A DNA stretch of 62,676 nt, filler included, from Sphacelaria rigidula (lineage: Eukaryota): NCBI GenBank assembly GCA_964200075.2. It is 7 parts of 7 records of this genome, joined end to end, with 100 filler letters (N's around TTAATTAATTAA, not from the genome) between each part and the next. Parts side by side here need not be neighbours in the genome. Positions count along the whole stretch, not along the records: positions 44,843 to 53,709 come from CAXNAA020009893.1; 6 more parts are not named here. The stretch is one strand, 5' to 3'. How positions within the stretch are numbered: the stretch's first letter is position 1; every line of letters starts with the position of its first letter. Shown here piece by piece: positions 1-62,676 of this stretch. A program made the translations under genes and the position numbers. The notes beneath the pieces are model-generated. The model saw nothing but the letters and a program-made list of their open reading frames with translations. It did not search any database and was not told the DNA's origin.

Positions 1-1531
1 GCATCACCTCACAGAGAGGAGCACAGTCTGCTTTCCAGATTCGCTTGGCTCCGCGGTTCGAAATTGGCCGCGGAACAAAGATCTGCGCGGAAAAATCTGT
101 GCCTGCCGACCCCCATGATATGAGACAAATAATCACGATATTATATCGTCCGGATCAACTCTACTGACAAAAAATCGACCTGACGGTCGACGAGGGGAAG
201 GGACTGCTAAACCCCTCTCGCGATAAAAAATATAGGCAAGCACCGCAGAAGGAAGGTGGGGTGCTATGATAAAAACAAACGGAGAAGAAAAAGCTCCTGT
301 GTTGACCTTCCTCCCGTGTGACCTCGGCTGGTGCGCCCACATATACCACAACATGGTGTAGACCGGCGCCCAGAATAGATGGGACGACGACAACAACACA
401 CACACTGACAAATGCCGAAGATACGGTCACTTACTACCTGGTTTTGATCGCATGTTGCTGATCGGACATGGCGGCTGCTCATATTGAAAATGAGAATCAG
501 CGCCATGTTCCGGGGTTGAACTTTCTCTTGCTTCATGGGGTATCGAATTCTTGTCTACCGATCCGCATTGTATCCTATTGTGAGCGAACTAATGATATTC
601 TCACGCGTTGTTCACGTGGACGGTGTACCGTTCCCTCCTTGCGGAGGAACTACGGCAGGTCTTGGAATTTGACTGCGGGTCTGCGGTATACGTCATGTTG
701 TTTCCTTCAACCTTGTGGGAGAGCACAAGAGCGGGCGTGCTGTGGTGTGGTTGCAGGGTGTAGCGACAACACCTATCCAGATCGTATGAGGCCACGGTCA
801 AGCTTCTTATTTTCTGCCGACGTTTGCACAGTGGGGGCAGCTGAGCAGATATCTCGGGTACAGAGAGTGCGGTAAGAGGCTCCACACATGTTCAGTCCTC
901 CGGAAACCCAGACCAAAGGGTATGGCTTTCTTACCCTTTTGACCCGGATGCAGAAGATGCGCGAATACATCCTAAACCTCGGGGCGGTTACAGGCACGGT
1001 ACAGGCAGTATAGTATGATGCAGTGCAGCATGCCATGCTTGTAAACATGTTGTCAGTGAAGGTGGCGGAGGGTGCCTCTGTGATGCATCGTGTCAGAGTT
1101 CATCACAGTTCTTTGAATTGTAGTTTCATGAGTATGTCGATCATCATCCGTTGTCCGGATATGTAACCCCTTCAGCACCGGAGGTGTCCATTTGTGGAAA
1201 GAGCACCATTTAACCCCTTTTTCAAGCAATATGATCCCGATCCACATTTCTCTGGCGCTACGTCGTATAGCGATTGAGTGGCGATTGGCCGGGTGTGCCT
1301 CGCAGTTGCACTACACATACAAAGCTAGGAGACGTGTTCAGAACGCGGAACGAATGATTGACCAACTGCTGTCTGTAGTGTGCGACAGGGCGTGCGAAGA
1401 CAGGCGAGGATACGTAGGAAATCCATACCGTTGTTGAACGGACTACGCGCACGCGTGAGGATGCACGCACTACTGCAGCCTGCAGGCATAAGTCGTTGGA
1501 CTGTGATGCGTCGCTGTCACCTATTGACTAG

Positions 1532-4500
1532 TCATACCTGTGGCGACGACTGCCGCCCCACCACGGCGGGATGATGCGATGTCTGCATGTCTAGGTGATA
1601 CGATGGGCGACTTGATGAGTCCTTCCCATCAAGAAGACGGCCGGGATAACGAAGGGGAAGAAGAAATGCAGCTCGCGATCTCGCTCTCCCTCTCGCTCTC
1701 GGAACATGAGAATAATAGAAATGACGACTGTGAGGAGAGAGTAGAAAGAGCGAAAAAACGGAGCCGCGACGAGTTGGAGGGAGCAGACCCTGTGCAAAAG
1801 GACAAGAGGAGTGAGGAAGCGGGAAATGAAGAGCAGCTATACATGCAGGAGGAGGAGGAGGATGGGGAAGGCGAGGTGGAGGGATATGGGTTGGAAGAAG
1901 GCGAGGTGTTGGAATATGAGTTGGAGGAAGGCGAGATGTGGCAAGACGATGAATCCTTGTACCTGTACGAAGAGGAAGAAGAGGAAGAAGAGGTAGAAGA
2001 GGAAGACGAGAAAGGGACTGGGGGAGGTTTTGAAGAGGAGACGTTATTCTCAGATTTGCACGATGGAGGAGGGCACAGTGACGTGCACGACATGCTTGAA
2101 CTCCTGTGAGTTGTTGGCCAATGTTGCAAACAAAACCGTGTCAACTGATGGGCTGTATATTCCCTCCGAAGACGACGTGGTGTCTCGTGTCTTCTCGCAA
2201 GATGAACGATGTTCGTAGACGACTGAACCTCGAATCGAACGAGAAAAGCAAAGGATCCTGGATGCTGGGCTATACTCTCGCCTTTGCATATTCGTATCAT
2301 CAATAGTAGTAGTAGTCTAGAGTGACGTTCTCCACGAGGAAAGATGTGAGCACGATGAAAGATGAAAATGAACACACATGAAAAGTTAGAAGTTGGCCTC
2401 GCGGATGTATTCAAAAATAAGAACCTGTATGCTACTGCTGCAACCGGGTCAACCGTTCCGGAGCTGAAATCGCAGCGTTTGCCAAGCTGCATTTTCCCTT
2501 TCCTTTTCCTTTACTCGCGATGGCTACACCTGCCGAGTTCTGCTACGCTTGTTTTCAGTACGGGCTCATTGTAGCCAGTAACAGCTTGGTTTTGAAATCG
2601 TCAAGGCGAAACGGCCACCCATATATACTGTAGCCCCATGCATCACACATTTGCTACGACACAACGCACCGCTCACTTTCGCCATTTGGACTCTGAAGGC
2701 GCAATCCAGTTACCAGGCCCCGGGAGCAAGAAGCCATTGTCGCCGCCCTGCTGGCCGGGTACCATGCCCACGTCGAATGCATCAGCCGCGGCAAGGAGGC
2801 CCCGGGAGTGATGGATGCTGTTTTGGCCATATTCGGCGTCTGCTTGGAGAAGGACCGTTACAAAGATGCCGTGGTGAGCGTTCCAACCGCTGGACATGAA
2901 CTATGACGAATTGCGCTTCAGGTGATATCCGGTGGGAGCGTTCATGTGAACTTGGTGTCAACACGTGCAATGCGTGTTTCTGCTCTGACGATTGCCGCGG
3001 GGTGAAGCATTACGTCTGAGGCTAGGGTGGATCTGCTGCTGTAAGGGTCTCCATGAAAATATTTAGTCTACCATGGACGCAATAACAGCACGGCACATCT
3101 TGAACCGATGGGAATCGGACATCAGATTTTCCAGGTTCATCATGGATCACACTTGGTGGCGCTTGTGAGCCTTTCGGACATTTTCCAGCCCATGTTTTGG
3201 CTTCTCGATAGTTTTCAAGATTTGCCGAATGTTTCACGGTGCCCTTGAAACAGGTGAAGATGCGTAAACATACTTCCTCTGTCGAATCAATTGGGATGTA
3301 TGCCATGCCACTAAATTTGCAATCGTTGAAAAGATAAAATGTAACGTAAGGTGAGGAGGGAAATATGATGAAAAAAAATATCCGACGTACGCCTTTGGTT
3401 CAGAATTCGGGTCAAAAATGACCCAATTTTGGGCACTTCGAAATCTGAGCTTTGCCAAATTCGACTGATTTTTACGGTTTTCGTACTGAACATGAGTGCA
3501 AACGCGGCGGCAAAGTGGTTTTGGTCGGGACGCAGTAAGCCTCTACACGAGAGGTATGCTAGAACAACGTTTTTTTTTTTTGCCACTTGTTCCGTGTCTT
3601 CCTTTTTTTTTCTCTCGGAAAAGGGGCGAAATACGACCATTTTCGGGCCGACTGATTTATTTCGGCCGTTCGGTGAGGTGAGCGACATGTGTTGGGAGGA
3701 AAAAAAGCCAGTTTCGGCATAAAGAACACGGAAGAATTCATTAAAAAGACGGGAAAAGAATCGGGCACGGTTAGGGGTCCTTATAAACGTAACTACCTGA
3801 ACTTATTAGACAGAGGAAATATCGCGTTAATGTGCGTATTCTCAATGGCTGCTCTCCTCGACAAAGAAAAACGCCCGACCTTGGCGCCCACCTATCGAAC
3901 TCAAAAATTGTACAACAAGCGGAAGTGACCTCTCAACCATGCTCTTGTTTGGGCTAAGCGCCGGCTACGCTTAGTGAGACTGCGTTGTTCTCATATCCGC
4001 GCGTGTCTACGCTCTCGTTTGTATTCAACGGCCACGTGGCAAAACAGGTGCAGGGTGCGAATCCACCCCGTCCTCGCTTTCAGCATAGTTCCCCGCAACG
4101 GTCTGAGATTCGCTTGCAAGGCGGTGCACAGGAAGCTTCACCCGTATTGTTCTCTGGCTTCTCTCGCGCGCTGCATTGGTGTGCAGGAACTTCTAGGTCA
4201 GATTTCGGCCGATGTTGGAGGTGGTCTGACCGAGCTGCTGGCCGGCATCGGCGTCATTTGGCGCTCTTTGGCTGCTACAGCGAACCCACCCCGGGCGAGT
4301 ACACTCACTACCAAGAGATGGCACTTGCTTGTCTTTTTTTTTCGTGGCGTAAATGGCGACCGACCCACCCCGGTCGCCAGACACGGCCGCTGCTTTTGTG
4401 CGGGCGTGCGGAAGTATAGCGTCGTTTTCGTCTGGCGAAGGTTTGGTTTGAGGTTGGCTCGATTGGTAGATTAATTCATTGTCGTACATTAAATGACCTC

Positions 4501-7500
4501 TGAGGGTCATTATCCAGCCAGCTGTGGTCATTACCCACAATGTAGAACGTGTGTATCCAAGGGGCACAAGACGGAGCGCTCGCTGAAAAAAAGTGAAGAA
4601 AAACAGAAGGACTGAAGGACAGAGGGACAGAACAGACAGAGAAGCTGGAGAAGAAAAAGAGCGAAAAAATAGTCTAGAAATGGCCGGCCTCTGCAAGATG
4701 TCTCCAGGTAGAGAAGGTCTTGCGCAAAAAGCACATGCACTCATTCGTACCCAAACGAAGACAAAAAATAAGCCGTGGGAACACAGATTGGGGCTCAGCT
4801 ATTTCGGTCATACTATCTTGAGTATTACCTCTCACCCATGAACCCTATCTATGGCCTCTTGTTCCATTTGATCACCCTGTATTTATTCCTGCACCTGCAA
4901 TGCGCTCTGGCGGCCACAGGATAGTGAGATCATCGAACAGCCTGAGGCGGAGGCCGTGTACAAGGCTGGAGGGAGAATCATCGCACGGATCGGCCGCACG
5001 TGCGAGAATTTCGTGACGGTACGCAGTCGTTGGCTGCGTGATCCTCTCCGTAACTTTCGGCACAAGATGATCGAGCCTATTCAAATGTTTCCGTCTGACG
5101 TTGAGTTCCCGGCAGGAGTACCGTTGCTGGCTACCTCTCTGACTACAAAATATCACAAACAAAATCATCTTGCAGCGAGGTAATGTGTATGAATCCCGGT
5201 GCGAGCGTCTCCTCACACAATTTGTTTTTATAGGGAATCTCCTGCAGTACAGTACATAAAGATCCTGAAACTTTGGCGCGACCTGATTGTGTCAAGACCC
5301 ATTGTTCAAGTGAAAATGCTGCCTACTCAGCAGATTGACCCCCTCTGGGCGGTCATGCAGTCAGTCAAGATCGGGTAGACTCCGCGTTCGACTCGGATGT
5401 GCTGAAAATATATCGTTCGGCGAGCTTTCCCCGGACAACTGCCATTGCTACTGCACACGGTCAAGAATCTGTGCTGTTGTCTCGTGAGAGCGACCTGATC
5501 CCACGCGATGTTCTCGCATGCTCGAGACGTATAATTTTAGACTGAGCTTGCGTTCGTGGCAGGCTTTGGGTGCGTGGAGAACGTGGGAGCCGCTCACCAC
5601 AGTGAAAATGGTTGCGTACCTTCAAGCCGTGGACTTGCGACTCAGAGTATTCCGCGGCATTAGTGGTAAGTCCTCTGTTGTTGTTGTTGTTGGATGCGGT
5701 GATTTAATTTGTTTTGTGTTTGTTCTGGAAAGAGGAGCCTATGTCTGTGACCACGTGTTCGAGATATCGGGCGAATGTGCGGAAATAATAAACAATAATT
5801 AGGTTGAATGCGGTGGCTTTGTCTTGTGGGGTTTTGTTGCACTCTTTGCTATGTGAACCGCACACCAATAACTAGGCCAGTTCGAGTGGTGTAAAGCCAG
5901 CTGGCACACCGTCTTCAGTCTCTACGCAGTAGCAAAGCTGCGTGTTGAAATCGATACATCTTGCTAGTACATCGTCTTGGCCCCAGACACGGTAGTGGTA
6001 GCCGGCGGTCTCAATTTGTCAGTATTCAATTGAGTGTGTGCATGCCACAGTCATCTCCCAATCGTTGTTGACGTATATGCCGTGATTTTGTTTTCGTGTG
6101 TGATGCACAGCGTGTGGTAGTGCAGTGGAGTACGTGGACTTGACGCGCTCTACTTTTTCTTTTTTTCACGACGAGCACAAGACTACTTGCGTACTTTACA
6201 CATCTCACACCTCACGTCTCACACCTCACACGCCATCAGTGCCGCCACGTCCCTGTGGTGTAAATTAAAATGTTTCGAGTGTATCCATTAGGGTGAAAAG
6301 AACGTGAGTTCGATTCCCGATGCGTTGGGTTTATCTTCGAATCATCTGATTGCCTACCGTCGGAAGCGTGAGTACGTAAGTAAACAAAGATTAGTTGATT
6401 GGGTTGGTTTGACGAGAGTTGACGCGGTGCGAAAGTGCTGACAGGCATGATCCAATCCATGAGACAAAAACTCAAGGCGTGTACCCGGCAGAGATGGGTT
6501 GCTCGAACCCCTTAATACGACGGACTCGCCCCGAGGGAAAGGAAGGGGAGGGATCCAAAGTGCGACAAATGAAAGAAAAAAAATCAGAACGGCGCTAGAC
6601 AAGGCGCGCTTCTGTCCTTAACGCCCTTTCTCTTGGGAAAATGGTGTCTGGGGGCGTTAAAGGTTGCATCCTAAGCTTAATGATGAGGTCGGCTTGATTT
6701 GAAAGAATGATTGGTGCCAGAACGTGTATATTTATCTTGTGCCAGTTGCGCTTCCTGCGCATCCTAACTTCGCGACTTTCGACATTCAATACTCGAGGAG
6801 ATCGGCGAACCGGCGCATATGCAGCGCTACCGTCTCTGGGGGCGTTTTTTCGGCAGCTGATTATCCTTCATGCATTTTTTTTCTTTTTTATTTCAACTAC
6901 TGGCACTGTTGGGCCTTCATGACTCTGCCAAGAGTTTGGTTAACCAATTTGCAGATCATCGTACCCCGGCAGCAGCAGACGTTCACGCCTGACAATATTG
7001 TGGCGACCAGGCCGCTATGCCTTGGCCCAGCTTTCATTGCACCACGCCATCCCCCGGGAATTCTATAACTACTACGCATTTCCGCTTCTCCACCTTGTCC
7101 GTCGTAATTTGGGTGAGAATGGAGAAAAGCGTAACACCACTTTTACAAATTTCTCCTCGATCCCGCCGTGCGAACTTGATAGAGTCATTATCGTCATTAT
7201 CGTGCACGGAAGCTCACCCCATCGAGGGATGCAGATCCTCGCCCTTCCTTCCCATTATTGGTTCATGGGGTTTTGTACCGCGATTCGTGGTCATGTTCCA
7301 GCGTGTAAAGGTACGCTGTTTCGGAGTAAAAAATGATGCGCAGGCGTTCGGTGCCGTCTCTCACACACGACAACTTCCCTGCGGATTCGCTCTTCCGTGG
7401 ATCTGCTGCTGTTGTGCACTGCTCCATGTATACCACTGCATGCCTTCCTCAAACGTTTGCCAGCGGAATCTCGCCGTGATTGCCGCGCGGCCCCCTGTGG

Positions 7501-7852
7501 AATCGAGGAAGATGAGGACGGGACATTCATCATGGAGCTTGGTGTGAACGTGCGCTCCAAGCTGAGGGAAGGCTTCGTCGATAATCTTCTCTTGGTCGAG
7601 ATGCAACTGATGGCGACTCTCATCAAAAACCGCGATCCTTGGATAACAAAAAGGAAGGAGAAAAAGAAGATGAAGAAGTCAGCGGCTTCGGAAAGAATTG
7701 TCGAAACCACACAACAAGTTTGCCGCGACATGTGTCCCCGCTTGCTTAGTCTGTCAACCAGCTTATTGAGTGCTCGTGTGCGCGACATTGCGGTACTTCT
7801 GGCGGAAGCTAGTGCGATCGAGCGAGAAAGTGGATTCAATGGCGAAATCGAG
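1532..7852 (+). CDS. Unidentified multi-exon protein-coding gene, partial. Exons ~1532-2105, 2717-2873, 4920-5179, 5541-5665, 7344-7852; UIM-like motif and Glu-rich tract in the first large exon
   Basis: All five segments are bounded by AG/GT (donors gtgagt 2106, gtgagc 2874, gtaatg 5180, gtaagt 5666, gtaagc 7853). Intron phases join in frame (2, 0, 2, 1) with no stops. EEEMQLAISLSLSLSE resembles a ubiquitin-interacting motif. Micro-exons 832-871 and 1379-1413 also fit in phase but are weaker. Start and 3' end not established. Confidence 0.6.
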
Positions 7853-7875
7853 GTAAGCTATTATTGCACTGTTCA

Positions 7876-8004
7876 GAGGGGGGTACGTGCTGTGGCCGAC
7901 GACGTAACCTCCCCCCCCCCCCTAGTACGTTGCTCCGTCTCGAAAGGGATGCGTGGTCAATGATCGAACGACTAAGGCAAGCAGCAAATGAGTACGCCCC
8001 CCCC
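7876..8004 (-). mobile_element. Dispersed short repeat, putative tRNA-derived SINE (longest copy)
   Basis: Reverse complement begins GGGGGCGTACTCATTTG and runs to TTTCGAGACGGAGC. The same sequence recurs at 42219-42290 and 53654-53709, and partially at 18018-18075. Confidence 0.55.
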
Positions 8005-8039
8005 AAGTACCTTGAAGATATCCCATCGATATAATTAAA

Positions 8040-8869
8040 ATGAACAAGTTAGAAATTCTCTCGAAGGAGATCGAGAGAGAGATGGTGAGGAAGGGCGGAT
8101 GGCGGAGTAAAGGTTGGTCGGGTAAGGTACTAGTAGTGCTGGTATTCGGAGTTCGTAGCGACATGACGAGAATGGAGTTTAAAAAGAAATGCAGTGAAGT
8201 TGGATTATACTGTTTGGCAAGAGGAAAAATAGAGAGGGAGGAAGAACACTTCCGAGTCACACTCAAACAGAGAGCGAGCAAGGGGTGGCAAATGATAGGA
8301 ACAAGTAACGTATCGGCATGGATTAGAAGGGTAGGATGGAGAGTATGCATTGCTAACGGAACAACAAACCTGAGACGTAGTCCACGGGGAAACGGAGGGA
8401 AAGAGAGGGGGGAACAGGTGAATGCCCGGAAGGGGAAGGAGAGGGGACACAGCGCCCCGAATCAAATGGACAAAGTCCAAACCGGCAAGGGGCAGAACAA
8501 TCAAGCAAGGGAAAATAGAAGTAAGAGACACGGGAAGAGGATAGGAGACAACAAGAGAGCAGAAAATGATTCGGAGAGGAAGTTGAGAATAGGATCGTGG
8601 AGCGTATGTGGATTCGCCACAGACGAGCGCGAATGAGGAGAGATAGTGAAACAAGTGAGTAAACACGACCTAGATATAGTAGGAGTTCAAGAGTCATGGG
8701 AGAAAGACAGGGTAGAAATAGGATGCAAAGTTTAAGAGTACGCGTGGATAGGGAAAAGGCGGAAGGGACACAAGGACAAGAGCAGGGGAGCGGGGGGAGT
8801 AAGGTTTTCAGTCAAGGAAGACCTGTGTGATATTGTTGAAGTGATCGATGACACGAAATTCGACGAGAG
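8040..8869 (+). mobile_element. LINE (non-LTR retrotransposon) 5' part with degenerate apurinic-type endonuclease N-terminus, cut by a gap
   Basis: LRIGSWSVCG...*...DLDIVGVQESWE matches the start of the APE/EEP domain. It is preceded by a basic, purine-rich ORF and has in-frame stops at ~8634 and ~8733. Confidence 0.8.
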
Positions 8870-8969
8870 NNNNNNNNNNNNNNNNNNNNNNNNNNNNNNN
8901 NNNNNNNNNNNNNTTAATTAATTAANNNNNNNNNNNNNNNNNNNNNNNNNNNNNNNNNNNNNNNNNNNN
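8870..8969. other. Artificial contig spacer N44-TTAATTAATTAA-N44; also at 17839-17938, 26807-26906, 35775-35874, 44743-44842, 53710-53809
   Basis: Six identical 100-nt blocks. TTAATTAATTAA gives stops in all six frames, as in standard contig-joining linkers. Confidence 0.95.
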
Positions 8970-10981
8970 CTCGGCGATCACCACTATCGCTCGACAGACT
9001 CGCATCATCGATGTTACTAGCATGTACCCAATTTTTCATGTATAACAGTGTTTTCGTGAGATTGAGATTAGATGATACGATTGAGAGAGGCTTTGATCGT
9101 TCGCTTTCAGTGAGTCATTTTTCTATTCCACGTGTGTTCTTCTTCACCTTCATCACTTGCGTATGCTTACAGCTTACACGTCGATTTCCTACCCCGGGAT
9201 ATCAGAGGCCTCAGTGGCCGGCTGTTGCAGAGAGCATGTTGGGCCTCGTGGATGTGTATTTTGGAACTAAAACGATTCATTCACTGATTGACCACTTTTC
9301 ACTCTCAATCGTATCATCCACTCTCGATCTCACGAAAACGCTGTTGTATGTTGTCCCAGAACACCGACAGCTGCGGTGAGATGTCGCCTCTTCTTGCTTC
9401 CTTGTCGCCTCTTATTGCTTTCTTGATGCAAGATCGTTTCGATACTCTTGTCCCTGTTTGGACAAGACGCGCGTCTGTGCAGTGAAAAACATGTTGAAAA
9501 ACAGGGCAATATTCCCGTCACCGCTACTACTGTCCTTCGTCACAAACATGCCAGCAAGGGTGGTGCTGCAGAAATATCAGATAGATCCATTTGGAACTCG
9601 AGGGGTGTTATTCATCGTCGATTTGCTCCGACGTCCCCAAGCCGGGCAGGCGAGCACAACAGCGTGCCACACGCCAGTCGTCAGGGGGTCCATGAGAGGT
9701 GGAAAACTCCTAGGGACCTCTTTGACATGCGGAGTGAAAAAACATACCTACGGTGGTGGCCGAACTGTTGCTAGCATCGTTCAGAGGGGGGCGTCAGCTG
9801 CGATCGGGAGCTTTCGTTCATCCACTCCACCTCCCGTCTGCAGACGTCTACCTATATAGGAAACACTGGGTGTGGATGTCACAGATGTCATCATGTACCC
9901 AAATTTGGAAAACCTTTGAAAACGGAAGAGTTTGTTTTTTCAAAGCACATCGACAAGGTCGAAAATTTCAAGTACATTTACAGGCAGAAATTCTATCTGG
10001 GGACGACTGCTTCACTGGGCGAGAGGATTCCGGGAAATTCAGGCGATGGTGCAGACGAGACAATATGATGACGCCCGGGCGCTAAATCGAGTGTACGTTG
10101 TCGACCAAAAGAAGCCAAGCGCGCCAAGTTGATGTTTTGTTGCAAGCCAGCTCATGCTTGTACAACCCCAGCGAGCGGGGTGTTCGCTCCTTGTGCGCCG
10201 CAGGATTCCCCTAGAAGTGTCGTTGACACCTCAACAACAGAAGAAATATAAGCAACTGCACAGAGCACCTGATGCTCGTGAGTTGTTGATCCTAAAAGCA
10301 TGCTGGGGCCTACGAGCGCCTGCTCATCGCAGAATATACGCGTTCAACGACAGTATTTGATGCAGGTGTCAGGTAGCCGTATGGAGTTGGGGGGGGGGGG
10401 TGGTGCTCGGGCTTCCGTTGTTCACTTCAGGGCGAATGCTGTCGGTTGCTAGACCTGCTATTAATCTACACAACATGACAAGTTCGGGTGATTCAAGATT
10501 GCTTCTGTATGGTACGGCGAAGCGTGACCAGTACGGTAGGGCTCGCGCCGAGGCACAAAATCACAGTTCATCGGATGGAACTTCATCGAATTGGAAAGGA
10601 AAAGTATGCTTTGACAACTACGCATGCTAAATGCAGAACAAATACGAGCATTTGCTGAGACAATCGCTCGGCTACAGCAACAGAACACCAGGGCAAAAAT
10701 GATCGAACAGGGGGCATAAAACACACTCGACAGCAATTGCCACGACCATTCTCGGCTCCAACAATGTCTGCTTTGCAGGATTGCGGGCCTGTACATGTGA
10801 GGATAACGCTCCATTCCAGCCTCGGGAGTTCAATCGTATTTGTAACAACCCTGTTCCCGACACGGATGCTCTTCATGCTTCTCGAAACTCCACTTGGCTA
10901 CATAGCTCATGCATGTGGCATCGCCAACATCGGGCGAGCAATATCCTCTCCAGGTCGCGTGCTCCGAGATTTCGGGTGCTT

Positions 10982-13900
10982 TCACTTGAAGCATTTCCCG
11001 TCCAGAACGGGCCGTCCCTCTACGGTAGTCTCGGAGCACCACATTTCAGTCACGAGGGCTTTGTCCGCGTCGGAAACAGGTGTGGCGATCTTGGTCCAGT
11101 CGTACCTGCAGTAGTGCAGTCCATGAATTTTCTCCGGTTAAACACTTAGTATCAAGAAACTCGTGTTGCAATCAGCTAATGTGAGATTATTAATCGATCA
11201 CTGAAGAAACGCGACCCTGATACAGGGGGGAAAGCTCACACAGAATGGGCAAGTTCAACAGAATTGTGAAACGCCATGACCAATTGCCACGGGTAAACTA
11301 CGCTCAACGAACCTTCATCGGCCGAAGGGTTGATCGACGGTTCGGATTCGAGACTAGGGTCCTGTTAAGCACGATCTAGCATCCTTGGTTGAAAGGGTCA
11401 GGACGTCACGAGCAAAAAAACTCGACTACAATGAAGGGGGGTGCGGGGGCGCTGAACCAAGACGTGTACTCCAGAGGGATCCTGGGTGAGAAAAGGGAGA
11501 GTTAATCCTTGTCTATCACCAGGTTGTGTCGAGGGAGAGGGTGGGGGGGGGTTATAACTGCCGACAAAATACAAGGGGCACCCTAACCCAAAACCAAACT
11601 CCAGCGGCGGACGGATCCTGCTTTCATTATGAAACTCCGCTGAAGCCTGAAATTTTACCAGGAGGACTTCTTGCACAGCCTACGCTTCATCACCCATAGG
11701 TGACGCAAGTGTGATCGTGTCGTTTTCCTCGGACCCCTTACATGGATACACTTTCCCCTTCCGTCACCCGCCTCCACATTTTCCCCGGGCACATTCGCCG
11801 ACGTGTGGCTAGCAGAATCCACCAATTTCCGGTTTCAGTACCAACTCCAAATCGCATATTTCACACCTGCAAAACTCTGACGGTCAACATCGCCATTTTC
11901 TACAATCGCACATTACCTCTTCTCCAAATTTCATGTCTACTGTTTAATTTAAATCACGGGCGAAAATTCCAAGAGAGGTGAATTCTAATTTACTTGTCAA
12001 CCTGTGTTCCGTGGGGAATACGTCTCCGAGCAAGTCGAGGAGCGGCTTGGACCGAGCTCCTTGAAATGAAATGAATATTTATTTACAGTCACGTATATCT
12101 TCGAGGACCTCATGCTCACCGAGCTCCTCAGCAAGGCTTTCGGGCGTTTCACAAGATTGTACCAAAGCATTCTTGCCTCGGTTTCGGGGTGAAAAGGGGA
12201 CGCTTGTAGCCTGAAGACGGTGCTCACGTACATGCAGTATCCCTCGGGGGAACGGAAGACTGGAACCCCCCCAACGAACTTCCAGGAAGGTCGGAAGACA
12301 TGGTATCATGAACATAATTTCTTACTACTTGAGGTCAGGGAAGGCGTTCTCCTTATATCCTTGACCCTCATGGGGCTGGGCCATCAGAACGATCAGTGAG
12401 GCTGGTTAAAAATGACACGTCCTGCTTATGCATGAAAAAGTGGCTTCATGTTGCTGGATGTTCCAGAGTGTATGTAACCGCAGGGTTAGATGGAGACCAA
12501 AAGTTTCATCCAATCTATTTCCAGGTGCAGGTACATGCTGTCACTACTATAATTTGGGTGTTGTGCGCATCGGATAATGTATAAATATCATGGAGCAGTA
12601 TGAGTCGCCGTGGAGAGCTCTCAACAGGATGTGGCAACCGCCGCCCGCGACTTGTGGCCTTGGATGCTGTTTCCATCACCTTGCCACACAGTCCTTCGTG
12701 GTTGGGGTGTGCCACGATTTCATTTGTTCTTGAAAGCGGCAATACTTCTTCGAACGGCATAAGCCTTGCGCCGCAGATACAGTACAGTGCAACACGCCTC
12801 TTCGATTACAGCAGCTGCCGCTGCATACTTCCTCAAATATTCTGGGTAGTTCTCCGCGAAGGAAATGAGCTGCCTAAACCCAGCTTCTTCGTTACAGTCG
12901 ATTACGTACGATCTCACCGCCGCTTGTACAGCTTCAACAGAGGGATGTGCGGAGCTCATGCCTTCAGCTCCGTCTTTGGTCAAGCAGCGTTGCTGGATTC
13001 AGTCGCCTCATGAGGATGACCACGTCTATGGTATGGGGCGGGCCAGCCGAGAAGCAAATTTGTAGATATAAGACCCTTTGTAAGGCCAGCATCTCGAGTT
13101 AGACCCTGAAATTTGGTATCGACAAGGAATGGGGCATAATAAAAACAATCACCAGTGCGGTGCACACGAGGTTTCTGTTTCATGAAATAGGGGCATCTCA
13201 CTGATACCTAAAAAGTGATGTGTGCCCTCAACTCATGAAAAAAAAACATTGTGCGCACTGGTGATTGTTTTCATCATCTCCTATTCAATGTCCATACCAA
13301 ATTGCAGGAGTCAACTCCATATTGCCCGTACAAGCGGCCGTTTGGAGACGGGGTCAGAAGAAATTTGGAACAGCAGTTTGCAGGCCCATTACCAGCTAAC
13401 ATTGGTGCTCATGTATCGAAACCGTGTGTGGGCCGTAGCCAAGGCATTATTGACGAAACTGAGGGGGTCAGGTTGATTTTTCTCCACTGGCTCAGGGCGT
13501 TGTAGTGTGGAAACCGTCATTTGTTCACGAGAACGACCGAAGCTTTACCAAAAAAACACAAGTGAGGGCTCATTCCTTCATTCAGCACACATCTGTAGTT
13601 GTTCAACTCGAGTTTCAGAATGATTCAAGGGTCGGACAAATAATAAGTCTCAAAATTACTTGGTTTCAGCATGATGAGTCGACTCGTGACGAATCAATCC
13701 CTGGGCTTCATCTAAGCGTTGCAACCCAAATACACGCAGCTCAGAAACGTGGAATGGCGCAAAAATTGCGTGGATACCCCTTGGAACTGCGATCAACCCT
13801 TTCTTCCTCTTTGGGCAATCAGGCCGAGGAAATCGTGAATTTGGTGATTTTGAGTCGTGATGATTTGTCTCAACCGTGGAATGATTCGAAAAATTGAGCT

Positions 13901-16900
13901 AAAAAATTGGGATAAACCCCAAGAGCAGTGTTCATTTTTCCGCAGGACAACCCAGGAATCCCGAAAAAAATTGCAGGAAAACGGAAGAATTGAAAAGGCT
14001 GTGTTTTTTTCGAGCTTCATCATACACTGGCGGTTCTTCATTCGATATTTTCATGCTCAACTCAGGAACGGAGACGCGATATTCCGGCTCAGTTAATCTA
14101 CTGCATCTGCTCGAAATTTTCTGATTTTAGTATAAGAAATTGGGTGCGAATTAGCTCGGCCGTGTTTGTTAAACGACAGTCGATGCGGCGCGAGAGCTGC
14201 CGCCCCAATCCGCGAGACCAAAAATGCAAGGTGTGTTACCGGGGAGAAATCGGTGGATCCCTCGGGACCACGCAGTCGTCTCGAAGAAGGAGGAGGGTGA
14301 AGGCGAGGGTATCCATCGTACCCCCCTTGCTCCAGGGAATGTCTACATAAAAATTCGTCATCCGCTGAATGCATCAATCGGGTGTTTTACAAAGATTTCA
14401 GGAAGTACGCTACTTCCCTCGAGAATGGTAGTTACCAGACATGGCGTTTCATCACCGAGAAACATGGGCCCAAACGTTCAAGCAGCTGTGCACCTCCTTC
14501 CTAGTAGGACGATTGATACAGTATGCGCAACATGGGCCAACTCGATCATCCGTGTCGACGAAATTTTGCTATGAGAATTCAAATCCGTGTGTAGACTGGT
14601 CCAGCTCGCAAGGTACATTCATTCCAGACTTTTATCCGAGCACAACGTGTTGGCGTTATCGAGTAGGTTTTACCTGGGACGGTGACCCAAAAAAAATCGG
14701 GGGATGGGAGATCGGAACAATATAAAATGCAAGTAAATGATGAAAAAATCGGGAATTCAAGCCCAGACCACTCGAGCTTTTTTTTGCTTGGAAGGCTTCT
14801 TTGTGGGCCAGGGACAGGGTTTACCAGTTTTGCAGTAACATCACTCCCGTCGACAGCCCCCCTCCGCTGGAGGTTGGGATGTGGTCGAAAAATTTCGACC
14901 CGCCGTGATTGGGCAGGTTGCTCCCACACTTGTTCATTGTTATCCCACTGGTACATGGTGAACCCTCGTTACTGAGCTTCAGTCCCGAAAAAGTTGGGGA
15001 GAACGGGAGACTAGGACGCCCCGAAAAAGCTTTTGGAAGGTCGCAGGGCATGACATTGTTTTCATGGATATCATTTCTCATCACTTGAGGTCAGGGAACA
15101 GCATTATTTTGAAGTCAAAACGCGTGTAAATCTTGAACCGCATTGTCAAAGATCATCTGACATCGTCTGTTGAATGCCTCTCTAGACCTTCAACGTGGTC
15201 TCACACGCTTCCCGTAGAGTACAGGCTGGTCCGCCTGAAAAGCTCACCTTCCTTTAGCCATTTTTAACTGGCGATGTATCGCGAGTTGTTGACACATCGT
15301 GGTAATCAGCAAATCAGCGCGCGTCTTCAAAATGCATACAGCACTGCGATCCGAGAAGGTCCAATCACACAATACCAACTGTACTGAAGTGCGAAAGTGG
15401 AGAGAGTCGAGGGTACCATGTGCGGCGGTAGAAGCCGATATAAAAAGGCTCAGATTGAGTTTTCGATTACAGTCGGTTGTGCCGCGTGGTGCCGGACAAG
15501 CTGCGATCGTACGACAACACATGTCGCACCAGGCGCGCAGTATCCGAGACGGCACGCAGACGAGGCCCGCAGCGCACCAAGGCTTATGGTAGTAGTGTGC
15601 GCACCAACGAGCAGTTTGTGAAGACCTCCGAGCCGAAAGTAGAAGAAGACAAGTCAAAGGCGAACTTCCGGCCAAGGTTTCATCGCTAAATAGGAACCGG
15701 ATTTCGAGGCAATGACGCAAGTCTCGAGCTCATTCTTCAGTCGCTTTGGATGAAATCTTGATGTGATGTACAGAACGCATGTGCGAGCACTCTTTCGTTC
15801 CTCGCGTTGTTCGGAACAGTCTTTCGGAACAGAGTTGCCAACGTCTCACGGAGAAAACATGACACAGGGGGTAGTAAGGGGTTGACGCACGTACGTCCTG
15901 TACCATGTGTCAAAATTTTATCCAAAACAACTCGAAATCGAACAGTAAAAATGCGTCTGAATTATTTTCACCTGGTCCATCTACATATACTTTCACCTGT
16001 TTTTGACAACGAAGCGAATGGTGGGCTCGATCTTCACTCGTTTTCGATGAAATTTCGACCCGATTCACAGGATGTCTGTGCGAAGGCTCAACTGCCCGCA
16101 CCCCATGTTCTCTTTTCCGTTAATGGCAACTTTGTTTCAAAAAAACCGTCATGAAATGTTGCGTCACCAATAAATTACGGAGGGGAAACAGAATGTGGGG
16201 ACAGATTGGGCCTTCGCACAGACGTCCTGTACATTGTCAAAATTTTACGGACACAACTCAAAATTGGGCGCACGACTCGCGTTTCGACATTTCTGCTTAC
16301 ATCATGGGCGGCCCGGCTTGTAGCATGCACCCGGAGTCCAACTCTAATTAATCCCTCGCACAACGCCACGTTTCCCAGAACCGCACCTCCTCCCACGGTT
16401 AGAATCGAATGGAATGGATACAGCGTACGACAGCATACCGTGATGGAACCCGTTGCTCATGGACCAGCTGCTACTTCGCAACCGCCATCTTGATGGAAAC
16501 TATTCCGACTAGCTTCGCACAGTGACATGTATGCGTTGTCTACCGTGATTGGTGTCCTAATGGCAGAGCGGGAATTACTAAACATGACTCACCAGTTCGC
16601 GTCGTCGTTGGCGTCGATCATCGGCTGAATGCTCTGACCACGGAAAAGCCATGCCCCCGATACAACCAGCTCCTCTCCCTCCTTGCCCGTGATTTGCATG
16701 CAGCTGTGGCGTCGTTAGTACACGCAAGCCCAAAGTGGGGTTGAACTACGTCAAGAGGTAAAAAATACGGTCTGCGCTGTCGCAACATCGACAACGGGTT
16801 TGACACTCGAGATCGATCATGGCCGGTTAGAACTTGTGCGACAACTCGTCTAAACAGGGTTCTATCGACACTGTCTTTCCCTTGCTCAAAAAAATAAATC

Positions 16901-17785
16901 AACCATCCAACCGTCCATCCTCAAACAATCCTATCCATCCTTAAACAATCCTTAATTTAATTAATTAATTATTATATATATATATTGGATCACACTCGTG
17001 ATGACCCCACAAGCCAAGCACACGACCAAATTACCGCTCAACATTAGCGTCATCACTGAAGAGAGAAGAAAAACTGTCGAGTTTCGCGTCGCGGTTGGCC
17101 GGGTGATGCAGTCACGTGTGACCAGTGTGACCAATACCCGTACGTGTCGGTCTGCCATCGATTCGCCCCTCCAAAACCTCTTTTTGGCAAGTTGAACTCT
17201 CGAGGGAATTCAACCCCTCGAGGTTAGCAAGTCCTCGAGCATGTTTCGACACCCACCCGAACGCCCATTTCCTGATCTCCCCAGAGCGCTGGATGAATCC
17301 CCCGACCAGATTGGACGTCATGAACAAACGAGTGTTTTCAGCGTTGTACTTGTAACGGCAGATCCAGAGCGACCACCCTTCCGGATCGAACATCTCCCAG
17401 AACTGCTTCATGCTGTCCTCGTAAGAGTTGTTGGAGTAGATCTGAATGGAAGGAGAAAAAATACAGCAGCATGGTGTGAGGTTGCACGTGGTGACGGTTT
17501 CCCTGCGAAAACAAGGAAAGTTATCATCTACGCATGCCTGGCCTCAGGGACTCACGACCGCGGGATTAAGGAAAGTGCTTCACCCAATGCTCGGCAAAGT
17601 CGTACCTTCTTCCACACGTCGCCCACAAACGGTGACTTGGCTTCCTTGTCAAGAGTAGCCAGTGGGTGGGGGGCTTTCTTCTCAACGGGCGGCTCCGCCA
17701 AGTCTCTGGAGCCATCCTCCTCTTTCTTCTCCTTCTTTTCCTTCTTCTTATCCTCCTTCTTCTCCTTCTTTGCAGGCTGTGCTTT
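10982..17785 (-). CDS. EEF1G: Translation elongation factor eEF1B-gamma, 3' part. Exons ~17785-17606, 17441-17257, 16703-16593, 11105-10982
   Basis: Spliced product: KAPHPLATLDKEAKSPFVGDVWKK|IYSNNSYEDSMKQFWEMFDPEGWSLWICRYKYNAENTRLFMTSNLVGGFIQRSGEIRKWAFG|CMQITGKEGEELVVSGAWLFRGQSIQPMIDANDDANW|YDWTKI...GRPVLDGKCFK*. This is the EF1G C-terminal domain after a Lys/Glu linker. All junctions are GT-AG and in phase. 5' exons are lost at the gap. Confidence 0.95.
12240..12345 (-). repeat. Diverged copy of a dispersed transposon-end family (also 14990-15100 and both arms of 60066-60355)
   Basis: Reverse complement TTCCCTGACCTCAAG...CATGTCTTCCGACCT...AGTCTTCCGTTCCCC aligns by eye with 60067-60168 and with the reverse complement of 14995-15098. 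Confidence 0.6.
13075..13345. mobile_element. Old foldback/MITE-like inverted repeat inside the last EEF1G intron
   Basis: aaaacaatcaccagtgcg (~13142) pairs with cgcactggtgattgtttt (~13254), and aatttggtat pairs with ataccaaatt. Pairing continues toward the centre near 13208. Confidence 0.7.
15885..16270. repeat. Cluster of direct and inverted ~45-bp repeats, probable DNA-transposon end remnant
   Basis: cgtcctgtac..tgtcaaaatttta occurs at ~15894 and ~16222. caggatgtctgtgcgaagg (~16067) is inverted relative to ccttcgcacagacgtcctg (~16211). Confidence 0.5.
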
Positions 17786-19475
17786 CTGCTTGTACAGCAA
17801 TATATGAGCAAGGAGGGGGGGGGGGGGGGGGGGGGTGGNNNNNNNNNNNNNNNNNNNNNNNNNNNNNNNNNNNNNNNNNNNNTTAATTAATTAANNNNNN
17901 NNNNNNNNNNNNNNNNNNNNNNNNNNNNNNNNNNNNNNCAATGAGTTGCTTTATTCTGTGGTATCGTCATTTCCAGAGACAGCCACGGCTTATACACTGC
18001 CTCACGGGTGTCTGACCAGTAGTTTGACCACTGACCACGCATTCCTTTCGAGGCGGAACATGTGGGTGGGGAGAGGGGTGTACTTATGATCTTGCATGCC
18101 GTAGTCAGAATACCATTGATCTCGCATCCCTACAAGGCCGGGACGGAGCACGCCGGGTTTTCGCCGGACGGGACGGGGGTGAGGGATGGCCGAATCACGG
18201 CAGAGTGTGTGCAAGAAGCTGGCGTGTATGTGTGTAGAATGCCAAAACATCGTGATCCACTTTCATCTATTTTTATGTCGAGTAAAACCTCGTCTACTGT
18301 ACGACATGGCTGGTACTTTCCCTTTTGAGGCCTGCAGTGAAGGCTGCATCAAGTCTCATGGCATTGACACTTGTGCAGAACAACAATAATCCCCTCCTTC
18401 CACGAAGCCCTGGACGCGCTGGCTGATATGGGTGGCGACTCTTTGACAAATATGTATGTTTGGTACAACAGCGACAAAAAAACGCTCGCGTGAAAATCAG
18501 CTTTCTGGTTTAGGATTGCACCGGATCTTTGAGTGCATGTCACCAATTTTTGTTTCCGTTGGTATTGACCGATGACCAAACATTCGACTTTTGGGTTCTT
18601 GAGGCAAGAGGGTGTCACCCGCTCCCGTCCCTCACTTTGGTTTGGGTCGCTCTCCTTCGGATAGTTGCCTGTTTGGCTACGTAGCTCACAACGACTGATT
18701 TCGGGACATCTTCATATCTCTTCCTCCCACGGGCTAGCCGAGTCCCTACGGGCGAGCCTTGATAATGGGTGAAGATTTCGCCCATTTATTTTGTGTCACA
18801 TATATGATATTCCCATCGCTCCAAACCATATTGCTCCATTGCAAAATATCTAACACTGTGAAGGCCAGTTTCTGAGAAGCGAAACTCTATGCGGTCTCTG
18901 CTCTTGTGTGATCCAGGACACTACTTACGAGGTACTCGTAGGCCTCCGTAGAAAACCCCCTTACTTTATTACACGGAGATTTTTCACACTTCGTGGCTAT
19001 CGCCTGAGAAGAGGCGCCGGAGAAAGTACGGCTGTGACATGCGCCGTCATGTGGCGGTATAGACTTGGCCGCCACTCGGTAGCGGTTCAATTGGCACAAG
19101 GGAAACCACGTAGGTCAGAAGAAAGCGGGTCCAACTCTGGACAGATAGGATCGTTTCAATGTGAGGACGTGAATAGCAAAGGAAGTTTATTCGACGAGAG
19201 TCCACGCGGTGCGGGAGTGTGGATCATGATCCAATCAAACGGGGATACTGAAATGCAAGGCATGTACCGGGGGAGAGATTTGTTGATCTCCTGAGGCCAC
19301 GGATTCGTCCCGAGGATTGGGAGGGGTTAAAGTGTGACGAGGAAAATACAAGAAACACGCGAAATGGACCCCCGGGCCATACGACCACGTGTGGTTCGAC
19401 CGTATTTTGTCTCTTGTGGATAAACATAGCTCACCGCTAGATACTGCAGACATAGTGAAACAAAACGTACATTAC

Positions 19476-22400
19476 CTTTTGCCAATATGTAGACGTCCAG
19501 AACATGATCTGAATGAAAAGTTTCCAGTCGACATCGGCGGAAGCGGGCGGCGTCGAAACGACCACCCAGTCCATCTTGAACAATCCCCATATCACCATGA
19601 CCGTCAGCGGGAGCAGAGTCAAGCAAAACACCCCCTCTTCAGCGCTCGCCACCACCTGAGTGACGCCCCGAAAGGAAACGAACATTGTGGACGACACAAT
19701 ACTGGCGTTACTGGTCTTCATTATTTCCGGTACCCCTGTTGTACCCCACGACCGAGAGCTCGCTGGCTGTTTGGTCCCCAAAGAGTGAGACAATATCCCG
19801 ATAACTATCGACCTGTGTATGAACCACACTACATATGCGACCCCAGACTGACTGATTGATTGATTGATTGTCGCACCTCAACTGTTGCCCCAGGGATCCA
19901 GCCGTGGTGACATGAGAAGACTTACCCGAGACAAAAATAAAACACTCGCTCAAGTAAGGTGAAACAAGACCAGAAAAAAGTCAACAGACAAGATGAAACT
20001 AACAAACGAAAAAGAAAAAAACGAAGACAAAAGAAGAAGAACAATGAAATGGCCGATTTCTGCCACATGGCTTCGGTGGAAAAGGTCTGGCTGCGCACAC
20101 TGTGCACGAGAACCGACACAACACCCCCGGCAGCCAGTCTTCCGTGGAGCACACCGTTCTTCTTTGGCGTCAACAGTAGTTTTAATTTTGGGCGCGGTGT
20201 GAGAGATGTGCTATAAATCTCACCCGTATCGATCTAGCCCTCCCGCAACCACACTACCCCAGCGGTTGTACAGACACAAAACCGGATTTCCAAGCTCCAA
20301 CCCGAAAATGTGGCTGAACGTCAAACTCACCGCTGAGCCCCGGTAGACAGCCCACGTTAGCGCCCCAATTGACACGTACACAAAAATCCACCGTGACGCG
20401 CCGCTGATTCCAAGAAAGTCAGCGATGATGATTGGGTATAGGGCGTTGTCGAGGAAAGACGTGGCTAATGACCACACGGCATCTACGAACGCCCAGCGGG
20501 CACCGAAAGCCTTCGACACCCAGGAAATGCTGCCTCGGTGGTCCTGAATGTGTGGAATATGACCAAGTGGGACGTGGCCAATTTGCGAGGATATACGAGC
20601 ATTTTCCCCGTCATCGTCACGGCAAGTTGTTCGGACTACAGAACCGCGGCCACGAGATAGTGAGTCCTTACCGACAGAAATCATAAATTTATGACAACAA
20701 GATCTATTGAAAACACAAAACTCCATTGAAAGGAAAGCACACAGTGAGCTGAAAATGAGAAACTAAGCAGACCTTCACGTGAAAACCCAGTCGACAAGTT
20801 TTCAGAAATGTGTACACATCGAAGACATGCAGGCGCACGGAAATGACCACAGAATGGATCTTCGAAGCTCGTGAGTGAAAACACGGCGGGATGAAACATG
20901 ACCAAGTGGTAGCGTGAAATCAAATAGGCTACTTACCCTATTAATCTACTTCTGTAGTTTTTATGCTTGATGGGGACAACAAAAGCTTTTGCGCGTCATG
21001 TTGGCACAGTTACCTGGAAAGTTGTGGTGAGCTCGGCGGTGACGAGACAAATGGGTATTTGCCACATGAGAGGAAGGATCACGAAGAACGCCAACGATAC
21101 CATGAACGGCCCCGCAGCCTTCACCGCCTGTTGTTGGTGTCATCATCAATCATCAACAGCATATGAGTTGCAGAATGGCTGTCGGCACATCAACAACAAC
21201 ATGCAGCAAAAACAGCACCGTCGGCGGTGTAGCGCCAACAGCATCGTCTGGCACTAAGTCTCATCAAGGGCGGAGGAAACGGAGGGTAGAGAGCCGGCCC
21301 CGCTACACAGGTTTACTCATGAAGCGAGAACCAAAATCAGGAACATACCATACTAGCCTGAAGCGCGGAGAACGTTTGTGTCCATATTCGTAATTGCCGC
21401 TCGGATTCCAGTGTGCGGGATATCTTCGTTCGGACAATTGGGAGTGCGGAAAAACCGCTGTCGGAGTGACGGGGTGCGGGGAGTTGTCCGTCGGCAGAGC
21501 CGCGGAGTTACATTTTCCATATAGCACGTCGGGTTCGGTCGTTGTGTTTGGTGAACGGCAAATGAGCTGGTGACCACTCCGTTCTTAGAGTGTAACGCTT
21601 GCCGTTGCTGGTGGTTTGTTCAGGAGCGCGCGTCAACGGAATGAGGTACATTGGGTCCTAGCGTACTAGTCCATACCCGGCTAGAAAAGATCGGAAGGTC
21701 CCTCTTGCAAAGGGATATCAGAAAAAAAAAGCGCGAGATCCCGCAAATCCCTGGGATTTCTGTCTAGCGAGGGTACAGGGTGGATTTGAGACGAAGCTCT
21801 GTTTCGCGCATGGGCCGTGCGGGAGAAGGATGAATATGGATTTTTATACTTTTTCCAGGGTACAGGCGTAGCGCATACCCCCATTCCGATCGAAAACGGG
21901 GTTTCTGGCACGTTTGCCAACTTCTCAACATCTGGGTCAAAATAGTACCATCTTACAGTCTAAGCTCGTGAATGTATACCTTTTCGAGTCTAAAGCCCTT
22001 CCGCTCAAAATCTTAGGCAAACAGATGTTTGTCCCGGTCTCCTTGAGGGTGGAATTGCACCAACCAATTATAGGTGAAGGGATTTTGAGCCAGCAAAATT
22101 TTCTGTCTCGATAGGACACAACCTTGGCCGTGGGTTTTGACAAATATAAGTACAGTATTTCAAGGGAAGGTCGGGTAGGGCAGGTGCTTTTGAATAATCG
22201 GGTAAAATATCCAGGTAGATTGGGTACGACCTCAAATATTCCACCGAAATTTTGGGTAGATCGGATACGACCTCAAGTACTCTATCCAAATATTGGGCAA
22301 GTAGTCTCAGCAGTACCTGGGTATAGAGTATCACTTGGGTATGACCTCAACTCTCTACCCAAAATTTGGGTACTAAGATCGACTCTAATGGGAGCCGTTC

Positions 22401-23508
22401 AAAATTCCCCGTTGAAACTGCCCATTTGGCCCTTCTCCGTCGTTTTACGCCTGAGAAGAGGGCTAGGCGGAAATTGACGCCTTGGAATGACTTGCTCTAC
22501 TCATTGAGACCGTTCCAGGGCAACTTTGCATTTCCCGCTGGCTGCACTTTTATTTTTGGCCAAACACGGTTTTTCAATGAAAAACGGTCAAGCGATCAAA
22601 AACAGGGGAAATTTTTCATCACCTGACCCTTTTTACTGAAAATCCGTATTGACCTAGTTTGGCCAAAAACGAAACTGCGGCCAGCGGGAACAGCAAAGTT
22701 GCCCTGGAACGGTCTCGACGAGTGGAGCAAGTCATACCAAAGCGTCAATATCCGCCTAGCCCTCTACTCAGGCGTAAATCGCCGGAGAAGGGCAAAAGGC
22801 GGTTTTCAACACGAATTTTGAACGGCTCCCGTTAGAGTCGGCCTAAGAGTATGACCTTTAAAAAGTACCGAGTATTGGGTATAGCCTACCGAACTGCCCA
22901 TGCAGTATTTGTCTACCATTGAGTGTGGTGAGGTGGTGACGGGTTGGGATGAACTTACAGTACATTCACCGAGTTGTTGCAGTGCGGGCGCATACAACAG
23001 GTATACCTTTTCCTGGTCACTGCCGAGCAACACAGTTGTATAGCAAAGCAACAGGACCAGCCTTGCCCGATGCCAGATTTCGCAGCGTGGATGGGATGTC
23101 ATGCGATCGACCTACAGTACTGCAAACGGTGCACCTCGTTATGGGTGCCTGTGCGTAACAACCTGAATTTTCGACACGCACGGGCCGTGTTGTCCAGCGG
23201 TTGGTATCTTGCGCGTGGTGCGCCGACCGCTAAACGAATATGGTCGTCGTTGAATCCGCACTTACAGTATATTTACAGCACAATGCAGCAGTTACCTGTT
23301 CGTCTCCAAACGGTACGCCGATGTTGTAGTAGATCAAGAACACCAGGGCTCCGAAGCCAATGGAGTGCTTTCCTTTAGCACTACCCCTGTGAGGGGCCGT
23401 ATTAGTAGAATCTGCCTCCCCTCGCTCCTCATCAAATACGATAACGTCATTGTCGTCACCGCCGATAAGCGGAACTTTCAAGTCCCCGCTGTTGAGAGAG
23501 AGGTCCAT
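19476..23508 (-). CDS. APC-superfamily amino-acid/polyamine permease (PUT/LAT-like), 5' part. Exons 23508-23296, 21127-21014, 20543-20331, 19655-19476
   Basis: In-phase GT-AG exons give IGFGALVFLIYYNIGVPFGDEQ|AVKAAGPF...WQIPICLVTAELTTTFQ|DHRGSISWVSKAFG...LDNALYP...|...DVDWKLFIQIMFW, matching conserved motifs of polyamine/LAT permeases. An acceptor just before the ATG and a donor near 23676 suggest a 5'-UTR intron. Downstream exons were not found. Confidence 0.9.
19845..20200 (-). mobile_element. Retroposon (LINE/SINE) 3' end with (CAAT)n tail, in a permease intron
   Basis: ccacggctggatccctgggg...cagttgaggtgcgacaatcaatcaatc; the same terminus occurs at 37838-38160 (-) and 41545-41728 (+). Confidence 0.7.
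22373..22849. mobile_element. MITE with ~170-bp inverted arms in the first coding intron of the permease
   Basis: 22380-22546 is a reverse-complement match to 22675-22840. It is flanked by TA on both sides and splits a unit of a local GGGTAYGACCTC repeat array. Confidence 0.85.
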
Positions 23509-24317
23509 GACCTGAACGCCACCCGATAGAATTGATGAGCAGCTCGTAGATAGGCAAACTCTCCTTTCCGCACTTGACTAACGCAGCTGCGGGCTTTGTA
23601 GCTCCTACTTCGAGCGATGGTAGTAGAGGGTGCTGTCTTCTGTCTTGCGGAAAGACTATGGTAGGATTCACTTACGGAGTGTTTAGTACCAATGTACTGT
23701 CTGTACTGACTCTACTGTACTGTGTACCGTAGTGGCTAGTACTCGTTATGTACAAAGTTTGTCTTTGGAAAAAGTAGAAAGATCCGCTGCTGGACCAGAC
23801 TTACAGCCGTGCAACTTTCTTCCTCGAACTTGAAAATAGTTCCAGTGTTTCTTATAGATTATATCTCAACATTTGACGCGAAGAGCCAATGCAATCATGT
23901 CCACGTCCTCAGGAAATGGCTACCCTCTTTCGGTATGGCATGATCGCTCATCCGCTCCAAAAGAGATTATATGCACCATAATAGATTGCTTGACCCGCGG
24001 TCAAAATACCACCATAGCAAACTCACCCATAATTGTTGCGCAATGCAGTAAATGGGCGATTGAACATGAAAAATCTCAATTTTCAGTGTTTAGAGGTTTT
24101 ATTTTTGTTGTTTTGCCAATATGAGCGTGGGTTCAAGGTGGATTTTATCATGAAATCATCACATCGGCCGTTCGACGTTTGAGTTCTGACCGCGGGTCCG
24201 AAACTAATGTCCCAGTTTTGTACTTCACCCCACATTCGTGCGTTCCTGGTAGATTTCCCTAGGAGTACCGTACGGTCGGCGACATAGTTGTCGTTGCGGC
24301 TTTCGTAATTTTGCTTC

Positions 24318-24629
24318 ATGATGCTACCATCTACGCGAAAATTCCTTCTAGGAGCCGTTTTGCTCACAGGCCAGCGATCTGCGGGCGCTTTTCAACTCGC
24401 CCCTGCTGTTTCTAGAGCAAGGCCTACCTGGAGTAGGGTTGCGACGGATGCTGCTGTTGATGGCGGTACTCTGCGGCACGCTCGAGGAGGTGTGAGGATG
24501 TCATCTACTTCAACTCCAATGCAGGATATTATTGAGAGTCGTTTGAAGGAGACGCTGACTCCCACGCACCTGGAGGTCATCAATGAAAGCCACATGCACA
24601 GTGGACCTGCCACGGAGAGTCACTTCAAG
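24318..24629 (+). CDS. bolA: BolA-family protein, exon 1, with probable bipartite plastid-targeting leader
   Basis: IIESRLKETLTPTHLEVINESHMHSGPATESHFK is the BolA N-terminal signature, followed by a GT donor at 24630. The leader has a hydrophobic stretch, AGA|FQLAP (ASAFAP-like), then an R/S/A-rich region. Later exons were not found. Confidence 0.9.
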
Positions 24630-24954
24630 GTGCAATTCATGCGTAGGATAACACCCCTCTGGTTACTCCTGCAGGGTGCACGCTTGTTGTGATTGCAACT
24701 GGATATGCCAGCATATAGCGGTTGCTTGCTAAGGCAGCGATAAGAGCGGGCTCATTGTCTACATTTTTGGTTTATGCCAGGCCCCGTCTTGTTAAAAATA
24801 AAAGTGACTGTTGAATTTGTGACAATGAGAATGATCACAGTGTGACGGTCCACAACCTGATGATCACGACAAATCGCTCGCCTTTCCTGTTGAAGCCCCC
24901 CCAAAAATGATGAGAATGTGATGACGAGACAACACGCAAACAGAACAGGGATGA

Positions 24955-25196
24955 CCGGCAGAGCGACAATCACGCGCAAGGTGCACCGGCATTATCGCAC
25001 GGTGGAAACGCGGACTGTCTCTCGCACGGGGAAGAGAAGCAGTAGTAGCAGCGGCTGCTACACCAGCAGCAGCTGTGTGCGGTTGGGGGTGGGACTGCAT
25101 CAGCTGGTGCCGCTCTCTTCCTCGTGCGAGAGACCGTCCGCGTTTCGACCGTGCGACAATGCCGATGCACCTTGCGCGTGATTGCCGCCTTGCTGG
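24955..25196. repeat. Long GC-rich hairpin (~85-bp arms) in BolA intron 1
   Basis: 24967-25038 versus the reverse complement of ~25114-25184 differ at about five positions; weaker pairing extends outward. Confidence 0.85.
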
Positions 25197-26906
25197 GAAT
25201 TCCTGCCCTTAGTACCCGCCGATGAGCCATGCTTGCTCGCTCGGCGAAGTGCTGGGAGATGTAGCTCTGCGCGTCTGTTTCTTGTCCTGCCCACCTTGTG
25301 TGTGTGGGTCTATGTGGAATCATGAGCCGAACAACCCACGCGTTTTACGTTCCCTTTCGAATTTTCATCGGCATGTTCCTCCGTTCTCACAAAAGTTCAC
25401 TCACAGATGGTTAATATTCATGAGAAAATTTTCGAGGGCGATGAGAATAGAGCATCAGTCCTCGACTAATTTGATGACATAAAAAACTTGAAGCGTCACA
25501 GTCGTTCTCATCGTCATGTTTGTTTTTTGTCGCGACAACACGGGGCCCTGCTGCGAGTTGACGACTCCGATATAATGCCGCACTTTGAATGTTGAAAACT
25601 TTGGCGGCTCCATCTTCAGGAAATCCCTGAAATACATGCAATCCGTTCGACCAGGCATTCAAGTAAAAATGTTTGCTTTGGCCATTGTGGATCGCAACAG
25701 GTGATTGTAGTGACGGAGCAGTTCGAGGGCAAGCCTCTATTGGCTCGCCATCGCATGGTGACCTCCCTCTTTGCAGGCGAGATGGGTGGACCGAAGCCAA
25801 AGATGCACGGTAAGGTTTCTCCCGTGTTCTTAAGAGGAGTATTGTGATGCGCAAGACCCGGAATCAAGTTTGAGATCACGAGTCACAATCTTATCGTGGC
25901 CTTTCCTGAAAAAAATGGATTCGAGCCGGGATACCAAGGCCTTGAAAACTTTGAACCAGATATATGACAAGGCGAAGTGCGTTGCTAGAACCGCGCCGCG
26001 GTCTCTGAGCAGTTTTCGGTAGATTTTCGACTCGTGCGATTGCTGTTCGCCTCATTTTGAAGGTTCGTAGTTTCTTTCAAGATCTTGAACAATCGTACCG
26101 TACTGGTACGAACGGTTTGGTCGTTTGAACCAAAGCACCGGGGGCAGAACAGTGTCCCAGCATCATCAGTACGTAATTTGTGGTGGATACAGTACCATGG
26201 GTAACGAAACTAGCTCCGAGATACAGGATACAGAACACAGTTGGTGCGCTGTCGTCTCTGGTTTATGTTAGAAACTACTGTACCCGCTGAGCGCGGGAGC
26301 ACAACAAAAGTATCTGGTTCCCGCAGCTTCGGTTTTTGTTCGGGCGTTTTCCCTGTTCAACACGAGTTGTGATGATGGTATAAGGCATTACCTCTAGATG
26401 AAACGTTCCATACATTAACCCTTTTGGGACCGGACTCCCCACAATGGTATGTTTGTGGCACTTTCCTCCCACAATCATGTGTTAGCGGCAGGTGTCCATT
26501 TGTGTTGTTTTAAAGTCAAAAGTATGCCGGTTCACAAAAAAGCCCCTTCAGTATCATTTGATTTAAAAACAACACAAATGGACACCTGCCGCTAACATAC
26601 GAATGTGGGGTAGAGGGTCCCAAAAGGTTCAAAATTTTCCACCGTCTATGCTTGCTGTGCCAAGGTTTTCTTCGTTGACATAGGATAGACTCCAGACACA
26701 CATGGGCGGTTAGCAGGAGTGATCGACAACTGTTTTTTTTTTTTTCCCCTTCCAGTACGTAGACAACGGATCCATCCAGTTCACCGTCACCCCGGTCACC
26801 ACCGCGNNNNNNNNNNNNNNNNNNNNNNNNNNNNNNNNNNNNNNNNNNNNTTAATTAATTAANNNNNNNNNNNNNNNNNNNNNNNNNNNNNNNNNNNNNN
26901 NNNNNN

Positions 26907-29900
26907 CGTTTCTGCAACCCGGCATGATGCGGGTCAACCGCCGAGGCAAGATGGATGCTCAGTCCGTGGCCTGCCATTACCTCAATAATGGCAGTAACCA
27001 TTCTTGATCGACGGTCAAGGTCCTGAAGGCTGCTACCGGTGCCGTCTGCTACACCAACAACGTTGTCTGGACGGTACCACGTGCGCCACTGCAATCCTCG
27101 CCAACACCGATCGTCGGGGGGGAGGAGGCCCATTCCAGTACCGTCGCCGCCGCCGCCGCGCCGTCAGCAGAGAAGCATCACGGGACGCCGCTCGCCGGGG
27201 GGGGCGAAGGTCCAGACGCCGTTCGTCGGGGAGGAGGAGGTTCGTGGCAGCACCGCCGCTGCCGTCGCCACAGCGCTGCTCCCGCCGACATATCACACAG
27301 TGGAGTTCGAGCCGCCGTCGCCGCCGCGCCAGCAGACTCCGCCGACTCAGCCGATCCTGCCTACGCCGCGCCCGCCGACTCCGCCGACTCAGCCGGCACT
27401 ACCGCCGCCGACGCAACCGTCTACGCCGTCGATGCATCGATCGCCGCCGATACCCCCGCCGATCTTCTCCGGCTCTTCGGCCCGGATCCCGTCCCCGATC
27501 CCGTCAGCATCTTCCTCGACTGCGTCGCGCGATGCATCATCCGCCCCTGAAGTGATGGACCATTCTTCCTCGCCGCTCTCAATCAACGTGGGGAAGGAGA
27601 TGGATCTGGAAACAGACCCCCGGCAGCCAGGGTGGACGCGGTCGGGGTCGACGCAATACAAGACAGACAAGGCTGCACTCTTGCACCACAGCTGGGGACT
27701 CATGCAGCAGTTGGATAAGCGATCCTTGCTATCTGCTCTCCTCTCGCGCGACGTGGTTGATGCCGGGCGACAGGGCAACGATGGTGAGAAAGGGGGGCGC
27801 GGGGGGATACCGATGTGACTCGCGACAAGGCTGGCGACGCGTGAAGATATAGATACCGCTTTACGTGAGCAGCGCCCGCCGCACATCCCACCGGAACTCC
27901 CATACTGTGCAGCAAAGGATCTCAAGGTCCCCAACGGATACACGCAGGCGGTGCGCTCGGAGTATAGTGAATTATGGAGGGACTCGATGGGGCGGGAATG
28001 GCGAGGAATTCTGGAGGCGGGGACGATAGACTCAGCGGAAGAGCAACTCGTGGACAACTTCATCCATGTAAAGTAGGTATAGAACTGGAAGGCGGACGAA
28101 TTTGGATGGCCCACGAAGATGAAGTCGAGACTAGTAGCAAGAGGAGATATGCAGAGGGAGAACATTGATTTTGGAGAGTTGTATGCCCCCACTGTAGCAG
28201 TTTCTAGCGTACGTTTGTTGGCGACGCTGGCTTGTGAGCAAATTCTTGCGTTGTGCCATTTTGATATCGAACAAGCTTTTGTACAGTCTGAGTTGGACGA
28301 TGATGTTTTCATGCGGTTGCCACTTGGTTGTGGTAGTTTATCTGGTAAAATAGTAAGAATCAACAAAAGTTTGTACGGATTGAAACAGGCAAGTAGGCAG
28401 TGGCATGATCATCTGGCGGAATGTATATTTGTCTCGAGATTTTATCAGTGCTTGGCGGATTCATGTGTATTTCGGTTGATTGAGGATGGCAGGGTGATTC
28501 TCACCATTGTAGTACATGTAGATGATATATTCGCAGTGGGAAATAACGACAGATGTGACGAGTTTGGTAAAGATCTCAATACGCTGGTTCCAGTCGAAAA
28601 CCTCGGGGATTTGCGTTGGTATTCTGGACTGTACTATGAGAGAGATATTGCGAGGGGGACTATGAAAATTTCACAACAAACATACGCAGAAGAGTTGGCG
28701 AAGAAATACGGAGTAGAGTGGGGAAAGAGTATCCTCATCGCTGTTGGTGCGAAGCTTGAAGAGTTCAGTGTAGAATAACAGACGACGGAATTTCCGTTTC
28801 GGGAATTGATTGGGTCACTGATGTGGCTGGCAACTCAAACGAGGCCAGACATATCTAACGCAGTACGTGCAGTAGCGAGGTACTGTGCCTCACCAAAACA
28901 CCTTCATTGGCGTGCTGCGCTTGGTATTTTGGGATATGTTAGGCGAACAAGTTCGCTGGAGATTTCTTTTCACAGAGGAAGCATACAGGGGCTGAGCTTT
29001 CATGTTTTTGCAGACGCAGACTACGCCAGTAAGGCAGCTGATACGCGGTCGGTATCAGGAGGGCTGGTAATGTGTGGAGGTGGATGTGTGTCTTGGTTTT
29101 CAAGGACTCAGAAGCGTGTGACACTGTCCACAACGGAAGCAGAGTACGTTGCCATAACATATTCTGAAGGAGGTATTATTTTTGAGACAGGTTCGGCGTT
29201 TCATGTTGCCACAAATGGGAATGCCATGCATCCCGGTGTTTGAAGATAATCAGGGAGCTATTCAGTTGGCAGAGCCCAATCACAAACTCCAACTCCAGGC
29301 ACATCGACATACGGCATCTTTTTATCAGGGAGTTGGTTGGGAGGAATGAGGTTTCGGTTATTCACGTGAGATCGGAGTATCAACATGCAGATTTCCTCAC
29401 TCAAGTGTTGCCGACAGAGTCTTTTGAGTTTCATCGTAATATTGCCATGAACATCATGTAGGGTCTACAAGACACTGGTACATTGGTTTGGTTTGAGCTG
29501 GTTTGATTTGTTTTCGGGGACATTTATCCACCCCGGGAAACTAGGGGTACGAGGCCATGGTTGCAATATTTTCACTTTTGCAATGAGTTATTTTATCTTC
29601 GATGGGTACGACCGGATTTGTTTTTTTGTTGCAGACAAAATATTTTTCAATTGTTTTTGGTGTTGGATTTCGGTCTTCGACGGGTACGACCGGATTTGAT
29701 TTTTTGTTGCAGACAAAATATATCAGTGGTTTTTGGTGTTGGATTTCAGTCTTCGACGGGTACGACTGGATTTGATTTTTTGTTGCAGACAAAAAAATAT
29801 CAATAGTTTTTGCTGTTGGATTTCGGTCTTCGACGGGTACGATCGGGATTTGATTTTTTGTTGCAGACAAAATATGTTTCAATGGTTTTTGGTAATGGAC

Positions 29901-30619
29901 TTCGGGTGCCACAAAAGTTGCCATAGCAAATATCGGAAACTGGACTGGTTTTCGACTTTGCGTTTGGTTGATGAATTTTTCTATTTTTGTTGAATATATC
30001 TCTGGGATTTTTTGACATTTTGGTTTTCGATTATTTGAGTTTTTGAATTCGTATTCTTTTTCCGTACTGAAAGGCGTGATGGGATGGATGAATAGCATGA
30101 GTATGTTGTGACGTATTGAGGAAAAGGACTGAAGGAAGGAATTTCAGTTTGCTAAGTAGATGTCATTACCAAATGTCAGTACACGGGTGGGACGATTTGT
30201 TTTGCTTCATAATATAGTATTGAATATTGTTTAGTAGGGTTTGAGACATGAGTTGAATTAGCCCGTGAGTAGGAGGGCTAATCGAATATACTCACACTCA
30301 ATGATGGATGCATGTAAACAGGCCTGGATGCATGGGAAATGAATGTTGTGGTTGGATTATGACATATGGGTGAATGGGAAATATGAGATACAGTTCTGTT
30401 GTTAAGGGTATACCCGATTTGTTGGTTGCAGCAAGAATCCGCTGAAGAGGCACACGCCCAGTCGCGTGGTCAAAGAATTAGGTTATGACGTGTTGTTTTT
30501 CTACATGAATGGCTCTTCATGATTGACCACGTCCCTTTTTGGCAGTGCACTTTTCTGGGTTTTCACGTTTCGGGTGGAGAGTATAATACACATTTAACAA
30601 CAAGGGAATCAATTCAACA
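26907..30619 (+). mobile_element. Ty1/Copia LTR retrotransposon, 3' half: Pro-rich linker, RT, RNase H, 3' region, PPT and probable 3' LTR ~30279-30619; disrupted
   Basis: Motifs KSRLVARG, HFDIEQAF, KSLYGLKQASRQW, VHVDDI, GSLMWLATQTRPDI, ADADYA, LSTTEAEY, RHIDIRH. Several stops and frameshifts. Purine tract gagtaggaggg at 30267-30277; the candidate LTR ends ...ttcaaca. Confidence 0.95.
29597..29905 (+). repeat. Tandem array, four ~77-bp units in the Copia 3' region
   Basis: cttcgaYgggtacga...ttgttgcagacaaaa starts at 29597, 29675, 29751 and 29828. Confidence 0.9.
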
Positions 30620-33600
30620 ACAGAGGTCCCTCGAATAGACCCCAGCGCCGAGTAGGAGATTCAGCCCTTAAGCAGGGGCTGTTGATTCCGAATCGAAACA
30701 CCAGTCTCCCCTGTGCAACCCGATCTTACACGATCGCTGTTATGACTCGTAACAACGCATCATCACCCGCCAGGTATACAGATGCGCCCATAGGGCTATC
30801 CTGTGCAACAGCTCGCGTTAGAGTCGCAGCCAGAGTAAACGGTACCCTCGCTGGAAATAAACACAATCAATTCCGCAGCAGATGTACCGTATATCAGCAA
30901 AAGCTCATAGATGAACAACAGGCCACCATGGGTGCCGATTATACAAAACCAGTACCGCCAGGTCCCATGGATTTCAGAAGCGCGGATGATTCCCCCATGA
31001 AACAATCCGAGGGTTCCGGCATAAAATGGCAGTACTAGTTGGAAAGAAAAAAATATCGGTCAACTACCGAGTGGTGAAAGGCACCTCACAACAGCTGTCG
31101 TGGAGCCGCACATTATAACCGATGGAGACACGTGATCGCCTTATGTACCTCGAGCATTCACACGCATCATTGCTTCAAGAACAGCATGCATGTAGTCGAC
31201 GAATAAAATGGAAATGGTACAAACCGCCAACCCGTTGGGCCGACAGGTAAACTCCGGTAAAACTTCATGATAATGATGAGAGACAAGAACGGAGAAACTT
31301 CATGTTATTCTGGACATGCCCTCGCCATGTCAAGGTTGCCAACGCCGGGAAACCGGTCCACAACCGGCCAAAATTTGCCGATGGGACACGTTACGGGAGG
31401 ACGGCTATACGAAAGAGCGCCGACAAACTCAGTCGAATGAAAAACAACTTCGATGTCAAAAGCTGGAGCACTAAATATGTACTGTCCGTAGTGGACCACC
31501 TCACAAAAAAACTCTTTCTGACAGTCTTTAATACATTTGGCATCCCGGGAAAGCTACGTTCGAATTAAAGAACTGAAATCGGAAACAAGACAACATGTGC
31601 ATAGCAACAGGGGCTAGGTTTCAGTAAACCTCGCACGGCACTTTTACACCCGCAAAGTAACTCAGTGTCGGAACGGATCCACTCGACTATGCACGCGGTG
31701 TTAGCTAGGCTTAGGTCAATTAGAAACAAAAAATCGGACACCCATACCTCCGTTCATCCAAATGGTGTACAACATATACATCCTATCACAGTACAGTACA
31801 GGAGATAACATATTCTTTTACTAGTCGGAAAGAAGCCCAGATTGCCAGTTGACATGATCCTAGGCATACCGGAGGAGAGCCGAGCGACAACACCCGAAGA
31901 ATTTCCAAAGAAACATGGGGAAACCGACAGTTTGGATTTGAAGTTGCGAGACAAGCCCTACGAGGAGAGCGAACGAGCAAGAAAACAAGAATAATTTCAA
32001 TTCTTTCACGGTGTTCAAACACAGTCACAAGGTACTTTTGTACCCACCATACCAGGACTCAGGAAGGCCGTAACCGAAACTCCAATTTACGTGGAGAGGA
32101 TCTTTTATGGTAACCGAGAGACGATTGCCGGTTATGTACATGATCAAAATAGGCGACGACTCTAAAGAAATGTCAGTACATCCCGCTCACTTGAACAAAT
32201 ATCACCCGCGGAAAACACCACCCGCATCAGATGTCGATAAATCGAGCGAGTTTTTCCTAGACAAACAGATACCTCCACCAGATAGACCAACCGCACGAAA
32301 CGTTGCCCACAATAGAACCTTACGCTGCCAAAACAGTGGTAGGTCACGCACCAGGCCCAGGTCGGAGAAGTCGTTACAACGATCAATATCTGATGAGACT
32401 CCAGAGCTACAGCCCAGCGGCTGACCTAACCTACCGTAGAATTGCTCAGCACCGGACTTTGACAAAGGATTAGCTGAGTGCCCACATCCGGACTCGGAAT
32501 CCAAAGCTACAGGGAAACGGAAACGGATGTGACTGTTTAACAGACTGTTTTAGCGTCTTAGCAAAACGCTCAAGGGTTGAGCAGTAACCTGAAGTCAAAT
32601 TTCGGAGATTGATGAGACTCAAAAGATACAGCCCAGCAGCTGACCTAACCTATCGAGCTGACGAAACATCACGAAGTAGACACATCCTCGATATATATAC
32701 CGTCATGACAACGGGTTAGCAAAGCGCTCACATCCGGGGTCGAAATAAAAATATACCGGGTAACGGAAACGGACGTGACTGTTCAACAGACTGTTCAGGC
32801 GTCCTAGCAAAGCGCTCAAGGGTTGAGCAGTAGCCTGGGGTCAAAATTTGGAGATCAAGGAGAGTGACAAGAGAAGAAATCAAAAACGACGTTAGAACAA
32901 TGCAGACATGAACGGAAATATATTCGACATGTCAACGGTGACTGGAGTGCACTTCTGGAGGAAGATAACCTCTCAGCAATCGGGGTAGTGCTGATCATTT
33001 TGACGATGGGTAGACAAGAAAGTACAATGCTTACACGCCGAAAACATCGTATGCACCGCTTTGTTACTAACACCAGGGCGTTGTACTATTCAGGTGTAAG
33101 TGGAACCGAAGGTATCCCAGAACCCATACATGAAAAACCCAGGCGCCCGTGGACCGACCAGTGTCCCAGTGCCCAAACATGTAGAAACAGCAGATGCATC
33201 CAGCACCAAAGTGCAACGCATCTTGTGGATTATCACGTGGGACACACGTATATGCCACAAAATTCACCAAAGAGCACAATGCTCGCAAGATAAACATCAG
33301 ACCCACCGCTTTGGTACTAACGAGAGGACTTTGTCCTATACTCCGACGTCAGTGGAACCAGAGGTATCCCAGAAGCCAGGCAGAAATACCTCAAGCGCCC
33401 GTGGACCAGTCGGTGTCTCAGTGCCTAGTCAGGTATACCTAACTGATGCAGCCTGCACCAAAGTGCAAAAAGCATCTCATAAAAAATGTGTCACACATGA
33501 TGCATCTATTTGACACAATACAAGAAGCAAAGGTCATTTTGACCGGGTTTGGACAAAAGAGCACAATGCTCACAGGTGAAGAAAAAATACATATATGTAT

Positions 33601-34350
33601 CTGCAACACCGCCTTCTTACTAACCCGATACTTGACCCTACTCAGGTGTCCGCGGAACCGAAGGTATCCCAGAACCCGGGCAGGAATACCCCAGGCGCGC
33701 GGGGACCGATCAGTGTCCCAGTGCCCAGTCATGCATATCAGCAGATGCAACTAGCAACCAAGTGCAAACATATCTGAGGGAAACATGTCACATGTGATAG
33801 CTACATGACAGAGGAACAAGATTAGAGGGTTTGGAATGCATGCACTGTTACTGACCAAATGTAGCTAAAACTTACTGGGGGTGTTTGCTCAATACCACAG
33901 TATAGAGAAGGGCTACCTTTGCGATTAGCGGTGGCGTGATCCAATCAATGATTGTCACTCAAAGAAACCTCCATGATTATATCATCAGCGAAGCTGATGA
34001 TCACCTCGTCCCACCAGCCATAGCCTCGATGGGCTAGAGGCGCATAAAGGGAGGGGATATGTGGGAGATATCTCTTTGCAGTGGCATACCAGAGACTGAT
34101 GTCACACATGTATACAGACCCAGCGCAAGCAGGGANNNNNNNNNNGGGTGATGCCAGGAAGAGCCTAATATAGGACGGTCCAACATCCCCCGAGGCCCTG
34201 GTCGCCTATGGTGACCACTTCTCGTCTAACCCCCTTCTTGCCTACATATACAAGAGGAAATCATCGCCAGCCTCGGAGTTCCTTCGGCATCGGGACGGCC
34301 GTCTTCCCCCGTAGGTCTCTGACTTCTCTAGCGATACGCCTTCCTGACAC
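30620..34350 (+). mobile_element. Decayed Ty3/Gypsy element: integrase, possible chromodomain, repetitive 3' region, PPT and probable 3' LTR from 34060
   Basis: YVLSVVDHLTK, FGIPGKLRSN, HPQSNSVSERIH, a GPY/F-like WRGSFMV...VHPAHL segment, then PPT aaagggagggga (34046-34057) followed by TG. Confidence 0.8.
32391..33790 (+). repeat. Two tandem duplications inside the Gypsy 3' region: 2 x ~220-245 bp, then 3 x ~250-300 bp
   Basis: tgatgagactc..aga..tacagcccagc at 32391 and 32610; ggaacc(gaa/aga)ggtatcccagaa at ~33102, ~33354 and ~33654. Confidence 0.85.
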
Positions 34351-34356
34351 TTTATC

Positions 34357-35683
34357 TCAAAACGGGGGTGAGTTAATAACGGTCCACGTGTTATTGCGTT
34401 TTAGCCCCTTCATCGCGTCCAACCACACACTCGTGTACTTCGAACTGTACACGTCCTTCACAGACTTGGGGGCTGACTCAATCTCTTCAAGAGTCACGTA
34501 TGGGATCAACTCCAACCAAGACTCCCCTGAGTGTCTTGGGTCCTCCGTGTTTGCCAGCTGAGCTAAGATCTGTTCCGTAGCCCACAAATCCCCCGTGACT
34601 GTCCACAACGCATTATGATCACCCTCATGCTCCCGCAGGTCTGGAACTTGCTGTTGAAGTCGCTGCTCCTGACGCTGCTGCAGCAAGGCACGTGCCTGTT
34701 GCCTTGCCCGGCCAAGTGTCGGCTCAAGCGAGTCCGCTTGATTCGCGGCATCCCCGCCGCCGCCGACAGACGATGTCTCCGAAAGATCATCATCAGAGGA
34801 TGAAGACGAAGCAGACGGCTGCTGGTCAGAGTCTTCGCCGTTGTTGCCGCCTCGCTTCTCCTCAGATTCCACCGTCCCATCAGATTCCTCTGACAAAGCA
34901 CCACCCGGAACCCCCCCACCAGGGCCGAGATCCGACTCGTCAAAGTCAGAATCAAAGCTCTCGACATTGTCCTCCCCGCTCCCTACATGCTGCGAGTTTT
35001 CCTTTCCCGACATAGAAAACGGAACTGCTTGCTGCGTTTTGGGGGGAGGAGAGTGCTGCCAAGTAACATCGCGAGTAGTGATTACATATATATCTGTCTT
35101 TCGTCTGCATTCTCATGGTATCACGGGGGTAGTTGTAGCCGGGCCCTAAGTAAAAGCACTCCTGTGCTTTCGGCATACACTTCGACGTCCTCTTATACCT
35201 ACAGTATCCTGGCTTGAAGAAAGGGAGAAGCTTGACTTCAGGCACTTCACCGTAAAACACCTCATCTGGGGACTTTTTCCCAGGGTTAGCTATACAGCAC
35301 CTTTGCTTGAATCCTAGCTGCCATAGTGGCTTTCTCAACCGCCGCGACTGTTCGTTCAGCAACACCATTGTACTCGGGACTATCTGCTCGGGTGTACTCT
35401 TGCCTTATGCCACGCTCACGACACAGATCACTGAAAGAACCCGTAAACTCTCCACCACCGTCAGATCTTACGGCCTCCACAACTGAGGGAGTGCACTTTG
35501 CTCCTACATCAGCCAGGTATTGCTTAAACACCCTCGTGCTGTCAGACTTATGTTTACCGAAATACGTCCAAATTTCCGGGTGAAATCATCCCGGATGAGA
35601 AAACAGTACTTCATGCCACCTGCACTCTCTACCAATTTCGGGCCAGGCGCATCCATGAACACACGCTCTAAAGGCTTAGCTGC
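34357..35683 (-). mobile_element. Ty1/Copia fragment: integrase core and acidic linker up to the start of RT; frameshifted
   Basis: PLERVFMD...GGMKYCFLIRDDF, VRSDGGGEF, GIRQEYT..DSPEYNGVAER, CFYLG, PKSVKDV...WLDAM...NNTW. Confidence 0.92.
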
Positions 35684-37568
35684 TGTGACGGTTTAAGAGA
35701 CAAAAGTTAGTCGTGGGGGCTTGATCCCCGTCACTTTCACTCCGAGGAGGGCGACTCCCCTTGCCAGCGTTCTANNNNNNNNNNNNNNNNNNNNNNNNNN
35801 NNNNNNNNNNNNNNNNNNTTAATTAATTAANNNNNNNNNNNNNNNNNNNNNNNNNNNNNNNNNNNNNNNNNNNNAAGCCTACTGATTATCTTGCATTTGG
35901 ATGATAGCCTCCAATGAGTTGCTTTATTGTCTGGTATCGCCACTCCCAGAGACAGCTACGTCTTATACACTGCCTCATGGGTGTCTCACCGGGGAGCAAA
36001 ATGATGAACGGGTGTTACGCACCATCACACACACAACTCACCTTATTGCACGCGTTGGAGCAATGTCCGAGAGCCTCCTGTAGTTGCAGTAGCGGCGGGG
36101 GTTGCCAGGATGGTCTCTCGGGATCCGCAACACCTTCCCCCTGATCCACGGTGTTGCCTTCCATAGCGATTCGCATCATGCTACAAGCAGGATATCGGGG
36201 ACATGATCCATACAAAGAAAGAATCATTAAAACCTTCGGGCATTCACAGCTGGATAACCACAGTGTGCCAGCTCTACCAATATAACATCATGCCGAACCA
36301 CCACACGGACACGGTGGGCGTTGCAGGGGAGTCATAATGCTGCCGTGATGAATGCTGCCGTGATGACCGTTTCGGAACCCTTGTCATTACAGTCTGTCAA
36401 GTAATCTTGACAGAGTCCCACACTGTCTTTTTTCCCCACCTAGTCAGAAAGATTTTGTCCAAATTTCAGGCGGTATGGTACACCCTACGGAACAAAACCT
36501 TGCTACACCCGATAGCGCTCACGGGGTACTATCCGGTTGTTTTTTCAACGAAGCTCAAAAGACTGGAGTACCTGGTACTTTTTTTGCCAGCTTGCACCAA
36601 TCTCTACTTGAAAATACGACTCTCTTTCCCCTCCCTTCGAGAACTCAAAATAGTTTGCACCAAACGACAACTGTATGGCAGGAGGCCGAGTCTTCCTACC
36701 TGGCCTCCGCGTCACCCCAGTGTACCACAACGTCGTCCATCCCCGCCGGGGGGTTAGGTTGCCGATTGTGAATATTGAGGGAGTCCTCGAAATGCCTGTG
36801 TTTCACGTTCGGTCATTGTTCAGAGCACGGGGAGAATAAAGAGCAAAACACACGTCACGACAAAAACATTCGCGATTACCATCCAACGCACAACATACGA
36901 AGATACGCATACGGCAGCAGCGGGCATGTATTTGAATGATGACAGTCGGGACATGGGGTTCGGGCGGCGGAGGAAGGGAGATCGGATGGGAGGGGGCGAA
37001 AATTTGCTTGTGATTTGCGCGCAGCATACACTACAACTGAGCCGGGAAAACACGACTCGTCTTGACTTGTTGCAGTCCAACGGTAAGGCTCCCTCCATGG
37101 ATCAGGTACCTCAGCACAGGTTGTATACCTGTGCCTGACTGACAAGAGAACACGGCAATAGTGCAGGAAAACAAAATAGCCCAGACATGAAACGTCAAAC
37201 AACATTTGAAAGTCTGACCTCTGGATAATGACTGACCATCGATACAATTCATTTCAGGGGGAAGGGGTGCTTCCGTGACCAACAGGGGAGAACACACGGG
37301 AGCTACCGGTGCAGTATGTGTACTACGGGTCGAGCGAATCATCGCTGGTTTGAATCATCAAATTCACAATTCCTGAGGCCTGATTGGTCGAAAGAGATGA
37401 AAAAAAGGTTGACCGCGGGACATGAACGTTTCTACGTAAATATTGCGCTGTTCCACGTGCCTGGGGTGCAACTCTGAGAACAAAGTCCAAGGATTGATTC
37501 GTATGGTACGAATCAACCGACAAAAAAGGAAGTAATTTTCCACACTCTGGACAGAACATCATGTTTTC

Positions 37569-39335
37569 AATATATATTAGTCGATCATACTGGAATGTTG
37601 CGGTATATTGCCGGAGTAATATATATTTTGGTACCCTTGGACTGCACACGTATTGCGCGCCCAATACATATTGATGTCGTGGAACTGCATACATATTGCC
37701 CGCACAATATATATATATATATATCGGTACCATGGGGTTGAACACGTATGATGCCATCAATATATAGAGACAGTGTGGGCGACGGCATATTGCACGACCA
37801 ATATATATCAGGGTCGCATTGGTGAGAGCATATTGAACTTGATTGATTTTTTATTGATTGTCGCACTTCAACTGACCCCCCAGGGGTCCAGCCGTGGTCT
37901 CATAATAGACGTGATCAAGAAAAACGGAATTTAAACACGCTCTAGGGAAAAAAGAAAGAAACACAGAAAACAACAGGAACAGGAAAAAAAAAAGGAAAAG
38001 AAAGAGGAGTCGAACAGAACGACATAGCAGACTGAGTCGTGACAAAAAAAGTAGTAAAATTCAACACAAGCAGAGCGCAGAAAGAAATGGCCGACCTAAA
38101 GCAAAAAAGAGGTAAACAAGAGGAAAGTACAGTCCACGTATATGGGGTCCGCGTGGTGAAAAATGTGAAATCATACATGCACATAATATATATATATATA
38201 TAAATACATTGCGCGTAAAAGCACTGCCGGCGCTTGCGCGACCGTGCCTCCTGAAGTGAGTACCTCGACAGGCGATATCAAGAAAGGTACCGCGTAGAAT
38301 GACATCATCCAGAGGGTGCAGAGTGTGCCCAATACGGATTACCCTGGACAATACAATATGTTCCAATATGATACCAATGCTTTACATTGGAGACAGTGCA
38401 AATACTGTCTTTACAATATATATCGTGTTGAGGTGTCTGCGGTGACGTTGAAGCAACAACATATATTCTCGTATCATGATCGTGAAGTAACGCATGACAA
38501 GTTATATTGGACACGCATTTGCTCCGGGAACAAAACATCCAGTACATATTGTGCATGCCGGCCGTGTATGTATCGAAGTGTAAACATATATGCACATATT
38601 GAGTCGAAGCGATGCGTAACATATTGTTAACATAATATGTGTTGAGCGGAAACCACGCAAGAGTATTGTTTTTCCAATATATATTGCGCACGCTCATCGC
38701 ATAGCTTTTGTGCAGCCAATATATATTCAACACGCTCGCGGAGGAATATACTGGGCGTTTTCGACATGTGGTGCTACATCTTTCAATGGCGCCCGCGAAC
38801 ATAGAACTGCCCACTATACTAAAACCAATACACTTTCAATATACATGTTGGAAATCAGTTTATATATATATATATATATATATACCGCTACACCAATATG
38901 TTTTGTGACCGTCCCTTCCCTCCTGTTTTGTCCGCCCAATATGTATTGGACGCATTAACGCACGACATATTGGGGCGGCAATATATATTGACGCTTCGGG
39001 TGTTGAGTATATTGAATCACCAATATATATGTATATATTGACCTCGTGTGGCAGTCAATATATTACTCGACAAATAAATATATATATATATATATATATT
39101 GGTGCCTTACCGCACCAACATATTGCTCGGCCAATATATACTGAGGTGGCGCGTGTCGTGATATATTGTTCGGTCGATATATATTGCACGTCGCCAGCCT
39201 TGACATATTGGTGACACAGTATATATACATATATATATCGACCTTTTCTCGTGCCACCATATTGCTCGTCCAATATATATATATATATATATATATTGAC
39301 CACCCGACGCGTCGACATATCGAGCGGGCAATATA
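37569..39335. repeat. Array of CAATAT/ATATTG motifs with (AT)n cores
   Basis: Dozens of atattg or caatat words, often as palindromic caatatat...atattg, separated by short, more GC-rich spacers; interrupted by a retroposon 3' end. Confidence 0.8.
37838..38160 (-). mobile_element. Retroposon 3' end (same family as 19845-20200)
   Basis: Plus strand reads gattgattgtcgcacttcaactgaccccccaggggtccagccgtggt-like, and gaaatggccga is shared with the 19.9-kb copy. Confidence 0.7.
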
Positions 39336-39343
39336 GATATATA

Positions 39344-39894
39344 CAGTAGTGGGCGGTCTAACTATTCATTTTGTGGCATTTTGTGATTTTTTCGTGATTG
39401 ACGATTTTCTTGGGCTCTTTTCGCTCGCCACTCCATATCACATAGGGGATCTGCAGATATTTGTATCCGCTCCACATTCCAAGAAGAAAAAAACATCTGT
39501 ACTCAAAATCGAGTGACTTACGGGCTGACCGGTCATCGGGGGTCCTGCCACGTTTCAGCCAAGATTCTTACTCTTTTGTATTTTCGGTCGATCGAGCCCG
39601 TCCCGGTCATATATGCAAAGAAATGTACAGTTTTATTTTTTTGAAATTGCACCTACTCAGTGCACAAGGGCCGAAAAACTGTGTTTCACGGTCAATAACA
39701 GCCTCATGGTGAACGGGGTATTTACTTGTTTCGCCCGATAACACCAACTAACATTGACTTGGGCACTGTGTTTCGAAGAGAATCTGTTTTTTTGTACCAA
39801 AATCTACCGACGCTAGCAATTCCGAGTTCTTTCCAAGAGTTGTGCGCGAGGAAAAGCCCAAAACACCCGTAAATAGTAAGACCGCCCACTACTG
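39344..39894. mobile_element. 551-bp Tc1/mariner-type MITE
   Basis: 23-bp terminal inverted repeats CAGTAGTGGGCGGTCT(A/T)ACTATT with one mismatch, TA on both sides, no coding capacity. Confidence 0.9.
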
Positions 39895-41544
39895 TATATT
39901 ACATATCGTACTGTCCAGGGTGCGTGATTTTCAAGTCAATCATTCGTCGTCCGACCATATGCTACAGAGTGATATCTCGCCAACATGTAAAACTTCTTAG
40001 AGTCGCAATGGTAACCTTTTCAGTATTTCTCTGTACGTATGTACTTCTGCACCACAACCTGTTGGGGGCGTCGGTGATGGATTGTTCCATGCCGGTCACC
40101 ATGACCTCAACAAGGCGAAAACTTACAAGTACAAAACATAGGCTGACTTCACTCACTGATGGAACCAAGCCATACTGTACTTTAGTGACTTTAACAATTC
40201 TCCGTTTCCCCCAACCCCGAGCTTTTTTGGCGTTTAATTAGTCGGACTAGTTCATTTCACTGCCCTCGTACCTACCTATATGCCCGATATCTATCAACAG
40301 GGGGGGGGGGGGGAGGCTAGTACATTCAACGCACGTACACAGATCAGAGCAAGGAAGGAAGAAATTCCGCTACACAGGGAAGTCTGTGGAAGAAATCCAA
40401 AGCGAAAATAACTGGATGCAAGAGAGAGTCCCGAATCAAACAAACAAAAAAGCTGCAGCAACAATAACATCGTACACCTAACCTGCAAGCTTTGCGCAAC
40501 GACTTTTTGCACCCGGCAGGGTCCAGGCATCCAAGCGGGCAGCTATCGGAGGGGGTCGGGCAATGCCCTCGATGCAAGTCGACCACGCTCCCGATGACGT
40601 TGCCGAGCGCGTGGTGTGCCAAAGCGGTCGTGGCGCCTCTACCGCTGGTGTCTCGGTTGATTACATCAGTCAGGATTGTTTGGGATTCGCTCAGGAGGGC
40701 AATCTACACGCACGCAGGCGACGGCACGAGAGAATAGGAATGGGAAAATGTCGGGTCACGTCGACAAGAGAAAATGCACCTGCAGCTCGCCGCACAGAGT
40801 GTAATGGCCATGGTGATGGTAATGCTGATGATGATGATGGAAATATGAAGAGGATTACAAAGCGACCAACCAACAGCCACAAGTAAACCATCAATCCTCA
40901 GTGAACGAATGATCAAATATGTGAATACATATATGTATGTATATTTACATCCAAAGAAGGACATGCAATAAAAATAGTTGCGTGGACAACCGCTGCAGGC
41001 TTGTTGATCTGAAGTTGGTTTTCATCATTCGCCAGTGTTCCTGCACAGTGAACATCATTCTTTGTAGTGTATCTACTTCACCAACACCTGTTCATGTATG
41101 ACCAGCGCGAGCTAGTGAATTTTGCCCTCACACGCAAATACTTCTGCCGTAAAGATCCATCCCTTCATTTCAATACTACGAAGTATGCAATATCTTCATT
41201 TCTTGTTTCAAGTGTGGTTCATCAGCAATGCCGCGACACCCCCCCCAGAAAAGTGGCTGATTTGAGGAGGCAAAATCTACATTCTCCAATCAAAACGACA
41301 AAAGCCGAACCCTCAAAGCAGCTGGGCACTCCCACGCTTGGAATCATTTTCGCTAATGTCGCCAATATTAGGCACTTTATGCAGTCTGAAATCAACCATC
41401 ATGCCTTGTATGGCCACTTTCTTCGTGATAATTTTTGGGGGCTATCGCGGCATGACTCTTACTCGACTGTGGTTGTGACCTGCCGATATCCCCATTGCAC
41501 AGAAACCCTCATGCTCCTCACTCCAAGGGTTTTGAAAAAACAAG

Positions 41545-41728
41545 TTTTTTTGTTAAAATTTAGTCTGCTATGTCGTTCTGTTCGACCCCCCTTTTTTTTC
41601 TGTTCCTTCTTTTCCTCAGAACGTGTTCCAGTTTCGCTATTTTTGGGTACGTCTATCAGGAGACCACGGCTGGACCCCTGGGGGATCAGTTAAAGTGCGA
41701 CAATAAAATAAAATCAAATTAAATCAAA
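41545..41728 (+). mobile_element. Retroposon 3' end (third copy)
   Basis: agtctgctatgtcgttctgttcgac...gagaccacggctggacccctggggg..cagtt.aagtgcgacaat followed by an A-rich tail; matches the reverse complement of the 37.9-kb copy. Confidence 0.7.
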
Positions 41729-41749
41729 AGCAAGCACGAAAATCTGCCA

Positions 41750-44742
41750 TCATGACACTTCAGGCGCGACGTCGCCTTTCGGAATCATATCACCGGTTGA
41801 CCTTCAATGCAGTTAACCTTGACGCCCGGCTGAGTCGCTCCTGCTTAGCCTCCAAGCACCACCCTCACTGACAAAACATCCAGGTTATCTTCCACTTTTC
41901 GAATGCAACATCTCTCGGGGAACGGAAGCGCCAATGAACGGCCTTTCGTGTATTGCTCTGCTGCTGCCATCTTCCCTATTTTATCCAGTATTTGAACGAA
42001 CAAGATCAACCGAGTGAGATGGTCGATCACTGAGAGCACGCATGTGTGCAACAGGTCCCGTTGTGGGAAGGAGGGCAAATTTGTACTCTAACGAGTGGAC
42101 CGATACTCGCTCGACTGGTCGCTTGACTGGCACGTGCCCTGGCAATTTCGCGTGGTTGTGTGCTCTTTTTGTTTGGCATACTTGGCAATCTCAGCACCAG
42201 TCATTTGCATCGGCATGAGGGGGGCGTACTCATTTGTTGCTTGTCTCAGTCGTTTGACCATTGACCACGCATCCCTTTCGAGACAGAGCATATGAGGGCC
42301 GGGTCATGAAGACTGCTCCGGAGCCCTGTGCAAGGTAGGCGTATATTCGAAGTGTTCTACTGACAGGGAATCATCGTGGCAAGAGTGGAGGACTGTTCCT
42401 ATCGAAGTTTATGGCACTCCTAATTGGTCGCAAAACAGTGTCGCGCTTTCGTAACTCCCAGGGAAGTACTGTCTAAAGAGCAGTCCATTTTGTTCGAGGA
42501 AGTAAGACAGTAATGGCGTCGTCTCATTTCGGGGTGGTGAATTATTCGGTCCTCTAGGTGCGTGTAGTACGATCCAGATTTAAGAGCTCGTGCTTGCCCC
42601 AGCTTTTCAGGGCCAATTTGTCGACAACAACTGGTTTAAGCTAGCGAATACTGGGCAATACCTCGCGGTCACTCCTCACTGGCCCGACGTTGTACACACT
42701 ATTGGTCTAAAGGTGGTTATCACGATACGGCTGGGCTATGTGTAGCCCAAGACCACTACACGCGTTGGGGCACATGTCTTAGTGCCAGGGCTATCGCCAT
42801 CTCTCGTCGAATGGGGATAATCTGGACAGGGCGTCGGAAGTCACGAAGTTATTTTTTTCGTCGCATTACACTATTGAATTGTACAATTGCAATCCTCTTG
42901 TCCTGCATGACATATAATGCTGTCGTGCAGCGTGATCTCTTGCGCAGTTAACCGTCTGCTGCATATAATCCTCCCAGTGTTGCCGAATACTGTCTTTGTC
43001 TGGCCAAACACCGCTTTTTGAGGTACGCTACGATCCTCATGTCCCCATCTTCAGTTGTTGTCCTCGCAAATCAAATCCCCCAGCGCCTTTGTTACTTGCG
43101 TCGACGTGAGTCAATAAAATCTCCGGGAAAATGGGAGAATCGCAGTACAGAAGCAGACGCCAGAAGTTGCCGAACGTTTGAAATGGCTTCGTCCTGCGCC
43201 AGCCTCCAGTGCTTCCTCCAGGTTTAGATGCGGTTGGTTCCTTCTCCGTATGAGGCTTCACTTCCACGAGTATGGCAGTTCATTTTTGGGAAAGCGCGCA
43301 CGTCGCTCAGACGCCTGCCCCGGCCGGCACCTATAGACACTCACGGTCGACGCATGACACCTTCAGAGGTAGCTCCAGTCAGCCGTCTCACAGGACACTC
43401 CCCTCTAGAGGCGTCGGCGCCATATTAGGCGAGCAGCAGATGTCTGCATGAATGTCTGTTAAACCTGTTCGAAACTGTTTCTTTAATCGGAACGAGCTCG
43501 TCGTAGTCTCAAGGGATCAACTCATATCTCCCGTGTGCCCTACCTGCTGTTGAGGCATTGGACCAGCACTCGCGCAGCCAGCCAAGATGCTGCCATCAAA
43601 TTTCTCATAATGCTAGTCACGGCACGCTTTCGACAACGTGATCTTTTCATGCATTGCCAGCGGAAATTGTCAATCTAGTGGTGGTAAAACCGGCCAAACA
43701 CAACCCGAAGGAGTGGCGTTTTACAGCTCTGGCCGCTGATACGCAAATGCTGCGGGTTTTCGTCATTCGTGAATTTCAGAGTGCCCCCTGCGGTATAGCA
43801 GGCCACGCTGAAGAGCAAACGAATCAAATGAAACACCCTCGGCTCTAAAAACAATGAGGACGCAATTTCTCACCATGCCCGGAGAACCACAAATGTTGTA
43901 AACAGCTAGTTCATGGGTTCCTACAGGGATGAAAGCACAAACACCCTGGACAATGAGGACACTAATAGTCCATTACTCCAATAATAGACGCGGGGAGAAG
44001 CCTATCGATATATTCTGTCGAACACAATAGATGATGAAAAACACATTTTAATATATATACAAGGTTCTCCTTCGGGCGGTTGGTACGGGCCTCCTGGGGG
44101 TGACGCAAGTCGAAAATATATGGTCAAGAGAAGCTACTGTTGTATCTCAATGTACAGTAGTGAACGTGGCTGTACAAAACATCGCATGTGTTATTGGATG
44201 TCGTTCGGAAATATGGGAATTCGGACGGAGGCCGACGGCGGAACCGCCGGTGTAGGACATGTGTGGTACACCGGAGGTGCCAGAGTGCGAAGTAGCTCTC
44301 GTGCCACAAAAACATGACAGCCGGAGGCACTTCCCGAAAAGTTGGAATGCGTGGAACATTTTAATGGCATGTTCTTTGTACATCACTGTGGCTTCAACGT
44401 CACCGGGCCTTTTTTTAGACAGGGTGATTGTTTTTTGCGGCAAAACATTCCTGTGCTGCCGCGCTGCTGTGCCTTGTTCAACTCGCCAACGGCCCATTGC
44501 ACGGTCTTATGTTTGGTGGTGACTAAGGCCAAGGCACTGTTCGATTGTTTTCAACTGCTTTGCTCTCATGTTCTCGTGACATTGGCGACATAACCGGTGT
44601 GTTCATCCTCCCGAATGAACGAGAACGCGACAAAGAGAAACACGGGGAAAAAATACCCCGCCAAACGTAATCCTCTTCCAAGTGTCGCATGATCTTCAAC
44701 AGGCTTTTGTGGTTCGGGATCGACACCCCGCGAAAAAGGGCC
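41750..44742 (-). mobile_element. Heavily decayed Ty3/Gypsy pol (RNase H followed by integrase); boundaries approximate
   Basis: THVDASNKGAGG (RNase H, ~43080-43115) lies upstream of VLSVIDHLTR (integrase, ~42015-42045) on the minus strand, the Gypsy domain order. Many stops. Confidence 0.7.
42219..42290 (+). mobile_element. Putative SINE copy inserted in the Gypsy remnant
   Basis: Same ~70-nt head as 7876-8004; atgaggg occurs on both sides (possible target-site duplication). Confidence 0.6.
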
Positions 44743-46756
44743 NNNNNNNNNNNNNNNNNNNNNNNNNNNNNNNNNNNNNNNNNNNNTTAATTAATTAANN
44801 NNNNNNNNNNNNNNNNNNNNNNNNNNNNNNNNNNNNNNNNNNCCACTAAAACCCCCTATCAACTTGGCGCAGTACACGCACCGCCCTGCTCTCGAGAGCT
44901 TCGGCCCTAGTGTGACCACTGTTGGGAGGCAAGCGCATGATGCGCGGAAATACTACTCGTGGTAATAACGCAAACACAAACGGTGCGGATGCTAGTCTTT
45001 CCACGATGATATTATTTATTGCATGTAAATAAATGAATGCGTCGTCACCATCAGGGAGTCCTACGGGTGATAGGTATTCCAACAAGCAGATGTTGAACAG
45101 AACGCAATCCTCGACTACTCAATGCCGGGTGATACGGACACGGTCTGCCCCTCACCAGGGGATGTGCTAAGCCGTCTCGCTATTAGCATACACGTCGATT
45201 CCATTCTACCTCCGTGTACATGTTGCAAAATACAGAAACCATTGAGTGCTCACCGCGCCGCTGCAGTTGGGTGCTCTTGTCCGCTTAGAAGTCCCCGGCC
45301 TCCGGCAAGCTCTCAGCATCCGACTCCTCTTCGCTGTCTGCCGCGCTACTACCTGGTTTTACCGCCAACATCGTGAGGAAGTTGGGAGCAGGGGTCGGGT
45401 TGCGATGAAGCCCACGTCAGCGGCCATATAGAGGGACATCGGACGCCAATAGATACCTGTATACGTTTGAGAATGAGAAGCGGTCATCAGCGAATGAATC
45501 GTTCCAGTTCCAAAATGCCCCCCCATGAGGCCCGATATTCTTCCTGTAGTAGCTTGTGCGGAAATGTCAATAATAAAAGTAGCTTGCCACTGACGCGCTT
45601 GATATCTCTGGGTCTATCGACGTGTAGCTGTAAGCACACCGCAGAGATGGAGACAAAGGAGAGCACACCCGAACGAAATATTGGCTGAGTTAAAGCGAGT
45701 GATCGAAGCCACTCTCAATCCGCGTTCTACTGTCAATCTCACGAAAACGTCGTCGGCTCCAATCGAGCAGGCAGGGAAAATTGGCAAGTACCGCTCGTGT
45801 TGCACACCCGTACAGCCGCACACCCTCCCCACGTAACCTGCATGCCAACCGACCCTACTAGCGGCACATGCCCTGCACCTGCGTCCGAGTCCTCTTCGTC
45901 TGACTACCAGTCAGTCGTACGCCGATCCAACCCCCCCGATTCGCTGCGGCCACCTGCGAAGCGCACGCAATGGAGCGGCACCGTCAGACGCCCCACCCGT
46001 TCTCGTGCACGTTTCCCCGGTTCGACTGACCCCAAAAGACGACACTCTGTTCATATTCGTTCCTCGGTCATTTTCTCCGACATTTCGGCACGATAGCATA
46101 CCCACTTCTCATTTGTAACCAGTGGCGGCGACCAAACCCCAGTCCCCAATTCAACTGCATTCGCCAAGCTCTGTCGTGATGCCCATATCCCTATACTACA
46201 CGTGCAAATGTTGCACATAGTTCCGGACGGTCTAACTATCTTGGAGTGCCCGAGTGTTTTTTTATCGCGTACTACTCTTCGATATAAGGCGAAGTTGCCA
46301 GCGTCGGTACATTTTGGTACAATAACCGGACCGTCCTCGAAACACAGTGCCAAAGTCAGTGTGAGTTGGTGTTATGGGGCGATACGAGTACATCCCCTGT
46401 TCATGAGGAGGGTGTACTTGAACGTGTAACATAGTTTGTCGGCTCTAGCGCAAAGAGTAAGGAGAGGTTGAAATGGATCAAACTGATCGTTTCTTCACTA
46501 ATGGGATCGGGGTAAGCTCGCCAGACCGAAAGAACCGAGTAGTCAAACCCCGGTTAGCACATAACTCACCCAAAAGTGAGAACAGGAAAAAAATGTTGCT
46601 TGGAATGTAGGGCATTTGCCGACGAAGCAGATCCTCGGCGGACACATTTGCGCCGCTAGTGTTCGAGCATACACGCCATCGCCTACGCGAACACTGAAAT
46701 CGACAGACACACCAACCCCACGTCAGTGGGCCGCATTGGCGCGTGAGGGCAGTGTT

Positions 46757-49700
46757 TCACTCACCGTGTGCGGGCCCCGCCACCCCCGATGCAGCACCCA
46801 CTGCATGGCCCGTCGAGATGGTCGCGGCCGCTGCGTCATCCGTGCCCATCTCAGAAGGTCCGCATGCACCGTTGCACCCACAATATCCATATACATATGG
46901 CTTGCCCCTCTTGCCACAACTGCAGTTCCTGCATTTGTGCCTCGCAGCCGTGTCTGGTTTACACTGACACTTCAGGAACTTTACTCGCCCCTCCTGCATG
47001 AGGAGAGCATGCGGCGACAGTCTGAACACCATATTCTCCTTCGTCAGAGGCACACTGTCGTCCCCGTCACTTGTACACCAGCCGCGGCCTTCGAACGACG
47101 TCGGAGGGGTTCGTAACTGGATGGCTGCTTGCCAATATTCCAAGACGGAGTCGGCTCTGCGAACGTGCAGCTCTAGTGCATCCCACCTCGGGCAGTTCTT
47201 CTTACCCGTTGCTCCTTTGGCGGTCCAGATCGCATTCTGGACGACGTGTGCAAATTTCCGGGCATCCCTATTAACCTGGGCGGACTCGAATAGATCAGCG
47301 GCACCGCCCGAAAAAGTCGGGGTGAAGACTTTCACATGCTCCTCGAAGTAACATGCGCACAGCATCTTCACGGCGGCCGTTTCGTCCACCTGCCATCTGC
47401 CATCGCGGACGAAAACGATGGGTTCGTCGAACAAGCGAGGCATGGCGATAGCCTTTCGCACGTGACGCAGCATGGTCTCGAAGCCCATGTTGTACATCGC
47501 CGGCAGGAAATTGCACCCGGCCAGGAAGTACAGAACCATTAATAACACTCCTTTCGCCGCGTCCGACAGCCACGCTGGCGCCACGCCCACCCCTGCGGCA
47601 GCACCCGCTGCCCATTCCTCGCTATTGCATACAGCATCGTACACTCTATTCACGAGAATAAACTCCTCCGCTCCCTGTTGCTTCTTCTTCCGAACCTGAA
47701 CACCCACCTTGTTGGTTCCGCTCCACGGTATGGCACCGATCGCCATAGCCAATAACACATGCATCACCTGATCTGTGTCTATGGACGTTACCATCCATCT
47801 ATTCAGGGTACCAACGGTCGCGCACGCCTTGTAGTGCACAATCAGGTGAGTCATGGCCAGCTCCCCCTCACCGATGTGGGCACCAGGCATACGCCTCGAG
47901 TCGCCATACCCCCAAACCAGCGCATCAGGTGCATCGCCGGGGTGACCGGCGGCAGTCCCTTCCTGCCCCAATCCTGCGGAGCCTGTGCCGCTGACACCAC
48001 CAGAGACACTGCCGCCGCCCGCCGCATGTCGCGAAAGTGCCATATCGGCGGCACTCCTCCCACCCCGCCCGGCCGTCCCCGTATCGGCATTGCCGGAAAC
48101 CGCTACTCCAGGTGCGGCGCAAAAGGCCGCACCGGGCATGGCCCCGCCGCCTGAATACCGCCGGCCGGGACCACTTGCCGCAAGGCCCACGGGCACGTTC
48201 ACGCTACGCGTGCGTAGCACTTGGGGCATGGAGACCCGGGCGGCGTCGCCACAGACCGGGTCACGTTTCCGACTGGTTCCCACGATACCCCCGCAAATGG
48301 GGGCGCGGAGGGGGGGCACACCCTCTGCAGGTGTGGCCCCTCTCATATCACTGTAGCCTGGCGGGACGTTTTCCGAGCTGGGCGCTGCAATCATGACAGG
48401 ACGTCGATATGTTGGCGACGGTTGCTGGGGGTCAGGGAGTGCAGCTGACGGCGGAATTCCTTCTGGCGTTGGTAGGACCGGGTGCACTGGAAGAGGCCAT
48501 GATATACCGGTGAAGATGAATGTCGCGTTCCCCATCCGGCCTTTGCCGTCCTCGTGCTCGACGAAGTACTTGCAGATGGCCGCAGCAATATCGTCCCTGT
48601 TATTGTGCGCGCGTAGATATGCCTGGAAGTCGCCGCCGGTCGGGATTTCGTCGGAAGAGGCGGGGTCGAACACACCATACGAACCGGCGAGGGCGGCTTT
48701 TCGACCGGCTTGTTCTGCAGCTTTAATCGGCGGCACGAGCGGCCAGTAGTCATAGCACAAACCAACGAAAGTGGCCCCGAACGCCGAATACTCGGCGAGG
48801 ATTTTATCCCTGAACTCCGGCATTAGTGCCACCGTACCGGCGTTGAGAACACTGGACGGGGGTGTACGGTGGAGTTCTGTCGCCAAGTCGACAACAGAAG
48901 CGTGCACTGAGCCATGCGGCGAAGGTTGGACGGCATCTGCGCACTCGCTGAGCATGAATTGTCGTATTCCCTTTGACTTATTTGCTTTGCGGCCGCCCCC
49001 GTCGCCGGCGTGTGCCAGCGCCAGAGGCAACACCGCACCGAGGCTGTGCTTGAGTATCGCCAATTCCTCCGCCGTTCGCACGCGCGCACTGCTCAGTATA
49101 TCGGCCAGGATGGCATGATATTCGTTCCCCTGGAGGGTTACGTCTTGGTAGCGCTTCTGTAGCGCACTTTTCCTCTCTGGCTTCTTTGAAGCTTTCGTGG
49201 TCGTGTTTTGTGCCTTGAACACGGGGAAAGTGGTCTTCTTCAGTCGTCCTCCGTTTCGACCCCCTCTGGCGTTTACCACCATTAGACTGAAGGACTTCAA
49301 CTTGTCTGCTCCCTCCTGTGAGAATGCGGTGCACTTCCGCACGAATGGCAAGACCTGCTGCACCGCCTTCGCCCTGTCCCTGATGAGCTCCGCTGTGCCA
49401 GCGCGCTCCTTCCGATCTCGATACAGCTGGTCGTCACCTGCGTTCACGACTGCTTACCGGTTCTCGCAAATCGGAGCCAGCTTGTTTATGAACCCGGGGG
49501 TGATCCTACCGATCGCTGATTTCACCACCGTATTGGTCATCTCCTGATACTCGTCGAGGGCGCAGTTGTGGTGTTCTCGTCCGGCGAAACTGACAGGGAA
49601 TAATGTCCCCGTCGCGCGAAAGTCCTCATCCGTCATCCTTGTCACTTGGGAGATGTGAGTTGCGCACAGACGCTGGTATCGCAGCTTCTGGATAAGAGCG

Positions 49701-52165
49701 AAGATGGGCGCGGCCTCTCTCAGTGACGCAGTCCTTAGGGAGTAATCCCTAACCCGTGTGCCCATCCGGAACCCCAGATACGCCGGATAGTGATCCAGGA
49801 GGGACGGCAGCCAAAATATCAGGATCACGTGGTTGGAGGCCCGCTCCCGGAGCCACGACACCACGTCTTCTCCCTCACGGCTTGCATCAACACCCTTCTC
49901 CGTCTCGTATTTCTCGATGATGACACACCATATGGCTTCGAACGTGACGGTGAGGAAGTGATGACTCCTCCGGTGCTTTTTCCCCGCCCCCGCGTGCTTG
50001 TCGTCGCCGCCGAGCACTTCAGCAATGCTCTCGATCCCTGCCCCCCAATACAACACCAGCAAAGCCTGCGTCAGACGGGGCATGAGATGCCACCCGCCAG
50101 GGTGGGGGACGATATTGCGCCATCTGGTGGGGTTAGAAGCCATGGCGTTCAAACTGTACGTCTCCTCATCCCCCTCGATCCAAACCACCCGGCCCTTCTC
50201 GCCCTCGGCGTGGCAAATCTGCAAGATCCGCTCCAGTGTCTTCTCGTTGTCAGCTTCTGCACTTTGTCGACCCAGACTGGACGAACAGGTTTCTGGACAC
50301 GAGATCGCGCCCCCCATGATCCAGCTCCTTCACCCATTCGGCCTCCAGGCATGATCGTCCGGGGCCATTTAAAGTATCCAGGGCTCCGCGCTACCGTCGA
50401 AGCCAACAGGGTACTCCACCTCTCCATACTATGTTCGTGTCCAGCACGATCCCGCCCTCGCTTCAGCAAGTCGAGTGTCAGGTCCTTGGTTTTCATCCAC
50501 AAATCCTTGCTCCCGAAAGTAGCAGGTGGGATCAGGGGCAGACGGGGGTGACGCGCGGTGGCCCCTGTGAATGAGCAGTGTTCCGCCGAGATGTATTTCG
50601 CGTGAGGGTCGCAGTCGTTGTTGTCGAACGCTGCCGAGACGCCGATGTTGCGGTCCGCCGGGATGAGGTCCTCATCCTTTCTAGTCGCCACCACATTCTC
50701 ATGATCCCATCTCTGCTTGTCAGACATGCAAATGTTTAGCGCCGACAGTAGGCGCGTAATCTTCTCCCCCGCTCCATGCGATTTCAAGGCCTGGGACAAC
50801 TGCAAGTAGTGATCAGGTATGAAGGATTTTCGTAGAACCTTCTTCGCCATCATCGTATCCAACATGTACGTGAACACGGCATCTTCCGAATACTGGTCGG
50901 CATCTGCAGCGGTTTCCCGCGTGGCCGCGTCCAAGTTTATCCCACATACTGAGACGATGAACGTCGTCAGCTCAGGGGGGAAGGTGTCACGGACGTACCT
51001 TTTCACGTCGGGAGTCCGCATCCCGGCGGCAAAGGCCTCACCTTTGGGAAATCGTGTATTAGCCCATTTCGCACATTGAAACATGCTCGCCCACAACATC
51101 TTCGCCGCCGTGTTTATCATCCCCATATTCCCGTCCCCACCACCTGCCGGAGCTGCTCCGGAGTACCAGCGCACCCCCCCTGATCCGCTGCACGTGAAAC
51201 CGCTGCTTCCCGTCTGTTCTTCTCACGCCGAACTCGCGCTCACTGGCGTAGAGATTCGCAATCCACCACTCATCGAATACAAGCGGAATGAGCACCCTAA
51301 ATTTCCGCCTGTCGTCTTGACCGACAACACCCCCAGAGAAGGAGAGGTCACGAACGCCGCTGACAGCGGAGGCGACCCGGTCGAGGACTGTGGTGGCGTC
51401 CTTACTCAAAGTCCTCTCGACAACATCGTTTAATCCTGCTCGGCTACGCGCCTGCCGCACGATATTGATGGCGTCGCCCAGATCGAGGAAGCGCCCGGCG
51501 GCAATCTCGGCGACCACGTTTCGCGTAGCAATGTGAGAGGTGGCGGCGGCCGCCCCTCTCCCAGGAGCATCGGAGGTGTCGAGGCGCAGGAGGTATTGGT
51601 CTACCGTCCACTTGCCGCCCTCTCCCCTCTTGAACAAGGTACTCTCAACTTCCCTGGTAAATCTCCAGACGCAGCTTTTGCAGAGGCGACTGTCTGCGCG
51701 TAGATTGATGCTGTCCCCACCCCGGTGCTTTGCCCCAGCATCCGTCGCTCGAAAGAATTCTTGCATGAGTCGAAATGTTTCCCCGGTTCTCTTCAACTCC
51801 GTCTTTGGCGCGCGGCAGCATGCTTCACACTTTACCGCCGACCGCTCTTCCTTCCGCTTCTCTCTCTTTCGGAGGGCATAGAAGCAATCGGGGGCAGTAC
51901 ACCGGCACCCGCGGCTCGGCACCCAACCCGGCACGACAGAAGTCTCTGCCGCCGCGCTGCTGCCATCCGATCCCAAAATTCCGCGGCGTCGGCGACGGCG
52001 TCGTCGTCGGGAAGATGCCGAAACTGGGGTTCGGAGCCTTGTGTGACCGGCGGCCGGCGGTGGCACGCGCAGCACAACAAATTGCCGGAGTGCACGGGAG
52101 TACCGGGACACACCGGACAGTGTGTCGGCCACGCTTCCGTGGCACCACAAACCGCCTTTCCGCAT
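46757..52165 (-). mobile_element. AcademX-like DNA transposon gene: Zn finger, Academ DDE transposase, XPG/FEN-like nuclease, C-terminal Cys cluster; two frameshifts and one stop
   Basis: Four consecutive minus ORFs (368, 341, 287, 896 aa) join into ~1,800 aa. Motifs in order: CEAC...LCKSC, AAFDNND (~50620), GDEETY (~50165), GGWH (~50095), GKKHRR, LDEYQE..N (~49550), GEGE (~47868), IDTD (~47778), LAGCNF (~47515), ALELHVRRA...W, GW, CQC-x9-CRNCSC...CGCNGAC (~46865-46970). Termini not found. Confidence 0.8.
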
Positions 52166-52616
52166 GACAACGACACCCGTCTCCGCCTTTTGGGGGTATG
52201 CACGTCGGCCTGCCCAGAGTGTGGTTCTTCTGTAGAGGTGGGTAGCGCCGGCCGTTGCCCCCCCAAGAGGAATCCCGGCAGCATTTCCGCGATACCTCCT
52301 CCTCGCGCCGTAGACTGTCAGCGACTGCGTCGGCGGGTGCCGCCCGCTGCCGACGGCATACGCTCGCCGACGGCGTCAGGTGTGCCATCGCTGGTGATAC
52401 CGGGCGACGGTGCATCGCCGGAAGTGGCATCACGATCACACCGCGCCAAGTGGGGTGAACGCTGGACCGCCGCGTCCCTCCTCTCATCCGCCGACATACA
52501 GCCGGGTGGGCAGGTGGGGGGGGGGGGGGGGTTTCGCTTCCGCCACTGGATAGGGGGGCCCCGAGGTCGGGAGAGGGGCGGGGGGGGNNNNNNNNNNCCC
52601 CCCGCCCGCCCAACCA

Positions 52617-52650
<34 letters not shown>

Positions 52651-53653
52651 GTTCCGCTTCCGCTACTGGATATGGCGGCCCCTCTTCGCCGATGCCCACT
52701 GTTCCTCCGCTTCAATCGTTCCCAACTGCGCTCGATGGCATACACGACGACAGCATAAGCAGCACGGGTGACATGCGGCGCGGGGGGTGGATCGTGATCG
52801 TCGCATCGACGGTACGTCAATCACGCGGACAGGAGTCGTACTCAATCAGCCGTGGGTCACAGCAATTTCCAATTATGGGTCGCAGCTATAGCTATGGCAT
52901 ATTCGGCAACAGACAGTAGGTATAGTAGGCCCTACGCAAGATACCCAGTCACAATATTTGCTTCTGCACGGAGCTCGTTGTGCGTGGTGCAGATCGTAAA
53001 CGGAACCTAGCGCACGTGCTGCGTTTGCTGCCGCGCGGATGACTTGAAAGCGCACGACGGCCGTGTGCTGAGTGCTGCATTCATCATGTGGTTTAGCGAC
53101 ACATGGTAGCCTTCCTTCGCCGACACGTAGCTGTTGACAACTAGCACACGCCACACAAATTAGGACAAGGACAAGCGACATTTCGGCGCACTGGAAGTCT
53201 TATTTTTTCAGTCGGGCTACCAAGATTCTCCCGCACCAGCATTAATCTCGGACCTCAGTTGTTTGCCTAGACTCTCCTCCATTGAAATCTTGACACAGGA
53301 CCCCAGCAGATCGCTTATCGGAATCTTAACTGGTGGGGCGCATGGTGCTTCGCAATCGCAAGCGGCTGATCGAGGGAAAAAGTGTGGCATCCACGCGTCG
53401 GAGCGGGCGCAAGCGTTTCTTGTCGAGGGTTGTCATGCACGACACACGGGATTTTACAAATTGGGGGTGGAGGTTTCATTGGGGATGAAAACCCGGAGAA
53501 TTACAATCTTCGTATCCACACAAAATCTTCGAGGTACGGGTCAATTTCTTCACTTGCTGGTAGCTATTGACAACGACTACACACCCAACTAAATATGATT
53601 ACAAAAACCGAAATATCGGGGTCCTAGGCGAAAGAACGAGTCATCCTACGATA

Positions 53654-53709
53654 GGGGGGGCGTACTCATTTGTTGCTTGCCTTAGTCATTTGACCATTGA
53701 CCACGCATC
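53654..53709 (+). mobile_element. Putative SINE copy, cut by a gap
   Basis: gggggggcgtactcatttgttgcttgccttagtcatttgaccattgaccacgcatc. Confidence 0.6.
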
Positions 53710-56682
53710 NNNNNNNNNNNNNNNNNNNNNNNNNNNNNNNNNNNNNNNNNNNNTTAATTAATTAANNNNNNNNNNNNNNNNNNNNNNNNNNNNNNNNNNN
53801 NNNNNNNNNGTTGCTGCTTTAAACGACGATCTCACTCGGAATTTCGAGCAACAAATGGCCCGAAATACCCCCCCCCCCCCATCGTAGGATGACTCGAATA
53901 TTTTTTTTCGTGTACAGTAGCACGCGGGTGGTAAAATCACGTAGAGGAGGAATAATATGATTGATACTGGGCGTATTTGGTGGCGTGTATGTTTGATTTT
54001 TTTAATTTGATTAGTTTCAGCGACTGGATTCCTTTTGTTCGCGAAAATATATTTGAGGAACGGTTCGTCATGTAATGAATCTGTGAAACGATTGGATTGG
54101 GGCAAGGTCAGGACCAGTAGAAAAGAAATGATCGCGTATTTATTGCAACCCTTTCGGAGGTACTCCGGGCAGTGTGTCGGTTCACGGCCATCGCCGCACC
54201 GACACTCATGTCGAGATCTCACACTGCTGTGCTTACAACACAATGTTATAATGATAGTGTAGCTAATGCACTGGCTGAGGCCTCTCAGTACGAGTACCAG
54301 GAGATACCATTGGGTCCAGCTGACCCAAGCTCCCATGTGGGCACAACGTACGACCTATAGCTATCCACCAAGAACAATCACATAGTAGGCTCATCCATGT
54401 GCAGACTCTTGACTAGGAACTCACGTGTTTCATAGCGTCATGTTATATCTGCAAGTCTCTCTTGCTCAGTAAAGCCGGGGCGTAGCCACAGGAGCAGAGC
54501 GAAGTGATGGCTCAGGGTAGAGACGAAGGCAAAGCCGGTAACTGATTGAGATGGGTCAACGCTATGTGGCGAAGCCAGAACAATCCCAACTATTGACAAT
54601 AGCAAACGCGATAACAACGCGTCACGGAACTCAGGGTCTACGAGCAGACCCGCACAGCGTATATCTTGCAACGTCTCCGAGCTTCATCACACTAGCTCAT
54701 CCTAGACGAGTCATTATGCAGTTGAATCATCATCACCTCGGCACAATGATATTGCGCCGAGGAACTTCAAAATTCAACGAGAAATGGCTCTTCTGAGCAA
54801 TGCTACGATATGGGTGCACGTTTTTGCGAAATTATGTCTAGTTCAGGGGCTGCTAACGATTATAGATGCACGAAAATATGGATCAGGACATCCCCGTTTG
54901 CAAATTTATTCGGGATGTCTCCAGCACATTGGAAAAGTAATCCTGGCGTACTTTCACATATGTTCATAGGTCGTGTTTTGCATGAGATAAGGGGCTTTTA
55001 ACAATTCTAACCTCAGGAAATATTTCTGCACCCCTAGCGTAGCATCACTCTTCTACACTACACTCGTACAAAAGCATGAAGCGAAGAAAAAAAAAACCTC
55101 TCCCACACCTCTGAAAGGCGAGCATCGCTGCGATCCGACACATCATCAAACGTTCAATCCACGAAAAGGAAGACGTTGTATCTACGTGACACTCACGCAC
55201 CTATGTTGAACAAGACAACACACACGCAAGTCCATCGACAAAGTAAAGCACTAAATGGTACGCACGCGTAGACTTCATATACCAACGGAACAAGAATGGG
55301 ATGCCAGACAATCCGGGAAGAGAGGAGGGAAAACGCAGTTGTGGTAAAGCATCGCGGCAATTGCTTTGGTCGGACGCAGATCCAAGTGAGCTCCACGCCT
55401 TTGTTCGATTCTGTCCCGACACATCCGTCGCGTATAGCGAGAGTGGCACTCCGCTCGTTTCCGTGGCAGGGCGTTCGAAGTATCAAACCTGCCTTGAAAA
55501 AGGCGTGCCGCGTGAAGTACAATGCGATGGGGGGGGGGAAGCTACGCAGCAACAGGGAGATAGAAGCGGGGATGCAGCCGAGGTTCAGGCTTGGTGTGCC
55601 CTAAGTGCGACATGCAAAATCCTGTGGGAGGAGGCACGAGCCGATTCAAGACGATCTCAGGGTTAAAAGCCAAGGGCCATTGGTGGGAACTTTACGTTCA
55701 GCCCGGTGGATCAACTATCGCGTGTTATGAGCAAAACTTGATGTCAAATAAAAACCAATCCGTCAGGACGCAATACCCAACTCAAAGCAATCGTCCGGCG
55801 GAGATACGGCCTACAACAGGGGCGGTATGATGGGTCATTCCCGGGGGAACATTGGACCACGAGCAACGGAACGACACAAGAGAACACACCCGTGTCGCCA
55901 GCTGACCAGGCTGCTCCACGGGATAGGGGAAAAACAAACAAACGAACGCATCCGGATGAATTATCGAAATGCAGTAACTCTCTTCAACCTGAAACAGTCG
56001 TCGGGCATCAATATGGCCTACAACAAGGGCGGTATCATTAGCAGTACACGGTGTAACCAAGGACCCGTGCAACTAGACGATGTAAGGGAATACTCCCGTG
56101 TGGCGAGCTCTCTTGGCTGGCGGCGGGGGGTTGAGCAGTGGACTCTTTCTACGATAGCCCCCCCCCTAAAAAAGTGCATGGTTTTGGGAGGCAAAATCTT
56201 CACGTAAATCGAAATGGGAAAAGCTGAGCACAACGAGCAGCTGGGGAATTCTCACGACTGGATTCGTTCTAGCCAGTATTGCTAATATGAGGCGCTTCAT
56301 GCAGCCTGAACTCAAGCATCAGCCGCTGTATGCTCATTTGTTTCGTGACACTTTTGGCTGGCTTTGGGGGGGGGGCTATCGTTGAAAGTGTCAGTGACCG
56401 CAACAACCACACCCAGAAAATAAGTAATCAATTTTCCAAGCATGCGAGGAGGCTGGACTAAATCTACAGTCCTCTCATCGCGTAAAGGAATCTCGAAGAC
56501 AAAAAATAAAAAATAAATGACACTAGATGCTCAGGGGACACGGACAGAGATGCGACAGCGACAAGAAATATGAGTACGGGTACTAGAAACGCAGTCACCA
56601 ATGAGGCGAACTCAGCATAAGGAAACACGATACCAAATCCTGTGAAGGGCTACAATGAAGCAAAGGGGAGGGAGGGGGGGGG

Positions 56683-57470
56683 GCTACGATCTGGTATCTG
56701 ACCAGATCGGATTGGGGGAACTGAATCCGCCAAGGTGAGGGGGGCTACGAACTGATATCGGACCAGATCGGATTAGGGTTCTGAAATCCGTCAAGGGGAG
56801 CTCATCGCTCGCCGCATCGCCGAGGGATGCGGACGGTGTGTTGTAGAAACTCAAGTCAAGCTTACGATGCAACCGGTGTTGGGGGGTACGATCTGATATC
56901 TGACCAGATCGGGGTGGTGGTGCTGGGAAGCAGCCCGAGCAGCGGCATATGGAGTGGGTACGTGGGCTGTGTCCGAAGGCGTCTCCTTTACCAGGCGAAA
57001 TGTTTGAGCTCGAGTATTATTTCCTTCGTACAGCAAAAGATTTTCCTTTGCACCGGTAAGGAGGGGCATGGTGCGCTAGAAAGGCCTGCGCGGTTACGGA
57101 ACCATTTCTCTCTCCTTGACAAGAGGCGGGTACCATCTAATACTACAAGGAAAAGCTCAATCAGGCCGGACTGAAGTTATGTAAAAAATCGTGGGGTGGT
57201 CACGCAAAACTCGTGGGCTTCCATCAGAGGGTACGTTTTGTCGCTGAAACCATAATACTCTAGGGAGGAGTCATCTGTAAATACAGGAAAAGGTCAATCA
57301 GGCCTGACTGAAGTGATGTGGGCGAGCATCGGGGAAGGCCAACAAACTTGTGGGCTCACATCCGAAGCCCAATTTCTTATGGAAGGCCATCAAACTCGTG
57401 GGCTTACTTCCGCCAATTGTTTTGAAAGGCCAACAAACTCGTGGTCTTACATCCGAAGGCAAATTTGTAG
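56683..57470. repeat. Short internal repeats: three palindromic ~35-bp units (56683-56912) and AACTCGTGGGCTT-type units (57150-57470)
   Basis: tacgatctg.tatctgaccagatcgg-like unit occurs three times; aaactYgtggKct occurs at least four times; tcaatcaggcc.gactgaagt occurs twice. Confidence 0.75.
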
Positions 57471-58002
57471 TGGTGCCTTTGACGGAAAACAAAATACATA
57501 CACCATGACAAGGAAATCGGTGGGGCGGTGTTGTCCCAGAATGGCGAAAATCAACTACTGTAGACTCGAATCAGTTGTACCAACGTCAACAACGCGACGT
57601 ACGGTATTATATGCGTGTGCTGTCACAGGGGAGCTTTTGTTTCCACGACTAACGGTTCAGCTTCCCACACCTCAGAACCATACTGCGCGGTGGGGTGCCA
57701 CAACACACGGAAGGCGGGGGGGAAGGGGGGGTGGGTTGCGCATCTACCAATATCTGGGGTGCTCGCCAAGGTACAGGGGGGGGGGGGTTAATTCGGCACA
57801 AGGCAAATCAACCATATGCTACTACAGCATGACCCATCAAAATCAACCATTAACCACCACCAAAGTAACAGTGATCGGCGGGCACACAGTATGCACGTGG
57901 CACAGTGGCGCGTGCGATACCCTGTTCGAAAGCAGAGTGGACGCACTGTAATGAGACAGAGTTACGGTTGGCTACATGCACAAGGCGGAAGTTGAATGCA
58001 AT

Positions 58003-58100
58003 TCTGGCCAAATCGCCGCGTAGTCGGGAGACCAACAAAGTGTGTCACCATGGCAAATCGCCGCGTAGTCGGGAGACCGACAAAGTGCGTCACCATGGCA
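58003..58100 (+). repeat. Tandem duplication, 2 x ~45 bp
   Basis: caaatcgccgcgtagtcgggagacc.acaaagtg.gtcaccatggca repeated twice. Confidence 0.9.
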
Positions 58101-58749
58101 CTTACACGTATGTGTAAACAAGCGGGAACAGGACCAAAGGGCAGCTACAGCAAATCGCTCAGCAGCTAAAAGCAGTGTACCAACGGGGGGACAGATGCGT
58201 ATCATTATAACGCGAAGCGGAGTCAACGTACAGCAGTCTCTACTACTGTTGTACAATGCAACCGAACCCAGAGAGATATGACGCCCTTGCAACCAGAATA
58301 GCACAAGGACGCCTCACAAAATGCTAGTAAAAAACGCAAAAAATGAAAGCGAGTTACTAACTACAGCTTGAGCAGAAAACACAACGCCAAGCAACACAAT
58401 GACCTCCTAACCAAGCAGAACAAGGTCCGTTTATCGACGCCAAAAGTTATAATGATAGTGTAGCTAATGCACTGGCTGAGGCCTCTCAGTACGAGTACCA
58501 GGAGATACCATTGGGTCCAGCTGACCCAAGCTCCCGCGTGGGCACAACGTACGACCTATAGCTATCCACCAAGAACAATCACATAGTAGGCTCATCCATG
58601 TGCAGACTCTTGACTAGGAACTCACGTGTTTCATAGCGTCATGTTATATCTACAAGTCTCTCTTGCTCAGTAAAGCCGGGGCGCAGCCACAGGAGCATAT
58701 GACCGCGTAGATACTTAATCAGCCCATGTCACCGACTCTGTGAGCTTAC

Positions 58750-59440
58750 GGCGCTTGTAATGCGTGAGAGCACCGCGTGCGTAGATGACCGCGCCGTAGT
58801 CCAAAACACCCCAGGATCGACATTTTTCGAAACCAGTCGGGCCAGCCCCTGCAGGAACCACGCCCCTGACCCTAACCCCAACACTAACCCTAACCCCCCA
58901 ACCATAGAGAAATCCAAATTCAGATGCGGTCCTCGAAGCACGCGATCCTCTCACGCATTACAGCGCTGACCGAAACCATCGTTTCCCCTGATATCACCCC
59001 TCCCCCTTGAAAATCGACACAATCAAGATGTACCGGGACAGGATCTGCTTGATAAATTTAGCAGGTTAAACCCGCATTGCCAGCCAAACCCCCCACACAC
59101 AGATTAGGATAACCCTAAGTGAATTGAAAGAAGCGCGACTATGGCCAAGTGTTAAAACTCGGCACTGGCCCAAAATCGAAGGCCTCTCCACAATCAGACA
59201 GAGGGCTACACACGCGGCGATTTGGCGACACTGTAATGCGTGAGAGGACCGCGTGCTCAGAGGACCGCGCGGTAGTTCACAGCACCTCAGGATCGACGTT
59301 TTTCGAAACCAATCGGACCAGTCCCTGCAAGTACCACACCCCTGACCATAACCCTAACACTAACCCTAACCCTAACCCTAACCATAGGGACGTTCAAATT
59401 CCGATGCGGTCCTCTAAGCACGCGGTCCTCTCACGCACTA
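58750..59440. mobile_element. Two ~210-bp foldback units (58750-58968 and 59232-59440), each enclosing CCCTAA telomere-like repeats
   Basis: tgtaatgcgtgagag..cgcgtgc...gaccgc pairs with gcggtc...gcacgcg..ctctcacgcattaca; taaccctaaccc lies between the arms. The two units are direct repeats of each other. Confidence 0.75.
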
Positions 59441-60065
59441 CAACACCCCGAAATGCCTCCGGAGGGATGCACGGCCCTCCAGGGGGGAAACAAGCTTCCG
59501 GGGGCGCTTAATCCCTCCTGAGGAAACAAAAAAATGTCCTCTGGAGGGCCGCGCACCTCTCCGGAAGCGTTTAATGCCCCTGGAGGCTTGAAAAGTTTAC
59601 CCACCTGGATAAATTTGGAGGTAGCCAAATGGCCGCGTGTGTAAAACATGAGACAAGTCCTGTTTCACCACTGTACCTCAGCAAAAACACTCAAGCCCTC
59701 TCTGATGTGTTGGAGCTTCCACTGAATTCCGTTGTGCTATGTTCACACACTGTGAAGACGGTTTGGATTGCGTGAGTTGTGATGTTGTCGTTGTGTTCGT
59801 CTCTGCAGAAAACAATGTTAGTCGGCACGCAGTGCTGGCTGCACACTGTTGAGAACTTCATGGGTGTGTCGACTGTTTCGTCTATATTAGGACGAACGAC
59901 GCTGTCCGTTGCTGCGACACTCCTGCTGGTGCCGTGCGTTGGGCGCCTGTACTGTACCGTACTACGGTATTGTGCTCAGTGTACAATACTGTGTATTTTC
60001 TATGATAACGTGGATTCTCGAAAATGGGGTCGAAAAAAAAAGGTTCCCTGACTCAAAAGCCGTGC

Positions 60066-60355
60066 TTTCCCTGACTTAAATTCATGACATATGACTTTCA
60101 CATGGACCACCCCATGTCTCCTGACCTCCCAAAAACTATTTCGAGGGATTTCTAGCCTTCCGTCCCCCCAACCGTTATCTGCGAAAGCACGATTTCGGGG
60201 ACATTTTTATATTTTTCAGCCCAAACTCGAGACAAGAATGTGCTTTCGCACGTACCCCTTGGTGGAATGGAAGACTACAAATCCCTCGAGATAGTTTTAG
60301 GGAGGTTGGGAGGGATGAAGTGGTACGTATAAAAGTCATTTTGTCATCAGGAAGG
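60066..60355. mobile_element. Foldback/MITE with ~120-bp diverged inverted arms
   Basis: cctcccaaaaactatttcgagggatttctagccttcc matches the reverse complement of ggaagactacaaatccctcgagatagttttagggagg; pairing extends over 60084-60347. Confidence 0.8.
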
Positions 60356-62676
60356 ATAATAGAGAGGCGCCATTTGTTCCTACAGACAATTTCGGGGCAG
60401 GTAGGCTCACAGATCATTTCGATCTGTCCATTGCCGCTGGGGAACGTCGGTGGGCAGACTGTGTGCAGACGGGTGTACCCTAGCCCCGAGAAGGTGAAAC
60501 GCCTTCTCGGGCCGAGTTCAGATAGGTTGCGTTGTATGTACCTCATGCACCCGTGATCACCCTTGAGCTGTCCTCCGAGCCGGACCATTCTACTCCTGCT
60601 GCTTCCCGTTGGTGAGAACAGTACGCTAGGCGAGCAAGAGAATAACAAGTGAGGACTACAAGATATCGAGCCTTCGAGCTCCTTTGTTTATTTGCTACTG
60701 TTGATCAACAATCACGAGAACCTGTGTGTGTGAGTCACATATTTGCAGCTTGTTCTTCCCGGACACATTGCACTTTGTGCACCTTACCAAGCCTGCAGCA
60801 CATTGATCTATACGTAGGAAGGTGTGTGGAGCATGTCCATACCTACCCTTATTACACTGGCGTTGACTAATTGGCCGTATCTTGGTTTTTCAGTAGCCGT
60901 TCACGCGTATTCCTGTAGCCTTGTTGCCTTGTCTAGCTGTCTCCTTCTGTAGCCCATGTTTGCTGCTTCTCATGTTTGGTTCACCCTGTACTTTCCCTTT
61001 TGTTTGTAGCAGTTTTCTTTTTACAGCCCCTTGGTTTTCATTTAGCCTTTAGAGCGCTTTCTTTTTGCGGTGTTGCAGTACGGTAGTTCATTCCTGCAGT
61101 TATGTTTTCCCCGCAGCAGCCAAAATTGCGCCTCCGCCGCTGGCGCACTCTGTCTGTCTCCTTCTCCTGCTTAGGTCGCTCCTTATCCTGAGCCGCACTC
61201 TTGATCTGTAGTGCCCTTGCTCCCTTGTCGTTGTCCTCCTGCTCCGCACTACTCGACAAATTCCTACGGCGCTGTACCAAATTTCTCGTTGTGCCCCTTG
61301 CAGGCAGTTGACATTATACCTTACTGGACAGATCTAGAACGCGCCGCTTTTATCTCACGGCACGAGCGACTACCTTTTTATCCTTGCTGGACGTTGACAT
61401 TTGTGTACCGCTGCTGTGTCTATCGTGCGGTGTCCCCTCACCCTGACTGCTTTACTGTTTAGTTCACCGCTTACAATCCACACGCTCATCTTTTCGGTGC
61501 GACAACTGTGTAGTAGCATGTGCCGCTCCACCCTCTTGCAGTACTGTAGTGCACATTATCTATTCTTCCGCACATTGTCGGTTCTTCCGATTACACGGCA
61601 CCTTCCCCGATTACTCCCTTGTTATGGTATTTGAAGGTACTGGCGTCGATAAGGTACCGTGGCGTTGTGTACATCAGATGTCAGAGTAAATGAAGGTTGG
61701 ATATGACTCTTGGTCGGCTGCCGTGGCTCGTCAGCTTGTTGGAAGATACAGATATACAATGTGTTCTGGATAGTCGATGGGAGATAAAATATGGCTGATG
61801 TCTGCACATTGAATAATCATGTGCACAACGAAGGGTATTCCAGGAACGCTCGTTGGATGGAGGATCTCTGCTCTTTGGTTATTGTGTTATGGTTTGATGG
61901 GGATGTAATTCCTGCGTAAGGTGGTTACACCATCGCTCCGAGCGCATCTGAGCTCACCTCATTTTGGGCCCAGGATAACATCAGCCTTGCCGCTGTTGCT
62001 CTGAGTTCCAAGTGAGTCCTTACCGGAGAGTTGTGATCCTGGGAAAACTGCTGGCTCCGGTTCGTATTGTGAATTAGAAAGAGATAATCTATTTTGTTTG
62101 TGTGGACACCTGGATTCGATTACTGCTGCTGTCACAGTATTGGGTCTGTATTGATTTACTGCACTCTGCTGAGCGCTTTGAAACCTAGCTCCCACAGCTT
62201 GAGTCTCTGTTCGTGAGGACATCAGGGCAAAGGTGGACTGAGGCTGCCTTCTCCAAGGCGATTAGTCTTAAGTTCATTATATATGGGGCTTCAGCTGGGA
62301 TCTGTATTGAGATACTGCACTCTGCTGAGCGCGTTGTAACCTAGCTCCCACAGCTTGAGCCTCTGTTCGTGAGAACATCAGGGCAAAGGTGGACTGATGC
62401 TGCCTTCTCCATAGCGATTAGTCTCAAGTTCATAATACCCTCGTGTCGGTGCTGTTCTTCTGTCACCGCACACCCCCTCGGGTTTATACAACATCCCAGC
62501 CCCGCTTCTCAAACTTTCTGGCGGGTGTATACTCCGCGATCGACTTTCATCTTTCACACGTCGACAGATAGCACCCTGTGAAGGGGGCCTACAGGGTTTA
62601 CGTACCCTGCGTAGTGTTTCTGGCGGGAGTTTTACTGTACAGTATCTTCCAGCGTAGCACAGGACGCTCCACAGGG
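60356..62676 (-). mobile_element. Decayed, internally deleted Gypsy-like remnant with probable LTR from ~62461 to the window end
   Basis: Integrase-like FPSGNGQIE (~60430), a degenerate knuckle-like NFGCCGE after a basic stretch (~61115), a tandem duplication (62157-62278 and 62313-62433) and a candidate LTR edge ...GTGACA at 62461. Confidence 0.45.

Follow-up and report, generated by a model that had tools for sequence, protein, structure and literature searches.

We identified in the genome of the brown alga Sphacelaria rigidula (assembly GCA_964200075.2) a large minus-strand coding region that is very probably the remnant of a decayed, once-autonomous Academ DNA transposon of the nuclease-bearing AcademX type, resident in a phaeophycean genome. 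Its original product appears to have carried, in order, a Cys/His finger, a winged-helix region, a DDE transposase whose second Asp and Glu are separated by an all-helical insertion domain, a FEN/XPG-type 5′ nuclease, and a CXC cluster. To our knowledge, Academ is among the least studied eukaryotic DNA transposon superfamilies, and we know of no member that has been studied biochemically; it is a poorly catalogued but ordinary type of mobile element, found here in a brown seaweed. The AcademX lineage of this superfamily reportedly goes back to Kapitonov and Jurka in 2010 (Repbase Reports) and Kojima in 2020 (Mob DNA 11:15), and Academ is said to occur in a red alga. With an AcademX-type family recognized in at least three brown-algal genera, the range of Academ now takes in the stramenopiles, and no earlier stramenopile AcademX report was found in the searchable literature.

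Genomic setting and reading frames

The window, meaning the whole 62,676-nucleotide stretch of DNA that was analyzed, consists of seven unlinked scaffolds of 8867 to 8869 bp each, placed end to end via artificial N44-TTAATTAATTAA-N44 linkers. The element lies on one of these, CAXNAA020009893.1 (44843..53709, strandless, 8867 bp, linkers at both ends), a short, repeat-rich, unplaced scaffold with a 10-N gap at 52588-52597. The original prediction described the coding run as GC rich, which agrees with a GC content per kb of 0.57 to 0.64 across 47 to 53 kb versus 0.45 for the adjoining kb at each edge of the scaffold. Its contrast between an intronless element and nearby host genes is baseless, since the scaffolds are unlinked and artificially joined and the supposed neighboring genes are therefore not neighbors of the element; gene-neighborhood inference is invalid throughout this stretch of concatenated, unplaced scaffolds. 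The reading frames and lesions of the coding region are as follows.

51059-52375, minus strand: stop-to-stop ORF, 438 aa
50149-51222, minus strand: stop-to-stop ORF, 357 aa
49454-50329, minus strand: stop-to-stop ORF, 291 aa
46757-49453, minus strand: stop-to-stop ORF, 898 aa
51956..51958, minus strand: frameshift 1, seen as a frame change; contigs of other copies or strains (public runs X1, X2, X4) have four more bases
within 51153..51232, minus strand: frameshift 2 (frame -3 to -1), from tblastn and public-run contigs, part of which have an added T after 51153 or an added G after 51232
50253..50369, minus strand: brief coding stretch read in a third frame between frameshift 3 (~50369) and frameshift 4 (~50258), from tblastn; at 50258 every X1, X2, or X4 contig that covers the site lacks one base
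49454..49456, minus strand: in-frame TAA nonsense codon
46757..46759, minus strand: TGA stop of the long frame, inside the splice-donor-like GGTGAGTGA

The minus-strand run of ORFs at 46757-52375 is genuine and includes the four that were predicted, but homologues divide the run into more pieces, with about four frameshifts and one TAA in place of three joins. Homology traces the frames as -1 (52194-51916), -3 (51937-51236), -1 (51120-50368), -2 (50369-50253), and -3 (50272 onward). Two relatives (P0003 and P0005) align unbroken and gap-free on both sides of the TAA, which is therefore not an intron boundary, and the placement of the TGA within a splice-donor-like sequence leaves it uncertain where coding truly ended on the 3′ side. 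Coding probably began upstream of the ATG at 52165 chosen previously; a candidate start ATG lies at 52282-52284, in an ORF spanning 51832-52317. The original reading frame held about 1,800 to 1,850 codons for a single protein, and the coding region alone is ~5.4 to 5.5 kb. The description "near-intact" was thus generous for a copy with about five coding lesions and with Asn replacing Asp at a presumed catalytic position. Judged from its sequence, the present copy cannot be active, because it carries about four frameshifts and one nonsense codon and reads Asn at one putative metal-binding Asp.

The transposase core and its assignment to Academ

The transposase and the region N-terminal to it contain the following features.

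51916..52194, minus strand: N-terminal segment with basic PKRRRR and a Cys/His-rich stretch, in a frame different from that of the first ORF as predicted
51236..51706, minus strand: N-terminal CxxC and winged-helix-like region, aligned with P0003 residues 4-160 (32%)
50368..51120, minus strand: first part of the DDE (RNase H-like) core, from tblastn and Academ block 1
50602-50628, minus strand: first catalytic Asp motif, FDNNDCDPH; Academ block 1, 18.3 bits, rank 1 of 125,300
49457..50272, minus strand: second part of the DDE core, from Pfam DUF6589 and Academ blocks 2 to 5
50156-50185, minus strand: second Asp motif, VWIEGDEETY (Asp codon 50168-50170); Academ block 2, rank 16 of 125,294
50021-50110, minus strand: PxxGxWH...GAGIESIA; Academ block 3, rank 1
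49628-49681, minus strand: RYQRL block in the helical insertion domain; Academ block 4, rank 1
49535-49564, minus strand: catalytic LDEYQEMT block; Academ block 5, rank 1

The Academ assignment rests on a published profile of the superfamily's RNase H domain (RNase_H_Academ; PMC5751038, Suppl. File S1), built by Muszewska et al. 2017 from the alignment of Yuan and Wessler 2011 together with Repbase. Five ungapped blocks covering 77 of the 465 states of this HMM, a partial profile as distinct from a full hmmsearch, were scanned over the window in all six frames (~125,300 positions). Blocks 1, 3, 4, and 5 rank first at their expected sites and block 2 ranks 16th, and all five follow the order of the profile along the minus strand. 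All of the near-invariant profile residues (D3, N4, D6, D191, H223, D450, and E454) are matched, and PxxGxWH is followed after 17 residues, without a gap, by G-[IL]-E-x-[IL]-A, a spacing that agrees with the profile. The Academ identity originally proposed is thus borne out block by block, and every named motif (AFDNNDCDP, IEGDEETY, PHPGGWH, LDEYQEMTN, IGEGE, SIDTDQ, LAGCNFLP, and a 9-Cys cluster) is present in the claimed order. In addition, Pfam DUF6589 (PF20231) matches ORF 49457-50329 at 30.9 bits (E = 1.6e-7; gathering cut-off, 27), and 10 of 16 scanned relatives match this family at E ≤ 0.01, 7 of those 10 reaching 27 bits.

Because the window copy is frameshifted, the fold of the transposase was modeled with AlphaFold on P0003, an intact relative that is 57% identical (pLDDT, 78). 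The model contains the DDE (RNase H) fold that had been predicted, with strands at residues 360-368, 382-390, 474-483, 513-517, and 539-543; residues 545-707 form a helical insertion, and the Glu helix spans 724-738. P element transposase heads the structural matches of this model (Z = 10.6 over 334 aligned residues), ahead of Hermes (Z = 9.1) and ISCth4 (Z = 8.8); integrases, Tn5, and RAG1 come next. Since P element, Hermes (hAT), and ISCth4 lead these matches, the element could instead belong to another DDE superfamily (P, hAT, Kolobok, MULE, or KDZ/Plavaka) that independently gained a 5′ nuclease, its likeness to Academ being superficial; we know of no solved Academ structure, and CxC cysteine clusters are known beside KDZ transposases. 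We regard this as improbable: the Academ-specific blocks (four at rank 1, one at rank 16) occur in the right order with agreeing spacing, and no Pfam hAT, P, MULE, or KDZ/Plavaka transposase family matches the four ORFs at E ≤ 1.

Upstream of the Academ-like core, residues 76-155 of another relative (P0018) align with 51916-52194 at 35% identity (tblastn; E = 1.3e-16 jointly with the next piece), and the Cys/His-rich stretch there is a probable zinc finger. Residues 45-166 of the P0003 model resemble the winged-helix domains of TFIIIC tauB (Z = 8.3), and the CxxC and winged-helix-like region is a probable DNA-binding domain.

A divergent 5′-nuclease fold in the C-terminal half

The nuclease shares its frame with the last part of the transposase (ORF 46757-49453) and comprises the following parts.

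48482..48979, minus strand: XPG-N-like half, model residues 50-215, pLDDT mostly >85, fold match
47942..48481, minus strand: Gly/Ala/Pro-rich spacer of 180 residues between the nuclease halves, model residues 216-395, pLDDT <50
46973..47941, minus strand: XPG-I-like half with helical arch and H3TH-like region, from alignment, model, and fold match
46862..46969, minus strand: C-terminal CXC-type cysteine cluster (CQCKPDTAARHKCRNCSCGKRGKPYVYGYCGCNGAC), from conserved Cys columns in alignment A1

A model of the window's own C-terminal half (pTM, 0.71) matches 5′ nucleases at all of structural ranks 1 to 17 (Z = 8.1 to 14.4), with a drop to Z = 5.8 at rank 18. The matches include XRN1 (Z = 14.4), EXO1 (Z = 13.8; rmsd, 3.6 over 271 of 348 residues), FEN1 (Z = 12.5), XPG (Z = 12.0), and GEN1 (Z = 11.4), in agreement with the FEN/XPG-type fold that had been anticipated; XPG/Rad2-type and XRN-type enzymes are not separated by these matches (Z = 12 to 14.4). 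Foldseek by itself returned nothing at E ≤ 1e-3 for the P0003 and nuclease models (best, XRN2/Rat1 at 2.5e-3 and Hermes at 2e-2). As modeled, then, the C-terminal half is a FEN/XPG/XRN-fold 5′ nuclease split by a spacer that is itself predicted to be disordered. At the sequence level, neither XPG_N nor XPG_I (which we take to be PF00752 and PF00867) matches the nuclease region, scanned in three overlapping pieces, even at E ≤ 10, and a PDB profile search with 25 relatives found no FEN/XPG chain. We therefore call the nuclease FEN/XPG-like by fold and not a member of either Pfam family.

Six of the seven putative acidic metal-binding positions are retained in the window copy and conserved in relatives, with residues assigned to FEN1 positions by motif order and secondary structure and not by residue-level superposition. 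In the XPG-N-like half these are the Asp of SVVDLAT (codon 48887-48889; kept in 14 of 18) and that of LCYDYWPLVPPIK (codon 48749-48751; kept in 15 of 17); in the XPG-I-like half they are the Glu residues of IGEGE (codons 47867-47869 and 47861-47863) and the Asp residues of SIDTDQ (codons 47777-47779 and 47771-47773). The seventh, in LAGCNFLP, is Asn (47510-47512), whereas Asp occupies that position in 27 of the 34 relatives aligned. The CXC-type cluster is probably zinc binding; it has no Pfam match in the window's own sequence, and a distant relative (P0123) gives a weak TCR/CXC match at the same place (16.6 bits, under the cut-off of 23.5).

Comparison with known systems and proposed mechanism

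AcademX elements are described in PMC10045372 as pairing the transposase with a nuclease, not a helicase, and as having target-site duplications of 3 or 4 bp. The present element resembles them in a DDE core whose three catalytic motifs, along with further blocks, all match the Academ RNase H profile and in a nuclease that accompanies the transposase, recognized by fold and motif order only, with no helicase domain found by Pfam among the four ORFs. It is also large in the manner of Academ, its coding region alone coming near the 5,565 bp that 100 curated bivalve Academ consensus sequences average (PMC10294476). It differs in host, a brown alga, whereas the published Academ reports used here concern animals and fungi, and in a nuclease too divergent for the Pfam families. 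With AcademH (transposase plus helicase, from fungi and animals) it shares the superfamily's transposase core, but a nuclease fold stands in the helicase's place. Pfam DUF6589, which matches the present element, is reported to be enriched in rust fungi (bioRxiv 10.1101/2025.10.24.684071), where, of all fungal groups, Academ reaches its highest abundance (PMC5751038, Table 1). The element has in common with XPG/Rad2 enzymes (FEN1, EXO1, GEN1, XPG) and XRN the fold itself (Z = 11.4 to 14.4) and the acidic motif order D, D, ExE, DxD, GCD; its N and I halves are parted by a long disordered spacer, as they are in XPG itself. Unlike those enzymes, it lacks a sequence-level match to the Pfam families or PDB chains, is fused behind a transposase, and ends its motif series with GCN in the present copy.

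This architecture suggests a mechanism in which the N-terminal domains would bind the element ends, the DDE core would cleave and join the transferred strands by cut-and-paste, and the built-in structure-specific 5′ nuclease might process the other strand, or 5′ flaps at donor or target. Such a role for the nuclease agrees with the published link between the accessory enzyme and the short AcademX target-site duplications. The model-based reading also gives the nuclease of an Academ element a predicted identity, that of a FEN/XPG/XRN-fold enzyme with a split, spacer-containing architecture. More tentatively, brown algae may host an old and recently active AcademX lineage of their own, whose 5′ nuclease can no longer be recognized from its sequence and resembles XRN and XPG equally in structure, although we consider this rather unlikely. 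If it were true, intact copies from Sphacelaria, Pylaiella, Undaria, or Ectocarpus-type genomes would offer a tractable non-animal system, one that could address why the Academ superfamily always needs a second DNA enzyme, be it nuclease or helicase.

Relatives, copies, and host

Matching database proteins number 403 at E ≤ 1e-3, of which 43 reach E ≤ 1e-30; the motifs, whose columns these relatives conserve, are therefore not due to chance. The same domain order occurs within one protein in two distant relatives, P0123 (1809 aa) and P0082. In public runs, tens of thousands of short contigs are 92 to 99% alike over the scaffold, and internal-deletion joints recur at 45387>51686 (three runs) and at 47081>52152 (two runs; depth of 897 in X1 versus ~55 to 65 for single contigs). 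The family is multicopy, with internally deleted derivatives. No second full copy was found in two metagenome scans, and no terminal inverted repeats stand above chance between 44843-46756 and 52166-53709; the termini could be located beyond this 8.9-kb scaffold, or a single copy may not suffice to reveal them if they are short.

The absence of recognizable termini, terminal inverted repeats, and target-site duplications on this scaffold, and the annotation of relatives as ordinary "unnamed protein products," would also fit an immobile, domesticated host gene (or pseudogene) derived from a transposase-nuclease fusion, but this is very improbable given the multiple copies and internal-deletion derivatives in public runs, a paralogue at 88% protein identity, about five disabling lesions, and a short, repeat-rich, unplaced scaffold. 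Least probable of all is an integrated phaeovirus or other large DNA virus, or contaminating animal DNA: brown-algal genomes do carry integrated phaeoviruses, language-model look-alikes of the nuclease part fall in clusters with few labeled members, mostly arthropods, and the best DNA holder is labeled "algae metagenome," but none of 10 pattern matches was confirmed among 2.9 million viral contigs, the closest sequence relatives are named for three brown-algal species, and four further runs under one organism label hold 37 to 50% of the words.

A resident algal transposon, and the brown-algal host first suspected, accord with the closest named proteins, which come from Sphacelaria rigidula (88% and 81% identity), Pylaiella littoralis, and Undaria (Undpi1 record). 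These closest relatives are themselves unannotated, and a name can now be assigned to such "unnamed protein products" and to Pfam DUF6589 proteins.

Identity and setting of the element

As the original prediction held, the element is a transposase-nuclease fusion of the AcademX type, carried by a brown alga, and the case rests on collinear Academ blocks, a 5'-nuclease fold and brown-algal relatives. The copy in the window was described as near-intact; it is a pseudogene: its coding region has about five lesions, and one catalytic residue is altered. A stop-to-stop ORF listing recovered the predicted GC-rich run of four long minus-strand ORFs, with a GC content of 0.57 to 0.64 per kb over the element stretch. 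A single TAA (49454-49456) stands between ORF3 and ORF4, which are in the same frame.

Features of the element and its surroundings
51059-52375, minus strand: ORF1
50149-51222, minus strand: ORF2
49454-50329, minus strand: ORF3
46757-49453, minus strand: ORF4
46862-46969, minus strand: nine-Cys CXC-type cluster, Cys columns conserved in alignment
44843-53709: element-bearing piece
8870-8969, 17839-17938, 26807-26906, 35775-35874, 44743-44842 and 53710-53809: artificial linkers (N44, TTAATTAATTAA, N44)

The seven pieces, of 8867 to 8869 bp each, are unplaced scaffolds concatenated in order of length, and linkage between them is therefore meaningless. The contrast once drawn with host genes nearby is unfounded for the same reason, since the element's piece was joined artificially to other scaffolds by spacers.

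Transposase core

The RNase H/DDE core proposed from short motifs was upheld by collinear Academ block matches in the window and by a DDE fold in the model of a relative. The only Pfam family found in ORF3 was DUF6589 (30.9 bits; cut-off 27), which also occurred in 10 of 16 relatives scanned, reaching the cut-off in 7 of those 10. The Academ assignment was tested with RNase_H_Academ, a HMMER profile of 465 states and 44 sequences that Muszewska et al. 2017 provide as Supplementary File S1 (PMC5751038). Their methods give its sources as the alignment of Yuan and Wessler (2011) and later Repbase entries. Five blocks, making up part of the 465-state profile, were scored as ungapped log-odds matrices across the full window, in each of its six frames. 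Their sites all fall on the minus strand in profile order; blocks 1, 3, 4 and 5 each rank first of about 125,300 positions (18.3, 18.6, 16.2 and 16.7 bits), and block 2 ranks 16th of 125,294 (10.7 bits). The distant full-length relatives P0082, P0106 and P0123 are closer to the Academ consensus than the window is, with, for example, LDEAHEMTINKDVK and DWVIPFLGDWH.

Academ profile blocks and the corresponding window residues
Block 1, states 2-10: consensus fDNwDikPl; window FDNNDCDPH
Block 2, states 186-195: consensus vvltgDqply; window VWIEGDEETY
Block 3, states 216-245: consensus vpflgfFHiekqalysigkemdgsGleela; window VPHPGGWHLMPRLTQALLVLYWGAGIESIA, no gap
Block 4, states 400-417: consensus kYqelslfYaffrgilpe; window RYQRLCATHISQVTRMTD
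Block 5, states 447-456: consensus vhlDealEql; window CALDEYQEMT

Because the window copy is frameshifted, we modelled in its place the closest intact relative, P0003 (836 aa; identity 57% in ORF3 and 47% in ORF2). Its model (pLDDT 78.3, pTM 0.66) contains an RNase H-like sheet of five strands and a helical insertion domain, with the Glu on a helix that follows. When models were compared with 48,161 PDB representatives by VIA-align, P0003 matched P element transposase (Z 10.6, 334 residues aligned), Hermes (Z 9.1), ISCth4 (Z 8.8), Tn5 (Z 8.1), retroviral integrase cores (Z about 8) and RAG1 (Z 7.7), and its residues 45-166 resembled winged-helix domains (Z 8.3). Foldseek against the PDB placed Hermes first (E 0.02), with no match at E<=1e-3.

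Nuclease region and fusion architecture

Motifs of the nuclease region run in the order VVDLAT, CYDxxxLVPxIK, IGEGE, (S/T)xDTDQ and (L/F)xGCDFLP, an order that we take to recall the XPG-N and XPG-I motifs; the last three are conserved across 25 relatives aligned over the C-terminal part. Pfam gave no family at E<=10 for this region, a profile search of the PDB returned no nuclease and only chance-level rows (e.g., ribosome-inactivating proteins, E 0.07), and a protein-atlas look-up of the nuclease part found unnamed eukaryotic clusters only.

A model of the window's own residues (46760-49126, 789 aa, 58 aligned sequences) reached a pTM of 0.71, with pLDDT of at least 90 at 343 residues and below 50 only in a spacer (216-395), the tail, and residues 1-4 and 30-48. 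VIA-align ranks 1 to 17 all belong to the 5'-nuclease superfamily, and rank 18 lies at Z 5.8. The matches include XRN1 (Z 14.4 and 13.9), EXO1 (Z 13.8, rmsd 3.6 A, 271/348 residues), FEN1 (Z 12.5 and 12.2), T5 exonuclease (Z 12.0), XPG (Z 12.0), GEN1 (Z 11.4) and further 5' nucleases down to Z 8.1, and they cover model residues 48-718, that is, both nuclease halves across the spacer. Foldseek against the PDB ranked XRN2/Rat1/XRN1 at the top, followed by EXO1 and FEN1 (best E 2.5e-3, none at E<=1e-3). The predicted fold is thus of the FEN/XPG/XRN type, within which the matches do not separate XPG-type from XRN-type, and it agrees to that extent with the XPG-type nuclease of the original prediction. 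Among the aligned relatives that have a residue at the position in question, the acidic residue is conserved at D80 (14/18), D126 (15/17), E420 and E422 (22/25 each), D450 (27/30) and D452 (25/30); position 539 is Asp in 27 of 34 and Asn in 4 of 34, the window among the latter.

At the place of the Cys cluster, P0123 has a sub-threshold Pfam TCR/CXC match. Both P0123 (1809 aa) and P0082 (1335 aa) combine DUF6589 with a window-type nuclease/Cys region in one protein, which makes the order of the fusion a trait of the family and not something peculiar to this locus. In P0106 (351-498, 40.7 bits) the transposase core is preceded by an OTU-like cysteine protease domain, with a sub-threshold counterpart in P0082 (29-140, 19.5 bits); none was seen in the window copy.

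Homologues and coding lesions

An exhaustive phmmer search of proteins with P0001, the 1190-aa ORF3-X-ORF4 read-through, matched 403 proteins, mostly fragmentary gene models, at E<=1e-3; of these, 152 reached E<=1e-10 and 43 reached E<=1e-30. A word-indexed protein search with this read-through, confined to near lengths, gave no match. In tblastn of the longer matches, homology on the window is collinear and uninterrupted with several frame changes, which implies about four frameshifts. The TAA comes in addition, and homology carries on across it without a gap.

Coding segments from tblastn of relatives
52194-51916, minus strand: frame -1
51937-51236, minus strand: frame -3
51120-50368, minus strand: frame -1
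50369-50253, minus strand: frame -2
From 50272 onward, minus strand: frame -3

The four ORFs thus exist as described, and what joins them into one protein is a reading corrected for about four frameshifts and one stop. The claim of an intronless coding run stood: homology continues through all frame changes, and judged by it no intron would be required anywhere in the coding region. The coding start probably lies upstream of the ATG chosen earlier.

Some of the frameshifts may be errors of the present assembly. One base at 50258 is absent from every covering contig (three runs). Among contigs from four public runs, those of other copies or strains have 4 extra bases at 51956-51958, and some have an added T after 51153 or an added G after 51232. 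A paralogue, P0004 (88 to 94% identity over 50853-49682), is free of frameshifts in that stretch. Homopolymer assembly errors are an unsupported explanation of the frameshifts: none of the five lesion sites lies in a homopolymer run. Use of the internal TAA as a splice donor was rejected because homology passes straight through it.

On the minus strand, both the final TGA (GGTGAGTGA, 46757-46768) and the internal TAA (CGGTAAGC, 49452-49460) stand in splice-donor-like sequence. By this resemblance, a further 3' exon may lie beyond the terminal TGA.

Copies and internal deletions

Contigs at least 92% identical over the element scaffold numbered 1,433 to 32,505 per run in four public runs. Summed depth over the element body in run X1 was about 70 to 560, against 55 to 65 for individual long contigs; on this rough figure, several copies are probably present. 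One internal-deletion joint (45387>51686, 6298 bp skipped) occurs in three runs and another (47081>52152, 5070 bp skipped) in two, with a depth of 897 in X1. Internally deleted derivatives are typical of DNA transposons. No TIR pair above chance was found on the element scaffold, and a target-site duplication was not readable there. None of the public runs listed as containing the sequence is an RNA run. Run X6, which is RNA only by guess, yielded one contig across a deletion joint and, on the element, a few contigs of low depth, which speaks neither for nor against expression.

Host range and relation to known Academ elements

Sphacelaria is a brown alga, and the predicted brown-algal host is borne out by the closest named proteins: two "unnamed protein product" entries of Sphacelaria rigidula (88% and 81% identity), one of Pylaiella littoralis (41% identity to the nuclease part) and an Undpi1 (Undaria) record (38%). 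Among public DNA runs, the one that best covers the sequence bears the label "algae metagenome". All 10 pattern matches among viral contigs went unconfirmed, and this search thus gave no viral relative. Among metagenome contigs, none of 70 pattern matches to a single-protein query and none of 438 to a DDE alignment was confirmed.

Academ is also reportedly present in the red alga Chondrus crispus. A literature search, with Repbase and Dfam outside its scope, found no Academ report from brown algae or other stramenopiles among the papers listed; "Academ" with "Ectocarpus" returned an unrelated mention only, and "Academ" does not occur in the main text of the Phaeoexplorer preprint. The element matters chiefly for annotation and for how far the Academ superfamily ranges. 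Academ occurs in most fungal taxa (PMC5751038, text and Table 1), and 100 curated bivalve families average 5,565 bp (PMC10294476). Target-site duplications are described as 9-10 bp in AcademH and 3-4 bp in AcademX, a length tied to the helicase of the former versus the nuclease of the latter (PMC10045372).

Repeats on the element scaffold

The scaffold flanks consist of other repeats, common to other scaffolds of the window. Upstream of the coding region, two 59-bp direct repeats (52504-52562 and 52624-52682; 85% alike, each with a long poly-G run) flank a 10-N gap at 52588-52597. Downstream of the ORF, 46259-46531 is 73% identical to 39582-39855 and 45461-45748 is 67% identical to 9050-9314, each on another scaffold of the window; these stretches either represent further families of dispersed repeats or are non-coding parts of the element family that the scaffolds share. 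In public runs the last 280 bp of the scaffold occur in extreme abundance. At 53427-53709 lies a repeat of about 55 bp, frequently with a poly-G run ahead of it. It has copies at 93 to 94% identity on two other window scaffolds (42219-42273 and 7948-8003), and its summed depth in X1 is about 1.5 million, where single contigs have about 60.
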